In this document: positions 1-61,197 of the stretch, piece by piece
Numbering within the stretch: the stretch's first letter is position 1
Layout of the letters: the number at the start of each line of letters is the position of its first letter
Assembly: GCA_016213235.1 (NCBI GenBank)
Contig: JACRBE010000059.1
Location: 1-61,197 of the forward strand
Source: Chlamydiales bacterium
Lineage (GTDB): Bacteria; Chlamydiota; Chlamydiia; Chlamydiales; JACRBE01
Direction: 5' to 3'
Length of the DNA stretch: 61,197 nucleotides
Made by a program: the position numbers and the translations under genes
Notes under the pieces: model-generated
The model's database searches: none
What the model was told of the DNA's origin: nothing
What the model saw: the letters and a program-made list of their open reading frames with translations, nothing else

Positions 1-447
1 CAATACGACATCAAAGTGCTCACAAGTTCCTAGTTGTATCAGGTCTTTTAAATCAATAGGGCGATTAAGGAAAATGATATTGTTTAAGTTTGTATTATCT
101 TCACAAATGGACTTTAATTGATCTCCAATAAGCGGATAGGTTGGGTTATTACCTTCAAGCATTACACAGACAGATTTGCGAAAATCACCAGCAGCTTTAA
201 GAGAGTAATAACCTTGAGCGGCACCGATGTCTAATAATGTAAACGGTCTGGTATACTGCTGCAGAACTTTTTTAATTAAAAGATAGCGTATCTCACAATC
301 ATGATGATTATTTGTTGCCGATTTTACAACATCTTCATTTATAATAATATCTTGGTATTGCTCATAACCAAATTTAGTGATATCAATAAAACAAAAACTA
401 TTTGTTGTTATTATTAAACAAAAGCATAAAAAAATGGGTCGTAGCAT
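1..447 (-). CDS. Class I SAM-dependent methyltransferase with signal peptide (partial, runs off window start)
   Basis: Not in the ORF track. Manual translation from ATG at 447: MLRPIFLCFCLIITTNSFCFIDITKFGYEQYQDII...RPFTLLDIGAAQGYYSL...VCVMLEG...CEHFDVVL. SAM motif I is LLDIGAAQG; GGGG SD-like run upstream; frame open to position 1. Confidence 0.8.
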   Translation of the reverse strand, partial: MLRPIFLCFCLIITTNSFCFIDITKFGYEQYQDIIINEDVVKSATNNHHDCEIRYLLIKKVLQQYTRPFTLLDIGAAQGYYSLKAAGDFRKSVCVMLEGNNPTYPLIGDQLKSICEDNTNLNNIIFLNRPIDLKDLIQLGTCEHFDVVL

Positions 448-518
448 ACTTTCCCCTTAACTTAAATGAGAAACAAAAGTAACCTACCATGTAGGAAAGT
501 TATTTATAAATATAAAAT

Positions 519-1553
519 GTGATTTTATCTATGCCAGCATTGAGAGTGGGCGGTGTAATCCAGCTAGTATTTTTCTATATTGTATTTTCATATAATTTTC
601 TATTCAGCGTTGAAGTTAATAAGGTGGTCATTTGGGGGCATAAACTTCATACCCATACACATTCTTATATTCATTATGGATTTTATAAGGCATTTAAACA
701 TCTTGGATATAAAACGCTTTGGCTGGATAATACAAGTGATATATCAAATCTGGATCTCTCCCAGACATTGTTTATTACAGAGCACCAGGTCGATCAATGC
801 ATCCCGCTTCGAGAAGATTGTTATTATGTTGTGCATTGTTCATCAGATGCAAAATATGATCATATAAAAGAGATAGATCATTATGTTGATTTAAAAGTAT
901 ACAAAAACATTTTTCTTCATTCAGCTACTTTAATGCAGGTAGAGCCATATATTTATTATGATTTACCAAACCAAACATTAATCATGCCTTGGGCTACTGA
1001 TTTACTACCTGAAGAGATTGAACAAAACAAGAAGTTAACGCCTTTATTAAAATTAAAGCCGGTATTACGCAATAAAAAAATATACTGGGTAGGGACTCTT
1101 GGAGGAGGGAAATTTGGTAATCACCTAGAATTAGGTGGTTTTATACGGGCATGTAAGCAGCAACACATTCCATTTATTCATTCAGATCCTTGGGCTTCTC
1201 CAGTTAGTGCTGAAGATAATCAACGCCTAATACAACGCTCATATCTTGCTCCAACTATTTGCGGAGGAATGCAACTACAACACGATTATATTCCATGTAG
1301 AATTTTTAAAAATATTAGCTATGGGCATATAGGTGTCACGAATTCAAAAGCCGTATATAATCTTTTTAATAAAAAAATAGTGTATAATCCGGACACTTTT
1401 CAGCTTTTTTTTGATGCACAAGCTAAATTAATGGAAGGAAATGTTGAAGAGTTTTATGAATTAATGGATTTTGTTAAAGAAAAACACACGTATCTTAACC
1501 GTATTCAGCATATCCTTAATTTTATTGCGCTGTTAGAACATCACCCAGATTAA
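519..1553 (+). CDS. Putative secreted GT-B-type glycosyltransferase (CgeB/Glyco_trans_1_2-like C-terminus); paralog of 7840..8820
   Basis: Hydrophobic N-terminus ending ...NFLFS; KVVIWGHKLHTHTHSYIH; C-terminal YIPCRIFKNISYG and HTYLNRI motifs. Start uncertain (GTG 519 or ATG 531). Confidence 0.6.
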   Translation: MILSMPALRVGGVIQLVFFYIVFSYNFLFSVEVNKVVIWGHKLHTHTHSYIHYGFYKAFKHLGYKTLWLDNTSDISNLDLSQTLFITEHQVDQCIPLREDCYYVVHCSSDAKYDHIKEIDHYVDLKVYKNIFLHSATLMQVEPYIYYDLPNQTLIMPWATDLLPEEIEQNKKLTPLLKLKPVLRNKKIYWVGTLGGGKFGNHLELGGFIRACKQQHIPFIHSDPWASPVSAEDNQRLIQRSYLAPTICGGMQLQHDYIPCRIFKNISYGHIGVTNSKAVYNLFNKKIVYNPDTFQLFFDAQAKLMEGNVEEFYELMDFVKEKHTYLNRIQHILNFIALLEHHPD

Positions 1554-1726
1554 TATACAACAACCTTGTATGTTTCGTTATTTTACTAAAACATCATTTT
1601 TTGCATCAAATAGGGCATTCCGAAGTAAAGATTGTGGTGTAACTTTTTAAAAACAAAAATTATTTATAAATATAAAAACACGAATAATTTATACTGTAAT
1701 CATTTTTGTAAGACATTACGTAAGTT

Positions 1727-3847
1727 ATGGTTAATTTAAATCCTGAGCAAACAAAAGCCGTAGAACATATCGAAGGTCCGCTGTTGGTACTGGCCGGCGC
1801 CGGATCTGGCAAGACAAGAGTGGTGACGGCTAGAATCATTCATTTAATAGATCTCGGAGTGCCATCGTCTGATATCGTAGCTTTAACATTTACCAATAAA
1901 GCTGCTGAAGAAATGAAATTAAGAATACTTAAGTCTCATCAGCATAGGGTATGGGTCTCTACCTTTCATTCATTATGTGCAAATATTTTAAAAGAGTCTA
2001 TTCATCATTTGGGATATAAAAACACCTTTTCCATTTATGATGAACAAGATAGCGAATCAGTCATTAAACATATTCTTCAATCGTTTGATGTTAAAATAGA
2101 AAAAAGTCTAATAAAGACAATAAAGCAATTTATTTCGAATGCGAAAAATCATTTTCTTGGTCCAGAAGATATAAAAGAGATGGATTCTGTTGGGGATATT
2201 GCGATTAAGCGAATATATACACAATACCAACAAGCTCTTAAAGAATATAACGCTCTTGATTTTGATGATTTACTATTTTTAACTGTGCAATTATTTAGAG
2301 AGCATCCAGATGTTCTTGCATATTATCAAAAAAAGTGGCCCTTTCTATTGATTGATGAATATCAAGATACAAACCATGCACAATATCTCATTGCAAAGAT
2401 GATTGTAGAAAAAAGTCATAATATTTTTGCAGTAGGAGATCCCGATCAGTCGATTTATTCCTGGAGGGGAGCCGACATTAATAATATTTTACGTTTTAAA
2501 GAAGATTTTCCAGGTGCTACGGTAATTCAGTTAGAGCAAAACTATCGAAGTACCTCCAATATATTAAATGCTGCCAACTCGTTAATTAAAAAGAATACAA
2601 AGCGATATGACAAGAACTTATGGAGTACGTTAGGAGAAGGGGATAGAATTGTATTTAAACAACTGGATAATGACATAGAAGAAGCCAGGTTTGTTGTTAA
2701 CAAGATTAAAGATTATCATAAAAATTATCATGCATCTTTTAATGAAATAGCGATTTTTTATCGCACCAACGCGCAATCTCGTATTTTTGAAGATTATTTA
2801 TTAAAGGAGAATATTCCCTACAAAATTGTTGGTGGTGTTTCTTTTTATGATAGGAGGGAAATTAAAGATTTGATAGCCATTTTGAAATTGCTTGTTTCTC
2901 CTGATGATTTTGTCTCTTTTATGCGAGTGATTAACATCCCAAAACGGGGAATAGGAACAGTAGCAATAAAAAAAATTCAGGAGATCGTGTCCGTTTACAA
3001 CATCCCTGTGATTGATTTTTGTAGAAGGGTTGCAAGCAATGAGATGAATAAGAGCGGGCTTTCTGCAACACAGAAAACCGGTATTATAGATTTCATGCAA
3101 GCATTTAGTCAGGTGCAAAGCTCATCTAAAAAAAATAGCGCTATTGATGAAATAATTAAGAATATTATCAATCAATTTCAGATCCTCAATTATCTAAAAG
3201 AGGATCCGGAGACATTTGAAGATAGAAAAGCAAACATGGATGAGTTTATTACGAAGGCAACAGAGTATAAACTGCTTTCTCCGGAAAAATCTTTGAAAGA
3301 TTTTTTAGAAGATATCTCACTGAACAAAGCTGCAATCGAAAATACAAATGCAAATGATCAAATTCAGCTAATGACCCTACATAATAGTAAAGGGCTAGAA
3401 TTTGATTTGGTATTTATGTGTGGTATGGAAGAGGATTTATTTCCTCATGTGAATGCCAGAGATTCTTTTGATGATATTGAAGAAGAGAGAAGGCTTTGTT
3501 ATGTTGGAATGACAAGAGCAAAAAAACATTTGTTTTTAACAGCTTCTAAATACCGAGTACAGTGGGGTGTGCCAAAATATACAAGAATGTCGCGATTTAT
3601 TTCTGAAATTGATCATAACTTTATTTCTGCACAGCAACATATTGCAATAGCCAGTGATGATGAGGAAGGATTTGCGGTGGGATCTAATGTATTTCATGCA
3701 ACATTTGGCAAAGGTACCATAAAAAAGAAATACAATACCTCTTTAGGGATCACTTACGATGTGTATTTTCTTGAAAGCTGTTCTTCTAAGACACTTGTTG
3801 CAAAATATGCAAAATTAACGCTCATTAATCGACTTATAACCAACTGA
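1727..3847 (+). CDS. uvrD: ATP-dependent DNA helicase UvrD/PcrA
   Basis: AGAGSGKT Walker A, DEYQD, VGDPDQSIY, QNYRS, TLHNSKGLEF, EERRLCYVGMTRA, and a C-terminal Tudor-like VFHATFGKG. Confidence 0.97.
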   Translation: MVNLNPEQTKAVEHIEGPLLVLAGAGSGKTRVVTARIIHLIDLGVPSSDIVALTFTNKAAEEMKLRILKSHQHRVWVSTFHSLCANILKESIHHLGYKNTFSIYDEQDSESVIKHILQSFDVKIEKSLIKTIKQFISNAKNHFLGPEDIKEMDSVGDIAIKRIYTQYQQALKEYNALDFDDLLFLTVQLFREHPDVLAYYQKKWPFLLIDEYQDTNHAQYLIAKMIVEKSHNIFAVGDPDQSIYSWRGADINNILRFKEDFPGATVIQLEQNYRSTSNILNAANSLIKKNTKRYDKNLWSTLGEGDRIVFKQLDNDIEEARFVVNKIKDYHKNYHASFNEIAIFYRTNAQSRIFEDYLLKENIPYKIVGGVSFYDRREIKDLIAILKLLVSPDDFVSFMRVINIPKRGIGTVAIKKIQEIVSVYNIPVIDFCRRVASNEMNKSGLSATQKTGIIDFMQAFSQVQSSSKKNSAIDEIIKNIINQFQILNYLKEDPETFEDRKANMDEFITKATEYKLLSPEKSLKDFLEDISLNKAAIENTNANDQIQLMTLHNSKGLEFDLVFMCGMEEDLFPHVNARDSFDDIEEERRLCYVGMTRAKKHLFLTASKYRVQWGVPKYTRMSRFISEIDHNFISAQQHIAIASDDEEGFAVGSNVFHATFGKGTIKKKYNTSLGITYDVYFLESCSSKTLVAKYAKLTLINRLITN

Positions 3848-3922
3848 TGCCAAAACAGCAGACGAGAATGTTCTTTAAAGAATATCAAATCTAAACCTCT
3901 ATTAAAGAGCAGGAGAATCTCT

Positions 3923-4867
3923 CTATGATTTAGAAGCAAAGTGTTGTCTTTTTGCTTCTTCTATTTTTTCAACCCAATATTTCATATAAAGTTTTCTCAT
4001 ATCGTACTTTTTATTTTTGATTTCTTGATATTTTGCATTAAGAAAATCTTCTGTGACGTCACTCCAATCATCTACTATTAATATAGGCAACCCTTGGCAC
4101 AAACCATCTAAGGCCGAAGATTTAACAATCGGAATAGCTCCGACTAGCAAAGCCTCCCAATGTCTATAACAATCAAGCATATCGCCCCAAGGAGAGAGTA
4201 CAAATTTATGATTCGCCATTTCTTCCATATAATCTCTGAAAGGCTTTGGATTGGATGCTGTGACATATGACATGCTTGCAAATCTGTCATGTATAGCCCC
4301 CCGCCCATCATATCTTCCAGGATGAACGGTAAAATTCATATATAGAAGATTTGTTTTAGGTTTGGTCTTAAGTTGTTCAAAATATAGGTTTATTTTCTTT
4401 CTCTGAAAAAATATATTTTCATCTCTGAGTATTCCAAGAGGGATAATTGTGCATTTTGGAAACAATATAGCATCACGGTTACAGTTTGCAAACCATGCAA
4501 TCAACTTCGGATCATTAATATATTTCAAATCTCTCATTGTAGGTCCATGATACAGTGTAACTAGAATATAAGGATTTTTGATTCTTGGATGAATTTCTTC
4601 AAAAAAACTATCAATACTATAAGCCGTAGCAAATATTACACTTCCTTCAGGAACTTGTTCTGGTTCAAAAGGAGTTGCATTTTTAAAATTATGGGCTGCG
4701 CCATCTGAATGATTTGCGTAAGCAAAGTCACAGATATTCATCCAAGTCCACCGTTGAACAAATATTTCTTCCAAATTTTCATTTTTTATTTTTGGGAATA
4801 AACTATTGGACTCTGCAAATCCATAAATGGTTGTTATAAGAAGTAATGCTACAAATAAGTTCTTCAT
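3923..4867 (-). CDS. Secreted exostosin/GT47-like glycosyltransferase
   Basis: Signal peptide MKNLFVALLLITTIYGFA; exostosin-type motif HKFVLSPWGDMLDCYRHWEALLVGAIPIV. Confidence 0.7.
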   Translation of the reverse strand: MKNLFVALLLITTIYGFAESNSLFPKIKNENLEEIFVQRWTWMNICDFAYANHSDGAAHNFKNATPFEPEQVPEGSVIFATAYSIDSFFEEIHPRIKNPYILVTLYHGPTMRDLKYINDPKLIAWFANCNRDAILFPKCTIIPLGILRDENIFFQRKKINLYFEQLKTKPKTNLLYMNFTVHPGRYDGRGAIHDRFASMSYVTASNPKPFRDYMEEMANHKFVLSPWGDMLDCYRHWEALLVGAIPIVKSSALDGLCQGLPILIVDDWSDVTEDFLNAKYQEIKNKKYDMRKLYMKYWVEKIEEAKRQHFASKS

Positions 4868-5859
4868 ATTTTTTCTGATCTGTTATGGCGGCAAGGCCAT
4901 GTGATATTGTTTTTTGGCAAATAAATAGATTGAATATATGGATTAAAAAAAGTCACGAAATCAGCGATATTACTTGACGAATGAATAAATAAGTCGCACT
5001 TTGAAAGCAACAAACAATCCATAAGAACCCCTTTTCCTCCAAAATAAGCTGGTTTTTTGCGATGGAATTCAGCTGGATGAGTCTTCCAATAATCAGCACT
5101 ACCATAGATTAGATGAGGTTCTTCACGATAGTTACTTCGAAAAGCAGGAATGTGTAAAGCAATACCAGGAAAGTATTTATCAAACTGCTGCACCACATAA
5201 TGGCTATCTGTAGCCAGGAAAATTCTAATATTATTTTTTCCCTTTTCTTGTATTAACCTTTTGGTTTCTAGAATATAATCTTCAACTGTTGGCGTTCCTT
5301 TAGGAGATTCCATAGCGTGGTCACACCCATAACGGACATGAACGCCTATGCAGTAATATCTTTCCATATTTTTTTCATAAAACCGGTCTGTTTCATTAAG
5401 AATCTCATCTTTCACTTTGATATGCTTTTTAATCACATCATGAATAGCCAATCTATAAGGGAAATATTTATCATAAGACATCCACTGTTCAATACAACCT
5501 TGATCGTGCAGTGCGTGATATGATGAACCAGAAATAAGCTTATTGGAGATTTCTATATCTAGGGAAATTTCCTTATTGATCAAGATAGAATCGAAATAAA
5601 GATCCCATCCATTCTCATGAGGGTTATTCTTAAAAGGGAAAAATTCTTGAGTCCAATCAACATAAATTCTCTGTAAATTTTTATGATCAAAAAAGATAAT
5701 ATTATCTACTACCTTATGAAGTTCAGCAAAGAATCCGGCTCCCAAATGAGAACAAATTGTTAATTCTGCAGGAAGGCACTCTTGAGTTTGTTTTGCAAAT
5801 CCGCATATAGAAAGCACCAGAAATAGCAGGTAATGGTTTTTTATGACCAGTTTCTTCAT
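4864..5859 (-). CDS. Secreted NodZ/GT23-like (O-FucT-like) fucosyltransferase
   Basis: FucT motif I IGVHVRYG, motif II IFLATDS, motif III DCLLLSKCDLFIHSSSNI; N-terminal GAGFFA; signal peptide ending CGFA; 4-bp overlap with the downstream gene. Confidence 0.75.
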   Translation of the reverse strand: MKKLVIKNHYLLFLVLSICGFAKQTQECLPAELTICSHLGAGFFAELHKVVDNIIFFDHKNLQRIYVDWTQEFFPFKNNPHENGWDLYFDSILINKEISLDIEISNKLISGSSYHALHDQGCIEQWMSYDKYFPYRLAIHDVIKKHIKVKDEILNETDRFYEKNMERYYCIGVHVRYGCDHAMESPKGTPTVEDYILETKRLIQEKGKNNIRIFLATDSHYVVQQFDKYFPGIALHIPAFRSNYREEPHLIYGSADYWKTHPAEFHRKKPAYFGGKGVLMDCLLLSKCDLFIHSSSNIADFVTFFNPYIQSIYLPKNNITWPCRHNRSEKI

Positions 5860-6099
5860 AATTACTGCCCCTTAACAAATGGCACACCGGGGATCTTATA
5901 CTATGATTTTCTAAAATTTCAAGGCATTATTTGAATGCTCATTAAATTTGAGAGCAAAAGATCTTGGGTTGTTGATAGCAAATTAATTTAAAATCGCACA
6001 GACGTTTCTTTACATAACTTTAGGAGTGTTATAATTAAAAAAACATTGCTTGTGAATTAGTGAATTTCCTAATCTTAAAAATTATAACCAAAGTTTTTT

Positions 6100-6777
6100 A
6101 TGAAAAAACTACTATTCTTGTTAATTTTTCCCTGCTTAGTGTTTTCCTTAGATAAGGATTACATCATCATTACATTAGGAGAAAACTGCGTTGTTACAGG
6201 GAGTATGGAATTACTTAAAATTAAACAAGAATCCTATCCTTTTGAATGGAATATTTGTAGTTTTTCTTCTGTATACGAATGCATAAAAGATGATTTCAAA
6301 GATTTTACGAATCCTGATTATTTTACTCCATATATAGACAATCGAAGCCCCGTTAATAGATATGGTATTTGCCTTGCTCATAATTTTCCAATCGTGCTTG
6401 TTGGCATAAACAAGGAAGGAATCGAGGTTTATAAACTAGATCCCAACTGGCGACACTACTTGCCAGCTGTACAAGAAAAATATCAACGTAGAATAGATCG
6501 ATTTCGACATGCATGTCTTTCTGATAAAAAGGTTTTCTTTATTCGATATCCTGGTGTGTCCAAAGTTGAAGCTACACAATTTTCCAAACTAATTTCCTCT
6601 TTGTATCCGGATCTTGATTTTACTTTTCTTTCTGTTAATATTAACCCCATACCTCCTCGTGAAAAGGAACAATGGAATATACCTCACGTAAAGCTCTATT
6701 ATATTACCCCATCAACTTCAGAAAAAGAATGCACACAATGGAAAGAGATTATGACAAACGTTGGTGTTTTACATTAA
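6100..6777 (+). CDS. DUF1796 family protein (annotated putative papain-like peptidase), with signal peptide
   Basis: ITLGENC, SYPFEW, KYQRRIDRF and VFFIR motifs; signal peptide MKKLLFLLIFPCLVFS. Confidence 0.75.
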   Translation: MKKLLFLLIFPCLVFSLDKDYIIITLGENCVVTGSMELLKIKQESYPFEWNICSFSSVYECIKDDFKDFTNPDYFTPYIDNRSPVNRYGICLAHNFPIVLVGINKEGIEVYKLDPNWRHYLPAVQEKYQRRIDRFRHACLSDKKVFFIRYPGVSKVEATQFSKLISSLYPDLDFTFLSVNINPIPPREKEQWNIPHVKLYYITPSTSEKECTQWKEIMTNVGVLH

Positions 6778-7046
6778 CCAAATGGAAATACATAATTCCA
6801 TTATGAAAGGTGAACATAAAGCTTTTCTGTTTTTATTTTCACGCTTCGTTATTTCTCCGTTTATTTCCTGATTAGGGAACAAAACTTATTGACAATATAC
6901 GAAATATTTCCAATAGTTCTAATGCATAATTAGTGAATTCAAGGTGTTTTGAACATACTCTTTTTGAAGCAATTAGAATAGAAAACGAGTATAGAAGCAG
7001 GTATGTAAATCTTAAATAAATTGTTATTAAATATTTGGAGAAAGTT

Positions 7047-7829
7047 ATGTATAAAAGATTGTCTTATGCTTTACCTATATTAGTGTACTTGTTATTTCCA
7101 ATGGCATCTGAAGCGGTCATTTCAGATCTTAATAAGTATCAAATGTTTTTGGAGAGTGGCACTTATGACAATTTAGATTGGACTATCTTTGCCGCTAAAC
7201 CAAAATCTAGATTTTATACATTAAAAAGAGCCTTTGAAGAGTTTGCAAATAATAATGGAAAAACCATTGTTGAACTAGGCACTTTAAGAAGTTTTGTTGA
7301 TGGGAAATACATCGGATGTAATTCTGATGATACTAAATATTGGGAATCAAACAATCCTGAGAAATGGGATTGGGGTGCTGGTTTTTTTTCCTATTTAGCT
7401 GCAGCTTGTTTGTCAGAATTAAATCCGACGATTCATACAGTAGATATTATTTCTAGCCATATTAAGAGATGTCAAACCATTACTGCACAGTTTAAGCATC
7501 TTTTTACGTATCATGTATCATCTTCAGAAGATTTTTTAAATCAATGTAAATCACAGTCGATTGACTTGCTTTACATGGATACAGGCGATATTTATCCTAT
7601 AGAACCTTCTGCACAGCTGCATTTGAGGGAAGCAAAAATTATCGTAAAAAAGGATCTAATCCCTAGCGGCGGTCTGATTTTAATTGATGATGTAAAACAT
7701 CCTGTACCGATTAAATTAGACAATGATAAAACTTTCATGGGGAAAGCAAAATACTCTTTGCCATATTTGTTATCGCATGGATTTGAAATAATAGAAGATG
7801 AATTTCAAGTGTTGCTTAGAAAAAAATAA
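7047..7829 (+). CDS. Secreted class I SAM-dependent methyltransferase (Methyltransf_24-like)
   Basis: IVELGT, IDLLYMD, GGLILIDD; ATG at 7047 has a GGAG SD; signal peptide ending ASEA. Confidence 0.8.
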   Translation: MYKRLSYALPILVYLLFPMASEAVISDLNKYQMFLESGTYDNLDWTIFAAKPKSRFYTLKRAFEEFANNNGKTIVELGTLRSFVDGKYIGCNSDDTKYWESNNPEKWDWGAGFFSYLAAACLSELNPTIHTVDIISSHIKRCQTITAQFKHLFTYHVSSSEDFLNQCKSQSIDLLYMDTGDIYPIEPSAQLHLREAKIIVKKDLIPSGGLILIDDVKHPVPIKLDNDKTFMGKAKYSLPYLLSHGFEIIEDEFQVLLRKK

Positions 7830-7839
7830 TAGGATTACT

Positions 7840-8820
7840 ATGAAACATATTTTTTTATATCTATTAATAGTTATTGCAGTACCTACTTTTTCTATGGACT
7901 TTGATAAAGTAGTTATTTGGGGGCATAAATTACACTCCCATACTCATTCTTATATACATAATGCTTTTTATAAAGCATTTAAGAGCCTTGGATATGCTAC
8001 CTATTGGGTTGATGAGCATGATGATGTATCTAAAATAGATTTTTCCCATTCTCTTTTCCTTACAGAAGGGCAAGTTGACAATAATATTCCTTTGCGTGAC
8101 GATTCATTTTATATCTTACATAACTGCACTTCACATAAATATCGTCAAATCATAAAAAATAAACGTTTTATTACTTTACAGGTTTATACTGATGATGTGC
8201 TGACACGTCCAACTGCTATACGAGTCTCTCCTTGTATTCATTATGATTATGCCGGCAGATGTCTTTACATGCCTTGGGCTACGGATTTATTACCATCAGA
8301 AATTGAAGCAATTCAACAGAATATAACAAAAATCACTAAACAGCCTATGATTGCCTGGATAGGAACTATTAGTGATGGAGAGTTTGGAAACATTTCTGAG
8401 TTAATGCCTTTTGTGGAAGAAGCACGTAAGCTTGGCATGACCTTTATACGCAAACAACACATCAGTGATAAAGAGAATAAAAACATCATTGCTCACTCAT
8501 TATTGGCTCCTGCCATTGTCGGAAAGTGGCAAAAGGAAAAAGGGTATATTCCTTGCAGGATTTTTAAAAATATCAGCTATGGCGGTTTAGGAATAACCAA
8601 CTCTCTTCGCGTATGTGAGCTTTTTAATAATAATATTATATACGACCCTGACCCAAGAGTCTTATTTAAAAAGGCATATCATGCAGCTCGTGCTTTAGAC
8701 CATGATACATTGGAATCTCAAATGGAATTTGTTAAAGCGCATCATACTTATATTAATCGAATTAATACAATATTAGAATTTATCGATCAATTAGATGAAA
8801 GGAATGTATTAGACAATTAA
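7840..8820 (+). CDS. Putative secreted GT-B-type glycosyltransferase; paralog of 519..1553
   Basis: MKHIFLYLLIVIAVPTFS followed by KVVIWGHKLHSHTHSYIH, MPWATDLLP, YIPCRIFKNISYG, HTYINRI; ATG at 7840 has an AGGA SD. Confidence 0.65.
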   Translation: MKHIFLYLLIVIAVPTFSMDFDKVVIWGHKLHSHTHSYIHNAFYKAFKSLGYATYWVDEHDDVSKIDFSHSLFLTEGQVDNNIPLRDDSFYILHNCTSHKYRQIIKNKRFITLQVYTDDVLTRPTAIRVSPCIHYDYAGRCLYMPWATDLLPSEIEAIQQNITKITKQPMIAWIGTISDGEFGNISELMPFVEEARKLGMTFIRKQHISDKENKNIIAHSLLAPAIVGKWQKEKGYIPCRIFKNISYGGLGITNSLRVCELFNNNIIYDPDPRVLFKKAYHAARALDHDTLESQMEFVKAHHTYINRINTILEFIDQLDERNVLDN

Positions 8821-8836
8821 TTTTTTTTATTATTGA

Positions 8837-9736
8837 ATGAAAGAGAAAATCATGCGAATTATTGGAATATTATTTTTATTTATTACACTAACTTGTAGCT
8901 ATGCTAATGAAAAAACACTCATTATTTCTCATCATTATGCGCAACCATTTTTCATTGAGCTGCAAGCGAAGACATTTCGTAAATTTATTAAAGATGACTA
9001 CGAATTTGTTGTATTTAACGATGCTAAAACCAGGGAATTAGAGCAGGAAATTTATCAATTATGTAAAAAGTACCAAATTCGTTGTATTCGTATTTCACCT
9101 GAAATACATAATCGGCCTTATTTATTTCGATTAAAGGGAGAAGATTATAATCATCCTTGCGTGCGTTGTGCCAATGTAGTGCAATACTCATTAGATATCT
9201 TGGGTTTCGATTATCCCGGGAAGGTAGTGATTATAGATTCTGATATGTTTCTAACAAAACCATTTTCTTTTGTAGAATATATGAATGGATATGATCTTGT
9301 TGCAGTACCGCAATCAAGAGATAATGGTGTAAAATATATTTGGAATGGAATAATTATGTTTAATATGCCGACACTACCTAATAGAAAAATGATGAATTTT
9401 AACTGTGGACGAATCGATGATGCACCAGTAGATGCTGGCGGGTATACTCATTATTATCTATCAAAGTATGCAGACATAATTAAAATAAAGGAAATAGGCC
9501 CTGCACATTTTTCTCATACGATTGATGATTACCATAATGGAGCGCTAGATTCCAATATGAATCATTTAATTCCTCTCATCGAGCTAGATCCTCCATCAAA
9601 TATGGAGACGTTTTTACAGGGGGCGATATTGCATTATAGAGGAGGGGGTCTTTGGGATCCGAAGCCAACTTCATACTATCAAAGAAAGAACAATTGTTTG
9701 CGAACATATATAGAATATATTCTTGAAAAAGAATAA
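8837..9736 (+). CDS. Secreted DxD-motif (GT-A-like) glycosyltransferase
   Basis: FVVFNDA, VVIIDSDMFL (DxD), YIWNGI, DAGG, ILHYRGG; signal peptide from ATG 8852, MRIIGILFLFITLTCSYA. Confidence 0.55.
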   Translation: MKEKIMRIIGILFLFITLTCSYANEKTLIISHHYAQPFFIELQAKTFRKFIKDDYEFVVFNDAKTRELEQEIYQLCKKYQIRCIRISPEIHNRPYLFRLKGEDYNHPCVRCANVVQYSLDILGFDYPGKVVIIDSDMFLTKPFSFVEYMNGYDLVAVPQSRDNGVKYIWNGIIMFNMPTLPNRKMMNFNCGRIDDAPVDAGGYTHYYLSKYADIIKIKEIGPAHFSHTIDDYHNGALDSNMNHLIPLIELDPPSNMETFLQGAILHYRGGGLWDPKPTSYYQRKNNCLRTYIEYILEKE

Positions 9737-9738
9737 AA

Positions 9739-10911
9739 TCAATTAGATAAGTTCAATGTATTATACTCTTTTAACACATGATATAAATATAAATATGTTG
9801 TGTTAATATCGAGATATTGTTTAGCGAACTCTTTGCCATTTATGGCAATTTGCTTTGCTTTTTCATCATTTTCTTTTAACCACATAATTATATCCGCTAA
9901 ATCACTGCAATCTGTTTGATAAGGTATATAATGTATATAAGGTTTTAATCCGGAATAATACCATTGAATATTTCCGCTATTTTGTTTAATAGACACACAA
10001 TTTGATCGTAATATCCACTGACACCGATGAAATCCATTTGAATATCCATCTACATCTATTAAATATTTGTATACACATGCATCATAGGGGAGAATTCCAT
10101 GAGAGCATAACAGAGGAGCAAAAGAATGCATTTCTTGACATATATGCGTTTGCTCTGGTGAAAAGTTTGTAAATTTTGCCCAAATAAGATCAGGATGATC
10201 AAGTGCAAATAAAACGAGTGTTGCACGACAGTTCATGCGCCAGGTCTTTTCATTGTTGAAATCTTTTCCGTTAGGGGCCCCAAGCCAGAAAGCTTTTGCA
10301 AGTTTTTGATCCCACGGAAAATCTTCGCTTGCTTTATCAATTTGCAACATTAAACTTGGCCTATCTTCCCAGACAGCAAACCAATCAGGTATGGTGATGT
10401 AGTTAGATGCATAATGTTTAGAAAAACATAAGATCGGATATTGTGACTGTTTATGGTGTACACCATCTCCAACGTCAAGAATATAATCCCCGGATGCGAT
10501 TCCAAATTCCGGCTGAGTTAAAATCCAATGCAAAGCCATAGCATATTCAGCTGCATTAGAGGGGAGTCTTTCGCTGTTATTACATCGCACATATAATTTA
10601 CCAGTACGAATGCGAAATTGTACCAATGTATTACGAGAATTAAAAAAACACTCTTCTAATTCTTCTAATGAAAAAGGATGAAAATTGCTTAGCTCTTGTT
10701 TAATATTAGCCAGCATCCAATCTGGAAGCTCATCGGTTTTTTGTACAGATGGTTGCAGAGTTGCAAAAGCGTTACTGTATAAAGATTTGAATCGATCTTT
10801 AACATATTCTTCAACATCGTTAAATTCATAATAAATGCGTTCATTAGCATTAATAGTTGAAATAGATATAATCAAATAAAAAATAAAAGTCTTTTTTCGA
10901 TATATTAGCAT
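9739..10911 (-). CDS. Secreted GT90 / CAP10-domain glycosyltransferase (POGLUT/KDELC-like)
   Basis: PWDQKLAKAFWLG, YKYLIDVDG, QWYYSGLKPYIHYIP, WLKENDEKAKQIAINGKEFA; signal peptide ending TINA. Confidence 0.85.
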   Translation of the reverse strand: MLIYRKKTFIFYLIISISTINANERIYYEFNDVEEYVKDRFKSLYSNAFATLQPSVQKTDELPDWMLANIKQELSNFHPFSLEELEECFFNSRNTLVQFRIRTGKLYVRCNNSERLPSNAAEYAMALHWILTQPEFGIASGDYILDVGDGVHHKQSQYPILCFSKHYASNYITIPDWFAVWEDRPSLMLQIDKASEDFPWDQKLAKAFWLGAPNGKDFNNEKTWRMNCRATLVLFALDHPDLIWAKFTNFSPEQTHICQEMHSFAPLLCSHGILPYDACVYKYLIDVDGYSNGFHRCQWILRSNCVSIKQNSGNIQWYYSGLKPYIHYIPYQTDCSDLADIIMWLKENDEKAKQIAINGKEFAKQYLDINTTYLYLYHVLKEYNTLNLSN

Positions 10912-10955
10912 TTTTAATTCTAAGTAAAATAATATCTTATATTAATAATTTTTTA

Positions 10956-11816
10956 TTAGTTATTAATATATGATTGCAAATATTTCTCCACCAAAGAAGG
11001 GTGATGCTCGATGATCCAGTCATCGACTTCTTGCCAAAATGACGGAGGCAATTTCTTTTGATGATATATCAAGGACTGTGTTAAAGAGTTATCTTTTGTG
11101 CTTTCGCTTTTACCGAAATTTTGTTCAAATAACCTGATGGATCTTTCCTGATGAAACTCCAACTTTTCAAGAAATTCATCAATATCAGGATGAGCTTGTC
11201 CAAGAAATTGTACAAGTTGTATTAATACTGGTTTGGGATTTAACATGAGATCTTCATAATAGATAAGTAATCTGTTATGTTCAGGCCATTTATCATAGAG
11301 GTAGATATTAGAAAAATAAGCACAATCCTTATCGAATAACTCCCCTTGAATTCTATTAGGCAGTTTCCATCTTTTATAGCTGCACTCTTTATAGTTGCGA
11401 AGTAATAAAATAAGCTTATCTTTCGTTGCATTGAAATTTTTATTAAGCATTTTATAAACCCTATTCATGTAACTGGGATCATGGCATTTCCAAATCATTG
11501 ATGCAAACAGGTCCGTATGTAAATCTTGATAAGTGAATCCAATTGGTAAATTAGCAAGTCTGAGATCGGTAGACTGCATGGTAGGTCGTTTTGTTAAAGA
11601 TTCAATACAATACCTGCACCAGGTATTACCGGAGTGTATTTCAGACAATAAAAAGGTTACATCTTCTTGATCTTTATTATATAATGATAGTGTTTGGAAT
11701 AGCTGCAGCCTTGTAAGTGGGTCAATCAAGGATCGGTTCTGAATGGCAAAGCTTAATAAGGGATGAATGACAGCAAATACAAAAAATGCATATCGAAAAT
11801 ATCTACAATTTAACAT
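10956..11816 (-). CDS. Secreted sulfotransferase-domain protein
   Basis: 5'-PSB-like SEIHSGNTWCRY, KCH, 3'-PB-like ILLLRNYKEC, LLIYYEDL; signal peptide ending LSFA. Confidence 0.7.
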   Translation of the reverse strand: MLNCRYFRYAFFVFAVIHPLLSFAIQNRSLIDPLTRLQLFQTLSLYNKDQEDVTFLLSEIHSGNTWCRYCIESLTKRPTMQSTDLRLANLPIGFTYQDLHTDLFASMIWKCHDPSYMNRVYKMLNKNFNATKDKLILLLRNYKECSYKRWKLPNRIQGELFDKDCAYFSNIYLYDKWPEHNRLLIYYEDLMLNPKPVLIQLVQFLGQAHPDIDEFLEKLEFHQERSIRLFEQNFGKSESTKDNSLTQSLIYHQKKLPPSFWQEVDDWIIEHHPSLVEKYLQSYINN

Positions 11817-11934
11817 GTGAGCCTCCTAAATACAAAGTTCAGGCTTTTCTGTATGCCAACAGAAGATATGCAGAATCCAACTAACATTTTTCTCTAATGT
11901 TCCTTTCAAGATACACATACTTTTGTAATAAGTA

Positions 11935-13539
11935 TCATTTCTTTAAAGGAGAATATGGTGGTAATGCACGTACATATTTATCTAAATAACGTTGTAATTC
12001 CATACTTACCTGATGATCGCTAATAGGATTCCTATCGTTATATATGTATAGTATTTTAGAAATAAACTGATAATGATTAGGCCCGCAAAGCTCCATCATA
12101 GGAATCATAGCTGCCATATCCCAGGTCATTTCCAGAAATTTGCCATCATACATAAAATTCTCTTTCTTCAGGTTGTTGAATAACCAGCATCTAAAAGTTT
12201 TCAAGTGAGAAGGGATGTTTTGCCATTTTCTATATGCGTTTTTTGCATTGATATGGTAAGGATAGTCTCGACAAAACCCTAGAACATGACTGTTTTTTTC
12301 CATATATTGACCATAGGTGAGCCATACATCTTTATTTGATTTGCGATAAATGCGGTCTAAATAAGAAAGAACATGTTTGTTGGCGAGCTCATCGTCTCCA
12401 TCTAGAATGACTACTACATTATTGGGCGGTACAAAGCGATGAATAGTGGTATAATAGTTGTAAGCAGCTCCCCTGCGCTCTGCATTTTGAATAAACGTCA
12501 CTCTATGTGTATTGTTTGTTTGCTGAACATAGCGTTGTACTTTTGTAAATGTGTCGTCTTGAGAGCAGTCATCAATGAAATAAATATGAAAATCACTATA
12601 TTTTTGCTCCAGGGCGCTTTTGATATTATCAATGCAGTAGCTTGTATTATTATAGGAAGCGATTACAATGGAAAAACCTGTAGAAGGAGGTTCTGTTTTG
12701 GAAATAATTTGTGGTAAGGACGTGAGAACAGGATATTTTGGTAGTGTTCGGATGTATATATCCAAATCTTTTTGTAGTGTTTTACTAACTCTGTGGTCGC
12801 TAATAGGGTTGTTGTCATTGTAAGTGTATAAAACATCTTTAATAAAACGGAAATTAGGCCCACACATTTCCATCATAGGGAGCATCATGGCCATATCCCA
12901 AGTCATAGGATAAAATTCACCATTATATTTTAGATCCTCAATTTGAATTTTTTTAAAAAGCCAGGAATAAAACGTTCTTAAATGGGATGGAATATGATGC
13001 CATTTACGATAGTCTTGATTTTGTACAATCTTTTCCGGCATAGGGGAACAAAAGCCGATATTTTTCGAGTTTTTCTCCTGAAATTGCCCGTAGGTTAACC
13101 ATACCTTATTATTTTCATCGGAGTACACTTTATTTAAATAGCTTAGCACATTGGAATGAGCTAGCGCATCATCTCCATCCAGTAATACAATGATATCATC
13201 ATCATCGGTATGTTCGTAGATAGAATGAAAAATATTCTTTAGCGCACCGCTTCGAGTAGGGTTATCTATAATGGTTAAGATGTCTTTTTTAGGAGAAGCC
13301 TCAATGATACAGTTAATGATATCGCTTGTAGCATCTGTAGAGCAATCATTGATATAAATGATTTTGTAGTTTGTGTAATTTTGATTAAGGGCACTTTCAA
13401 TATTCCACTTTGCATAGGCTTCATTATTATAAGAAGGAATAATGATAGCCATCGGCTTTTCAGAGGTAGTAGAAAAGAGAGACGAGATTAAAACTGCAAA
13501 TAGTATTGTAAATATAGAGCTTGATATCCATTTGTTCAT
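11935..13539 (-). CDS. Secreted glycosyltransferase family 2 with two tandem GT2 domains
   Basis: Two copies each of I-SYNN, I-DCS-D, LDGDD-L, VWLTYGQ, IPSHL-TF, MTWDMA and YND-NPISDH; hydrophobic N-terminus. Confidence 0.9.
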   Translation of the reverse strand: MNKWISSSIFTILFAVLISSLFSTTSEKPMAIIIPSYNNEAYAKWNIESALNQNYTNYKIIYINDCSTDATSDIINCIIEASPKKDILTIIDNPTRSGALKNIFHSIYEHTDDDDIIVLLDGDDALAHSNVLSYLNKVYSDENNKVWLTYGQFQEKNSKNIGFCSPMPEKIVQNQDYRKWHHIPSHLRTFYSWLFKKIQIEDLKYNGEFYPMTWDMAMMLPMMEMCGPNFRFIKDVLYTYNDNNPISDHRVSKTLQKDLDIYIRTLPKYPVLTSLPQIISKTEPPSTGFSIVIASYNNTSYCIDNIKSALEQKYSDFHIYFIDDCSQDDTFTKVQRYVQQTNNTHRVTFIQNAERRGAAYNYYTTIHRFVPPNNVVVILDGDDELANKHVLSYLDRIYRKSNKDVWLTYGQYMEKNSHVLGFCRDYPYHINAKNAYRKWQNIPSHLKTFRCWLFNNLKKENFMYDGKFLEMTWDMAAMIPMMELCGPNHYQFISKILYIYNDRNPISDHQVSMELQRYLDKYVRALPPYSPLKK

Positions 13540-13542
13540 AAA

Positions 13543-14277
13543 TTACTTCCTCATTTCGGCATGGTTTTTGTCTAAAGCTAAGAGTTTTTTCTCATAGGGC
13601 AGGTTCCAACTTTCTGGATAACAATAAGATGGGTTTAATATTTTTGTGGGAGGATTGTTGATAAAGTATCTGTTGAGATGGCTTTCGTCATGCCAAACAG
13701 CGATGAAGTTTTTTGTTAGATCCGCTTCTATATTGTTGGAAAGAGTCCCACAAAGTTTAACAAATTCTTCCTTGTTTGCTCCATAAAAACCACCGGCAAA
13801 GTAATAAGATCCTTCATTATCATTAATACAAGCCATCGAGATAGGATTGGTTTCATAAGATCCGCGTTTGCCCACAAATCCGGGATGCTGAGTGGCTACA
13901 CGATCGGAAAGGATTTCAGAGCCAACATCTGCAACAAAAAGCATGTCTGCATCACTTGCAAAAATATAATCTAAATCGTTAAAAGCATCTTTATTGTTGT
14001 AATAAACGCTAAATCGCATCATGGTATCATGTGGCCATCCTAGCCTTTTTTGTTCAATACGAACAACATCTTTTGCGGGTTGCAATTGTTGATCAGTAAA
14101 AACAAAGTAGGTTACTTTATGATCAGTGCAAAAATGTTTTCTTGCTGATTCGATAAACGTTTCTGCATAGGTGGCATATTTTCCTGTAGCCATAATACAA
14201 AGACCCACATTTTTGCATTCGCTAAGAGTTACAATTGAAAGAAAACAAGAAATCAGAGAGATTATTAGCTTACGCAT
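13543..14277 (-). CDS. Glycosyltransferase family 6 (ABO-like alpha-1,3-GalNAc/Gal transferase) with signal peptide
   Basis: ATGKY, FIESARKHF, YFVFTD, DADMLF, QHPG, YFAGGFYG, WHDESHLNRY, ILNPSYC, KNHAEMR. Confidence 0.93.
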   Translation of the reverse strand: MRKLIISLISCFLSIVTLSECKNVGLCIMATGKYATYAETFIESARKHFCTDHKVTYFVFTDQQLQPAKDVVRIEQKRLGWPHDTMMRFSVYYNNKDAFNDLDYIFASDADMLFVADVGSEILSDRVATQHPGFVGKRGSYETNPISMACINDNEGSYYFAGGFYGANKEEFVKLCGTLSNNIEADLTKNFIAVWHDESHLNRYFINNPPTKILNPSYCYPESWNLPYEKKLLALDKNHAEMRK

Positions 14278-14304
14278 GATTTAACCCAACTTTTTAATAA
14301 AAAT

Positions 14305-15540
14305 ATGCTGGATAAAATAATTAAATTTGTCAATATTTCTTTCCTGTTTCTATTTATGATTCAAGCAGATATTCGCCTTGGTGTAGATCGTTTTTTTACT
14401 GATGGATTTGCTTTAGAAATTAAAGGAAAAAACGTAGCCCTTTATACGAATCATACAGGAATTAATTCAGAGAGAAAAAGTACCATTGCATTATTTCGGG
14501 AAAAGTCGGGGAAAGATTTTCAGTTTGTTGCCATTTTTACACCGGAGCATGGCATTAACGGTAGCAGTTTTGCTAATGAAAAAGTAGATTCTCAAGTGGG
14601 AAAGATACCCATTTACAGTTTGCATGGTGATGTGCGCCGCCCGAGCGAATCAATGCTAAAAAATGTAGAGGTCATTGTTTGTGATATTCAAGATATTGGT
14701 GTTAGATCTTATACCTATGCAACAACGCTATTTTATATCATGGAAGAAGCGGCTAAAAAAAAGATAGCAGTTGTTGTGTTAGATAGGCCCAATCCACTTG
14801 GAGATGTAGTAGATGGACCTATGTTAAATGATAAATATAGATCATTTGTTGGACATATCAATGTTCCGTATTGTCACGGGATGACGCTGGGTGAACTTGC
14901 TATGTTTTTTAATGAAGAATATAACATACGTGCGGCTCTTAAAGTAGTATCGATGCAGGGATATAAAAGAGATATGGTGTTTTATGAAACAGGTCTTTCA
15001 TGGATTCCAACAAGTCCCCATATTCCGGAAGCAGACACCCCTTTTTTTTATGCAGCTACAGGGCTAATGGGCGATCTTAGCCTGGTGAATATTGGTGTTG
15101 GTTATACACTTCCATTTAAGATAGTGGGTGCGCCCTGGATTGATGCAGATCGGTTAGCAAAACTATTAAATGATCAGAAACTGACAGGAGTTTATTTTTC
15201 ACCGTTTCATTTCAAACCTTTTTTTGGTTTGTATAAGGGAGAGGAGTGTCATGGAATTATTATCCATATTACAAATGCCAAAGCATTTAAACCGCTAATT
15301 GTGCAGTATGTTCTTTTAGGAACGCTGAAAAATATGTATCCCGACATTGTAGAAAAAAAATTAAAAGAGCTCCCGCTGCAGAAAAAAGAAGCTTTTTGTA
15401 AGACGACAGGGGGAGAGGAGATTTACTCTATGCTCGTGAATGAAAAGTATGTAATCTGGAAATTGATGGAACTTCACAAGAAGGAAAGAGCGGAATTTGT
15501 CTTAAAAAGAGAGAAATATCTTGTGCCCGAATACAAATAA
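14305..15540 (+). CDS. namZ: Exo-beta-N-acetylmuramidase NamZ / YbbC (DUF1343)
   Basis: TNHTG, FTPEHG, DIQDIGVRSYTY, LDRPNPLG, HGMTLGELA, WIPTSPHIP. Confidence 0.9.
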   Translation: MLDKIIKFVNISFLFLFMIQADIRLGVDRFFTDGFALEIKGKNVALYTNHTGINSERKSTIALFREKSGKDFQFVAIFTPEHGINGSSFANEKVDSQVGKIPIYSLHGDVRRPSESMLKNVEVIVCDIQDIGVRSYTYATTLFYIMEEAAKKKIAVVVLDRPNPLGDVVDGPMLNDKYRSFVGHINVPYCHGMTLGELAMFFNEEYNIRAALKVVSMQGYKRDMVFYETGLSWIPTSPHIPEADTPFFYAATGLMGDLSLVNIGVGYTLPFKIVGAPWIDADRLAKLLNDQKLTGVYFSPFHFKPFFGLYKGEECHGIIIHITNAKAFKPLIVQYVLLGTLKNMYPDIVEKKLKELPLQKKEAFCKTTGGEEIYSMLVNEKYVIWKLMELHKKERAEFVLKREKYLVPEYK

Positions 15541-15544
15541 AATT

Positions 15545-15571
15545 TTAGCACAATCCTTCGCTCACTGCTAA
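15545..15571 (+). promoter_or_regulatory. CIRCE element (HrcA operator)
   Basis: TTAGCACAA-N9-CACTGCTAA versus consensus TTAGCACTC-N9-GAGTGCTAA, directly upstream of the groES promoter. Confidence 0.85.
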
Positions 15572-15575
15572 ATCC

Positions 15576-15604
15576 TTGACAGAAAGGATAAAAACATCTA
15601 ATAT
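15576..15604 (+). promoter_or_regulatory. sigma66/70 promoter of groES-groEL
   Basis: TTGACA-17 bp-TAATAT. Confidence 0.75.
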
Positions 15605-15641
15605 CAAAGGCTAAAAATTAAAGAAAAATAGGAGTATAACA

Positions 15642-15944
15642 ATGACTGCTAAAGTTAAAATGGTACGACCTCTTGGGAATCGTATTTTAGTAAAACGTGA
15701 AATAGAAACTTCAAAAGGTGGGATTTTACTTCCTGAAAGCTCACAAGAAAAGCCAAAACAAGGTGAAGTAGTTGCGGTAGGCCCAGGTAAGGTAGATGAT
15801 CAAGGACATCATCAAAAGATGCTTGTAAAAGAAGGTGATACGATTGTGTTTTCATCTTATGCAGGCACGAAAATTTCTTTAAAAGGTGATGAAGGAGAAT
15901 ATTTAATCATGACAGAAGATGATGTATTAGCGGTGTTAGAATAA
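15642..15944 (+). CDS. groES: Co-chaperonin GroES
   Basis: RPLGNRILV, SKGGILLP, GEVVAVGPG; AGGAG SD. Confidence 0.97.
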   Translation: MTAKVKMVRPLGNRILVKREIETSKGGILLPESSQEKPKQGEVVAVGPGKVDDQGHHQKMLVKEGDTIVFSSYAGTKISLKGDEGEYLIMTEDDVLAVLE

Positions 15945-15956
15945 GGAGATAGAAAC

Positions 15957-17645
15957 ATGGCAAAATTAATGAAATTTCATGGAGATGCTCTAAAGAACAT
16001 TTCGAAAGGGGTACAAACGCTTGCAAAAGCGGTGATTATTACACTTGGTCCAAAAGGGCGTAATGTAGTGATTAAAAAACAAATGGGATCTCCTTTATCC
16101 ACGAAGGATGGGGTTACTGTTGCAAAAGAGATTGTATTGAAAGATAAGTTTGAAAACATGGGCGCGCAACTAGTAAAAGAGGCAGCTTCCAAAACTGCGG
16201 ATAATGCAGGAGATGGTACTACAACTGCGATTGTTCTTGCAGAAGCAATTTTTACAGAGGGCTTAAAAAATGTCACAGCAGGAGCAAATCCATCGGAAGT
16301 CAAACGAGGCATTGATGCAGCTGTAGAATGTCTTGATCGCGCACTTTCAAAGATGGCAAAAAAAGTAACTACTCATGATGAAATTAAGCAGATAGCTACT
16401 ATTTCAGCAAACAATGATGTGGAAATTGGCAGGTTAATTTCTGATGCGATGGCAAAAGTAGGAGCCGATGGTACGATTACTATAGCGGATGCTAAAGGAA
16501 TTAGTGACACTCTAAAGGTTGTAGAAGGTATGCAATTTGATAAGGGATATCTCTCTCCTTATTTTATTACTAATCCGGAGAAAATGACAGTGGAGATGTC
16601 TAATGCGATCATTTTCATGACAGATGCAAGATTATCTACAGCAAAAGATATTGTTCCTATTTTAGAAGCTGCGCAAACGATTCGAAAGGCCCTTCTTATT
16701 ATTGCAGACGACATCGAAGGAGAAGCCCTTGCTACCTTAGTAATAAATAAAGTGAAGGCAGGGCTGCAAGTGTGTGCGGTGAAAGCTCCTGCATTTGGCG
16801 ATCGCAAGAAAGATATATTAAAAGATATTGCGATTATTACAGGGTCGACACTTGTTTCCGAAGAAGTTGGAATTACTCTTTCTGATGTAAAAGCTTCTTA
16901 TTTTGGTGGAGCAAAAACAATTGTTGTTTCTAAAGAAGAGACTATTATTGTTGATGGCAGTGGGGATACGAAACTGATTAAAGCTAGGGTTGCTGAAGTA
17001 AAAGCGTTAATGACTAAAACAGATGTGCAATATGACTTAGAAAAACTAAAAGAGAGACTTGCTAAGTTGTCTGGTGGAGTGGCAGTAATTGAAATAGGTG
17101 CTCCAACGGAAGCCGAGCTTAATGAGAAAAAAATGCGCGTAGAAGATGCGATGCATGCAACGCAGGCTGCTGCACTCGAAGGAGTGGTTGCAGGTGGTGG
17201 TGTAGCATTAATTCGAGCGATCAAAGCTCTAGAGTCCTTAAAGTTAGAAGGTGATCAGCAAATTGGAGTGGCAATTGTTAGAAAAGCAGCGTTTGCTCCG
17301 GCTATTGCAATTGCAAATAACTGTGGTCGTCAGGGGAATTTGATAGCAGAAAAAATCGCCCAAAGCGAAGGCAATATTGGGTATAACGGATTAACGGATG
17401 AATTTGAAGATTTGGTGAAATCTGGGGTGATTGATCCTGTGCTCGTTACAAGAAGTGCATTAAAGAATGCAGCTTCTATTTCTTCCTTATTGCTGACTAT
17501 TTCTGCGATGATTACCGACAAACCAGAACCTAAAAAGGATATGCCGGTCTCCGATGGAATGGGAGGCGGTATGCCGATGGGTGGTATGGGCGGTATGGGT
17601 GGTATGGGTGGTATGGGTGGAATGCCAATGGGCGGCATGATGTAA
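15957..17645 (+). CDS. groEL: Chaperonin GroEL (probably the second chlamydial paralog)
   Basis: TLGPKGRNV, TKDGVTVAKEI, AGDGTTT, GMQFDKGYLSPYF and a GGM-repeat tail. Confidence 0.98.
   Translation: MAKLMKFHGDALKNISKGVQTLAKAVIITLGPKGRNVVIKKQMGSPLSTKDGVTVAKEIVLKDKFENMGAQLVKEAASKTADNAGDGTTTAIVLAEAIFTEGLKNVTAGANPSEVKRGIDAAVECLDRALSKMAKKVTTHDEIKQIATISANNDVEIGRLISDAMAKVGADGTITIADAKGISDTLKVVEGMQFDKGYLSPYFITNPEKMTVEMSNAIIFMTDARLSTAKDIVPILEAAQTIRKALLIIADDIEGEALATLVINKVKAGLQVCAVKAPAFGDRKKDILKDIAIITGSTLVSEEVGITLSDVKASYFGGAKTIVVSKEETIIVDGSGDTKLIKARVAEVKALMTKTDVQYDLEKLKERLAKLSGGVAVIEIGAPTEAELNEKKMRVEDAMHATQAAALEGVVAGGGVALIRAIKALESLKLEGDQQIGVAIVRKAAFAPAIAIANNCGRQGNLIAEKIAQSEGNIGYNGLTDEFEDLVKSGVIDPVLVTRSALKNAASISSLLLTISAMITDKPEPKKDMPVSDGMGGGMPMGGMGGMGGMGGMGGMPMGGMM
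17577..17621 (+). repeat. 5 x 9-bp tandem repeat (ATGGGTGGT) encoding the GroEL MGG tail
   Basis: atgggtggt atgggcggt atgggtggt atgggtggt atgggtgga. Confidence 0.9.
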
Positions 17646-17650
17646 ATAAC

Positions 17651-17686
17651 AGAGCCCAAGTAGATCTATTATTTGGGCTTTATTTT
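17651..17686 (+). terminator. Intrinsic terminator after groEL (possibly bidirectional)
   Basis: AGCCCAAGTA...TATTTGGGCT stem followed by TTATTTT, between convergent genes. Confidence 0.7.
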
Positions 17687-17687
17687 C

Positions 17688-20600
17688 TTAAGTTTTTGCT
17701 GCTTTTCTGAACAGACCAGCTACCTTGGGTAGCTTAAATCTACTGGAAGTCTCGGTAACAACTAGCACTGGCCTATTCTCACTTATAGGTTGGGTAGTAA
17801 CAGGTTTTGTTGATCTTATACTAGATACAGCAAGAGAAGCTCTTTCCAATAAAGAACGAGGTTTTTCTGATTTCAAAGGTAAAGAAGTTGGGGCGCTACT
17901 TTCTACTGATGGTAGCATAGCAGGAGTCGCCACTTTAACTACTGTTAAAGCTGTAGGAGTTAGAGCTGTTGTTTCTGCTTCAACTGCTATTGCCTTAATA
18001 TTTAGAACAGGTATTTGTAAAGAAGGATCTAAAGGATCTGGGAGCGGTGTTATAGGATCTACTACCAAAGTAATAGAAGCTTCACTGGATCTATTACTAG
18101 CCATAGAATCTATATGTCGAATAGGAAAAGATGGAGACCCTTCTTGAGTCATATCTATGGGGCGTTCAGAAGGCAACGAGATTCTATCATCGGTGGATGA
18201 TAATGCCGGTTGTTTATGAGCAAGTCTCTCTCTTATTCCCCTAAAAAAGGCATTTAACCGGTTACGAGTAACAGTGATGTTGCTATCGGGACCGGTATGT
18301 TCTTCCACTGATGTTTGAGCAGGAAGAGAACTTACTGGCGCTACAGATAGTGTTTCTATCCTATTAGAAGCGTTTCTGCTGCTTAGTATTCCTATAACAC
18401 GTGACAGCATGGAAGGTTCTTCTGTTGTTAAAGAAGACGGTGGCGTAATCTTTCTTAGTGCTTTTCGTACTGTTGCTGGCTTCGTAGTCTCGTCAAGCTC
18501 GTTTTCTTCAAACCAGAGAGCTGGATTTTCTCCTGCAAAGAAGGAGAGGAGGTCGCTTTTAAACAGATCGCCATCCATCGGAATGATGCGAGATGGATCT
18601 ATAGATTTTTGTGCTTCTTCTGCATCTTTATGACCAAGTCTACCATATTTGATAAAAGGAATAGAAATAAGATGCATCTTGCTAAAACACTCTTTATCTT
18701 TATCAGCCTTCATGTAATTAATACCAAGAGCATAGGTATGAGGCACTTTCAGTTTCATGAAATCAAAAAGAGCCATATTTTGTTGATATGGATCTGTGAG
18801 AGCATCTTCAAAAGAAGGATTGATCAAATTACTACCATTTTCGTCTAATCCATAGCACACTAAAAAGTAATATAGATCAGGTCCATATTCATCATCTATT
18901 TCCGGGCCAAATCCTTTTAGTTGTAAATCAAGTATGCGGTAATATAATGTTTCCAGATTTGCCATAACAGTGGCGTCTCTTTCTATAGGATGAGACAAGA
19001 AGTTGCTAATAGGAGAGTCTGGGTAATCTTTTGCAAATAATGCAAATTCTCTTTCCATTGCATAAAAGTGAGCGAGATCATCACTAAGATTATCTACATC
19101 CAGGTTGATAAGAGGCTGTAAAATGGCACCATCTTCGTATCCTCTATTTAGTGTGGAGAGGATGTCTTCAGTAGAATACCCTGCTTGTTGCATGTTGCAA
19201 ATGATAGAGCCAAGAAACTCTAAATTTGCTCTAATAATGGCATTATCCTTGGCTTTGTGCTTATAACTCGTAAGATCATCTGCGATTAAAAAACGGTCCT
19301 CTTGTCCATCTGCTAGTTTAATAGCAGCTTGTTGCCATTTCCATTTTGTTTGTAATTCTGCAATACGACTAGGATTGTCCATGAGAAGGGGTAATTCGTA
19401 ATAAACGGTCAATGAAAGAGGAAGAGGATCGTCAAGATTAGAAAAGTCAAGATTGGATTCTGCAAGAATAAAATCAATTAATCGATCATCTGTCGCTAAA
19501 TCGATACCGGATTGCGTAAAAAATTGTAACACACTACCAATAGTTGTTATGCTATGATTTAATACTTCATATTCACGAAGATCAGTAGTCATAACAATGT
19601 TGGAGCGTGCTTCCAATGTGCGAATAACGTGAGCAAGGGTGGAAAATGAATACCTATGAGCAAAGTCAAGCGCTTCATGTTTTTGCTCTAGTTCTTGTAA
19701 TACTTTAGTTTTGCTCTCTTGTTTTAACACCATTTCACTAATACCTGCTCTGATAGAAGGGGTGTCAAAGAGCTGTGGGGTCATGGCGGCTTCTCGAAGC
19801 ATAGCAATAAAAAATTCTGGATCTCTTGTCAGTGTTTTTTGAAGCACATCTTCCATAACAGGAATTAATGCACCTATTTCTTCCATATTACGAAGTTGTG
19901 CATCGGAATAGACTTCTCGATATGGGTTCAATAAAATTCCTGGAAATCCAGGTTTACTTAATATGTCGTATGCATGAATATAAGATTGTTTATTGTTATA
20001 AGCTGTTAGAGCAAGTGACAAATTTTCAGGAGAAGATAGGTTTTTAATTAATGGCACACATGCAGCATCTGTAAAATCTATGTTTTCCATTTTGTACATT
20101 TGCATAAAGGAATGTGCTCTTATAGGATACTTAGGTTGATAGCATGCTAAATACTCTTCAGCAGCTTCTTTAACGGCTTCAGGATTACGTATGTCAATAG
20201 GGTGACGAACCAGTGGATCAGGAATAACAGATGCTTGAATATGTTTTACATGCCTTGCAAGCGCATGGATGACATTAGGGTGCAGTTTTTCCAATCCTCC
20301 CGCAGATTGTATTTTTTTCATTAGCGGAGTAGACGACCTTATCTCATTAGCCTCACATAGAAACCCCATATCAGATTGAAATTCCCTACTACTTTCTTTC
20401 AGAGCTTTTGTTCTATTTTTAAGTTTTAGTGACGTCTCTATGTATACAGGATCTTTGGAATGTTTTGCAGTTGCTCGAAGTGCTTCTGCCAGTCTTTGAA
20501 TAGCCAGTAGTTGGTCGTTAGATGTCTTTATAACGGCAATCTGTACCGTCTCATTTTTTACAAGAGAGTAGAATTTTGCTGCTATTTGCTTAGGATCTGT

Positions 20601-20870
20601 TGTGGTAAATAATTTGATGAAAAATAGAGCAATAGCGTCCAAGACTCCTAAAAAACCGTCCCGTTGCACATAGGAATGCAGCGCTCCTTTGGAAGAAAGA
20701 TAGAAGGTCACATGAGGATCAAGATTGCGATCTTCCCAATACCAAATGCGTCCAGGAGCTATTGCTGTAGCTTTGACTGTCCTCTCGAGAGGGATATGCA
20801 AGAGGGTGTCAATATCCCCCGGCTGAAGCCGATAATGGATGTGTTTTCCTGGAGCTTCCATAATTAACAA
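17688..20870 (-). CDS. Large orphan protein (1060 aa), candidate type III secreted effector
   Basis: Long open ORF with no Sec signal, a helical core and a Ser/Thr/Pro-rich C-terminal ~250 aa. Likely start is ATG 20861. Function is inference. Confidence 0.6.
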   Translation of the reverse strand: MLIMEAPGKHIHYRLQPGDIDTLLHIPLERTVKATAIAPGRIWYWEDRNLDPHVTFYLSSKGALHSYVQRDGFLGVLDAIALFFIKLFTTTDPKQIAAKFYSLVKNETVQIAVIKTSNDQLLAIQRLAEALRATAKHSKDPVYIETSLKLKNRTKALKESSREFQSDMGFLCEANEIRSSTPLMKKIQSAGGLEKLHPNVIHALARHVKHIQASVIPDPLVRHPIDIRNPEAVKEAAEEYLACYQPKYPIRAHSFMQMYKMENIDFTDAACVPLIKNLSSPENLSLALTAYNNKQSYIHAYDILSKPGFPGILLNPYREVYSDAQLRNMEEIGALIPVMEDVLQKTLTRDPEFFIAMLREAAMTPQLFDTPSIRAGISEMVLKQESKTKVLQELEQKHEALDFAHRYSFSTLAHVIRTLEARSNIVMTTDLREYEVLNHSITTIGSVLQFFTQSGIDLATDDRLIDFILAESNLDFSNLDDPLPLSLTVYYELPLLMDNPSRIAELQTKWKWQQAAIKLADGQEDRFLIADDLTSYKHKAKDNAIIRANLEFLGSIICNMQQAGYSTEDILSTLNRGYEDGAILQPLINLDVDNLSDDLAHFYAMEREFALFAKDYPDSPISNFLSHPIERDATVMANLETLYYRILDLQLKGFGPEIDDEYGPDLYYFLVCYGLDENGSNLINPSFEDALTDPYQQNMALFDFMKLKVPHTYALGINYMKADKDKECFSKMHLISIPFIKYGRLGHKDAEEAQKSIDPSRIIPMDGDLFKSDLLSFFAGENPALWFEENELDETTKPATVRKALRKITPPSSLTTEEPSMLSRVIGILSSRNASNRIETLSVAPVSSLPAQTSVEEHTGPDSNITVTRNRLNAFFRGIRERLAHKQPALSSTDDRISLPSERPIDMTQEGSPSFPIRHIDSMASNRSSEASITLVVDPITPLPDPLDPSLQIPVLNIKAIAVEAETTALTPTALTVVKVATPAMLPSVESSAPTSLPLKSEKPRSLLERASLAVSSIRSTKPVTTQPISENRPVLVVTETSSRFKLPKVAGLFRKAAKT

Positions 20871-21104
20871 CTGTTTTATTTTTTAATATATATAAATTAT
20901 AGATTGCATTTACATAATAGTTCAAACATTAAATATTTTATTATTATATACTTACATACTATTAATTTTTTTAATTATAAACCTCCAAAGACGAAAAGGA
21001 AATATCGGTGTAAACAGTCGATTGTAAGCGCGTTATAATTTATAGGGAAAATAAACAAGCAATAAAATAAATTATACAGAATTTATCGAAAATGGGGCTC
21101 AAAA

Positions 21105-22202
21105 ATGAGAAAGATAATAGTATTAATTTTATTTTGTTATTTACAGGTAGTACAAGGGGAAAATAATAGGTTAAAAGTTCTTCATTTAACGCTTCATATG
21201 GGGTGCTATAAGGAGATACAAAGTATTGCCAAGGAGTTGAATATTGATTTGGAAAACGTATTTGTACACCATCTTCCCAAAGAGCAATTTGATGGGATAA
21301 CTACCGGATCAGCCAGATATAATATAGGCGCTAAAAGAGCTAAGAACATATGGGAAGTGAATCAAGAGTATTTCTCTTCTTTTGATGCAGTAATCACTTC
21401 GGACACCGTGCCACTTGCAAGGACCTTTTTACAACATAATTTTGATAAGCCGCTTATTATTTGGGTTTGCAACAGATTTGACTATGCAGATGGAGCCTCG
21501 CTTGATTGTAATTTCCCGGATAGCGCTTATTACGATTTAATTAAATCCATACCATCTAGGCCAAATGTAAGGATTCTTTCTTACACTCCTTTTGAGCATA
21601 TTTATGCCAAAAATTATCGAGGGATAGCAGTGTGGTCCGATGTTATCAAGCCGATTGGAGATTATGAAAAGTCGGAGCATTTTCAATCTGCAATTCCAAA
21701 TAATATTGATAAAACACAGACTTTTTTTATCCCTCAATACCACAATGATACCTTCTTGCTTGATCTGGAAAAAACGGTAAGGAAATTAGGAGTCCCATGT
21801 TATCGGGGTAGATACAATGGCCCAGATGATTTAAAAGATTTTAAGGGGATTATACATATTCCTTATGCCTGGTCCAATTTAGCCTTATTTGAAAACTGGC
21901 AAAATGGAGTAATCTATTTTATTCCCTCTAAAAAGTTCTTTTTACAGCTGTCTCAATCAGGAAATTTCTTCTTTTCACCACCGTTTAATTTTAAATATAT
22001 TCAATATGCAGAATGGTATTTGGAAGAGCATAAGGATTTATTTGTGTTTTTTGATTCATGGAAAGATCTAGAAAGAAAAATAGCAGAAACAGACTATGAA
22101 CGGAAACGAGAGGATATATTGGAATTTGCTCATCAACATAGGGAAAAGACACTTTCGCAGTGGAGGAGTGTATTTCATGATTTGGGACTACAAATAGAGT
22201 GA
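21105..22202 (+). CDS. Secreted glycosyltransferase-like hypothetical protein
   Basis: Signal peptide MRKIIVLILFCYLQVVQG; FDAVITSDT, LIIWVCNRFDY, and GT-B-like GIIHIPYAWSNLALFE...YFIPS. Confidence 0.5.
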   Translation: MRKIIVLILFCYLQVVQGENNRLKVLHLTLHMGCYKEIQSIAKELNIDLENVFVHHLPKEQFDGITTGSARYNIGAKRAKNIWEVNQEYFSSFDAVITSDTVPLARTFLQHNFDKPLIIWVCNRFDYADGASLDCNFPDSAYYDLIKSIPSRPNVRILSYTPFEHIYAKNYRGIAVWSDVIKPIGDYEKSEHFQSAIPNNIDKTQTFFIPQYHNDTFLLDLEKTVRKLGVPCYRGRYNGPDDLKDFKGIIHIPYAWSNLALFENWQNGVIYFIPSKKFFLQLSQSGNFFFSPPFNFKYIQYAEWYLEEHKDLFVFFDSWKDLERKIAETDYERKREDILEFAHQHREKTLSQWRSVFHDLGLQIE

Positions 22203-22978
22203 TGTTTGCAAGATAAACCTACCCATGGAGATATTTTCTTCTTATGCAAAATATGAAGAAAAGAAAAAACATTGCTATATTGATGCTCTTGAGACTCTAA
22301 AATCCCTGAGATGATCCAGTCAGCTTTGATAGAAGATAAGATAGGATGGGCATCTAATACCTGCAGTTGTTCTAAGTAGGTCATATTCATCAAGATGATA
22401 GGATGATCGTCTTCTATGATGGGTAGTGTAGATTGTACAGTTATATCGGGAAGATCATTTAATAAAAGGTTACGCTTTGTATGGGCAATAGCATCATCAT
22501 CGATATCTATGCTAAATACTCTCGTGCAGCCCATTTTTGCTGCAGCAATTGATAACACTCCGCTACCACATCCTATGTCCACCACTGTTTTATGATGCAA
22601 ATTCATATTACATAAAAAACGAAGACATAGTTGTGTGGTTGGATGGGATAGGTCCCCAAATCCCGCTCCCGGCTGCATCACAAATGTCGCAGTAGGCCCT
22701 CCATACTGTTTTAAATGGATATGAGCCATGCCATCATAAAAATCAGGAGCAAAGGCTTCCCATTGCTTTAACCACATATCGGTTTCGATGGCTTTTGGCT
22801 TTGCAAAGGTAATATTAGAAAAATCTGTATTACATGGTAATAGGCCTCCAATCATATGGATAGCCGTTTCCTTGTCCTCTATAATCGAATAGTCAGTGAG
22901 TCCAATAGCAAGGAGCTCGTGTAAAGCCACATTTACATCAGAGGTTTCAAACAAAAAATAATTTAATGATGTTTCCAT
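22175..22978 (-). CDS. prmA: Ribosomal protein L11 methyltransferase
   Basis: PGAGFGDLSHPTTQLCL, VVDIGCGSGVLSIAA, IISGIL. Confidence 0.88.
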   Translation of the reverse strand: METSLNYFLFETSDVNVALHELLAIGLTDYSIIEDKETAIHMIGGLLPCNTDFSNITFAKPKAIETDMWLKQWEAFAPDFYDGMAHIHLKQYGGPTATFVMQPGAGFGDLSHPTTQLCLRFLCNMNLHHKTVVDIGCGSGVLSIAAAKMGCTRVFSIDIDDDAIAHTKRNLLLNDLPDITVQSTLPIIEDDHPIILMNMTYLEQLQVLDAHPILSSIKADWIISGILESQEHQYSNVFSFLHILHKKKISPWVGLSCKHHSICSPKS

Positions 22979-23056
22979 AGAGAAAAATTATAACGGTATA
23001 AGGAGATAAAAATCCTTGATTTTTTTACTTTGCTAAACGATGATAGATACCATTTT

Positions 23057-23129
23057 GCGTTGGTAGCTCAATGGATAGAGTATCTGGCTACGGACCAGAA
23101 GGTTAGAGGTTCGAGTCCTCTCCAGCGCG
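23057..23129 (+). tRNA. tRNA-Arg(ACG), CCA not encoded
   Basis: Acceptor GCGTTGG/CCAGCGC, D-arm GCTC...GAGT, anticodon stem TCTGG/CCAGA with loop CTACGGA, T-arm AGAGG-TTCGAGT-CCTCT. Confidence 0.97.
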
Positions 23130-23133
23130 TATT

Positions 23134-23179
23134 GCCAAACGTTTTTTCAGAAATGTTTAACCGTTTGGCTCTTTTATTT
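23134..23179 (+). terminator. Possible terminator after tRNA-Arg
   Basis: GCCAAACG...CGTTTGGC followed by TCTTTTATTT; loop is large. Confidence 0.45.
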
Positions 23180-23280
23180 CCTAATCAAAAGGCTTTGAGA
23201 GGAAGTGTTTTTTAGTATATATTTTTTTCCCTGGCAAAGTATTGAGTTCTATTGGGCTTTTTAACCTGTCGGGGTTCGTT

Positions 23281-23385
23281 ATGAAAAAAGATATAGTGGA
23301 TAATCCACCTGAACACAAATCATCTAAGATTGCGATTTTCAAGGGAAAGCAGATCCGAAAAGCGAGTCATCGGGATGAAAGGTAG
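23281..23385 (+). pseudogene. Truncated Bro-N (phage antirepressor-like) gene remnant
   Basis: Translates MKKDIVDNPPEHKSSKIAIFKGKQIRKASHRDER*, resembling the Bro-N start KIALFKGKxIRKxxHxxEWWF; GAA AGG TAG looks like a mutated GAA TGG TGG. Confidence 0.55.
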
Positions 23386-23387
23386 CT

Positions 23388-24026
23388 TCAATTCCTTTCC
23401 TCATGACCTATCAAAGTATTGATGAGCAATTGAGCTAACCATTTCTCATATTCATCAGATGTCCATCCTTGTTCTACCACGAACATACGGTACATATCGC
23501 GCCCAGTAAAAGCCCATAAGATAGTTCGAGCTTTGGTTAGGCTAAGTCCCTTGGCAAGAGATTTTTCCTTTACCATTGCTTTTATGGTCACTTCCTGTCG
23601 ATTGTAACGGCGCCTCTCTTTTTCTTTTTCAAGCTCTTTGAATTCAGGAGCCAAAACGGCAGCGCCCCGAAAAATATCCATTTGCGCCCTCTCTGCGTCG
23701 TACATCTGACGTGCGATTTTAGCAGAAATACAGAGACGTGCTTTTGGAGATTTCTCCTGTATGCTCCTTTCCACAAGGGCATTGAACTGATCCGTGGGAA
23801 GTGCCTCATCCATTAATGCACGAAGCACACCGCGCTTAGATTGAAAGAGTGAGTAAATGGTGGGTATTGAAACGTCTGCAGCTTGAGCTATTTTTTCAAT
23901 CGTCACATACTCAAATCCTTCTGATTCAAAAAGACCTTTTGCAGTAGCAAGAATACGCCCCTTTGTTTGTGCTGCTTGTGTGCTTCTGGCTGTTGACCTG
24001 TAAGGTCTTTTTTTAATTTCTGACAT
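23388..24026 (-). CDS. TetR/AcrR family transcriptional regulator
   Basis: N-terminal HTH ILATAKGLFESEGFEYVTIEKIAQAADVSIPTIYSLFQSKRGVL; C-terminal GWTSDEYEKWL. Confidence 0.95.
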   Translation of the reverse strand: MSEIKKRPYRSTARSTQAAQTKGRILATAKGLFESEGFEYVTIEKIAQAADVSIPTIYSLFQSKRGVLRALMDEALPTDQFNALVERSIQEKSPKARLCISAKIARQMYDAERAQMDIFRGAAVLAPEFKELEKEKERRRYNRQEVTIKAMVKEKSLAKGLSLTKARTILWAFTGRDMYRMFVVEQGWTSDEYEKWLAQLLINTLIGHEERN

Positions 24027-24086
24027 ATTGAGTATAGCTCACTATAATTAATATTGACGTAATGAATATAGTTTACTATAATCAAT
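24027..24086. promoter_or_regulatory. Two tandem palindromic TetR operators plus the sigma70 promoter of the SnoaL gene
   Basis: ATTGAGTATAG-N4-CTATAATTAAT (24027-24052) and AATGAATATAG-N4-CTATAATCAAT (24061-24086); TTGACG(24054)-17 bp-TATAAT(24077). Confidence 0.8.
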
Positions 24087-24120
24087 TCTGATTGTCAAAA
24101 AAATCTAAAAGGAGGAGGAG

Positions 24121-24471
24121 ATGATGGTAGATACAAAGGCTATAGGAGTAGCTTATTATACGGCTCTTGGAGAAAAAAACATCGAAGAGGTGAAAAAATA
24201 TTTACATCCTGACATTCAATTTATTGATCCTCAGGAAAAAGTCATTGGCAGAGAAGCAGTCCTTAAAGCAGCAAAAGGATTCACAGGTATTTTTAAGGCT
24301 CTAACAATCCGCGCAAAGTTTGGTTCAGAGGATCAAGCGATGATTGTATATGATGTAGAAATTCCCGGTCTTGCCAAAAATTTGCATGCTGCCTCTCTGT
24401 TGAGCTTTCGAGAAGGCTTCATCTCAAAGATCGAACTCTTCTATGATTCTAGGGGCTTGGTAGGCAAATAA
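24121..24471 (+). CDS. SnoaL-like / NTF2-family protein
   Basis: YYTAL...LHPDIQFIDP...GREAV...FREGFISKIELFYD; strong AGGAGG SD; divergent from tetR. Confidence 0.85.
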   Translation: MMVDTKAIGVAYYTALGEKNIEEVKKYLHPDIQFIDPQEKVIGREAVLKAAKGFTGIFKALTIRAKFGSEDQAMIVYDVEIPGLAKNLHAASLLSFREGFISKIELFYDSRGLVGK

Positions 24472-24672
24472 GAATAAACTATTCGGATATCTCAGTCTAT
24501 TGTGACTGTAAAAAATCGTTGCTATATCCTATATATTGAGATTTGATGCTCATATGCAAAATTTCATATAAAAATTGCAATTATGGTAGCATTCACAATC
24601 ACTTAAAAATAAGAAACATGCATTGATCTGTCAAGGTGATCAAAAAAATTAATCTAGTATAGGTGAGGAAGA

Positions 24673-25308
24673 GTGGAGATAAAGGTTTTTCCGGTAGGGC
24701 CATTTGCTACCAATTGCATATTGGTGATGCATCAAGGGGAAGCGGTAATTATTGATCCCGGCTATGGAGCATTTGAGAAAATACAAGCGTTTGCAAAAGA
24801 AAAACGGCTAGATATTAAAGCGATATGGCTGACTCACTCTCATTGGGATCATATTGTAGATGTAGCAACATGTGAGCATTTTTTTTCTGTACCTGTTTTT
24901 ATACATCCACAAGATGCAGAAAATATGAAATATCCGGGCCATGATAAAATACCTTGTATAATGAAAATAGAGGGGGTAAGCGACCTTTCATATATAAAAG
25001 ATAAAGATCAGCTTTTACTGGGAGATGTAATATTTACTGTCATTCATACACCGGGACATTCTCCAGGTAGTGTTTGTTTTTATGCAAAGCAAGAGCATTT
25101 GCTGATTTCTGGAGATACATTATTTGCAGGATCTATTGGTAGTTTATCACTGCCAACAAGTAATCCGGAAGAAATGTGGAAATCTCTGGAAAAAATTGCT
25201 ATATTACCTGCTGATACAAAAGTGGTGCCTGGCCATGGAGAAATGACTAAAATAGGCAAAGAGTCCTGGCTTAAGGCGGCAAAAGAAATTTTTGGAGAAT
25301 ATTTATGA
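24673..25308 (+). CDS. MBL-fold metallo-hydrolase (glyoxalase II/YcbL-like)
   Basis: THSHWDH, HTPGHSPG, SGDTLF, PGHG. Confidence 0.92.
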   Translation: MEIKVFPVGPFATNCILVMHQGEAVIIDPGYGAFEKIQAFAKEKRLDIKAIWLTHSHWDHIVDVATCEHFFSVPVFIHPQDAENMKYPGHDKIPCIMKIEGVSDLSYIKDKDQLLLGDVIFTVIHTPGHSPGSVCFYAKQEHLLISGDTLFAGSIGSLSLPTSNPEEMWKSLEKIAILPADTKVVPGHGEMTKIGKESWLKAAKEIFGEYL

Positions 25309-25883
25309 CGTTAATTGGTAAAAAAGCGCCTTCTTTTCGCGCTACAGCGGTATGTAAAAGCAAATTTCAGCACAATTTCTCACTAGATAACTTTCTTGGT
25401 AAATATGTTATCTTTTTTTTCTACCCACTTGATTTTACCTTTGTTTGTCCAACAGAGTTGCACGCGTTTCAACAAGAAATGGAAGAGTTTCAAAAACGAA
25501 ATGCTCAACTAGTAGGATGCTCTGTGGATAGTCAATTTTCTCATGCAGCGTGGCTTGGTACTCCTAAGATAAAAGGGGGAATAGAAGGAATAGAATATCC
25601 TATTGTTGCAGATTTGAATAAAACAATTGCAAAACAATATGGTGTGCTTAAGGAAGATGAAGGCATTGCATATAGAGGATTATTTCTACTGGATAAAGAT
25701 GGGATCATTCGTCATCAAGTTGTTAATGATTTGCCTTTTGGGAGGTCTGTAGAAGAGACGCTCCGTATGCTAGATGCCGTTGTTTTTTATGAAAAGCATG
25801 GCGAGGTATGCCCTGCTAATTGGAAAGAAGGGAAGAAATCATTGAAGCCGACACAGCAAGGGCTCGAAACATATTTTAAATAA
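25305..25883 (+). CDS. ahpC: 2-Cys peroxiredoxin AhpC/TsaA
   Basis: FYPLDFTFVCPTE and GEVCPANW. Confidence 0.97.
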   Translation: MTLIGKKAPSFRATAVCKSKFQHNFSLDNFLGKYVIFFFYPLDFTFVCPTELHAFQQEMEEFQKRNAQLVGCSVDSQFSHAAWLGTPKIKGGIEGIEYPIVADLNKTIAKQYGVLKEDEGIAYRGLFLLDKDGIIRHQVVNDLPFGRSVEETLRMLDAVVFYEKHGEVCPANWKEGKKSLKPTQQGLETYFK

Positions 25884-25888
25884 GATAT

Positions 25889-26266
25889 TTAAGAAGTTAA
25901 GAAGTCGTAAAAATCTCTATCATTAATTAACAATAGAGCATGCCTTTTATTGCAAAATTCTTGAGCTTCCTGAATCAGATCTTTATCTCCAACGCCTGGC
26001 ATATAAATACCATCGATCGGCTCTTCATAATCTGTAATGAGTTTTAATCCAAGGTGGTAGTCTTTTGTGTGAAAGCCCTCTTCTTCTACTCTCTTGTAAA
26101 ATACCTTATTTCTAAACAATAGGGTTTGTACAGCAAATCCGATGCCGAGGCTCTCCCCCGGAGGGTTGCCAAGAACATCACATAGCTTTGTAATAGAATC
26201 AATTACAATGATATGTTGAAAAGAACCTTTTTCTGATTCTCCAAATAAAACGATGTTTAAATCCAT
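25889..26266 (-). CDS. Conserved chlamydial hypothetical protein (CT602-like)
   Basis: LFGESEKG...RVEEEGF...MPGVGD...DFYDFL, convergent with ahpC; resemblance to C. trachomatis CT602 is from recall. Confidence 0.65.
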   Translation of the reverse strand: MDLNIVLFGESEKGSFQHIIVIDSITKLCDVLGNPPGESLGIGFAVQTLLFRNKVFYKRVEEEGFHTKDYHLGLKLITDYEEPIDGIYMPGVGDKDLIQEAQEFCNKRHALLLINDRDFYDFLTS

Positions 26267-26395
26267 TATTAGTAAGCTGCAATTTTGGTATTATTAGTTA
26301 ATAACTAACAAATAATGTAATAGCAATTTATCATCAAGATTGTAATGAAAAATAAATAAATCGAGATAAGTATCTTATTGAAAAAGAATGGGATC

Positions 26396-27679
26396 TTAAT
26401 GAAAATAATGAGCGTTTTTTCCAAGGTCTTCTTCGATTTGTAATAATCGGTTATACTTTGCCACACGCTCGGAGCGACATACAGAGCCTGTTTTAATTTG
26501 GCCACAACCTGTTGCAACGGCAAGATCTGCAATAAAGGTATCTTCTGTTTCTCCTGAGCGATGAGAGACAATGGTTTTAAAGTGGGCATGATGAGCCATT
26601 TGTATGGTGCGCAGTGTCTCGGTTAGCGTTCCTATTTGGTTTAGTTTAATCAAAATAGCATTGGCAGCTTTTGTTTCGATCCCTTTTTTCAGAAAGGTTG
26701 GATTTGTTACAAATAAGTCATCTCCAACGAGTTGAATAGAGCTGCCTAATTTGCTTGTTAATTTAGACCAATGAGCCCAGTCATTTTCATCAAGACCATC
26801 TTCAATAGAATCAATAGGATATTTTTTTGTTAAACTTGCCAAATATTCAATGAGTTCATCGCCTGTTTTCGATGTAAAAGGCAATCGTTTAAGTTGTTTT
26901 TTTCTATCAATGTATTTACCTGTTTGTTTATCAAACATAAAACTAGCAGCAGCATCTAAAGCGATGGTAACTTGTTGTTTAGGTTTATATCCTGCTTTTT
27001 CTATAGCAAGCATGATGAAATCAAGCGCTTCTTCTGCAGAATTGAGATTAGGAGCAAATCCCCCTTCATCACCAATGGAAGTAGATAATCCTCTGTCATG
27101 TAACAACTTTTTCAAGGTATGAAATATTTCACAGGACATTTGCATAGCCTGTGCAAAGGATCTTGCGCCAATAGGTCTAATCATAAATTCTTGAAAGTCA
27201 ATGGTATTATCCGCATGAGCGCCACCATTTAATATATTTAACATAGGACATGGTAGTAACGTGGGATGTGTATCTAAAATGGATTGATAAAGAGGGATAT
27301 TTTTTGTAAGAGCTGCTACTTTGGCAATAGCAAGAGAACATCCTAAAATAGCATTTGCGCCAAAATTAGATTTATTTTCTGTATTATCTGCTTTAATCAT
27401 GAGCGTATCCAAATGCTCTTGCTCAGTTACTTCTTCATTCATCAAAATATCAGTAAGAGGGCCATGTACATTTTTTATGGCATTTAATACGCCCTTACCA
27501 AGATAACGTTTTGGGTCTTTGTCTCGCAGCTCTATTGCTTCATGTTCTCCTGTGGAAGCGCCAGAGGGAACTGCGGCAGAGGCTCGAAGTCCATTTTTTG
27601 TTTGAACAGTCACTTCAATCGTAGGATTGCCCCTAGAGTCGAGTATTTCTCTTGCATGAACAAAGTTGATTTTTGTCAT
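26396..27679 (-). CDS. eno: Enolase
   Basis: DSRGNPT, VPSGASTG, GDEGGFAP, LVGDDLFVTN, SHRSGETED. Confidence 0.99.
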   Translation of the reverse strand: MTKINFVHAREILDSRGNPTIEVTVQTKNGLRASAAVPSGASTGEHEAIELRDKDPKRYLGKGVLNAIKNVHGPLTDILMNEEVTEQEHLDTLMIKADNTENKSNFGANAILGCSLAIAKVAALTKNIPLYQSILDTHPTLLPCPMLNILNGGAHADNTIDFQEFMIRPIGARSFAQAMQMSCEIFHTLKKLLHDRGLSTSIGDEGGFAPNLNSAEEALDFIMLAIEKAGYKPKQQVTIALDAAASFMFDKQTGKYIDRKKQLKRLPFTSKTGDELIEYLASLTKKYPIDSIEDGLDENDWAHWSKLTSKLGSSIQLVGDDLFVTNPTFLKKGIETKAANAILIKLNQIGTLTETLRTIQMAHHAHFKTIVSHRSGETEDTFIADLAVATGCGQIKTGSVCRSERVAKYNRLLQIEEDLGKNAHYFH

Positions 27680-27691
27680 AGCCTGCCTTAT

Positions 27692-28813
27692 TTAAAAAAG
27701 ATCGTGATTTTCTTTGATATCTTCATAAAGAGAAAGATAAGACTCATAGCGTAAAAAAGAAAGTTTTTCTTTTTCTACAGCATTTTTTACACCACAATTT
27801 GGTTCATGAATATGGCGGCAATTTGGAAATTTACACCGGTGGGCAAACGCTTGCAGGTCAGGGAAAAAAGATAATAATTCCTCGAGTGGGATATCCCAAA
27901 GCCCAAAACTTTTAATGCCTGGAGTATCTACACAATAGCCTCCATGTTGCAGAGGTATCAAGCAGGCGCTAGTAGTAGTGTGCTTGCCTTTTTGTGTTTG
28001 TGTACGCAGTGTGGCAATTTTTAAATCAAGACCTGTAAGTAGATTAATTAAGGAAGTTTTGCCAACACCAGATTGTCCAGAAAATACAGAGATTTTCCCT
28101 TTCATTACTTCTTCCAGGGAGTGAAGACCATCATTGGTTTTCGCACTTATTTTTAACACTAAAACATTTAATTTTTTGTAAGCATTGCAAAATTCATTAA
28201 TTAAAAATACTACTTGAGCATGTTCTTCGTTATGTATCATAGCAGGAGGGTGCTCTAGATAATCGATTTTATTAATAAGAACAATAGGCGTCATATTTCC
28301 TTTTTGCGCCATGATTACATAACGATCGATGAGTGTCGGTTTAAAAGAAGGTAAAAAGGGGCTGCAGGTAATTAATACCTGATCTACATTGGCGGCAAGA
28401 AGTTGTTGTTTTTTTCTATAGTAATTTTCTGCTCTACAAAGGACAGAAGATCTATTTTGAATAGTAGTAATCACGCCATGTAGCTGATCAATTAATTGAA
28501 CAAGTACTAGATCTCCCACAGTCACAAGGTTTTTCTTTTTTGTTCTTTCTTGTTTTAAAGAACCTCTAATACTGCAGAGGTATTCTTTGGAGTCAATAGC
28601 AACAATAATACCTTCAGAACTTATGCTTAATACTCTGCCTTCTGCTGTTTTATTTGTAGACAGTTCAAGAGAGATTTTTGCTTTGTTAGTATCTGTTTTT
28701 TTATATTTTGACTTGTCTTTACTTTGTGCAAGTTTTCGCTCTTTTTTATGAATCTTGCGATCTTTTGCATGAAAGCGCTCTTCAAAATCTAAGAGATATT
28801 CGTTATCTGACAT
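27692..28813 (-). CDS. rsgA: Ribosome small subunit-dependent GTPase RsgA
   Basis: NKID, GQSGVGKTS, GKHTTT, DTPG, and Zn finger CKFPNCRHIHEPNC. Confidence 0.96.
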   Translation of the reverse strand: MSDNEYLLDFEERFHAKDRKIHKKERKLAQSKDKSKYKKTDTNKAKISLELSTNKTAEGRVLSISSEGIIVAIDSKEYLCSIRGSLKQERTKKKNLVTVGDLVLVQLIDQLHGVITTIQNRSSVLCRAENYYRKKQQLLAANVDQVLITCSPFLPSFKPTLIDRYVIMAQKGNMTPIVLINKIDYLEHPPAMIHNEEHAQVVFLINEFCNAYKKLNVLVLKISAKTNDGLHSLEEVMKGKISVFSGQSGVGKTSLINLLTGLDLKIATLRTQTQKGKHTTTSACLIPLQHGGYCVDTPGIKSFGLWDIPLEELLSFFPDLQAFAHRCKFPNCRHIHEPNCGVKNAVEKEKLSFLRYESYLSLYEDIKENHDLF

Positions 28814-29552
28814 GATGCTGCCCTAAGCTATACATCAAAATACTCCCTGCTATTGCTACATTTAACGATTCTGTTTTATCAGAAATAGGAATTGTTATGG
28901 GAATACTAATCTGTTTAATGGCATCGTCAATTCCTTTAGATTCATTGCCAAGAATAAGAATCGTGCAATGAGTGGGGTTACTTGAAATATCTTCCATTGT
29001 TTTTCCTTTAAGATCTGCGCGAAAAATAGTAGCACGCGTTGTTAAGGCCCATTTTATAAAATCATCTAACGAACCTCTTTGCAGAGGAAGAGAAAATACA
29101 GCGCCTTTGGAAGAGCGAATAACTTTATCATTATATGGATCTACAATAGGTTCAATCAAATACATGCCATCGAATCCAAATGCTAAGGCAGAGCGCATCA
29201 AGGTGCCGACGTTGCCAGGATCCTGTAGTGAATCTAATACAATGATTTTATTTTTTTCATGTAGTGATTGAAAAGGGGGTATGCAGACTTCTGCGATAAT
29301 TTTCTCCGGATGAGCAACCCCTGATATTTTTTTAATATTCTCTTCAGTTGTCAAATAGATTGGAATTGTGGTAAATCGGGAATCAATAAGGGTTTTATCG
29401 CAAACGATGATGGTCTTCACTATAGGAAGAAGCTCATCCACTAGTTTATGACCTAATATGACAACAGATTGCTTATCATAGCGATAAGATTTATCTAGGC
29501 GTAGAGCAATTAAATGTTTGAGATAACGGCTTGTAATGGCTTGTATATAAAT
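28803..29552 (-). CDS. TrmH/SpoU family RNA methyltransferase
   Basis: LQDPGNVGTLMRS, ILGNESKG, ESLNVAIAG. The frame stays open and homologous upstream of the track's GTG (29441) to about 29552. Confidence 0.9.
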   Translation of the reverse strand: MYIQAITSRYLKHLIALRLDKSYRYDKQSVVILGHKLVDELLPIVKTIIVCDKTLIDSRFTTIPIYLTTEENIKKISGVAHPEKIIAEVCIPPFQSLHEKNKIIVLDSLQDPGNVGTLMRSALAFGFDGMYLIEPIVDPYNDKVIRSSKGAVFSLPLQRGSLDDFIKWALTTRATIFRADLKGKTMEDISSNPTHCTILILGNESKGIDDAIKQISIPITIPISDKTESLNVAIAGSILMYSLGQHHVR

Positions 29553-29568
29553 AGTTAGGTTCCTTGTT

Positions 29569-31455
29569 TTGAAAAAAAATAATATTAATAAGCATAAGGT
29601 ATTAGTCCCAGTAAAAATAGGGGGTTCTTTAACTAGAAGAGTTGCCCTTATATGCTGTATTTTTTTAGTAGTACCGCTCTTATTTTATAGTATTTTCATT
29701 TATCAGCAAATCTATCATGAAGAATTAAAAAATATTTATAATGATTTGGATCGTTCAGAAAGTGAGCAGTCAAGTATTTTATCAAGTTTTACAGATTATC
29801 AGCTAGAAGCTTTAAATTTTTTATATGAGATCATTATTGCAAAAAAAAACAATCAAATAAAATTTACACAACAAAATTTGATTGATACGCTCCAGCAATT
29901 TTCAACCCAAGAACACGTACTGGCCACAGCATATATAGGATTTAATGGGTGTGATACAGATATTTGCAATGGGGTTTCAAATCCATATATTACTGTTAAT
30001 CAGATAATTGAGTCGGTTCCTTTAGAAGATATAAAGCAAACAAAGAAAATGCAGGTTGTTCAATTTGTTCCAGGGCTTGGAAATGTGTTACTACTATTGC
30101 AGGCATTTACCAATGCCAAAGATAGTAGCATTATTGATGCTTTGCTTATTTCTATCATTGATATAAACGTTTTACTACATCGACTTAAGATGATTCAAAC
30201 AAGATATGAGGAGAATTTATCTATTTTAGATGAAAATGGCAACGTGCTGGCAACGACCTCTACTGCTTATGTTTCCAAAATAATCTCTCCAAATCCGAGT
30301 GCAGTGATTCAGCTGTATCCATTATCAAATCAACAATCAGGCTATTATTTTTCTATTAATAATCAGAAGAGATTTGGTGATATAGCAGAATATAAACCAG
30401 CGAAGTTATATCTATTTGCTGATGTATCTGAAGAAGTTTTATTTGGCATTTGGTACCAATATCTAAAAAAATTCCTTATTCTTCTTCTAACCATTTTGGT
30501 GATAGGAGGAGGAGCAACGGCTATTGTTGCAAGTCGGATTTCTATGCCGCTAAGAAGGCTAATTCAAACAATGATAAAAGTGGCTCATGGAAATTTACAA
30601 GAGCGATATGTCCAAGATAAAATGGGTTTTGAAATTAATCAGGTGGGAGAGCAATTTAATATGATGATCGAGTCTCTACTTGATAACATGGAAAAAGTAG
30701 AAACAGAAAAAATCAAACAAGAAACTTATAGAAAAGAATTAGCGATTGGTCAGCAAGCACAGCGCTCTTTATTTCCATCCACATTACCAAAACTTGCAGG
30801 ATATGATGTAGATGCAGGTTTTATTGCTGCTTTAGAGGTTGGCGGGGATTTTTATGATTTGTATATGAAAAATGAAGAAGAGCTATTTTTTTGTATTGCA
30901 GATACTGCAGGTAAGGGAATTTATGCCTGTATTTATTCATTACTAGTAAGAAGCATGCTACGCAGTTTTTTTGAATCGGAAAATACACTAGAGAAAATTG
31001 TTAAAAAAACGAATGAGCTTTTTTTGAAAGATACTGGTTATACAGGAGTCTTTGTCACTAGCTGGGTAGGTATCTTAAATGTAAAGACAAACAAGTTAGT
31101 CTATACGTGTTGTGGGCATCTACCAGCAATATTATTGAATGAAAAGAAAGAAATAGGGCATTTACATACCAATGGTATTGCACTTGGAGTATCTGAATTT
31201 GAACCGGAAATAAGGGAACTGGTCTTGAACAAAAAAGATGCATTAATACTTTATACAGATGGCATCATCGAAGCTCATTCCATTACAAATGAATTGTTTG
31301 GAGAAAAAAGATTGGAACACATTGTGCGCAACAAGCAATGGAAAACGTCAAAGGAACTAATTTTAGAAATAGAAACCCAAATTAGAGAATTTTCTGGTGC
31401 AAAAGCACAATTTGATGACATCACCTTATTAGTTATAAGATCATTGAAAGAATAA
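29569..31455 (+). CDS. rsbU: Membrane sensor PP2C phosphatase RsbU (periplasmic domain, HAMP, SpoIIE)
   Basis: Two TM segments, HAMP (PLRRL...EINQVGEQFNMM), VGGDFYD, IADTAGKG, YTDGIIEA, DDITL. Confidence 0.88.
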   Translation: MKKNNINKHKVLVPVKIGGSLTRRVALICCIFLVVPLLFYSIFIYQQIYHEELKNIYNDLDRSESEQSSILSSFTDYQLEALNFLYEIIIAKKNNQIKFTQQNLIDTLQQFSTQEHVLATAYIGFNGCDTDICNGVSNPYITVNQIIESVPLEDIKQTKKMQVVQFVPGLGNVLLLLQAFTNAKDSSIIDALLISIIDINVLLHRLKMIQTRYEENLSILDENGNVLATTSTAYVSKIISPNPSAVIQLYPLSNQQSGYYFSINNQKRFGDIAEYKPAKLYLFADVSEEVLFGIWYQYLKKFLILLLTILVIGGGATAIVASRISMPLRRLIQTMIKVAHGNLQERYVQDKMGFEINQVGEQFNMMIESLLDNMEKVETEKIKQETYRKELAIGQQAQRSLFPSTLPKLAGYDVDAGFIAALEVGGDFYDLYMKNEEELFFCIADTAGKGIYACIYSLLVRSMLRSFFESENTLEKIVKKTNELFLKDTGYTGVFVTSWVGILNVKTNKLVYTCCGHLPAILLNEKKEIGHLHTNGIALGVSEFEPEIRELVLNKKDALILYTDGIIEAHSITNELFGEKRLEHIVRNKQWKTSKELILEIETQIREFSGAKAQFDDITLLVIRSLKE

Positions 31456-32644
31456 TATGTTTATCCTCTATTTTTTGATTCATCGCAATGCGATTACCTT
31501 TTTCTAATAGTTTGCCAAATTCTTGGTTTGGCAACCTACCATTTTCCAGAAGATCTGCAGAGCTAATTACCAAATTATTTTGTTTAATTCTCTCGATAAA
31601 TTTTTTTAGTAGTAGTTGATGTTGCGAGTGCTCATCTCTAAAAGATTCCCGCTCATTTTCCGGCAGTTTTACACAAAATAGTTGGTAACATAGTTCAAAG
31701 TCAGCTTTAGCATATAAATGGGCCCAATCATAATCTTCTATTTCATTAATATTATGACAAAGCATTTTATTGCATGTATGTTGAAAGGAAACGAGTTTTT
31801 TATCTGTATTAGATAATTTTAAATACTCACACAGTAGGATTTTTTCTTCTTCAGATAAAGAAGTAAACAATTCAAGGATTTTTAATATTACAGGAGTGTT
31901 AGGAGGGAAAAATGGCAAATATTGTACATGCTCCTTAAGGATTGTTTCAGATAGGGGATAAACAGAAGGAAAGATTTCCTTTAATAATCCAACCCCATGC
32001 AACTGAATAAGTGCACGGTCAAAATTAGGGTATTTTGCCATTTTTTCGAATTCGTTATATACGCGCTCTATTGCAACGGCAGGAAACAAAAGAGAAGACA
32101 ATTCTTTTATTGCTGCATAGGTATTAGCATCGATAGTAAAGTGAAATCTTGCGCTATATCGTATGGCCCTTATCATTCTTAAACGATCTTCCTGAAATCT
32201 CTTTTTTGGATCGCCAATTGCACGAATGAGTTTATGTCTAATGTCTTGTTGACCATTTACAAAATCATAAAGCTCCTTAGAAATAGGATCAAAAAAAAGG
32301 CCATTGATTGTAAAATCCCGTCTACATGCATCTTCCTCTGGAGTCGCCTTTTCAATCTGATCAGGTCTGCGTCCATCGCTATAAGTGTTTTCTTTACGAA
32401 AGATGGCAATTTCAAAAGGATGATTATTTTCTACTATAATAAGAATGCCAAATGCAATACCAACAGGAATGGTTTTGGGGAATATTTTTTGTAGTAGCTC
32501 AATGGGAGCATCAGTAACAATATCAATATCATCAGAGGGATGATTCATGATAAAATCCCTGACCCATCCTCCTGCGAAATAACAAATATGATCATAAGAT
32601 TGTATTTTTTTTACAATCTCTGTAGCGGTTTTTAAATATGTCAT
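31433..32644 (-). CDS. cca: CCA-adding tRNA nucleotidyltransferase (class II)
   Basis: GGWVRD, DIDI, loop RKENTYSDGRRP, EDACRRDFTIN, EDRLRMIRAIR. Confidence 0.85.
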   Translation of the reverse strand: MTYLKTATEIVKKIQSYDHICYFAGGWVRDFIMNHPSDDIDIVTDAPIELLQKIFPKTIPVGIAFGILIIVENNHPFEIAIFRKENTYSDGRRPDQIEKATPEEDACRRDFTINGLFFDPISKELYDFVNGQQDIRHKLIRAIGDPKKRFQEDRLRMIRAIRYSARFHFTIDANTYAAIKELSSLLFPAVAIERVYNEFEKMAKYPNFDRALIQLHGVGLLKEIFPSVYPLSETILKEHVQYLPFFPPNTPVILKILELFTSLSEEEKILLCEYLKLSNTDKKLVSFQHTCNKMLCHNINEIEDYDWAHLYAKADFELCYQLFCVKLPENERESFRDEHSQHQLLLKKFIERIKQNNLVISSADLLENGRLPNQEFGKLLEKGNRIAMNQKIEDKHIILSMIL

Positions 32645-32682
32645 GGTACAAATATATGCATATGGAAAAAAAGATTCAACTT

Positions 32683-33111
32683 ATGAAAAATGTATTTTTT
32701 TTATTAATGGCTATCTGTATTGGATTTATTGGTTGTAGTAAAAAGAAAGATTTTTCTTACGCAGATATGCAAAATATCAATATTGATTATGCAGATTTTC
32801 AAGGATCAAATCTGCGGGGAGCAAATTTTACAAATGCCAGTATGAAATATGCGCATTTTACAAACGCAAACTTGGAAAAAAGCAATTTTCATGGAGTGAA
32901 TGGAGAAGGGGCAGATTTTTCTAAAGCGAATTTAAGGCATGCTAATTTTCAAGCGGCAAACTTAAGCGGAGCTACATTTGAAGGAGCAAATTTAGATGGG
33001 GCAAGTTTTATTGACGCTGTCGTAGATCATACCAATTTTAAAGGAGCAAAAAATTTGGATGGTGAGCTGAAAATTCGTCTAAAGACAAGAGGCGCTATAA
33101 TAGATCCTTAA
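32683..33111 (+). CDS. Pentapeptide-repeat lipoprotein
   Basis: Lipoprotein signal MKNVFFLLMAICIGFIG-C; A(N/D)(F/L)xx repeats. Confidence 0.9.
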   Translation: MKNVFFLLMAICIGFIGCSKKKDFSYADMQNINIDYADFQGSNLRGANFTNASMKYAHFTNANLEKSNFHGVNGEGADFSKANLRHANFQAANLSGATFEGANLDGASFIDAVVDHTNFKGAKNLDGELKIRLKTRGAIIDP

Positions 33112-33180
33112 ATAGAAACTAAATTCTTTTAAAAATCTCTGGAAAATGAAACCGGCATTAACTACATTTCTCATCCGTTT

Positions 33181-34080
33181 ATGAAAAATATTTACACCAA
33201 AACATTTACAAGAAAAGATCTTTTATCTGATTGGGAAATAAACGGATTATCTCCATTTAATCGATTTATTATTTCCTGGAATGGAACGCGCTTTCTTCAT
33301 CCGTGTCATATAGAAATATCTTTGTTATATGACACATGGACCGATCTTGTCAGATATGCTACATGGGGAGTAGGAATACAACGCTCTTATTCCTATCAAG
33401 ATTCTCAAGACAGATTTCGCATCTGTCAAGATGAGATTATCATCAACGATATGAGTTATAAAAAAATGAAGGTTCATGTGACAGACTCCAGTAGCATACA
33501 CCGATTATATTTATCTGCTCTCCAGGAAGAGGCTTTTAATGAATACGCGGATGATGAGATAATAGATAGTGATACAGTTATATTATCTCCAAAACACAGG
33601 TATTCTCAATTTGGATTAAATCTTGAGTATTCGCATAGAATATGCTCTCCTGTGTCTTTAATGAATGCAATGTCGTTCCTGGATGTCGCTTTAGAAGAGG
33701 ATCCCAGTCTATTTGTGAATGGCGTATACGACCAGGCCTTTGATATCTTTGGTAATTGGGTACTAAATGTGGCGCATGTTTCTTCTTTTTTAAAGAAGTA
33801 CAATCCTAAAGTAGAACGCTTGAGCAGCTTTAAAGGCATTTATCGGCAACTGTGCAATCATAAACCGGTAGTTGTTTCTCTTTCAGGATTATTAACTGGA
33901 GCTCCACAAAGCTATTCACAGGGACATCTAGTCGTTGTTTATGGCTGGGATAATAAAACAAAACAGGTTTGTTGTATTGACTCTGCATTTGCCTTTCACG
34001 ATCAAACGCAAGTCAAATATGATTGTTATGAATTTATAAACGCTTGGAAAATAAAAAAATACTTAACATATACATTTTAA
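33181..34080 (+). CDS. Peptidase C39-like family protein
   Basis: YSQ...ICSPVS (Cys), [15 protein letters not shown] (His), CIDS (Asp). Confidence 0.8.
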
Positions 34081-34094
34081 TAATAAGGGGTTAT

Positions 34095-35192
34095 ATGAAA
34101 AAATGGATGATAATTTGTACACTACTATGGTCTATTCAACTTTTTGGAGCAAAAAAAGCGCTTATTTTTGGAATTACAGGGCAAGATGGTTCTTATCTTG
34201 CAGAGTTATTACTTGAAAAAGGATATGAAGTGCATGGGGTAAAACGAAGATCATCTTCTTTTAATACACAGCGCGTCGATCACTTATATGAAAGTATTAG
34301 TGCAAAGGAAGGGAGATTTTTCCTACATTATGGGGATTTAGTAGACGGTCTTAATGTAGTGAGATTAATTCAAGATATTGTGCCTGATGAGATTTATAAC
34401 CTTGGAGCGCAAAGTCATGTGCAAGTGTCGTTTGAAGAGCCAGAATATACAGCAGAAGTGGATGGAGTGGGAACTCTTAGAGTGTTGGAGGCCATTCATT
34501 TATTAAAACTAGAAAATAAAATCCGATATTATCAAGCATCTACTAGTGAATTATTTGGTAAAGTACAAGAAATTCCACAAAAAGAGACCACTCCATTTTA
34601 TCCAAGATCTCCTTATGGTGTAGCAAAATTATATGCATATTGGATCACGGTGAACTATCGAGAAGCTTATAACATCTATGCGTGTAATGGTATCTTATTT
34701 AATCATGAGTCAGAGCGTAGAGGAGAGACATTTGTTACGAAGAAAATATCGATGGCTGTTGCGAGGATTAAAGAGGGGCTGCAAGAGTGTCTTGTTTTAG
34801 GGAATTTGGATGCAAGGAGGGATTGGGGCCATGCAAAAGACTATGTGCAGGCAATGTGGCTGATGTTACAGCAAGATAAACCAGAAGATTTTATCATAGC
34901 AACCGGAGAGCAGCATAGTGTACGGGAATTTGTCGAAAAATGTTTTACAGAAGTTGGCATGGAAATTGGTTGGGAAGGTGAAGGTCTAGAGGAAGTAGGA
35001 AGAGATCGTGCTACAAATAAGGTTTTAGTAAAAGTAAATCCAAGGTATTATCGGCCTACAGAAGTAGAAGAGTTACTTGGTGATCCTAGTTTAGCGAAGG
35101 TAAAACTAGGATGGGAACCTACGATTTCTTTTGATGAGTTAGTAAAAATGATGGTTGCAGACGATTTAGCAAAAGTGCGCAAAGAAATATAA
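34095..35192 (+). CDS. gmd: GDP-mannose 4,6-dehydratase with an N-terminal signal-peptide-like extension
   Basis: [50 protein letters not shown] 34095 has an AAGGGG SD; leader [18 protein letters not shown]. Confidence 0.97.
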
Positions 35193-35205
35193 GAAGGAGA
35201 AAAAC

Positions 35206-36213
35206 ATGAAACGAGCCATTTTTTTCATGGTAGCAGTTGTAAGATTGGCATTTACATATGAATTTACGGATCAATTTCCTGATGAAGATGATTTATTGAT
35301 TGATTTAGTATTTTCTTATCCAAATCGTGAGATGCAATCCATGCAAGAAATAGTAGCAGCAGATATCATGTATATGGTTGCACTAAAAGCCTGCCATCAT
35401 AGCTCTCAGATGGTTGTACAGCCATTTTCTTGTTGGGTTGCAAAAACACATCGTGTATATGATCCATATCAGTTTAGGTTAATGAAAGTTGCAAAAACAG
35501 ATCAAGGGAGTGTAAAAAGATTTTGGATGAAATTAAAAGAGTTGTCTACAAAAGGAATTACAAAAGAAGATTTTGAGACTGCAAAAAAAGGACTGCTGGA
35601 TTTTTTAGATAAATTCAGACAACAGACAGGAAAAATAAAGCAATTCTTGGATCAATATCGCTTGATATTGAATGAACTAGATCAATCAACATCCAATGCT
35701 TACTTCAAAAGTGTACTGGCAGTAAATGAATTAAACATCAGTTATGCGATCAATCCTGTTAGTTTAGCGTATTGTCATATGGCGCAAGCTCCCAGAATTA
35801 TTTTAATTGATCATACAGATGGGTTTAAGCTTGAGCTAACAGAAGAAGATAAAGCAAATATATATGAGATTATCCATACCATGGGAACAAATGGTTTGTT
35901 TTCACTGTTAAAGAAGAAAGGTCATCTCCAATCACTGGGGAAAAAGATCAATCACGTAGGGCCACTGCAGTTGCTAGCTTATGTATTTACAGAACCTACT
36001 CTAAAACATGATATGAAGGCAGTGTATTCCAATAACTTTAAATGGTCTAATTTTATTGATGGATTATCAAAAACATTAAAAAGAGATTGGCGCACAGGTA
36101 TTATCAAACCACAGCTTAGTGGGTTTGCGCAGTTAGTTGGTAAAGATCCGGCCGTACTGGAAAAGCATCTTGAGCGAAGTGAAATTGATGCATTTGTAAA
36201 AGAGCTGTTGTAA
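35206..36213 (+). CDS. Secreted hypothetical protein, apparently co-transcribed with gmd
   Basis: 13-bp gap with an AAGGAG SD; N-terminus MKRAIFFMVAVVRLAFT; helical C-terminal domain. Confidence 0.6.
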   Translation: MKRAIFFMVAVVRLAFTYEFTDQFPDEDDLLIDLVFSYPNREMQSMQEIVAADIMYMVALKACHHSSQMVVQPFSCWVAKTHRVYDPYQFRLMKVAKTDQGSVKRFWMKLKELSTKGITKEDFETAKKGLLDFLDKFRQQTGKIKQFLDQYRLILNELDQSTSNAYFKSVLAVNELNISYAINPVSLAYCHMAQAPRIILIDHTDGFKLELTEEDKANIYEIIHTMGTNGLFSLLKKKGHLQSLGKKINHVGPLQLLAYVFTEPTLKHDMKAVYSNNFKWSNFIDGLSKTLKRDWRTGIIKPQLSGFAQLVGKDPAVLEKHLERSEIDAFVKELL

Positions 36214-36495
36214 CTGTATCATACGTAGATATGATCGCACAGCGGTATCTTCGACAGCGTTTAGAACAGGCCCGAGCCTCTGTTCCAAATCAACTTGGGA
36301 AAAAGACGAGCACTCCAACCATGCGTTGGATCTTCCAACTCTTTGAAGGAATACATCTTTTGATGTATAAGACTCGAGAAGGATGTAAGGAAATCATTTT
36401 GAATATGAACCCTGTACGATCCCATATACTGGCTATCTTGGGTTCTCAGTTCAAAAAAATCTATTCAAATAGCTGAGAGGGTTTCGGAATGTGGG
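36214..36495 (+). mobile_element. IS1634-family remnant (transposase C-terminal fragment 36231..36476 plus right end)
   Basis: AQRYLRQRL...VPNQLGKKTSTPTMRWIFQLFEGI is the typical IS1634 transposase C-terminus; the end ...CGGAATGTGGG resembles IS1634 termini. Confidence 0.8.
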
Positions 36496-36497
36496 CT

Positions 36498-37766
36498 TTA
36501 AGCAAAAAAGTTGCCACAAACAGACTCAAAGTTTTCAGGAGTAATAAACTCTGCACCTTTTTTCTGCTTGAGATAGTAAGCGTTTCCCTCTTCCCAATGA
36601 GGCATGGTGGCTTTTGTTCTTCCTAGTTTATCGTGCTCGGAATGGATCCATATTTTGCCTTCACATACAGTAAGTAGTTCCATGGAAGTAAGTCCTCCAG
36701 ATCGTGTTAGGGTAGCGTCGCTTCTGAAAAATAGTGGAGCTATTACCTTATCATCTTGAAATGCCATAGGAATAACAGTAAGTGCTGTTGGATAAGGATG
36801 AGCATTCACAACTAAATGGTGTACACGCTGTAGCAGGGTCCCTCGAGCGCTTTTATCACTGCTACAAAAGACAAATAACAAATCTTTTTTATGAGTTTGC
36901 TTGGTAGATATCAATTGATTGATAAAATGTTTGATATACTCTAGTGTAGCATGTTCATTAGGACGACTACCTAGCATCAGAATCGAAACGCGATCTTCTG
37001 GGTTTATATGAATCTGAATGCTTTTTTTTCCATTTTTATAAACAATAGATCCTTTTCTCATGGTTTCTAAAATAAAATGATGATCTTCTTCACTTTGTGT
37101 ATGAATGGATAGATCCATTTTTTTGCGATTATGTTGCTTTTGTTTTAACTCCATAAAAGAGGGACGTAGGGGCAGAGAAACATAATTTACAGATCTTTCG
37201 GACAGACCACATTGCTCTTGCCAAAAATTTTCTGCTGTTTGATTCTCTTTTAATAAAGGTGCAGGAGATATTAGACGTATTATTTTTTTTGAGTTCTCTG
37301 ATAATCCTTTAATAGGCTTAAAAAAATGAGTCACTTGTTCTGTGGGGAGTTCTGTAATTACTTTTTCTACAATAATTATTTTAGAGGTAAATTTTTTTGC
37401 AAGCCTTACAGCGGCTAAAATAGCAGATGTCCCTAAGTTTTGGGTATCAATAATATGATCAATATTTTTGGTAATTAATGTATAACATGCATGCAAAAAA
37501 ATAATGGGCCAAAAGATTTTATCTGCTAATGGCTGGCATTTGATAAACCATTCTAGCTTAGCAATATTACCTGTGCGTTGTGAATCATTCCATTTTTCTA
37601 CATAACGATTTGAAAGACGTTCACTTACCCAGTTGGTAAATACATCGACTTCATAAATAATAGCATGAGGGTCCTTGCTAAGCACTTCTTCTTTTTTTGC
37701 TTTTGCTGCCTGCAAGTGCCCTCCCCCAAAGGTTAGGGTAAGAATTAAAATACGCTGCTTTTTCAT
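36498..37766 (-). CDS. GT28 / UgtP (MGDG synthase)-like glycosyltransferase, cytoplasmic
   Basis: ILTLTFGGGHLQAAKA, LPLRPSF, TRSGGLTSME, EEGNA; no signal peptide. Confidence 0.7.
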   Translation of the reverse strand: MKKQRILILTLTFGGGHLQAAKAKKEEVLSKDPHAIIYEVDVFTNWVSERLSNRYVEKWNDSQRTGNIAKLEWFIKCQPLADKIFWPIIFLHACYTLITKNIDHIIDTQNLGTSAILAAVRLAKKFTSKIIIVEKVITELPTEQVTHFFKPIKGLSENSKKIIRLISPAPLLKENQTAENFWQEQCGLSERSVNYVSLPLRPSFMELKQKQHNRKKMDLSIHTQSEEDHHFILETMRKGSIVYKNGKKSIQIHINPEDRVSILMLGSRPNEHATLEYIKHFINQLISTKQTHKKDLLFVFCSSDKSARGTLLQRVHHLVVNAHPYPTALTVIPMAFQDDKVIAPLFFRSDATLTRSGGLTSMELLTVCEGKIWIHSEHDKLGRTKATMPHWEEGNAYYLKQKKGAEFITPENFESVCGNFFA

Positions 37767-37816
37767 ATTCTACTTTATTTGGTCTCAAATTTTTCTATAA
37801 TTAATTAAACATTTAA

Positions 37817-37847
37817 ATAAAACTCCTATTTGAATTAGGAGTTTTAT
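37817..37847 (-). terminator. Intrinsic terminator after rho
   Basis: ATAAAACTCCTA-7 nt-TAGGAGTTTTAT perfect 12-bp stem, 3 bp after the rho stop. Confidence 0.75.
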
Positions 37848-37850
37848 GAG

Positions 37851-39302
37851 TTAATCTTTCATAGATAGTAGAAATTCAGCGTTGCTACTTGTCTTTTTTA
37901 ACCGAGCTAGCAATAAATTCATAGCATCAAGAGGAGATAAATCCGCCAGCGCTTGTCTTAATATGTAGATTTTTTCCAGCTCTGTTGGGTGATATAATAA
38001 TTCTTCTTTTCTGGTACCACTCTTAATTAGATCAATAGCAGGATAGATTCTTCTATCAGCAAGTCTACGATCCAACACAAGCTCCATGTTACCTGTTCCT
38101 TTAAATTCTTCATAGATGACTTCATCCATTTTAGAACCGGTATCAATTAAAGCTGTTGCAATGATGGTCAGGGAACCGCCATGCTCCATATTTCTTGCAG
38201 CCCCAAAAAATCGTTTTGGTTTGTGTAATGAGTTAGCATCCACACCACCAGTTAAGATTTTCCCTGAATGAGGTTGTACAGTGTTATAGGCTCTTGCAAG
38301 TCTTGTTAAAGAGTCCAGTAATATCACAACATCCTTGCCATACTCGACCAGTCGTTTTGCTTTTTCAATTGCCATTTCAGCTACCTGTACGTGACGCTCC
38401 GGCGGTTCATCAAAAGTAGAAGATACGACTTCTCCTCTTACGGTACGTTCCATATCGGTAACTTCTTCTGGCCGCTCATCAATTAACAATACAATTAATA
38501 CAACTTTTGGATGATTGGAGGCTATAGCATTGGCGATATCTTGCAGTAATACAGTTTTCCCTGATTTAGGTGGAGCAACAATCAATGCACGCTGTCCCAT
38601 ACCAATTGGGGAAGCCAAATCAAGAACACGAGTAGAGAGTTTGTCTCTAGAGGTTTCTATAATGAAGCGACGATTAGGGTGAAGGGGTGTTAAGCTTTCA
38701 AATAATATCCTCTCTTTTGAGAGCTCTGGTTTTTGTTCATTAATTTCATCTACCTTTAAAAGAGCAAAGTATTTTTCTTTGTCTTTAGGAGGACGGATAG
38801 TTCCATAAACGACATCACCTGTTTTAAGATCAAATCTTCTGATTTGTGCAGGAGATACATAAATATCTTCCGGAGATGGCAAATAAGAATAGTTAGGTGA
38901 GCGTAAGAAGCCAAATCCATCTGGCAGTACTTCCAAGACTCCTTCGCCAACTAAAATCTCATCTTGTTTATTGGATTTTACCTTTACAATTTCAAATACC
39001 ATTTGAGGTTTTGTCATAGAGCCAAGATTTTGTAGCCCTATGTTTTTTGCATATGCACTTAATTGATCCATCGTCATGCGCTGTAAATCTGCTATTTTTG
39101 TAATAGTCATATTTTCTGGATCAATAGCAATGGGTTCTTCCATTTTAGGAAGTTCTTCTTCCATGATAGGAGGTCTTTTCGTCCGATGATGATGATGTTT
39201 AATGGAGGGAGGGATAATTTGTGAGCTGGGCGGGGGAAGAATTCTATTTCCTAATGCTTTATTTGATTCTATATTGGAATCTTCTTGTTCAGTCATGGAC
39301 AA
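37851..39302 (-). CDS. rho: Transcription termination factor Rho
   Basis: [50 protein letters not shown]; start may be 39296. Confidence 0.99.
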
Positions 39303-39910
39303 CTTTTTTCCTTTATTTGGTTAATAATGTTTTTTACTTGATGATGAAGAACATCCAAATTTTGGTTATTTTCTATAATAAAATCTGCATGTATGATTGC
39401 CTTATCATGAACTTCAAGTGCTTTATTTCTTTGTATAAATTGCTCTTGTGAAAAGCCCTTTAATAGAAAACGAGATAGTCGAATATCGATATCTGCAATA
39501 ACACCAATTACGTAATCAAACCACTGCTGCATCCCGATACTATAAAGCAAAGGTATTTCTGCTACAAAGAATGAATAAGACTTTAGTTTGATCGATTCGT
39601 AAGAGGAGATAATTTTATTTTTCACTTCAGGATGTATTATATTTTCTAATGCGGTTAATTTTGTTGGGTTTGCAAATACAAGTTCAGCAATTTTTTTACG
39701 GCTAGGGGTTCCATCTTGGAGTATCTCATGACCTAATAGCTCGACTATTTTTTTTTTAATTTCAATATTAGAGGAGATTAATTCATGAACAAGATCATCG
39801 GCATTTATGGTATAAGCACCATATTGTCGAAAAATGGCACTGACAGAACTTTTTCCTGCAGATAAGAATCCCGTAATTGCAATTTTCCTCAATTTTAACA
39901 ATCTCCCCAA
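39293..39910 (-). CDS. coaE: Dephospho-CoA kinase
   Basis: [23 protein letters not shown]. Confidence 0.93.
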
Positions 39911-42558
39911 TTTTTTCCAATCGCTATATCTACCTTAAGGGGGACCTTCATATGGTAAACGCCTTGCATTGTGTCGCTTACGATTTTTTTTATCTGATGG
40001 AGTTCTTCATCTGGGCATTCAAAAATGAGCTCATCATGGATTTGAAGTATCAGATAAGATTGTAAAGAAGATTCTTTAATTTTTTCATCTATTTTTATCA
40101 TAGCGAGTTTAATAATATCTGCTTGAGCCCCTTGAATAGGGGTGTTGATAGCGTAGCGCTCTGCTTGTGCTTGTATTGTTCTATTAGAAGAGTGAATGTC
40201 CTCTAGAGGTCTTTTTCTGCCAAATAGAGTCTCTGTATATCCTGTTTTCTTTGCTTTTTCTATTGTTTTATCGATAAAGGATTTTACTTTTGGATAACGT
40301 TTAAAATAAGTGTCGATAAATTTCGCAGCATCTTTAATATTCATGTCGATTTCTTTGGAGAGTCCAAATGCTTGTTGTCCATAAATAATACCAAAGTTAA
40401 CAGCTTTTGCTTGTTGTCTCATGGTACTTGTAACCTCTTTAATAGGGATATTAAAAATTAAGGAGGCTGTATAAGCATGAATATCTTGGTTTAGTAAAAA
40501 GGCATCAATAAGTGCTGGATCACCACTTAAATGTGCTAAAATACGCAGTTCGATTTGCGAATAATCTGCTGCAAGGAAGCTCCAATGCGCTTGTTGTGGT
40601 TGAAATGCTTTCCTGATTTTTTTGCCGTCAGCAGATCGAATAGGAATATTTTGCAAGTTGGGGTTTTGACAGGATAATCTTCCTGTTGCAGCAACGGATT
40701 GATTAAATGTTGGATGAATGCGATGCGTGTGAGGATTGATCTGGGCTGGTAATGAATCTACATAGGTAGAACGTAATTTTTCAAACGTCCGGTATTCTAA
40801 AATTTTTTCTACAAATGGATTTTCTGTGGAGAGTGCATCTAAAATATCTGCGCTTGTAGAAAACCCTGTTTTCTTTTTTTTCCCCGGATATGGGATCTTC
40901 ATTTTTCCAAATAGCACTTCGCTTAATTGTTTGGGGGATTTGATATTAAACGTTTCACCACAACTATCGAAAATTTCTTTTTCTAAATATTTAATTTTTT
41001 CTGCAAATTCTTTGGACAATTCTTTTAGATAATGACTATCAACAAAAATGCCTTTTCGTTCCATATCTAATAAAATATAAAGCAGAGGCAATTCCATTTT
41101 ATAAAAGAGATCATGTAGGGTTTGTTGTTTTAAACTATCTTCAAAATAGTGTTTTAATTGGAGTGTATAATCTACATCCTCACAACAGTAGTGTGTGACT
41201 TTTTCAATATCGATTTCTGTTAAAGGAACTTGTTTTTTCCCCATGGTAGTTAGCTCTTTATACGAGAGTTTTGTTTTACCAAAAATATCAGCGCTAAGTT
41301 GGTCTAGGCCATGACGGTTAAGTTGAGGGTTTAGTAGATACGATGCAATCATGGTATCAAAAGCTATGAGGGGGGGGGATATGCCCGCGTTAAGGAGCAC
41401 ATGCAGATCATATTTGATGTTATGTCCAATAAAAGAGTGATGTTTGCTACTTAAAATTGGCTTTAGTTTGTGCAAAATAACGTCTGAGGATAATTTGTCA
41501 TTAAATGGAATGTAATAGGCCTCCCCTGGTTTGATGCCAAGTCCAATGCCTACTAATTGTGCAAGCATAGGTTCAATGCTTGTTGTTTCCGTGTCGATAC
41601 AAATTTCTTTAGCATTGTTTAGTTTTTCAATTAATTTATCTAATTCCGACGCTGTCCGGATGCAATGGTACGATACCTTTTCTTTTGTAGAGGACATAGG
41701 TTGTAAGGTGTCTAGTTCCTTTAATAAAGAGGCAAAGTTCATTTCCTGAAAAAAGTTGCGCAATTGTTCGTTATCACCCTTTTTTAGATGATAAAAGTCG
41801 CTATTTTTGGGGATTTCAACAGTAGTTTGAATCGTAGCAAGTTCATAAGAAAGAAAAGCATTTTCTTTTTCTGCAATAAGTTTATCTTTTCTTTTTTGGT
41901 TTTTAATTTTATCGAGATTCTTATAGATATCTTTTAAGGAGCCAAATTCATGGAGTAACTCAGTAGCTGTTTTAGGACCAAAGCCTTCTATACCAGGGAT
42001 ATTATCAGAGGCATCTCCCATAATAGCTAATAAGTCGATAAATTGATTGGGATAAATGCCATGGATTTCTTTTACTTTTGCTTTATCGATAAGGGGTTCG
42101 TCTTTATGTACTTGCAGGACGTAGATATCATCATTCACTAGTTGACAGAGGTCTTTATCTGAGCTTATCAAGTATGCTTTTGCTTTAGCGTGCTCTGCAT
42201 ATTTTGCAATACTTCCCATGGTGTCGTCTGCTTCTACGCCTGGAATACAAAGCATCGGTATACCAGCAAGGTCACAATATTGATGGGCAAGCTCTAACTG
42301 TGCATATAACTCCTCCGGCATGCCTTCTCGATGAGATTTATATTGAGAATAGATAGCAGTGCGACTTTGTTTATTATTAGGTCCATCGAATACCGCAACA
42401 AAATAAGTAGGAGAATAATCTTTGAAGATTTTTTGAATAGATCGAATAAATCCATAGAGGGCGTTTGTAGGAACGCCCTCTTTATTTTTCATTCCTTTTA
42501 TTGCATAGAAAGAACGAAACAAATAGTTTACTGCATCTAAAATAAAAATTTTATCCAT
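39895..42558 (-). CDS. polA: DNA polymerase I
   Basis: 5'-3' exo (EADD, GDASDNIPG), 3'-5' exo (DTET), and polymerase motifs DYSQIELR, KAVNFGIIYG, LQIHDEL. Confidence 0.99.
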   Translation of the reverse strand: MDKIFILDAVNYLFRSFYAIKGMKNKEGVPTNALYGFIRSIQKIFKDYSPTYFVAVFDGPNNKQSRTAIYSQYKSHREGMPEELYAQLELAHQYCDLAGIPMLCIPGVEADDTMGSIAKYAEHAKAKAYLISSDKDLCQLVNDDIYVLQVHKDEPLIDKAKVKEIHGIYPNQFIDLLAIMGDASDNIPGIEGFGPKTATELLHEFGSLKDIYKNLDKIKNQKRKDKLIAEKENAFLSYELATIQTTVEIPKNSDFYHLKKGDNEQLRNFFQEMNFASLLKELDTLQPMSSTKEKVSYHCIRTASELDKLIEKLNNAKEICIDTETTSIEPMLAQLVGIGLGIKPGEAYYIPFNDKLSSDVILHKLKPILSSKHHSFIGHNIKYDLHVLLNAGISPPLIAFDTMIASYLLNPQLNRHGLDQLSADIFGKTKLSYKELTTMGKKQVPLTEIDIEKVTHYCCEDVDYTLQLKHYFEDSLKQQTLHDLFYKMELPLLYILLDMERKGIFVDSHYLKELSKEFAEKIKYLEKEIFDSCGETFNIKSPKQLSEVLFGKMKIPYPGKKKKTGFSTSADILDALSTENPFVEKILEYRTFEKLRSTYVDSLPAQINPHTHRIHPTFNQSVAATGRLSCQNPNLQNIPIRSADGKKIRKAFQPQQAHWSFLAADYSQIELRILAHLSGDPALIDAFLLNQDIHAYTASLIFNIPIKEVTSTMRQQAKAVNFGIIYGQQAFGLSKEIDMNIKDAAKFIDTYFKRYPKVKSFIDKTIEKAKKTGYTETLFGRKRPLEDIHSSNRTIQAQAERYAINTPIQGAQADIIKLAMIKIDEKIKESSLQSYLILQIHDELIFECPDEELHQIKKIVSDTMQGVYHMKVPLKVDIAIGKNWGDC

Positions 42559-42561
42559 ATC

Positions 42562-43605
42562 TTATCTGTCATAATAGTATAGCAAACGATTATTAGATGG
42601 TTTTTCTAGTCCAAGGGGATTGAGCAATTTATCTGTCATACCATTAAAGAAGCTTTGCTTAGCATCTAAAAAACCGGTTAACCAAGATGGTCTTACCAAG
42701 ATTTCAACTACTTGATACTTTTCAGTTTCAGCAAAGCCTGCTTTTGCAGCAAGTTCTTTTAGGGAAGAGTAGTAATCACTATCTCCTTGATCTATATAAC
42801 CATATTCCATTGCGGTTACAGTATCATATACTTGTGCGCCATATTCATTAACGAGTTTGGTTTCATTTATATTAGGTCTGTTTGATACTACAACTTTAAC
42901 AAATTGACGATAGGAATAATCGATGATAGCTTTTAAAGAAGCATCTTCTCCTTCTTGCCAAGCCCGATAAGGATTCATCATATCTTTATCGATGCCTTTT
43001 ATTAAGGTTTCAGCATTTATTCCATATCTGGTCATCAGGTCTTTAAAATTGAAAAATGGTCCTATACGTACACCTACAGATCCAATGATCGCAGAGGAAC
43101 AAGAATAAATGCGATCTGATGCGCAAGCAATATACATACCACCAGATGCACAGAGTCCATTAACATAAGTAGTGATAGGTATCTTATAGGTATTTTTATA
43201 TCTCACTAACTGGCGATAGATACTATCCGAATCTATATCAGTTCCTCCTGGAGAATCCATATAGATCAAGATCGCTTTTACTCGATTATGATCAAACATC
43301 CCCTTACGAGACTCTCTTAATATGCGGTCTACCGTGTCTCCATTTAATTTAGGAGTTCCGATGATACCGTCGATATTTAACTTTACAATAACAGGGGCAG
43401 TAACCGGTAATAGATCATCGTTGCCATTATGATCGGGACAGAGTATTACTTCGCTTTTATATTTGGACGCTAGTTTTGGTCCCATAAGAACAGCGGAGCT
43501 AACTGTTATAATCAAAAGAGCAACGAGTATCCCAAAGACTGCAAATAATGAATTACAAAAATACCGCAGAGACGATAGGAAAATTGATTCTCGTGAAAAT
43601 TGCAT
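42562..43605 (-). CDS. sohB: S49 family peptidase (SohB/SppA)
   Basis: DSPGG, CASGGMYIA, GSVGV; N-terminal TM; ATG 43605 has an AAGGAG SD. Confidence 0.85.
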   Translation of the reverse strand: MQFSRESIFLSSLRYFCNSLFAVFGILVALLIITVSSAVLMGPKLASKYKSEVILCPDHNGNDDLLPVTAPVIVKLNIDGIIGTPKLNGDTVDRILRESRKGMFDHNRVKAILIYMDSPGGTDIDSDSIYRQLVRYKNTYKIPITTYVNGLCASGGMYIACASDRIYSCSSAIIGSVGVRIGPFFNFKDLMTRYGINAETLIKGIDKDMMNPYRAWQEGEDASLKAIIDYSYRQFVKVVVSNRPNINETKLVNEYGAQVYDTVTAMEYGYIDQGDSDYYSSLKELAAKAGFAETEKYQVVEILVRPSWLTGFLDAKQSFFNGMTDKLLNPLGLEKPSNNRLLYYYDR

Positions 43606-43708
43606 AATATCTCCTTGCTTGTGATAAATGTATGTGATTCTAAACAACAGATAGAATTTGCGCTATCGTAGTTTAGAAGTTTTTGTCAAAATTATTGTAT
43701 ATATCCGG

Positions 43709-44227
43709 CTATTTAACAGGTTTTTCAGTTATAGGGCTACGGATTTTGTAAAAAAGTTCACCCAGCACAATAACTCCGAGTATTGCGAAAATATAATAAA
43801 CATATGCTGGAATAAAATAGTTTAATGTGATGGCAACCAGTAATATAAATTGAAGTGCTGTAGAGATTTTTCCCGCGTTTGCTGGTCTAAATTTATAAGA
43901 TTTAAATTTTGAAGAGATAATCAAATAAAGGAAAAACAGAAATAGAGCGATATCTCTAGATAGCATAATAGCTGCTTGCCAAAACTGCATTTTATGCTCA
44001 AAAATAAATACACTCAAAACAAAAAAAACAAAGAATTTATCCATAATAGGATCCAGCACAGCGCCAAAGCGTGAGGTAGCTCGCCATTTTCGTGCAATAT
44101 AGCCATCGATAGAATCGGTTATCATAGCCACAAGAAGCGTCACAAGTCGGATAAAAGGACTGTGAAACAAGAATAGGAAAGCAAGGGGGCCTCGAATAAA
44201 CGTGAGCAAGTTAGATGTGGTTATCAT
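43709..44227 (-). CDS. pgsA: CDP-alcohol phosphatidyltransferase (PgsA-like)
   Basis: DSIDGYIAR...G...LDPIMDK. Confidence 0.88.
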   Translation of the reverse strand: MITTSNLLTFIRGPLAFLFLFHSPFIRLVTLLVAMITDSIDGYIARKWRATSRFGAVLDPIMDKFFVFFVLSVFIFEHKMQFWQAAIMLSRDIALFLFFLYLIISSKFKSYKFRPANAGKISTALQFILLVAITLNYFIPAYVYYIFAILGVIVLGELFYKIRSPITEKPVK

Positions 44228-44840
44228 TATTGGATTTTTTTTTTCGCTTTGTATATTTATAACAAACTATACCAATTAGAGTCACACTGAATCCGATGAA
44301 TATAGCTAAATTGATTTGCTTTAAATAAGCAATCATTTGATCCAAATTAGCAGAAAGTTGATAAAAAAAGGTATAAAAAATACTCGACCACAATATACAC
44401 CCGATAGAGTCGAAGGCTGCAAACCTTGTAAAACGGACATTACTCATTCCTGAACTAATAAAAACAGCATTTCTTACTCCAAAAGGAATAAATCTAGCGA
44501 TTAAATAAGTCCACCCACCATATTTGTTATAAAAATGGTTCATTTTTGCTATTTTTTGGTGAGGAAGCAATTTTTTGATAATAGGGATAGTGAGTAGTTT
44601 ATGATTGAATATCTTCCCAATAGAATAAGCGATCCAAGCGGAAAGAATGCTGCTGATAAGAAAGACAACATAGAGAGGGTATTTCATTTCAGGGATGATC
44701 GTTGCTGCTAAAAAAGCACATAAAGCGAGTAGAATATCAATAGAAATAGGGATGTTCAATCCTGCTAATAAAACGCAAATAGACACAATTATCGGAGCAT
44801 AAAAGGGGTGCACAATAATGAACTGGATGATTACATTCAT
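44211..44840 (-). CDS. DedA family membrane protein
   Basis: GLNIPISID, ARFIPFGVRN; hydrophobic throughout. Confidence 0.88.
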   Translation of the reverse strand: MNVIIQFIIVHPFYAPIIVSICVLLAGLNIPISIDILLALCAFLAATIIPEMKYPLYVVFLISSILSAWIAYSIGKIFNHKLLTIPIIKKLLPHQKIAKMNHFYNKYGGWTYLIARFIPFGVRNAVFISSGMSNVRFTRFAAFDSIGCILWSSIFYTFFYQLSANLDQMIAYLKQINLAIFIGFSVTLIGIVCYKYTKRKKKSNNDNHI

Positions 44841-44850
44841 GAAGTGGCCA

Positions 44851-46443
44851 TCAATATGCTTTTTGTTCTTGAGGAGTTACAAAAGTGGGCTGTTCAGATG
44901 GAGGTAGTTGATCATCGTCTATATTGATTTTTTCAGCAGAAGTTGTGATTGCATGGAATTTTCTTCCTAAAGATTTTACTGCGAATATCCAGGCAATTAC
45001 GACACCAAATAAAATAACAGCTACAAATGGGGTGCTTAAGGAGACTGAGCCAAAGATAAGCAAAAGAAATTGATGGATAATAGAACCACCGGACTTTCCT
45101 AATCTGGATCCAACACCGTCAATAGCGGCTTTTCCCTTTAATTTACACTCATCGCTAAGAGGGATGAATGCCATTTCTTTTGTTGCATCAAAAAATGTAA
45201 ATTTACACGCTCTAGAAAAGCAGTTTTGCATAGATCCAAAAAAGACGCCAAGTGCAATAGGAGAGACGCCCAGCAAAGCGGTAAGTAGAGATAGAGAGTG
45301 GCTATCTTTAAAGAGTAAAAAAGAAAAAAACAAAATACCTGTAATAAGTAGGGCCATAGGGGTGATCATTGCGGAAAGAGTCCATCCAAAGCGACGGATA
45401 ATAGGACCACAAAAAAAGATGGATACGATGGTAGATGCAACGCCGATTGCAGAATAGACTCTACCCATATATGCATTAAAGTCAGCAGGAGTAGGAAATA
45501 GTAATCGTATTTGATCTTTCCAGATGATTTCTACCATATTAAGCGAGATATTAAAGGTAAGAACGATAATTGCTATACGAATTAAATATTTCGATTTGGC
45601 AAGATATGCAAAATTCTCTCTAATACCCATTTTAATTTTTTTAGGTGGTAGCTTTGTGCCTGGCTTGCCGGAGGCTTGTTCCATAACAAGTGTATTATTC
45701 AGGTATCGGTAGAGGGCCATTACAATAAGGCTGGAGACAACAACCAGGCTTGTGATGATAAATAAAGAGTATCCCCAGGTATCGGAAATAAACCAAAAAT
45801 CAGGATACAGGGTAATTTTTGTAGAGACCATGGTGGCAACTTCTCCTGCGAGAATCGTCATAAGATTAGCCCCAACTCCCAAAATGACATAAAATCTTTT
45901 AGCATCTTTTACAGTAGATATTTCATTTGCAAAGCCCCAGAAGAGGACTGTCATAATGGTAGTACCCCACAGTTCAGCCATTACATAAAACAAAGAAAAG
46001 GTCCAATTACGAAAAATAGCAATTAGTCCTTTGAATCCTTTAGGAAGAATTGCTTGTAATTGGTCTGCTAAGGCATGAGGGTGTAATACATCTCGAAAGG
46101 GATAAATAACGATAGAAAATAGGAAGAAAAATCCAATGAAGATACCCATCATGTAATAAAACACGCGTTCACGGCTGAAGCGGTTAGATAAGCGAGTAAA
46201 TAAAAAAGTAAAAAATAGAGCCATTGGCAAAATAGCCCATATTTTGATAAAGGGGAGGGCTTCTGCTCCGGATCCGGGCGCTGTAATAACTAGTGCATCT
46301 TTTGGAGATTTAAGAAGTGTGTAATTAAATACAATTAACGCATAGATGATGAACATCGGAAGGAATCTTTTTAATTCTCTACGATGAACTGGCCAAATCA
46401 TCGACCTTAGTCTGCCAAATTCCGGTGTGTCTACCGATGACAT
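44851..46443 (-). CDS. Nucleotide transport protein (TLC/Npt family; Npt2-like by position)
   Basis: FYVMAELWG, FWGFANEI, KEMAFIPL, KGKAAIDGVGSRLGKSGG; about 12 TM. Confidence 0.95.
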   Translation of the reverse strand: MSSVDTPEFGRLRSMIWPVHRRELKRFLPMFIIYALIVFNYTLLKSPKDALVITAPGSGAEALPFIKIWAILPMALFFTFLFTRLSNRFSRERVFYYMMGIFIGFFFLFSIVIYPFRDVLHPHALADQLQAILPKGFKGLIAIFRNWTFSLFYVMAELWGTTIMTVLFWGFANEISTVKDAKRFYVILGVGANLMTILAGEVATMVSTKITLYPDFWFISDTWGYSLFIITSLVVVSSLIVMALYRYLNNTLVMEQASGKPGTKLPPKKIKMGIRENFAYLAKSKYLIRIAIIVLTFNISLNMVEIIWKDQIRLLFPTPADFNAYMGRVYSAIGVASTIVSIFFCGPIIRRFGWTLSAMITPMALLITGILFFSFLLFKDSHSLSLLTALLGVSPIALGVFFGSMQNCFSRACKFTFFDATKEMAFIPLSDECKLKGKAAIDGVGSRLGKSGGSIIHQFLLLIFGSVSLSTPFVAVILFGVVIAWIFAVKSLGRKFHAITTSAEKINIDDDQLPPSEQPTFVTPQEQKAY

Positions 46444-46687
46444 AATTTAACCAACTTTGAGTGTTTGTTCTCAGTTACAGTTAAAATTTTATTTAGGTAA
46501 GGTGTTTTAATTGCATACGGGCGTGGAAGAGCGCATCTATTAGTAGAAGAGAAACTGAATAACATTTTGCGTATTTGCAAAACTTCCTCGAAACTTCATT
46601 AAAATGATAACAGTGATTATATATCATTTATGAAAAAATACAATGGGTTTTTATTTGTAGTTTTATAAATAGAAGGTAAAGAAATAT

Positions 46688-47893
46688 TTACAAGTGCTTT
46701 GGAGTCAGAATATCGATGGCAGGTAAAGATCCATGTTCAATAAATTCTAAAGAAGCTCCTCCACCACTGGAAATATGACTAAATTTTTTAGCTAGACCCA
46801 GCTGATTGATTGCAGCAACAGAATCTCCTCCTCCAATAATACGAATACCTAGGTGAGTAGACAAATAGGTTGCAAGTTCAAATGTTCCCTTTGCAAAGTG
46901 ACTCATTTCAAAAACACCTACGGGTCCATTCCAAAAAATAGTATTAGAATTTTTTAGTTGATGGATCCAGGTTTGCAGTGTTTTAGGCCCAATATCCATA
47001 CCGATCCATTCCTTAGGGGGGTGCTGCGCTATAGAAAAAGTTTTATATGCGGCGGTATTATCAAATTTTTCTGCATATATAATATCTTCGGGAAGATGGA
47101 GCTGGATATTTTTATGTTTACAATCGTTTAAAATTTTTTTTGCTGTTTCCAGTTGATCTTGTTCTACTTTTGATGAAGCAACATCAACACCTTGTGCTTT
47201 TAAGAATGTAAAAGCCATGGCCCCCCCAATAAACAGGTGGTCTGCTTTATTTGCAAGTGCATAAAGGACTCCTAGCTTAGAAGAAACTTTTGCGCCTCCA
47301 ATGATAGTGCTAAAAGGGCGTTTTGGATTCATGAAACAATCAGACAAAAAATGCAGCTCTTTTTCTACTAAAAATCCGGTGACACTTATCTTTGGCATCA
47401 ATTGAGGGACAAAATAGATGGAGCTATGTTTTCGATGGGATGTGCCAAACGCATCGTTTACAAAGATATCACCATAGGAAGCAAGCTCTTTTGCAAAGGA
47501 AAGAACGTTTTCTGGTTTTGTTTCTTCTAGGTGAAATCTTAAATTTTCTAGCAGTAAGATATCACCTGGTTGCAATTGTTTAACTAGTGACTCTACTTCA
47601 GGTCCTATGCAATCAGGAGCAAGTATAACAGGATGATGAAGGACTTGTGATAGATATTTAGCGCAAGGAGCCAGGCTGTATTTTACATCTCTTGTTCCTT
47701 CCACCTTGCCAAGATGGCTCATTAAGATGATTTTTGCACCATGTTGTAACAAATATTGAATCGTATCTAGTGAAAGATCGATGCGAGTTGTGTCCGTAAT
47801 ATGGCCTGTTTCATCTAGTGGAACATTAAAGTCTACTCGTGCTAAAACTGTTTTGCCATTGATGGGAATATCTTTGATTGATAACTTATTCAT
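46688..47893 (-). CDS. pgk: Phosphoglycerate kinase
   Basis: RVDFNVP, LLENLRFH, NDAFGTSHR, GGAKVSSK, WNGPVGVFE, GGGASLEF. Confidence 0.99.
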   Translation of the reverse strand: MNKLSIKDIPINGKTVLARVDFNVPLDETGHITDTTRIDLSLDTIQYLLQHGAKIILMSHLGKVEGTRDVKYSLAPCAKYLSQVLHHPVILAPDCIGPEVESLVKQLQPGDILLLENLRFHLEETKPENVLSFAKELASYGDIFVNDAFGTSHRKHSSIYFVPQLMPKISVTGFLVEKELHFLSDCFMNPKRPFSTIIGGAKVSSKLGVLYALANKADHLFIGGAMAFTFLKAQGVDVASSKVEQDQLETAKKILNDCKHKNIQLHLPEDIIYAEKFDNTAAYKTFSIAQHPPKEWIGMDIGPKTLQTWIHQLKNSNTIFWNGPVGVFEMSHFAKGTFELATYLSTHLGIRIIGGGDSVAAINQLGLAKKFSHISSGGGASLEFIEHGSLPAIDILTPKHL

Positions 47894-48061
47894 AAAAAAG
47901 GGCTGCTTTGTGTTTTTTTCTTAAAATATAAAGAGTTTGCAATTTTGTCTAAAACAATTTGTTATATCTTTTGTGAATAAAAAATTCTTCTGTTTATTGA
48001 TGCTATTAAGAGTTTTTGTTATTCTTAATCAAAGCATTAGAGAAATGGATCTGTAAAAAGG

Positions 48062-48286
48062 ATGAACGTAATAATAGCGCTTCGAATATTTGGATTAATA
48101 GTTTTTTGCATTGGCAGTCTGCTACTAACTGTTGGGATCATTTCCTCACAAGCATATCTAGAGTGGATTTCTCAAAAATTGACAGGTCGGTATACTGAGG
48201 AAACGATGGGATATCTTTTAGGGGGAGCTAGCGCAATTGTTACTGGAATTGTTGTATTGTTTTTCAGCATCTTTACAAGGAAATAA
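48062..48286 (+). CDS. Small two-TM membrane protein (DUF3185-like)
   Basis: TM-...LTGRYTEETMGYLLGG-TM pattern. Confidence 0.7.
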   Translation: MNVIIALRIFGLIVFCIGSLLLTVGIISSQAYLEWISQKLTGRYTEETMGYLLGGASAIVTGIVVLFFSIFTRK

Positions 48287-48314
48287 GCGAATTTCTAGTT
48301 GAACTATGCAAGTG

Positions 48315-48408
48315 GCAGGGAAATTGCATGAAAAATCATAAATGTCTCCATGGTATAAAAAAAATAATGAAGCACATCTTTATAAAGATTTTCTTGCAAT
48401 TTCCCTGC
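48315..48408. repeat. Long imperfect inverted repeat / hairpin (MITE-like or structured RNA)
   Basis: GCAGGGAAATTGCA(tg)AAAAATC ... GATTTT(ct)TGCAATTTCCCTGC; 14-bp perfect outer arms with further inner pairing. Confidence 0.75.
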
Positions 48409-48540
48409 AGTCGAGATGTATTCAGAGTAATCTGAGAATTATGCGTGAAAGTGGCATCTTCACAGAATCTTAAATATGTTAAAATCAAACCAATCATTTA
48501 TTCTTATAGAGTATAAGGCAATAACAAATCGTAATTATAC

Positions 48541-49047
48541 ATGAGTGATGCGAAAAAATTTAAATTAAGACAAAAACGATTATTTGCTAACAAAACAGAT
48601 GGTTTACATAATCTGCTTATTTCCATTATGGAAATAATGGAAAAACAATATGCAAGGCAAGGCCTTCGCATTCATTTACAACTGGAAGAAAAACTACCAG
48701 CAACGATACATATAGAAGAACAAACCCTATGTTATTTGTTTTTTTATATTATTGAAGCATTCCTTTTTGATATTGGCAAAGCAACAACCCTACGCGTTGT
48801 TGTTTCCTCGCAGACTATTCGAGATGTTCCTCATATATATTTTATTCTGATGGAAGAAAACAGGTATAAGTCTGAAGCTGTTTTTTTTAAGTTGTTGCAA
48901 GCAGTGGAACGAATAATAAAGGATAAGGCTGCAGATAGTTTTTCTTTTGAACTTGCATCGGATCTCATTCATCAACTGGGAGGCGAGATTTGGATGGAAC
49001 ACGAAGATCAACCCTCCCCTGTAGTGCATTTTATATTAAAGTGTTGA
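48541..49047 (+). CDS. Stand-alone degenerate histidine-kinase-like ATPase (HATPase_c-like) domain protein
   Basis: GLRIHLQLEEKLPATIHIEEQTL...LIHQLGGEIWMEH...VHFIL pattern; N and G boxes missing. Confidence 0.55.
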   Translation: MSDAKKFKLRQKRLFANKTDGLHNLLISIMEIMEKQYARQGLRIHLQLEEKLPATIHIEEQTLCYLFFYIIEAFLFDIGKATTLRVVVSSQTIRDVPHIYFILMEENRYKSEAVFFKLLQAVERIIKDKAADSFSFELASDLIHQLGGEIWMEHEDQPSPVVHFILKC

Positions 49048-49776
49048 AAATGGGTTAGAAGATTCTCTAAAAGATGGGTTTGTTTTTCTACGATTAATTT
49101 CGGAGCGAATAGAAAATAAAAGATCTTGGTCGAAGTCCTGTCTGCCAGCCCAAAGCAAATAATCGATAGGAATTTCTGCAAAAGGTCTTCCTTTATGTTT
49201 TCCAAGAGGCATATTTTTTAATCGAATTGGTTTTTTTAATCGTTCCAAGATGTCTTTAGTAGAATTAAAATGCTTGGAGAGTTGTAAAAACACCTGAATA
49301 TTTACAACAACATCACTCATTGCTCGGTGAGCGCCTTCTTGGGGAATATTAAAATGTTGTCGTAGCTGTTGTAATGAATTAGTAGGAGAGTCTCCATAAA
49401 GACGAGCAAGGCGCAACGTATCAATGTATTTTTGTTTTGTGATTTCACAGGGTATGCAAAATCGTTTTGCCTCTTCTTCCATGATCTCCATATCAAAAAA
49501 AACGCCATGTCCAATAATAATGTGCCCTTGTATGAGTTTTAAACAAGAGGGCAATATCTCTTTGATTGTTGGCTTGTCTTTTACCATGTCATTGGTGATA
49601 TGATGGATTTTAATAGAATCTTCTGGAATGTCACATTCTGGGTTAATTAACGTTTCAAAGGAGGATAGGTGTTCATCTCCCCGGAACTTTACGATGGCAA
49701 TTTCAATGACTTTATTTTCTTTTGGGCTAAGTCCTGTTGTCTCGCAATCTATACATACGAATACATCTTTATTCAT
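49036..49776 (-). CDS. dnaQ: DNA polymerase III epsilon-like exonuclease with DUF3820-like C-terminus
   Basis: DCETTG, HGVFFD, HRAMSD, MPLGKHKG. Confidence 0.9.
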   Translation of the reverse strand: MNKDVFVCIDCETTGLSPKENKVIEIAIVKFRGDEHLSSFETLINPECDIPEDSIKIHHITNDMVKDKPTIKEILPSCLKLIQGHIIIGHGVFFDMEIMEEEAKRFCIPCEITKQKYIDTLRLARLYGDSPTNSLQQLRQHFNIPQEGAHRAMSDVVVNIQVFLQLSKHFNSTKDILERLKKPIRLKNMPLGKHKGRPFAEIPIDYLLWAGRQDFDQDLLFSIRSEINRRKTNPSFRESSNPFSTL

Positions 49777-50378
49777 AGAAGGCCTTGTATCTCTTTGATT
49801 AGTCGATCTTTTCCATCGCTGTTTTTAATCGAGTAAGCTATGGTACTTGGCCCATGATTTAAGAAGTTAGATAATTCGGTCTTTTTTTCATTCAATACGC
49901 TTTTAAGCTCTGATTCAGAAAGTTTATCTGTCTTTGTAAAAATAACAATAATGTTAATCTGATTTTTTTTTATCCATTCTATCGCCATTTTATCTAAATC
50001 ACTGATAGTATCGCGTCTGCTGTCTAGCAAAACAAGTACGCACTTAATAGGGCGATCAGAGGAAAAATAATATTCGATGAGCTCATGCCATCTTTTTTGT
50101 TCTTCTTCCGGAGTTTTGGCAAATCCATAACCTGGTAAATCAACTAGAAAAAATTTTTCATCCACTGCAAAAAAATTAATGGTTTGTGTTTTTCCTGGCA
50201 GACTTGATGTTTTTGCAAGCTGTTTGTTGGATAACAAGTGGTTAACTAAGGAAGATTTTCCTACGTTGGATTTTCCAATGATAGCAATTTCTTGTAAAGA
50301 TTGCCTATTTGCTTTCGCTAATTGGGTAATATTGCCAACGACATATCTTAACTCTACTTTTTTAAAATCAATTTTCAC
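49773..50378 (-). CDS. engB: GTP-binding protein EngB/YihA
   Basis: GKSNVGKSS, PGKTQTIN, DLPGYG, TKTDK. Confidence 0.95.
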   Translation of the reverse strand: MKIDFKKVELRYVVGNITQLAKANRQSLQEIAIIGKSNVGKSSLVNHLLSNKQLAKTSSLPGKTQTINFFAVDEKFFLVDLPGYGFAKTPEEEQKRWHELIEYYFSSDRPIKCVLVLLDSRRDTISDLDKMAIEWIKKNQINIIVIFTKTDKLSESELKSVLNEKKTELSNFLNHGPSTIAYSIKNSDGKDRLIKEIQGLL

Positions 50379-50797
50379 TTAAGAGTAATTCTCCTGTTGT
50401 TTTCACCACTATAATCGATATAAACATGCAGAGCATTATCCGGTAAGTAGGGCGTAATACGTTCAGGCCATTCGATAAGACAAATGTGATCATTGCTAAA
50501 ATAATCTATAAATCCCATGCTTTCAAACTCTTCTGGATCTTTTAGGCGGTATAAATCAAAATGATAAATAAGAGATGAGTTTTTATATTCAATGAGATAA
50601 GTAAAGGTGGGACTATGAATCATATTTTCATCAACAGCTGCAATGCAATGGACTAAGGATTTGATTAACGTGGTTTTCCCAGCTCCTAAAGTACCATGAA
50701 AGCAGACGACATCTCCAGGGGATATTAAAGAAGCTAGTTCTATTGCGATCTGCTTGGTATCTTCTAAAGAAGCAGAAAACCAATTATTCTTCTTCAA
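50375..50797 (-). CDS. tsaE: tRNA threonylcarbamoyladenosine biosynthesis ATPase TsaE
   Basis: GTLGAGKT, SPTF, HFDLYRL, IEWPE; likely start is TTG 50797 (track gives 50851). Confidence 0.95.
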   Translation of the reverse strand: MKKNNWFSASLEDTKQIAIELASLISPGDVVCFHGTLGAGKTTLIKSLVHCIAAVDENMIHSPTFTYLIEYKNSSLIYHFDLYRLKDPEEFESMGFIDYFSNDHICLIEWPERITPYLPDNALHVYIDYSGENNRRITLK

Positions 50798-51539
50798 ACC
50801 AGTGCTCAGTGAAAGATGTAAGCTCGTCTTCTTGAGACATTGCTTCGACAAAAGCAGACATATTGGATTCGTCTATCTGCTCTTGTATAAAGTTCATAAA
50901 ATCATCTTCGATTTGGAACTTGTTTTGTGTAGGCACGTCCATCAAAGAAATGGGTTTTAGATGATTTTTACAAAAGTCATCAATTACTGATTTGCGGCTA
51001 TTGAACAATTTGCCGGAAATTACAGAAGAAAATACCAATTTTGTAATAGGTTCTTTTCTTTTTTCAATATAATTGTGAATGACTTCCGGATCTTCGGATA
51101 CAAGGAATTTTTTTGCGGGAAGGCCACCTTTTCTTTCTGTGTTTTCTGCACATCTAGAAACCCAATCATAAATAGCATCTAAAGGGTTTGGGTGAGTATT
51201 GTCTCCAAAAACTTTACCGGAATAAGGGCATATGTAAATACGTTTTGTGTGTTCATTGACACTACGTTGCCCTACCATGATTTTTATCTCTGTCTCTCTC
51301 CAAAGTTTCCCTTGTTTTTCAAGAGTATCTACTAATTCTTCTTCGCTGCGGTAAATTTTCTTTTCTTTCAAAAAAACAACAGGATGGACCTCAAATTTTT
51401 TTTCTACATAAAACAAATATGTAGTTAATAAATCTGCGGTTTTATGCTTCGTTAAAAAACTGATTAAAGACTTTTTTAAGTCTTTTGTAATGTTAATCTT
51501 TTCTGTTTTCATCAACATCCTATATCTCTTTATTTTCAA
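50784..51539 (-). CDS. Chlamydial conserved protein DUF2709 (CT538-like)
   Basis: IYICPYSGKVFGDNTHPNPLDAIYDWVSRC; upstream of tsaE and dnaQ; likely start is ATG 51512. Confidence 0.8.
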   Translation of the reverse strand: MKIKRYRMLMKTEKINITKDLKKSLISFLTKHKTADLLTTYLFYVEKKFEVHPVVFLKEKKIYRSEEELVDTLEKQGKLWRETEIKIMVGQRSVNEHTKRIYICPYSGKVFGDNTHPNPLDAIYDWVSRCAENTERKGGLPAKKFLVSEDPEVIHNYIEKRKEPITKLVFSSVISGKLFNSRKSVIDDFCKNHLKPISLMDVPTQNKFQIEDDFMNFIQEQIDESNMSAFVEAMSQEDELTSFTEHWFEEE

Positions 51540-51658
51540 GCAAACTTTATTACAAGATTCAAAGACTCTAAAGATTAATCCATTGTTTGATTATTCTCAA
51601 GACAAACAAAAAGAAAAATAGTGAGAAAGAGGAAAAATATCTTAAAGACTTGGCTTAT

Positions 51659-52027
51659 TTATGCACGAGGAGAGCCGGGAGGAGCATCTTCATAGAGTTT
51701 ATTGATATCGGGGAATATTTTTTTAGCGATTGCGTGAACAGAGGATATATCAGTAGGTGGGATAGAAGAAGCTTTTGCAAACGTGCTAGCCATCTGAGTT
51801 AGAGAGTTAGATAGCTCTCTTAAAGCCGTTTTGGTGCCCTCTGGTGCTGATGTCATTGCCTTGATGGCTTCCTCACTGATGTCGAGAGCCTGAGCCATGT
51901 ATCCTTCGGCCTTTTCTCTAATATCGAGAGGATTAGATACACCATCATGGAGACGAGCTGTTAAGGTTTCTAGATTAGAAACTATAGCATCTGCGGTTAG
52001 TGCAATATTGCGGATATCCATGAGCAT
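51659..52027 (-). CDS. Hypothetical helical protein
   Basis: 122-aa Ala/Ser/Thr-rich ORF with an AAGG SD; fills the intergenic space. Confidence 0.6.
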   Translation of the reverse strand: MLMDIRNIALTADAIVSNLETLTARLHDGVSNPLDIREKAEGYMAQALDISEEAIKAMTSAPEGTKTALRELSNSLTQMASTFAKASSIPPTDISSVHAIAKKIFPDINKLYEDAPPGSPRA

Positions 52028-52243
52028 ACCTTGTTTTCTTTCTTAAAAACAAAACATGCTTTTTTTGCAATAAAAAAATTAATATAGCGAGATGAGTGAA
52101 TCATCGTTCTGTGGCTGTTTATTTTATTGCAATATAGATCAATTTTTATTTAACTGTTTTTTGGTTTAAAAGGTTAAATTTAGGAATTGCTTTTTAGAGA
52201 CTTTACCTGTTATCCTCACGAGAAAATTTTGTAGGATGAGAAA

Positions 52244-53323
52244 ATGGCGCTATTATTAGAAGAAATTATTATACCTGATTATGAAAAAGTTGTAAAAGTA
52301 ACGGATGAAAGTGTTGGGTTAAAAGCAATTATTGCTATTCACAATACCAACATGGGTCCAGCGCTAGGCGGCCTTAGAATTTATCCTTATACAACATTTG
52401 ATGATGCCCTAACCGATGTCCTACGATTATCAAAAGGAATGACCTATAAGTCTGCTGTTAGCCAAACAGGACTGGGCGGTGGAAAAAGTGTTATTATGAT
52501 AGACAAGCAGGGTAAAAACCCCGCGTTATTAAGGGCATTTGGAAAGGCTGTTGATATGTTGCAAGGTGCATATATTTGTGCAGAAGATGTTGGCTGTACA
52601 GTAGAGGACATAAAGGTTGTTCGAGAAACAACGAGATATGTTACAGGTCTTGCCAGTGAAAAAAGCAGTGGGGATCCAGCTCCTTTTACTGCATGGGGCA
52701 CTTACCGTGGTATTCAATCTATTACGCAGTTTTTATTTGGCACAGATAGCGTAGCTGGCAAAACGATAGCGATTCAAGGGCTTGGGGCAGTAGGTGGAGC
52801 GTTGCTCGATATTTTATTTTGGGAAGGCGCTGACTTAATTGTTACGGATATTGATGAAGAAAAGGCTAAACGTTTAGCTAAACAATACGCTGCTACCTAT
52901 GTACCACCTGATCAAATTCTATTTGTCAAATGTGATATATTAGCTCCTTGTGCACTTGGAGGTATCATCAATCAACACACGATTTCAAAGCTGCGATGCA
53001 GAGCAATCGGAGGTGCAGCTAATAATCAATTATTAGAAGATGTAGATGCAAATCGATTACTTAGCTATGGTATTTTATATGCTCCAGATTTTGTCATTAA
53101 TGCAGGTGGCATTATTAATGTAAGAAATGAGCTTGTTCCAAGTGGCTATAATGCAAGGGCTGCTAGAAATGAAGTGCATAAAATTTATGATCGTTTACTA
53201 GACATTTATCATATTGCAAAGCAAAATCGATGTTCAACGCATCATGCTGCGGTGATGCTTGCAGAGCATAGAATTAGATATCACATAGGAAAAGAAGAAC
53301 AACAACTTTGTTTTCACCACTAA
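52244..53323 (+). CDS. ldh: Leucine dehydrogenase (Glu/Leu/Phe/Val dehydrogenase)
   Basis: GPALGGLR, GMTYK, GGGKSV, AEDVG, QGLGAVG, GAANNQL, NAGG. Confidence 0.93.
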   Translation: MALLLEEIIIPDYEKVVKVTDESVGLKAIIAIHNTNMGPALGGLRIYPYTTFDDALTDVLRLSKGMTYKSAVSQTGLGGGKSVIMIDKQGKNPALLRAFGKAVDMLQGAYICAEDVGCTVEDIKVVRETTRYVTGLASEKSSGDPAPFTAWGTYRGIQSITQFLFGTDSVAGKTIAIQGLGAVGGALLDILFWEGADLIVTDIDEEKAKRLAKQYAATYVPPDQILFVKCDILAPCALGGIINQHTISKLRCRAIGGAANNQLLEDVDANRLLSYGILYAPDFVINAGGIINVRNELVPSGYNARAARNEVHKIYDRLLDIYHIAKQNRCSTHHAAVMLAEHRIRYHIGKEEQQLCFHH

Positions 53324-55080
53324 TGATTAATTTACATTTAGCGCTAACACAAGAAATAACAAAAATAATTAAGTTATTATTTCAAAAAGAGCTTTCTTTA
53401 GAAAAAGAAGAGACCTTTCTTGCAGATGTTACTCCTTCTACACAAGACAAATTTGGACATTATCAATGCAATAGTGCGATGCGTCTTGGTAAATTGTTAA
53501 AAAGCAATCCAAGAGATGTTGCAACAAAAATAATTGCAAAGATGGAAACGATCGCATTTATTGCAAAAACAGAAGTGGCAGGTCCTGGTTTCATCAATAT
53601 CTTTTTAGCTTCCTCTTTTTTATGTGAAAAAATTAATCAACAATTAAAAGACCCCCGTCTTGGTATTGCAAGTCTTCCAGGGCATGAGAAAGTAGTCATT
53701 GATTTTTCTTCTCCCAATGTGGCCAAGGAATTACATGTAGGGCACCTTCGATCTACCATTATTGGAGATAGTATAGCGCGTTTACTGGAGTTTTTGGGAT
53801 ATGATGTGCTAAGGCTCAATCACATTGGAGATTGGGGAACCCAATTTGGTATGCTGATTACCTATTTACGCCATTATCATAAAGCGGTTTTTTTAGGGGA
53901 TGATAGAGCAAATCTATCGCAATTAATGCTTTGGTATCGAGAATCAAAAAAGCATTTTGATGCAGACCCGGTGTTTAAAAAACAGGCCCAACTATCGGCA
54001 GTGGATCTTCAGCAAGGCAATGTGGAATGTAGAAAAGCGTGGGAAATTATTTGCGAGATTTCTAGAAAAGCATATCAGGAGATTTATCACTTACTTGATA
54101 TTCAATTAATAGAAAGAGGGGAGTCGTTTTATCAGCCTTTTATTCAGGATTTAATGCAAGATCTCCATGCCAAAGGGCTTGTTACGATGTCGGATGGGGC
54201 AGAGTGCATTTTTTTAGATGGATTTGAAGGAAAAGATAACCAAGCTTTGCCAATTATTTTAAAGAAATCAGATGGTGGTTTTAACTATGCTACAACAGAT
54301 ATGGCAGCTATTAGACATCGCTCTAAAGTAGAAAAAGCAAAGCGATTAATTTATGTGGTAGATTCTGGTCAAAAACTACATTTAGAGATGATTTTTACAG
54401 CAGCAGAAAAAGCTGGTTATGTTGATAGAAAAATGCAGGAAGTAGTCCATGTAGCTTTTGGTGTCGTGCTGGGATCGGATGGTAAAAAATATAAGACAAG
54501 GTCTGGTGAGACAGAGCGATTGATTGATTTGATACAAGAAGCAATAGAGCGCTCTTATGAATTAATGAAAGATCGTATTCCCGATGCATCAGATGAAGAA
54601 CTAATGAGTGCTGCTAAAATACTTGGTGTTGATGCGGTTAAATATGCGGATCTTTCCGGTCATAGACAAAAAGACTATGCTTTTAGTTATGATCGTATGT
54701 TAAAATTTGAGGGAAATACAGCAGCTTTCCTACTTTATTCCTATGTAAGGATACAAAGTATAAAACGCAAAGCAGATATTGCTTTAGATGCGCTCATGCA
54801 CAGCGCTAGTATTCAGCTAGAAACTGCTCAAGAAACAGATTTAGCTCTACATTTGCTTCGTTTTTCTGAAGCACTAAGAGAAATGGACAAAGAGTTGCTG
54901 CCAAATAGGCTATGTGATTATCTCTTTACGTTGGCAGAGAAGTTCAATATCTTTTTCAGAGATTGTCAAGTAATTGGGCATGAATTGCAACATTCTAGAT
55001 TGCTACTAGCAGATCTTACCGGCAGAGTATTAAAGCAGGGGCTTTCTTTACTTGGGTTAAAAACACTCGACAGGATGTAA
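53323..55080 (+). CDS. argS: Arginine--tRNA ligase
   Basis: FSSPNVAKELHVGHLRST, NHIGDWGTQFG, KTRSG, GNTAAFLLY; TAATG overlap with the ldh stop. Confidence 0.98.
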   Translation: MINLHLALTQEITKIIKLLFQKELSLEKEETFLADVTPSTQDKFGHYQCNSAMRLGKLLKSNPRDVATKIIAKMETIAFIAKTEVAGPGFINIFLASSFLCEKINQQLKDPRLGIASLPGHEKVVIDFSSPNVAKELHVGHLRSTIIGDSIARLLEFLGYDVLRLNHIGDWGTQFGMLITYLRHYHKAVFLGDDRANLSQLMLWYRESKKHFDADPVFKKQAQLSAVDLQQGNVECRKAWEIICEISRKAYQEIYHLLDIQLIERGESFYQPFIQDLMQDLHAKGLVTMSDGAECIFLDGFEGKDNQALPIILKKSDGGFNYATTDMAAIRHRSKVEKAKRLIYVVDSGQKLHLEMIFTAAEKAGYVDRKMQEVVHVAFGVVLGSDGKKYKTRSGETERLIDLIQEAIERSYELMKDRIPDASDEELMSAAKILGVDAVKYADLSGHRQKDYAFSYDRMLKFEGNTAAFLLYSYVRIQSIKRKADIALDALMHSASIQLETAQETDLALHLLRFSEALREMDKELLPNRLCDYLFTLAEKFNIFFRDCQVIGHELQHSRLLLADLTGRVLKQGLSLLGLKTLDRM

Positions 55081-55125
55081 CGTATCTCAGTTGTGGATTT
55101 CTCCATGTAATTTACAGAGCGAACT

Positions 55126-55166
55126 AATAACCATCAATTCAAATAAGTGATGGTTATTGATTTTTA
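55126..55166 (+). terminator. Inverted repeat after argS (terminator, or AbiEi operator)
   Basis: AATAACCATCA-11 nt-TGATGGTTATT followed by GATTTTTT. Confidence 0.55.
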
Positions 55167-55350
55167 ATTATAACACATTCATTATTAATATCTTATATAA
55201 GATGCGCTCTGAGTCGAATATCTGATGGTATATTAAATGCACAATTTATATGCTTGTGTCTGATTTTTCGTGCTTATAATACACCTCATTTGGTACATTC
55301 AAATCAGAAGTTAAGGGCAACCACACGCTAATTCGTGCATAGAGTGTACT

Positions 55351-56193
55351 ATGGATTCTATAGAAAAAAATGACTTGGCCGGCATTGGGAGGATCTCAAG
55401 ACATCGCCTCTCTGAAGTGCTTCGTAAGGTTAAAGGGGGTTGCATTACTTCCAAGAATGTAGCGGAATTTCTTAACGTTTCTACAAGCCAAGCTCGCGCA
55501 TTTCTATCCGCTTGGGCTGCAAATGGATGGTTATACAGAGTGCGGCAAGGTATCTATGTGCCTATTGATATTGCTGCCACCTCTTCCGATCAGTCTTTGA
55601 TAGATCCTGGGATTGTTGCAAATGAACTATTTGCGCCTTGCTACATTGGAGGATGGTCAGCAGCTCAGCATTGGGGTTTTACGGAGCAGATTTTTGAATC
55701 AATGTTGATCATCACATCAAGACACATCAACGGGAAAAAGCAATTAGCTGGTGACTTGCATTTTTTGATCAAGAAACTTAAGGCTGAGAAAATGTTTGGT
55801 CTGAAGGCTGTATGGAAAGAACAGCTCAAGGTTCAAGTATCTGACCCTCATAAAACAATTATAGACATGTTCGATGACCCTTCTGTTGGAGGTGGAATGC
55901 GTTCGGTGATAGATTTTTTTCAACAATATCTCTCCTCTTCTCACTTTAATGCCGATACTCTTCTTGCATATGCCTCAAGAATGGATAACAAAACTATTTT
56001 CAAGCGTTTAGGTTTTGTTTTATCTAAAATTAATCCCAACGCAACTGCATTGATCGACTATTGTAAACAGAATATCAGCCAGGGGAACTCTCAGCTTGAT
56101 CCTACTCTGAAAGGAAATCGTCTACTTAAAAAATGGAGGCTCTGGATTCCTGTGAATTTTGAAAAACACATGAATTGGACTGAACATGATTGA
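55351..56193 (+). CDS. abiEi: Type IV TA antitoxin AbiEi (wHTH transcriptional regulator)
   Basis: GWLYRVRQGIY, YIGGWSAAQHWGFTEQ, SDPHKTIID, KRLGF, WRLWIP. Confidence 0.9.
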   Translation: MDSIEKNDLAGIGRISRHRLSEVLRKVKGGCITSKNVAEFLNVSTSQARAFLSAWAANGWLYRVRQGIYVPIDIAATSSDQSLIDPGIVANELFAPCYIGGWSAAQHWGFTEQIFESMLIITSRHINGKKQLAGDLHFLIKKLKAEKMFGLKAVWKEQLKVQVSDPHKTIIDMFDDPSVGGGMRSVIDFFQQYLSSSHFNADTLLAYASRMDNKTIFKRLGFVLSKINPNATALIDYCKQNISQGNSQLDPTLKGNRLLKKWRLWIPVNFEKHMNWTEHD

Positions 56194-57532
56194 TAAATTG
56201 GAGGTGCTTCAACTAGCCAAAAACGCGGGATTGCAAAACTCTACAATCGAAAAAGACTATGTTTTAGGATGGGTATTAATAGGCCTCCAAAACAATTCTA
56301 AGATTGGAGACTCGTGGATTTTTAAAGGTGGCACATGCCTTAAAAAATGTTTTTTTGATGAATATCGCTTTTCTGAGGATTTGGACTTCACATTGATAGA
56401 TCTTGCCCAAATGAACGAATCTTTTCTCATGAGCGTTTTAAAGGAGCTTGCTGAATGGGCATATGATGAGACAGGGATTGAAATTCCTTTGAAAAGTTTC
56501 TCCGTGGAATTCTATACAAATTTGCAAGGATCTCTCTCAGCTCAAACCAAGTTTTCTTACATTGGCCCCTTAAAACAAAAAAAGACAAATAGCCTTCCCA
56601 CTATCAAGCTAGATCTTACCCCACATGAAAAAGTCGTGTTAATTCCTGAGAGACGCGAAATCTTCCACCACTATTCAGATAAGCCTCTGAATTCTCCAAA
56701 AGCCTTTTGTTATTGTTATGAGGAAATCTTCGCTGAAAAGTTACGTGCCCTAGCAGAAAGGGCTAGGCCTCGGGATCTCTATGACATCATTCATCTTTAT
56801 CAAGAACGCCAAAGGCTTGGAGAAAAAAGTAAATTTTTTGAGTCTCTTGAACAAAAATGTTCTTTTAAGAAAATGCCTTTGCCCAGCCTGGAAACGATTG
56901 AAAGACATCCTCAAAAGGCCATCCTCTCTTCCGAATGGGAAAACATGTTAAGTCATCAACTGCCAATGTTAAGACCTTTTGAGAATTTTTGGGAGCAGCT
57001 CCCTCATATTTTCAACTGGGTTTATGAGGATTATCCTAAAGCATTTTTAACGCAATTAAACTCATTTCTAACGCAGAAGAAAGCCTGGACCTGTATCGTA
57101 CTTATTTGTGAAAACGATCTAACTTTCCCTTATCAGGAAAGATATTTCGTTTCGATACCCAGTGAAGAAATTATCAGGCTGAATCAATCAAGTAAGGTGT
57201 GGTGTCAACCATTGAATCTCATCGATGTGACGATAAAAGGGAATGCTCAATTCATCCACGATAAATTGTATGAAGCGATCGTAATGTATCTCGATGAGCA
57301 AACAAAAGCATTTGTTTCGCATGATTCGCAGGCAAAAAATCAGAAAGCGATTTCTTTGGCAGAAGTAAGACCTGGGGACGTTGTTGAAGTTCCTGGCTAT
57401 TTTTTAAACGATTGGAATAAACGGATCAATCCTTCTTCGGGATATGTGCACTACTGGTTTCAACCCACCATAGTACTGCCACCTCATATGAAAATGAAAC
57501 TCATTCAGGCGGCTAGAAGAAAAAGATTCTAA
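56186..57532 (+). CDS. abiEii: Type IV TA toxin AbiEii nucleotidyltransferase with C-terminal extension
   Basis: IEKDY, FKGGTCLKK, RFSEDLDF, EKLRAL, RPRDLYD; 8-bp overlap with abiEi. Confidence 0.92.
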   Translation: MIDKLEVLQLAKNAGLQNSTIEKDYVLGWVLIGLQNNSKIGDSWIFKGGTCLKKCFFDEYRFSEDLDFTLIDLAQMNESFLMSVLKELAEWAYDETGIEIPLKSFSVEFYTNLQGSLSAQTKFSYIGPLKQKKTNSLPTIKLDLTPHEKVVLIPERREIFHHYSDKPLNSPKAFCYCYEEIFAEKLRALAERARPRDLYDIIHLYQERQRLGEKSKFFESLEQKCSFKKMPLPSLETIERHPQKAILSSEWENMLSHQLPMLRPFENFWEQLPHIFNWVYEDYPKAFLTQLNSFLTQKKAWTCIVLICENDLTFPYQERYFVSIPSEEIIRLNQSSKVWCQPLNLIDVTIKGNAQFIHDKLYEAIVMYLDEQTKAFVSHDSQAKNQKAISLAEVRPGDVVEVPGYFLNDWNKRINPSSGYVHYWFQPTIVLPPHMKMKLIQAARRKRF

Positions 57533-57611
57533 TGATTCATACTTTGGCGCACGCTCAGTGCACTCTTTTTACGTGGATTAAAAACATTAGACAGGTTGTA
57601 ATAGCATCTAT

Positions 57612-58043
57612 TTATCTGATTTTTTCTATCATACGCATGTAACGGTTTAACCATGGGGGACAATCATGGTGAGCCATGATTTGATCTATTGTTAGCCAAT
57701 AATGAGATGGGATTTCACGAATATCAGGAGTTACATGAACATTAGGCTGCTGCATTTTACAATAAAAAATGATGTCCAAGTAATTTTTGTTGTCAGAACC
57801 AACAAAGAAGGAACTAGTTACAAAATGAATAGGATCAATCAATTCTAGTCCAACTTCCTCAATAATTTCTCGCTTAACCGCTTGTATCAAAATATTGGTT
57901 TCATTTGCACCGTCTGCATATTCTACTTTGCCACCTGGAAAAGATAAACAACCACCTGCATGACCGCCTGGGGGTCTTTTAATAAATAAAAAATGATTGT
58001 TATGCTCAATGGCGCATTCGACAACAGTAAGAAACATTGACAT
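57612..58043 (-). CDS. NUDIX hydrolase
   Basis: Nudix box FPGGKVE...AVKREIIEEVGL. Confidence 0.9.
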   Translation of the reverse strand: MSMFLTVVECAIEHNNHFLFIKRPPGGHAGGCLSFPGGKVEYADGANETNILIQAVKREIIEEVGLELIDPIHFVTSSFFVGSDNKNYLDIIFYCKMQQPNVHVTPDIREIPSHYWLTIDQIMAHHDCPPWLNRYMRMIEKIR

Positions 58044-58058
58044 ATCTATTCCTATATT

Positions 58059-59030
58059 TTAAGCAAGGATTGTTTTACTAGCTTGTCCTGGAATTTCTAC
58101 AGCGTATCTAGGTACTGCATAACCCGGTAAAAGCATACGAAGGTTGTCTATAAGTTTTATTGCAATATCTCTTTCTACAAAAAATGACTCTGCACCTTTT
58201 ACTTTATCTAATTCAAACAAATAATAAGGCATGATGCCTATTTGAATAAGGGTGCTGTATAATTCTACTAATGCTTCAAGAGAATCATTCACATCTTTTA
58301 ATAGGACGCTATGGCTTAAAATAGGAATTCCTAATCTTGCCAGTTTTTTGATTGCATTTATAATATCCGCATCTAATTCTTTAGGATGATTGATATGGAC
58401 AACGAAAACTACTTGATAGATGCGGTCTTGTAATAGGTTTAACAAACCTTCTGTAATACGCTCTGGTATACCGATCATAAAGCGAGTGTGAAAACGCACG
58501 ATCTTAACATGAGATATAGATTCTAAATGATCTAGCAGCTCGGATAGAGCGCCATCATCCAGGGAAAGAGGGTCTCCACCGCTTAAAATTACCTCTTGGA
58601 TAGAAGGATTTGCTTTTATAAATGTTAATTCTTCTTCCAATGACTTACGAGCTACTTCATAAGGAAAATTTTGTCTAAAGCAGTATCTGCAGTGCATGGC
58701 ACATGCACTGGTGGGCAGCATGAGTGCCCTATAGTGGTATTTTTGCAATAATTTATCTGATTGTTTAAATGCAATATCTTGGACAGGATCTAGTTGAAAA
58801 CCATCTAGCACCACGTCGTTTTTTACAGGGACAAACTGTAAAAAGAGAGGGTCTTTCAAATTGTTTTTTTCTATTTTTTCGGCAATTCGTTTGGGTAGGT
58901 TTAAAGGAAAATTTCGTTTCTGTACAAGCAGATGCCTAGATATATGATCGATTTCTAAAAAATCGATTAACGTTTCAATAGAGCGAAAGTTTTGTTTTAG
59001 TATGGTTTTCCAGTAAGTCATGGCGGGCAT
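58059..59030 (-). CDS. epmB: KamA-family radical SAM enzyme (EF-P beta-lysylation EpmB-like)
   Basis: CAMHCRYCFR, EVILSGGDPL, RFHTR, HINHP, LDKVKG. Confidence 0.85.
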   Translation of the reverse strand: MPAMTYWKTILKQNFRSIETLIDFLEIDHISRHLLVQKRNFPLNLPKRIAEKIEKNNLKDPLFLQFVPVKNDVVLDGFQLDPVQDIAFKQSDKLLQKYHYRALMLPTSACAMHCRYCFRQNFPYEVARKSLEEELTFIKANPSIQEVILSGGDPLSLDDGALSELLDHLESISHVKIVRFHTRFMIGIPERITEGLLNLLQDRIYQVVFVVHINHPKELDADIINAIKKLARLGIPILSHSVLLKDVNDSLEALVELYSTLIQIGIMPYYLFELDKVKGAESFFVERDIAIKLIDNLRMLLPGYAVPRYAVEIPGQASKTILA

Positions 59031-59223
59031 TATAATGAATTTAAGGAATTAACAAAAAAAGTATTTTTTATAACCATAAAAATAGATTAAAAATATTATT
59101 TTAATTCGCTAAGTAAATGGGTTTGTTTTGTTTTAATTGCGGCGTTTATTGTTTTTTAATAAAATGAAGTTAAAATATAACGACAGCGACTTCATAAAGC
59201 GGTAATGGTTAGTAGAATGCTGA

Positions 59224-60603
59224 TCATACAAGCGCTTTTTCTAACTGCTTTGCCGAAGGTAATGGCACGGATAGCGGGACTCGTTGGATATCAGCACCCA
59301 GTTGTCGTAATTTCCCATCAATATCTTCATATCCTCTATCTAAAAAATGAAGATTAGAGATAACACTCTCTTCTTTTGCAAGCAGCGCTGCCATGACGTA
59401 GGCAAATCCGGCTCTTAAATCAGGAATGGAGATGTCTTTTGCCTTTAAAACGCTAGGCCCTTTAATAACTAAGGAATGAGAAAAATCTCTTGATTCAAAG
59501 CGACAAGTTTTTCCTCCGAGGCAGCAGGTAAATAATTCTGCATCTGCCCCCATCTCTTTTAATGTTTGAATATAACCAAAGCGATTTTCATAGACTGTTT
59601 CATGAATAATCGAAGATCCATTTGCTTGTGTTAATAAGATCACAAATGGTTGTTGCCAATCTGTTAAAAATCCTGGGTAAACATCTGTTTCAATATGCAT
59701 GCCACCTTTCAAAGGGCCCTGGTAGAAAAATTCAATGCCGTTGTTTTTAATAGAAAAACCACCTCCGAGTTCGCGGAGCTTATTTAAAAAGGTGACCATA
59801 TGTTCTTGCATGGCACCTTTTACAAAAACACGCCCTTTCGTAGCAATTGCTGCCATACCAAATGATGCAGCTTCAATACGATCACAAACAACCGTATGCT
59901 GCACTTCATGAAATTCTTTTACCCCCTTCACAACAATGGTGCGGTTCACATCCACATGAATAATAGCGCCAAGTTTTTGTAAAAATAAAATCAGATCCAT
60001 GATCTCTGGTTCTACTGCAGCATTTTTAATTACTGTAGTGCCGACTGCTCTTGTTGCTGCTAAAATAGTATTTTCCGTGGCTCCTACAGAAGGATAGGGG
60101 AATTCTACGATATTTCCTTGCAGTCCTTTGTGTGCTTGAGCAAAATATGCGCCATCTTTTTTCATCGCTCGATATTCAATATGTGCACCAAGACTTTCTA
60201 ATGCACTGATATGAAAATCAACGGATCTTTTCCCAATATTGCATCCACCAACGGTGGGAACAACAATATCTTCACTAGTACGAGCAAGCAGAGCTCCGAT
60301 CATTAAAATGGGTATTCTATTTGCGCCTGAAAAGCGTTGAGGAACATAAGTAGAAAGAATTTCTGGTGTGATTACTTCAAGGATATGATTTTCTTTATCC
60401 CAATTTGCATGCATGCCGATCTCTTTACAAAATTCGAGCGTAATGGCTACCTCGGTAATATTAGGGACATTATGAAATACACATTTTTTGTCCGATAAAA
60501 GGGAAGCTACAATCATTTTTGTGATTGCATTTTTAGCGCCTGCTGCGTGTACTTCCCCTTGCAAGGGGATTCCACCTTTTATTTTTAGAATTTCCATAGA
60601 CAT
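59224..60603 (-). CDS. murA: UDP-N-acetylglucosamine 1-carboxyvinyltransferase
   Basis: GAKNA, GGCNIGKR, SVGATEN, DRIEA, YPGFLTD, YENRF, DLRAG, RGYE. Confidence 0.98.
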   Translation of the reverse strand: MSMEILKIKGGIPLQGEVHAAGAKNAITKMIVASLLSDKKCVFHNVPNITEVAITLEFCKEIGMHANWDKENHILEVITPEILSTYVPQRFSGANRIPILMIGALLARTSEDIVVPTVGGCNIGKRSVDFHISALESLGAHIEYRAMKKDGAYFAQAHKGLQGNIVEFPYPSVGATENTILAATRAVGTTVIKNAAVEPEIMDLILFLQKLGAIIHVDVNRTIVVKGVKEFHEVQHTVVCDRIEAASFGMAAIATKGRVFVKGAMQEHMVTFLNKLRELGGGFSIKNNGIEFFYQGPLKGGMHIETDVYPGFLTDWQQPFVILLTQANGSSIIHETVYENRFGYIQTLKEMGADAELFTCCLGGKTCRFESRDFSHSLVIKGPSVLKAKDISIPDLRAGFAYVMAALLAKEESVISNLHFLDRGYEDIDGKLRQLGADIQRVPLSVPLPSAKQLEKALV

Positions 60604-60621
60604 GCTTTAAAATTGGTCGAC

Positions 60622-60649
60622 ATTATACATTTCTGTATATCGCTTGCAA
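60622..60649 (-). promoter_or_regulatory. Putative sigma66/70 promoter of murA
   Basis: Minus strand TTGCAA-16 bp-TATAAT. Confidence 0.55.
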
Positions 60650-60711
60650 TAATTTCTTTCCATTTAATGAAAAACAAATGATACAATCGTCTCTCAAAAT
60701 AGAGAAAAAAA

Positions 60712-61194
60712 ATGAGATTTTATTCTGGTATTGGCCAAGATTCCCATCGTTTTTTACCACCTGATGTAGAAAAATCTTGCATCATAGGTGGCATTGTATT
60801 TGAAGGTATACCGGGGCTTGATGCAGATTCCGATGGCGATGTGATTTTGCATGCTATTTGCAATGCAATTAGCTCTATTACTCACGTTCCCATACTTGGA
60901 AAAATTGCTCCTAAACTATGTTTTGAAGAGCATATTCGTGACAGCAGTGTTTATTTACAGCATGCAATGGATACATTAAAAGAGATAAAAATTCATCATG
61001 TAGCAATTACTGTAGAAGGAAAAAGACCCCGCATGCAATCTAGAGTAGATCAAATAAGATTTCATATTGCTAAACTAATGGATTTAGATGTGTCGCAAGT
61101 AGGACTTACCGTGACGTCCGGAGATGGGCTCAGTGACTTTGGCAGGGGAGATGGACTGCAATGCTTTTGCATTGTCACTGCAGTAAAGATGTGA
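60712..61194 (+). CDS. ispF: 2-C-methyl-D-erythritol 2,4-cyclodiphosphate synthase
   Basis: GIGQDSHRF, SDGDVILHA, GRGDG. Confidence 0.92.
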   Translation: MRFYSGIGQDSHRFLPPDVEKSCIIGGIVFEGIPGLDADSDGDVILHAICNAISSITHVPILGKIAPKLCFEEHIRDSSVYLQHAMDTLKEIKIHHVAITVEGKRPRMQSRVDQIRFHIAKLMDLDVSQVGLTVTSGDGLSDFGRGDGLQCFCIVTAVKM

Positions 61195-61197
61195 TTA

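Follow-up and report, generated by a model that had tools for sequence, protein, structure and literature searches.

The chlamydial DNA analysed here raises the question of why a set of glycan-building enzymes should begin with leaders for export, and where such enzymes would act. The window, i.e., the whole stretch of DNA analysed, comprises 61,197 nucleotides of a contig from a Chlamydiales bacterium whose genome (G000) is only 81% complete, and absences from this genome carry little weight. A sequence-only reading had claimed that all genes except uvrD in the first 14.3 kb bear signals and had interpreted the cluster as a candidate Golgi-like glycosylation system. The relevant genes, most of which form what is here called the kit, are as follows (all leaders are predicted).

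1..447, minus strand: SAM-dependent methyltransferase with leader (score 10.6), truncated at the contig end; phrog_9361 methyltransferase, E 6e-5
519..1553, plus strand: putative GT-B glycosyltransferase with leader; 46% identity to the mature 7798-8820 paralogue; no Pfam match
1727..3847, plus strand: uvrD helicase, an embedded housekeeping gene outside the kit, without leader; synteny marker
3923..4867, minus strand: RXYLT1/GT47-like glycosyltransferase with leader; RXYLT1_C E 9e-10, Exostosin (GT47) only E 6e-5
4864..5859, minus strand: NodZ-like putative fucosyltransferase with leader; NodZ E 5e-11; two more paralogues in this genome
6100..6777, plus strand: DUF1796 papain-like protein with leader; PF08795 E 2e-14
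7047..7829, plus strand: Methyltransf_24-type methyltransferase with leader; PF13578 E 8e-5, below cut-off
7840..8820 (longest ORF 7798-8820), plus strand: putative GT-B glycosyltransferase with leader; Glyco_trans_1_2 E 3e-4, below cut-off
8852..9736, plus strand: DxD glycosyltransferase, predicted GT-A fold, with leader; no Pfam match, model pLDDT 93
9739..10911, minus strand: GT90-family glycosyltransferase with leader; PF05686 E 2e-29
10956..11816, minus strand: sulfotransferase with leader; Sulfotransfer_1 E 8e-7
11935..13539, minus strand: tandem GT2-GT2 glycosyltransferase with long leader or anchor; PF00535 E 1e-34, two stretches
13543..14277, minus strand: DxD-type GT6 (ABO-related) with leader, predicted alpha-GalNAc transferase; PF03414 E 4e-46
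21105..22202, plus strand: leader-bearing protein without family assignment, a kit companion in other genomes
34095..35192, plus strand: gmd (GDP-mannose 4,6-dehydratase) with N-terminal leader; TIGR01472 above cut-off
44851..46443, minus strand: nucleotide (ATP/ADP) translocase, named from its sequence; context, marking an energy parasite

Pfam bore out the earlier family assignments for GT6, tandem GT2, GT90, DUF1796, NodZ and the sulfotransferase, but GT47 gave way to the better RXYLT1_C match. The GT6 matches BoGT6a (E 2e-50) and human GTA (E 2e-38) and has a DAD motif and a small-residue donor pocket; a full-length homologue (39% identity) of the truncated methyltransferase weakly matches the WbdD methyltransferase domain (E 1e-3). 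All Foldseek matches listed from the PDB for the DxD protein, the DxD motif of which is conserved, were glycosyltransferases (best E 2e-6, TM up to 0.49). Two genes were missed by the earlier reading, gmd and 21105..22202; the latter had no informative match in Pfam, NCBIfam or PHROG, and its homologues occur in 14 of 78 GT6 loci, in one genome (G035) two genes from GT6. Kit gene content is highly variable from genome to genome.

ORF positions of the 12 non-uvrD genes in 1-14277 were as previously given, although three of them probably start at 7047, 7840 and 8852 and not where the longest ORF begins. Under our own hydropathy rule (score of at least 7.5), all 12 begin with a Sec-type leader, as compared to 0/28 cytoplasmic proteins of the same window; the leader observation is thus confirmed, as is the claim that the GT28-like gene at 36.5 kb, one of these 28 controls, lacks a signal (score 7.1, from its first beta-strand). 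Each of the 12 shows a basic n-region, an uncharged run of 14-23 residues and a small-residue (-3,-1) site, followed by the catalytic domain; the leader of 519..1553 is the least canonical, with one basic residue and a start that is uncertain among 519, 531 and 546. Genome-wide, 157 of 1304 ORFs pass the rule, and the comparison of the 12 genes with this background (Fisher p = 6e-12) is too strong, because the 12 were probably acquired together. By our own reading, about 9 of 131 flagged proteins scanned are false positives (Rossmann strands or mis-called starts), and the 22/22 obtained with exported controls is circular, since these were chosen from proteins already passing the rule. Contigs of run X1, which is possibly the source sample and so not independent, covered all 30 bins of 1-15000, and no differences were listed.

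One way to account for such N-termini is that they are membrane anchors, left uncleaved, by which an ordinary pathway of the cytoplasm is kept at the inner membrane face, and with this the need for cofactors outside the cytoplasm would disappear. Consistent with anchoring, 9 of the 41 glycosyltransferase genes found in four relatives at the syntenic loci encode a long helix with basic residues behind it, an arrangement that would suit a domain facing the cytoplasm as well, and an even-cysteine test found no disulfide bias. However, basic residues precede the helix in 12/12 genes, and under the positive-inside rule the domain then lies outside; the uncharged runs, with a median of 17, match outer-membrane and periplasmic proteins in length, and the (-3,-1) sites at their ends are just a few residues ahead of the first catalytic strand; and lipobox variants exist, with lipoprotein-type leaders on 6 of the same 41 genes. 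We therefore regard anchoring as highly improbable. The enzymes very probably pass through the inner membrane in unfolded form, lose their leaders to signal peptidase I, which the genome encodes, and fold outside the cytoplasm.

Comparison with homologues, made with our own rule, found the leader retained among relatives from Chlamydiota and Dependentiae and missing from viral proteins. Leaders were found on 95/120 GT6 homologues, 106/135 tandem GT2 homologues (a family present in 35/151 genomes of the phylum sample but not found in 27 genomes of one family taken, from its size and number of species, to be Chlamydiaceae), 10/11 homologues of the methyltransferase at 7047..7829 and, within GT6 loci, 9/12 RXYLT1/GT47-like homologues. 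For the GT-B protein at 7840..8820 the counts were 21/25 bacterial versus 0/15 viral homologues, with a leader in 9 of the 150 best 50%-cluster representatives, and for the DxD protein 20/26 versus 0/8; only 1-2 of 6 DUF1796 homologues passed. A leader-bearing GT90 homologue occurs in a second genome (G001), and additional leader-bearing sulfotransferases in G000, G001 and G002. In the GT6 family, mean column identity is 0.30 in the leader versus 0.72 in the mature part; leader sequence thus varies while its character stays constant. By every comparative test run, these predicted leaders are real, and the trait, as judged from N-termini, extends past this cluster and past chlamydiae. The Dependentiae background is high, a caution for leader counts there; in C. 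destructans, signal peptides are predicted on 44% of genes (PMC6561590).

Viral homologues lack such leaders: 3/83 viral GT6 proteins were flagged, all three first-strand false positives, leaving no true leader among the 83; four other families gave 0/15, 0/8, 0/14 and 0/24, and in viral GT6 loci 11/769 ORFs were flagged. The natural N-termini of the viral proteins coincide with the predicted mature starts of the chlamydial ones; transferases and some donor-making enzymes carry an added n-h-c leader. For the families compared in this way (GT6, PAPS synthase, the DxD protein, the tandem GT2 and the GT-B pair), close relatives without a leader come from phages and giant viruses, which goes against the earlier emphasis on Golgi-like, eukaryotic families.

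In the eukaryotic ER/Golgi lumen, type II glycosyltransferases work with SLC35 transporters, and GMD, GDP-fucose synthase (Fcl) and PAPS synthase are cytosolic. Like that system, the kit would place Leloir transferases and sulfotransferases, along with some interconverting enzymes, beyond a membrane on its trans side, but its enzymes are mostly of the cleaved soluble type, GMD, Fcl and PAPS synthase have leaders, and no conserved donor transporter is linked to it. As judged from gene content, the kit is closer to the fibril-glycosylation clusters of Megavirinae and the glycan islands of phages than to Golgi enzymes. Megavirinae clusters (e.g., Moumouvirus australiensis ma457-ma468 and Cotonvirus ORF712-728), in which a gene set of these types glycosylates fibrils, likewise combine glycosyltransferases, a bifunctional sulfate adenylyltransferase/APS kinase, a sulfotransferase, papain-like proteins, dehydratases and reductases, and the Tupanvirus cluster adds sugar methyltransferases and UDP-glucose dehydrogenase (PMC10117803). 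By contrast, the chlamydial enzymes are single-domain proteins with Sec leaders at a syntenic site in a bacterial chromosome, while the viral ones are leaderless. Phage islands (cyanophage P-SSM2 type; phrog_3317 GT6), also leaderless, hold homologues 25-55% identical around GT6 in viral contigs, covering DxD-type GT6, the GT-B pair, the DxD protein, the GT2 family and gmd. Parachlamydia acanthamoebae PaGT6, like the GT6 of the window a minimal DxD-type chlamydial GT6, performs metal-dependent GalNAc transfer to fucosylated acceptors (H antigen in vitro), an activity demonstrated there and predicted here; the portion of that account available to us mentions no signal peptide or gene cluster (PMC3516806). 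Our literature search found no description of such an exported glycan kit.

Exported enzymes would have to find NAD(P), ATP, SAM and sugar nucleotides outside the cytoplasm, and enzymes that make donors are leader-bearing too. TatC is absent from 5/5 genomes examined, so cofactors cannot travel out bound to the enzymes. The gmd at 34095 has a purine-rich ribosome-binding-like site ahead of its ATG and scores 7.1, just under the leader threshold; GMD has a leader in 10/18 gmd-bearing genomes. In relatives, leaders also occur on Fcl, UDP-glucose dehydrogenase and epimerases, and in 12/12 genomes with both GMD and Fcl the two enzymes match in leader state, unlinked cases included, as judged by eye since the rule miscalled 3/12 Fcl. 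PAPS synthase, encoded on another contig, is leader-bearing in G000, G001, G002 and G014; its 120 nearest relatives are mostly leaderless (13/120 flagged), with Fadolivirus (54% identity) as the only named non-chlamydial one among these best matches. With a leader-bearing PAPS synthase of its own, the bacterium need not obtain PAPS from its host, and this, together with the leader-bearing GMD, qualifies the earlier suggestion of host donors; the accompanying claim of extracytoplasmic glycan building agrees with the leader data.

An outside donor supply is indicated by the lack of an fcl match in 6/10 genomes with leader-bearing GMD, versus 0/8 with leaderless GMD, and by G001 (97% complete), which has two NodZ-like genes yet no gmd or fcl match. 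metK was not found in G000, G001, G003, G004 and G005. Absence of ManC does not track leader-bearing GMD (3/10 vs 5/8, p 0.34), and leaderless ManC and UDPGP-type pyrophosphorylases are kept in chlamydial genomes, so bacterial donors exist. These leaderless enzymes, together with two genomes (G011, G021) that combine leader-bearing NodZ-like genes with leaderless gmd and fcl, would suit a strict Golgi analogue, in which periplasmic enzymes receive donors exported from the bacterial cytoplasm by SLC35-like DMT/EamA proteins and possibly decorate LOS or a Wzy-dependent polysaccharide. Indeed, on another contig (C33) an EamA gene that weakly matches Nuc_sug_transp (E 5e-5) and TPT (3e-6) is co-oriented with a NodZ-like gene and a leader-bearing sulfotransferase; the genome holds 13 EamA-domain matches as well as LpxC, a priming transferase and Wza. 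The earlier statement that flippase, polymerase and priming transferase are missing holds for the interval but not for the genome, as other contigs encode Wza, a Wzc-like ORF and the priming sugar transferase; in one relative, a Wzy_C-like gene lies near the syntenic locus. Nevertheless, homologues of two EamA queries from G000 were found in none of 78 GT6 loci, and only one of 17 multi-pass proteins in such loci looks DMT-like. LpxC had no match in 23/40 carrier genomes, so LPS cannot be a general acceptor. With PAPS synthase and NAD(P)-dependent enzymes themselves exported, ATP and NAD(P)H would need export too. A strict Golgi analogue is hence improbable.

Host nucleotides would be present in the extracytoplasmic space of an intracellular energy parasite because they cross it to reach inner-membrane translocases; TLC-family translocases occur in 34/40 GT6-carrying genomes versus 0/14 controls, and the translocase of the window has three more paralogues in its genome. 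C. trachomatis offers a parallel in glycogen synthesis in the vacuole lumen from host UDP-glucose via SLC35D2, a nucleotide-sugar pathway relocated outside the bacterium and fed by a host donor, but by Type III secretion rather than Sec, with other enzyme families and a storage homopolymer instead of a decorated heteroglycan (PMC4829429).

Action of the kit outside the bacterial cytoplasm, as deduced from its leaders, is the best reading, and the earlier interpretation is to that extent partly supported. Where the enzymes stop is a further matter, and they may be effectors that pass through Sec and the type II secretion system (T2SS) into the vacuole or host cytosol, drawing on host cofactor pools to act on host or vacuole-membrane acceptors (glycan remodelling, vacuole camouflage). 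The T2SS that the sequence-only reading had suggested looking for was found, with a NodZ-like gene about 5 kb from the locus; each of five small LpxC-less carrier genomes has two secretins, and soluble Sec substrates of C. trachomatis, with CPAF, HtrA, CT311 and CT795 on this route, reach the inclusion lumen and host cytosol (PMC6717882). In the wider sample, nearly all leaders (541) belong to the soluble cleaved type, with 3 lipoprotein-type leaders and 12 anchors besides. Viral glycosylation homologues are taken to act in host cytoplasm, where needs for NAD(P)H, ATP and SAM would be simplest to meet; a host enzyme could complete a pathway of leader-bearing GMD without fcl; and other normally cytosolic enzymes of this genome (thiamine pyrophosphokinase, SAM decarboxylase, a choline kinase-like protein and a PfkB kinase) bear leaders too. 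On the other hand, the lipoprotein-type and anchored paralogues (15/41) would remain attached to the bacterium, the enzymes showed no repeat or adaptor domains for host targeting, and at least 10 soluble enzymes with content varying per genome resemble surface-antigen variation and would favour a confined space. We consider effectors of this kind a possible but unlikely explanation.

We lean, at slightly better than even confidence, towards a virus-type glycan-building kit redirected to the Sec pathway, the enzymes of which coat the bacterium's own envelope with a methylated, sulfated and fucosylated glycan. They would do so in the periplasm or, once through the T2SS, in the vacuole lumen, with ATP, SAM, NAD(P) and sugar nucleotides coming from the host. 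Donors would be finished there and sugars attached one after another, among them fucose and, through GT6, an alpha-GalNAc cap, and methyl and sulfate groups would be added as well. The site of work and the acceptor (surface proteins or lipids of the envelope) are the least certain steps; no collagen-like or Ser/Thr-rich exported protein stood out as an acceptor candidate in G000. Tethered leaders in the syntenic loci speak for the envelope, their rarity in the wider sample (15 vs 541) speaks against it, and NADPH regeneration in a periplasm is a further difficulty. The infectious particle would thereby gain a coat comparable to the fibril glycans of giant viruses, which would serve its uptake by protist hosts or protect it inside them. 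If this is true, these parasites would assemble a sugar coat outside their own cytoplasm with metabolites supplied by the host.

Positions 1-14277 hold, on both strands, uvrD and 12 other ORFs, and all 12 of the latter (referred to here as the kit) passed our leader rule, a hydropathy score that combines a basic or neutral n-region, an uncharged hydrophobic window and small residues at (-3,-1); by contrast, none of the 28 cytoplasmic proteins of the window did so. Under this rule, the claim of the sequence-only reading that every gene here except uvrD has a Sec-type leader thus holds, as does the contrast it drew with the GT28-like gene at 36.5 kb, which fails the rule and is among the 28 controls. 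The window is contig C45 of a 1.47-Mb genome (G000) that is 81% complete, and the genome-wide background was 157 flagged proteins among 1304 ORFs; by our reading, about 9 of the 131 flagged proteins that were scanned with Pfam are false positives. When compared with 22 outer-membrane and periplasmic proteins, the cluster leaders had a median score of 9.5 versus 8.7 and a median run of 17 in both groups, although these 22 proteins came from the flagged set and hence show only that the cluster leaders are like theirs. A signal peptidase I gene is present in the genome; TatC gave no match in any of five genomes and no twin-arginine consensus was seen in the 12 cluster leaders, such that the motif and the TatC that mark Tat substrates are both absent here. 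The cluster observation is real, far beyond chance, and part of a trait that spans two phyla, with translocation and cleavage of the cluster proteins being predicted from their sequences. An arrangement in which the hydrophobic segments are anchors that leave the enzymes facing the cytoplasm is very improbable; charge pattern, helix length and lipobox variants conflict with such a topology. Leader-bearing glyco proteins showed no bias towards even cysteine numbers, a sign of disulfides (0.47-0.55, where 0.49 is expected), and this decided nothing. A leaderless protein of the window is:

36498-37766, minus strand: GT-B protein without a leader, whose N-terminal part weakly matches diglucosyl-diacylglycerol synthase (E 6e-4)

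Pfam assigned GT6, tandem GT2, GT90, NodZ, RXYLT1_C/GT47, Sulfotransfer_1 and DUF1796 domains in the cluster, with Methyltransf_24 and Glyco_trans_1_2 matching below the Pfam cut-off; the cut gene at 1-447 is called a methyltransferase by PHROG and by a homologue that is weakly like WbdD. The cluster GT6 has the PF03414 domain, DxD motif, WHDESH motif and lack of a C-terminal membrane tail that define the DxD clade of CAZy family GT6, and, as it scores 210 against NCBIfam NF041524 (cut-off 250), it falls outside that narrower bacterial subfamily. Its donor pocket is made of small residues, like those of BoGT6a and human GTA, and from this pocket and by analogy to PaGT6 we infer that it may transfer alpha-GalNAc or alpha-Gal. 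A Parachlamydia GT6 of the same clade is described, in the portion of PMC3516806 consulted, as transferring GalNAc to H antigen with Mg or Mn. For the DxD protein (8852-9736), an alignment-based model reached a pLDDT of 93, compared with 34 for a single-sequence model, and all matches among the PDB hits listed were glycosyltransferases, albeit weak ones; in profile searches, no solved structure significantly matched the DxD or the GT-B family.

Comparison with homologues indicates that the leader is an addition to otherwise shared enzymes. Among GT6 homologues, 95 of 120 passed the leader rule and most failures were visibly leader-bearing or start-truncated, while mean column identity was 0.30 in the leader region versus 0.72 in the mature part. 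Only 3 of 83 viral GT6 proteins were flagged, all three on the first beta-strand, and homologues on viral contigs were never flagged for the GT-B pair at 519-1553 and 7798-8820 (0/15), the DxD protein (0/8), GT2 (0/14) or gmd (0/24); the viral proteins start where the mature leader-bearing ones are predicted to start. In the GT-B family, 9 of the best 150 representatives of 50% clusters had a leader. The closest GT6 relatives are mostly filed under Chlamydiia, Simkaniaceae, Parachlamydiaceae, Rhabdochlamydiaceae or Dependentiae, and around GT6 in 78 genomic loci the rule flagged 146 of 308 ORFs in loci labelled chlamydia and 157 of 241 in loci labelled Dependentiae. Families that recur in these loci include GT2, GT6, GT11, GT32-like, GT10, GT25, GT92 and GT61, as well as STELLO-like proteins, FkbM and other methyltransferases, sulfotransferases and DUF1796. 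Leaders in the wider set were of lipoprotein or anchored type in 15 of 556 cases; lipoprotein leaders as a general feature were rejected (3/556), being confined to the source family and its sister family.

The sequence-only reading was right to propose export and too narrow on origin and donors, in that donor-making enzymes also bear leaders and the closest gene kit is viral. The gmd of the window has a leader from the ATG at 34095, with a score of 7.1, just below the cut of the rule, and GMD has a leader in 10 of 18 gmd-bearing genomes. Where both gmd and fcl were present (12 genomes), leaders were found on both in 4 and on neither in 8, also when the genes lie on different contigs; these states were read by inspection, as the rule missed two Fcl leaders and falsely flagged one. 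A single origin of leader-bearing GMD was not supported, as a tree of 33 GMDs needs 4 label changes (shuffled mean 9.9), this tree having no outgroup, a weak backbone and one row mislabelled by the rule. PAPS synthesis, which had been proposed as a check, is represented in the source genome by its own bifunctional ATP sulfurylase/APS kinase with a leader on contig C34; the enzyme is likewise leader-bearing in genomes G001, G002 and G014 and leaderless in G010, while 13 of its 120 nearest relatives were flagged and one leaderless relative is a named Fadolivirus protein. The 78 loci also repeatedly contain leader-bearing UDP-glucose dehydrogenases and epimerases, among the latter GalE-like and RmlB/RmlD-like ones. 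Chlamydial pyrophosphorylases had no leader (ManC, 10/10; UDPGP-type, 8/8); this could not be generalized to every pyrophosphorylase, since in Dependentiae-like genomes 3 of 10 were ambiguous, with an in-frame hydrophobic extension before an internal Met. Further leader-bearing genes of the source genome encode NodZ-like, GT10 and GT32-like proteins, along with sulfotransferases, methyltransferases and a number of kinases that are normally cytosolic. A leader-bearing NodZ/FUT8-like gene (C26:10883-11806) lies about 5 kb from type II secretion (T2SS) genes, and it adjoins an RsmD-like gene, an arrangement shared by G001 and G002. Normally cytosolic enzymes with leaders, nine in all (starts at C6:2102, C15:489, C11:4421, C6:23064, C51:25887, C35:15037, C56:37246, C56:10506 and C51:40610) comprise a thiamine pyrophosphokinase, a SAM decarboxylase, choline-kinase-like and APH-like kinases, a PfkB kinase, a P-loop kinase, a HAD phosphatase, a DUF952-peptide deformylase fusion and a 2OG-Fe(II) oxygenase; leaders on such enzymes suggest a wider "outsourced" metabolism.

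The cluster is chromosomal, and its site is syntenic in the source family and sister family, near uvrD, namZ and groESL (and topA in relatives), with kit content differing strongly from genome to genome. Its surroundings in the window include the following:

14305-15540, plus strand: NamZ exo-beta-N-acetylmuramidase with a leader, next to the cluster in this genome and in four relatives; probably a normal enzyme of the periplasm that marks the syntenic site
17688-20870, minus strand: orphan of 1060 aa, rich in Ser, Pro and Thr over its C-terminal third, with neither a leader nor a Pfam or NCBIfam match; a candidate type III effector, with shorter, unrelated-looking ORFs at its position in relatives
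55351-57532, plus strand: two overlapping genes that we take to be of the AbiEi/AbiEii type IV toxin-antitoxin kind, the second of which is extended at its C-terminus

In a phylum sample of 151 genomes, 35 have the GT2 family, and none of these is among the 27 genomes of family f35, which is probably Chlamydiaceae. No plasmid match was found for the cluster GT2 domain, promoter and terminator scans gave no excess over shuffles, and no RNA holder is listed. A second leader-bearing gmd copy at one locus (L075, G004:C3:8038-9096) contains three stops and adjoins other leader-bearing glyco genes; this broken copy represents turnover of the kit. The source genome has LpxC and four nucleotide translocases. 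When 40 of 77 genomes were searched, LpxC was absent from GT6 carriers filed as Pseudomonadota, as in Dependentiae controls, and present in those filed as Verrucomicrobia, as in chlamydiae.

The compartment and product of the kit, like its export, are predictions. Given their leaders, the kit enzymes would be exported by Sec, and, with no TatC match and with signal peptidase I present, they would fold in a space that would have to hold NAD(P), ATP, SAM and sugar nucleotides. Judged by gene content, carriers of the kit are energy parasites: nucleotide translocases were found at E <= 1e-20 in 34 of 40 carrier genomes versus 0 of 14 controls, the six failing carriers being small genomes without LpxC whose relatives score near the cut. 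Host nucleotides would cross the periplasm en route to the translocases. Signs of outside supply include metK, with no match in G000, G001, G003, G004 or G005 and a match in G002; fcl, which went unmatched in 6 of the 10 genomes with leader-bearing GMD and in 0 of the remaining 8 (p 0.013, related genomes not being independent); and G001, which has NodZ-like genes and no match for gmd or fcl. The fcl gap could also be explained by another reductase or by a bifunctional GMD, as is known for a chlorovirus GMD. The absence of ManC was rejected as a sign of host GDP-mannose (p 0.34, from one query that is blind to other pyrophosphorylase types), and, although GalU had no match in 41 genomes, UDPGP-type enzymes were found in 5 of 5, which leaves no basis for claiming UDP-glucose auxotrophy.

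With regard to the product, we favor, at somewhat better than even odds, a methylated, sulfated and fucosylated coat on the infectious particle. The envelope as the site is favored by glycosyltransferase genes at the syntenic loci of four relatives, which had lipoprotein-type (6/41) or anchored-looking (9/41) leaders, and a glycan coat by the Megavirinae fibril-glycosylation clusters, which share the gene types of the kit, with PAPS synthase, sulfotransferase and papain-like genes among them, in the text available from PMC10117803. LPS cannot be the general acceptor, as LpxC had no match in 23 of 40 carriers, and no collagen-like or mucin-like exported acceptor was found in the source genome; leader-bearing collagen-repeat proteins beside the kit in 5 of the 78 loci, mostly of Dependentiae (e.g., L178:773-1711; cluster 18), are candidate acceptors. 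That the enzymes are secreted through T2SS and modify glycans of the host or the vacuole is a less likely alternative, at perhaps half that weight; the soluble-type leaders would fit secreted effectors, the source genome has a T2SS locus (Pfam identifies a secretin and a pseudopilin, and flanking ORFs read as ATPase-like and GspF-like), secretins were found in 5 of 5 small carrier genomes, and the CPAF/HtrA export route, as outlined in the consulted part of PMC6717882, offers a precedent. A strict analogue of the Golgi with export of donors appears distinctly unlikely. Transferases there would have type II membrane anchors, whereas the 78 loci had 541 soluble-type and 12 anchor-type leaders, and among the 12 cluster proteins the tandem GT2 is the one plausible anchor. 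The dedicated nucleotide-sugar and PAPS transporters of a eukaryote-type Golgi have one suggestive counterpart, an EamA/DMT transporter with weak nucleotide-sugar-transporter matches (G000:C33:5303-8102) whose gene points the same way as a NodZ/FUT8-like gene and one for a leader-bearing sulfotransferase, but the linkage is not conserved, having been seen in none of the 78 GT6 loci.

The coat reading can be set beside several known systems. Wzx/Wzy or ABC clusters for O-antigen or capsule combine leaderless cytoplasmic glycosyltransferases with a linked priming transferase, flippase and polymerase or ABC exporter, whereas the cluster has none of these; their absence, as first noted from sequence, was confirmed for 1-14277, with such genes located elsewhere in the source genome and beside the locus in G001, and Wzx-like genes in 5 of the 78 loci. 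A conventional leaderless set coexists with the exported kit in the source genome (C52:3505-7965 and C35:1485-4271) and includes a UDP-glucuronate epimerase-like protein, Wza, a Wzc-like protein, a priming sugar transferase and UDP-glucose dehydrogenase; a chlamydial origin has been proposed for plant UDP-glucuronate 4-epimerases, according to the section of PMC3220709 at hand. Giant-virus and phage glycan islands, like the kit, bring together glycosyltransferase, methyltransferase, sulfotransferase, PAPS synthase, papain-like and sugar-nucleotide genes, but they lie in viral genomes and encode leaderless enzymes, while the kit is chromosomal, syntenic and leader-bearing; the kit thus works like such an island and is none. 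The closest logic is the synthesis of glycogen from host UDP-glucose in the vacuole lumen by C. trachomatis, which, unlike the kit, uses type III secretion and yields a storage polymer (PMC4829429, in part). For C. destructans, 44% signal-peptide genes and no LPS genes were reported, and the term 'glycosyl' is absent from the main text as accessed (PMC6561590); the accessible portion of PMC4451638 contains nothing on bacterial glycosyltransferases. A full-text search found no description of Sec-tagged glycosylation clusters in Chlamydiota or Dependentiae, for which signal-peptide calls may sit in supplementary tables.

Nucleotide sugars, SAM, ATP and NAD(P)H are regarded as confined to the bacterial cytoplasm, and the known kinds of bacterial glycosylation that take place beyond it accordingly depend on lipid-linked donors or on sucrose; a Sec-exported multi-enzyme Leloir pathway with its own donor-making steps would, if true, break that rule. 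Put together, and tentatively, since we consider it less probable than the coat itself, environmental chlamydiae and Dependentiae may run a complete Leloir pathway with donor synthesis in the periplasm, where ATP, NAD(P)(H), SAM and sugar nucleotides from the host would be available. The periplasm would then act as a prokaryotic "Golgi" in which envelope proteins are glycosylated, methylated and sulfated on their way through; the kit would have been exchanged with giant viruses, phages and between both phyla, and may be one of the ways in which eukaryotes acquired lumen-targeted enzymes such as DxD-type GT6. This periplasmic reading would, if true, be categorically new. The kit, which joins a viral-type set of glycan genes to a logic of exported pathways already familiar from chlamydial glycogen, is a source of many small and soluble glycosyltransferases outside assigned families. 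The reading is directly testable, since the same-clade Parachlamydia GT6 has demonstrated biochemical activity and both environmental chlamydiae and Dependentiae have members in culture. It predicts that environmental chlamydiae and Dependentiae, the latter a group in which LPS genes were not found, bear a variable surface glycan that has yet to be described, and it would tie the surface glycans of both to the coats of giant viruses; if true, these energy parasites use the space between their own and the host cytoplasm as a metabolic compartment.

Follow-up and report, generated by a model that had tools for sequence, protein, structure and literature searches.

The gene treated here, gmd at 34095-35192 on the plus strand, lies in a window (the whole stretch of DNA that was analysed) of 61,197 nucleotides, which is contig C45 of a 1.47-Mb genome (G000; 81% complete; G, C, L and f numbers are our handles for genomes, contigs, loci and families). 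On translation the gene is an unbroken frame of 365 amino acids, an 18-residue leader followed by the start of a Rossmann fold. The features of the window are:

531..14277, strand both or unspecified: cluster of leader-bearing glycan enzymes
4864..5859, minus strand: NodZ-like (GT23-type) fucosyltransferase with a leader; the genome encodes three such proteins
14305..15540: NamZ-like exo-beta-N-acetylmuramidase with a leader, adjoining the glycosyltransferase cluster
21105..22202, plus strand: leader-bearing protein with Chlamydiota and Nucleocytoviricota clusters as Atlas look-alikes
33181..34080, plus strand: peptidase C39-like, upstream gene of a likely operon with gmd, no leader seen
34084..34090, plus strand: Shine-Dalgarno-like TAAGGGG before Met1 (sequence)
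34095..34148, plus strand: predicted Sec/SPI signal peptide, 18 codons (own rule, eye, structure model)
34149..35192, plus strand: mature GDP-mannose 4,6-dehydratase (motifs, solved structures, TIGR01472)
35206..36213, plus strand: leader-bearing protein without assigned function, next gene after gmd
55351..57532: AbiEi/AbiEii type IV toxin-antitoxin pair

An ATP/ADP translocase and DUF2709 are also encoded in the window. Both mark the genome as probably chlamydial, as do a Chlamydiae-named hit that pairs with the Gmd of a family relative and records titled Chlamydiota that carry this protein type. The cluster at 531-14277 comprises GT47/RXYLT1-like, NodZ-like, DUF1796, methyltransferase, two related GT-like, GT90, sulfotransferase, GT2 and GT6 genes with uvrD interleaved; the genome has further leader-bearing glycan enzymes outside it. 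The product of 21105-22202 is probably a glycosyltransferase, which we take as a lead only. The C-terminal domain of 35206-36213 belongs to a family of 14 members in 6 loci, located downstream of leader-gmd in f1, f2 and f34; among its Atlas look-alikes nothing scored above 0.87. A tandem, leader-bearing family of 150-200 amino acids directly follows leader-gmd in three families (window 35206-36213; L045, L046, L063, L077, L086) and may act as an acceptor or partner.

The gmd gene, its leader and its start

The product passed the gmd profile TIGR01472 with 588.5 bits (cut-off 415) over residues 20-360 and aligned with solved Gmd structures from residue 17-22 onward. GITGQDG (26-32), KRRSS (50-54), T150/E152 and Y174xxxK178 are intact, as are the substrate motifs FNHE (202), RDWG (242) and YRP (319). 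We take these motifs to have their catalytic, NADP-binding (Arg pair 51-52) and substrate roles. Ahead of them stands a leader with an MKK n-region (+2), a 15-residue uncharged run, an 11-residue core and L-F-G before A19. By our own rule these are the properties of a Sec/SPI signal peptide, i.e. a positive n-region, a hydrophobic core of 7-15 residues and small residues at -3/-1, and the (-3,-1) rule predicts cleavage after G18 (L-F-G / A). In a structure model (mean pLDDT 90) residues 2-15 form a separate helix ahead of the strand 21-25. The leader has no lipobox and Cys8 is its only cysteine; no cysteine is conserved across 25 aligned leaders. It has no twin arginine and none of the 25 contains RRxF, so a Tat signal is not indicated. 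TatC was not found in the window genome (81% complete).

The rule used for scoring called for an uncharged 9-residue window with a mean hydropathy of at least 2 and a positive n-region, and was combined with reading by eye. It flagged 126 of the 1255 predicted genes of the genome and 15 of 53 on the window contig. As a control for chance, out-of-frame upstream stretches of the same genome were scored, and 1 of 2470 passed.

The ATG of gmd is 14 nt past the upstream stop, and the TAAGGGG ends 4 nt 5' of it. The GxxGQDG motif is preceded by just three in-frame starts, TTG at -42, ATG at -25 (Met1) and ATG at -21 (Met5, without a Shine-Dalgarno sequence); the scan found no start codon of any kind at the Rossmann strand. 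The public gene call begins at Met5 (P0002, 361 aa) and still retains the hydrophobic core. A public groundwater metagenome run, the only listed run with this sequence and probably of the source sample, contained one contig identical to 33700-34871 with zero differences; no RNA run was listed. An assembly error behind the leader is thus not supported; the identity over the start region argues against this error only. A missed internal start or an accidental extension was rejected because of the chance control and because a proximal ATG, regular in leaderless genes, is absent from leader-type genes (see below). The sequence-only reading had seen a textbook Gmd preceded by a leader, a good Shine-Dalgarno sequence at the ATG and no ATG at the Rossmann strand; all of this was borne out. 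At the level of sequence it is confirmed that gmd encodes an intact Gmd with a predicted Sec-type leader at its probable translation start.

Leaders on Gmd and other chlamydial enzymes

Gmd was matched in 118 of 301 genomes of the phylum, and the N-termini of 114 of the 137 matches were read; genome counts across chlamydiae concern kin and are phylogenetically not independent. The sequence-only reading had proposed aligning chlamydial Gmd N-termini. A leader recurs on 37 of the 114 genes (32 genomes, 14 families; one, in G045, is borderline), and 77 are leaderless. Among leaderless genes, 69 of 77 have an ATG located 6-13 codons ahead of the motif, vs 0 of 37 leader-type genes, and a proximal start with a Shine-Dalgarno sequence in 54/77 vs 0/37; nine leader-type genes have GTG or TTG there, none with such a sequence. 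A hydrophobic core was seen in 36/37 leader-type vs 4/77 leaderless genes. Across the 25 leaders that were aligned, the median length of the uncharged run is 15 (12-22), the n-charge is at least +1 in 23, and an acidic spacer often comes next. The sequence varies and the architecture is constant, as expected of signal peptides. The same architecture is found on outer-membrane and periplasmic proteins of the window genome.

Four genomes encode Gmd in the two forms, with and without a leader. The order SpoIIE, pcnB, gmd, leader family of no assigned function and GT is common to f1, f2 and f34; thus the leader form is old at the gmd locus. A tree built from mature domains places 35 of the 37 leader-type Gmd to one side of a branch with SH 96, a grouping that lost its resolution with wider sampling. 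An AU test of one leader-Gmd clade gave p = 0.08 with 44 rows, i.e. a single clade is neither rejected nor shown. Outside chlamydiae a leader is rare; of 124 Gmd representatives (50% identity) that were read, 2 had one. The profile search found no cultured chlamydia carrying leader-Gmd; its matches were mostly leaderless Gmd. One record titled Chlamydia trachomatis (L298) is probably mislabelled, as its gmd groups with f34 and has the same gene order. Leader-Gmd was further seen in records without a chlamydial title (L283, L321, L326, L331, L364), two of them with leader-bearing neighbours. The Thr-to-Phe change (ALIFG) was rejected as an export mark: among the matches listed, 105 of the 118 ALIFG-type genes read have no leader. 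One was present on 8/8 genes titled Chlamydiota and on 5/110 others, these five from records titled only Pseudomonadota or bacterium. Cysteine count was discarded as a clue to compartment (3.1 vs 3.2, no difference). Two leader-gmd paralogues per genome, often in tandem with one more divergent, were noted at L072 (G257), L080 (G286), L092 (G248), L052 (G009) and L076/L106 (G302). Some Gmd paralogues are degenerate and have lost substrate-site residues; divergent leader-gmd paralogues are candidates for a reductase role.

Fcl genes adjoining gmd carry a leader in 11/11 cases beside leader-gmd and in 0/21 beside leaderless gmd. Fcl was matched in 17 of the 32 leader-Gmd genomes, and a leader is present in all 17, on 18 of 19 genes (the remaining, weaker second copy was not read). 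Leader-Fcl spans 9 chlamydial families and lies far from gmd in seven cases; the Fcl of G228 is frameshifted. No Fcl match was obtained in the other 15, i.e. the window genome (profile search; 81% complete) and 14 more. Uxs-like proteins, which we so name from a motif and a Ugd neighbour, had a leader in 8 of 29 read. At L215 (G274) adjacent genes for Ugd (UDP-glucose dehydrogenase) and a Uxs-like protein both have leaders, and a further Fcl/GME-like SDR with a leader lies near the gmd of G159. A perosamine-type aminotransferase as a partner in the window genome was dismissed, since only weak matches to unrelated PLP enzymes were obtained. Nucleotidyltransferases had no leader in the 27 listed, nor in the ManC-like or RfbF-like genes read separately. 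The suggestion to look for leaders on other NDP-sugar enzymes was therefore productive for Fcl, Uxs-like proteins and Ugd and failed for ManC and its kind. Likewise, the earlier claim that donor synthesis is exported gains support from comparison for the converting enzymes, which by their predicted leaders may leave the cytoplasm, yet does not extend to the nucleotidyltransferases.

Other enzymes are similarly equipped, among them users of host cofactors such as AdoMet decarboxylase, thiamine diphosphokinase, PfkB kinase and SAM methyltransferases. In the window genome, where 50 leader proteins were scanned, leaders also occur on a thiamine diphosphokinase, a PfkB kinase, an APH/choline-kinase-like protein, SAM methyltransferases and a 2OG-Fe oxygenase. 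Individual loci are the thiamine diphosphokinase at C6:2102-2791, the PfkB kinase at C51:24790-25887, the thiamine/choline-kinase-like protein at C11:4421-5344, a DUF952-peptide deformylase fusion at C56:9451-10506 and an Fe/Mn superoxide dismutase at C9:6568-7260 (all G000). A serpin (G000 C40:12547-13740) and a GH64 beta-1,3-glucanase-like protein (C51:42617-44539) also bear leaders. AdoMet decarboxylase was matched in 81 of 301 genomes of the phylum and by eye has a leader in 28/30 loci; the loci concerned are G000 C15:88-489 (L177) and L404-L433. In L429 and L430 a leader-bearing spermidine synthase-like gene adjoins it, and these predicted leaders suggest an exported polyamine synthesis. 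MetK was not found in the window genome.

According to the sequence-only reading, Gmd pairs with a secreted fucosyltransferase. Three NodZ-like proteins are indeed encoded in this genome, yet with Fcl missing from the matches here and in 14 more leader genomes the pairing is weaker than stated. Matches to NodZ-like proteins came from 34 of 300 genomes, of which 10 belong to the 32 with leader-Gmd, 7 have other Gmd and 17 gave no Gmd match; by eye 21 of 23 read have a leader.

Proposed substrate supply and site of Gmd action

A manC-like neighbour is present at 43 leaderless gmd loci and at no leader locus. The ManC profile TIGR01479 was matched in 6/28 leader-only, 31/43 leaderless-only and 4/4 mixed genomes, which as kin are not independent; 22/28 and 12/43 gave no match. 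Ten leader-Gmd genomes that are 92-96% complete contain only RmlA-, GlgC- and RfbF-type nucleotidyltransferases and no GDP-mannose pyrophosphorylase. In G021 (1 contig, 94%), which has a cytosolic gmd-fcl, only RmlA and GlgC and no guanylyltransferase were seen. Since this and other leaderless genomes gave no ManC match either, the lack of ManC does not set the leader type apart. ManC was not found in the window genome (81% complete). All four family relatives of this genome that were searched have a ManC-like gene, leaderless in all three read, and the topA region in which it lies is missing from the window assembly. Hence the lack of ManC here is uninformative, and the organism may make its own GDP-mannose.

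On balance we favor, from gene content and predicted leaders, that Gmd is exported via Sec and acts outside the bacterial cytoplasm on host-derived GDP-mannose, feeding exported glycosyltransferases. Sec would move Gmd across the inner membrane, possibly followed by type II secretion into the inclusion lumen; gspD/E/F are present on contig C26. Cleavage after G18 would leave AKKALIF..., the natural start of a cytosolic Gmd. Because Sec carries unfolded chains, the enzyme would have to fold and load NADP after export, with GDP-mannose and NADP presumably provided by the host. The 4-keto-6-deoxy product would be converted to GDP-L-fucose by exported Fcl where present, otherwise to GDP-D-rhamnose or another deoxysugar; candidates for the product of the route are GDP-fucose, GDP-D-rhamnose and the 4-keto intermediate. 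Exported glycosyl-, sulfo- and methyltransferases could use such donors for a variable surface glycan. The bacterium would take universal host donors (GDP-Man, UDP-Glc) and make rarer ones itself in the compartment of use. As to this compartment, we tentatively prefer the periplasm; the inclusion lumen is a slightly less likely choice, for which luminal glycogen synthesis and the known Sec/type II substrates (see below) set a precedent. The periplasm is slightly favored because a leader alone suffices, so that many unrelated enzymes could have gained one, and because host SAM and NAD+, which chlamydiae import, must cross it to reach inner-membrane carriers (PMC3104491, excerpt). The inclusion membrane is cited as permeable only below 520 Da (PMC3104491, excerpt). 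GDP-mannose and NADPH are above this limit and for either compartment would have to cross it, which calls for a transporter; none for either was identified in the window genome, where the sole weak match is an EamA protein discussed below. The earlier conclusion that the target compartment contains GDP-mannose presupposes that export does take place.

Of the alternatives, the first would take Gmd further: after Sec export it would reach the host cytosol through type II secretion or in vesicles and act as an effector that, together with exported transferases, glycosylates targets in the host or on the inclusion surface. There GDP-Man, NAD(P)H, SAM, PAPS and ATP would be supplied without transporters, host FX could finish the route in the 15/32 genomes where Fcl was missing, and the eukaryote-type GT families would fit. 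On the other hand, most hosts already make cytosolic GDP-fucose, so Gmd and Fcl would be redundant, and each substrate would need its own type II recognition. CPAF, HtrA, CT311 and CT795, proteins with Sec signals, were detected in host cytosol, yet a path from lumen to cytosol is not known and detection depended on fixation (PMC6717882, excerpt). We consider this route unlikely. Hardly any better is the prospect that the leader, as a hydrophobic tail that stays uncleaved or does not support export, anchors Gmd to the inner membrane on its cytoplasmic side, with cytosolic chemistry. This would sidestep all cofactor problems, agree with the cytosolic ManC of the family relatives, and could be favored by the AKK at which the mature part starts, as positive charges can hinder Sec export. 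It is at odds with the leader architecture, i.e. the positive n-regions, the uncharged run and the many acidic spacers shared with proteins that do reach periplasm and outer membrane, with the 22 leader-only genomes that show no ManC, and with the four genomes that keep both Gmd forms.

Next, exported Gmd might draw on GDP-mannose made by the bacterium itself and carried out by a nucleotide-sugar exporter of the inner membrane, in the manner of a self-contained bacterial Golgi. The ManC-like genes in all four relatives and in six leader-only genomes agree with this, as does a locus in which EamA transporter, NodZ-like and sulfotransferase genes stand in a row (G000 C33:5300-8102, L181). However, this EamA gene is single-copy, reached 21 bits with Nuc_sug_transp (cut-off 27) and shares 45-51% identity with genes whose loci also contain thrS and parA, presumably the position of the SAM transporter. 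It was therefore rejected as a bacterial nucleotide-sugar transporter and is probably a SAM transporter. Together with the ten well-covered leader genomes that have no GDP-mannose pyrophosphorylase this makes self-supply improbable. Finally, a non-catalytic or sink function, in which exported Gmd depletes host GDP-mannose or moonlights, might explain genomes without a matched reductase and paralogues without substrate-site residues, yet is very improbable in view of the co-tagged Fcl, Uxs-like and Ugd enzymes, which point to complete donor routes, and the intact active site of the window Gmd.

Returning to export with host-derived GDP-mannose, the exported set (Gmd, Fcl, Ugd, Uxs, Leloir glycosyl-, sulfo- and methyltransferases, AdoMet decarboxylase and thiamine diphosphokinase) might constitute a Golgi-like compartment outside the cytoplasm, run on host GDP-mannose, UDP-glucose, NAD(P)H, SAM and ATP and building a hypervariable glycan coat without lipid-linked donors. 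We regard this broader proposal as evenly balanced.

Relation to known systems

Bacterial nucleotide-sugar synthesis is commonly regarded as cytosolic, and extracytoplasmic glycan assembly as dependent on lipid-linked donors or sucrose. From the leaders on Gmd (14 families) and Fcl (9 families) it would follow that the periplasm or vacuole offers NADP(H) and GDP-mannose. Export would explain the many leader-bearing eukaryote-type glycosyltransferases in these genomes. Leader-Gmd would allow one to test directly which metabolites of the host get to a bacterium living inside its cells, and metabolic reconstructions of these genomes would place such enzymes in the wrong compartment. We found no description in the literature of signal peptides on chlamydial or other bacterial Gmd or Fcl, although supplements of genome papers may list such predictions; the excerpt of PMC13229535 does not mention glycosylation. 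Enzyme family and signal type are each known; what appears to be new is their combination, the phylum-wide picture for chlamydial Gmd, Fcl, Uxs and Ugd, and the contrast with the nucleotidyltransferases.

The window enzyme resembles known Gmd (TIGR01472 / PF16363; E. coli 1DB3, human 5IN4) in its full-length match above cut-off and all catalytic motifs, and differs in its 18-residue hydrophobic leader and in having no adjoining manC. In the eukaryotic Golgi lumen, UDP-xylose synthase and Leloir glycosyltransferases combine donor conversion and transfer outside the cytoplasm, fed by nucleotide-sugar transporters, and the families GT6, GT47, GT90, GT32, GT17 and GT92 are shared with it. Yet eukaryotic Gmd and FX are cytosolic, the chlamydial leader looks cleavable and no transporter was identified. 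Giant viruses such as chloroviruses use host donors, and the window gene 21105-22202 has giant-virus look-alikes. Viral enzymes are synthesized in the cytosol of the host, where no export signal is required, whereas the chlamydial Gmd bears a leader. PBCV-1, too, is a parasite encoding its own GMD; this enzyme alone can yield GDP-D-rhamnose and is a model for leader genomes without Fcl (PMC9415975, excerpt).

Chlamydial proteins with Sec signals reach the inclusion lumen by type II secretion (PMC6717882, excerpt). These substrates (CPAF, Ptr, CT311, CT795, HtrA) have a cleavable Sec signal, as is predicted for Gmd, and gspD/E/F are present in the window genome; the known substrates are proteases or proteins of no known function, not cofactor-dependent biosynthetic enzymes. 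Type II substrates are not known to carry a sequence signal for this step. The closest parallel is luminal glycogen. In C. trachomatis, glycogen enzymes with the exception of GlgC are secreted into the lumen, where host UDP-Glc arrives via SLC35D2 (PMC4829429, excerpt). There, as proposed here, bacterial enzymes that have left the cell use a nucleotide sugar of the host, and it is the nucleotidyltransferase that stays behind (PMC4829429, PMC6717882, excerpts). The glycogen enzymes have no signal peptide, use type III secretion and consume the donor for a storage glucan. In contrast, the leader-Gmd set carries Sec-type leaders, and Gmd, Fcl, Uxs and Ugd convert donors, need NAD(P) and would serve a heteroglycan. 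Exported Gmd and Fcl would extend this single known case to a general strategy.
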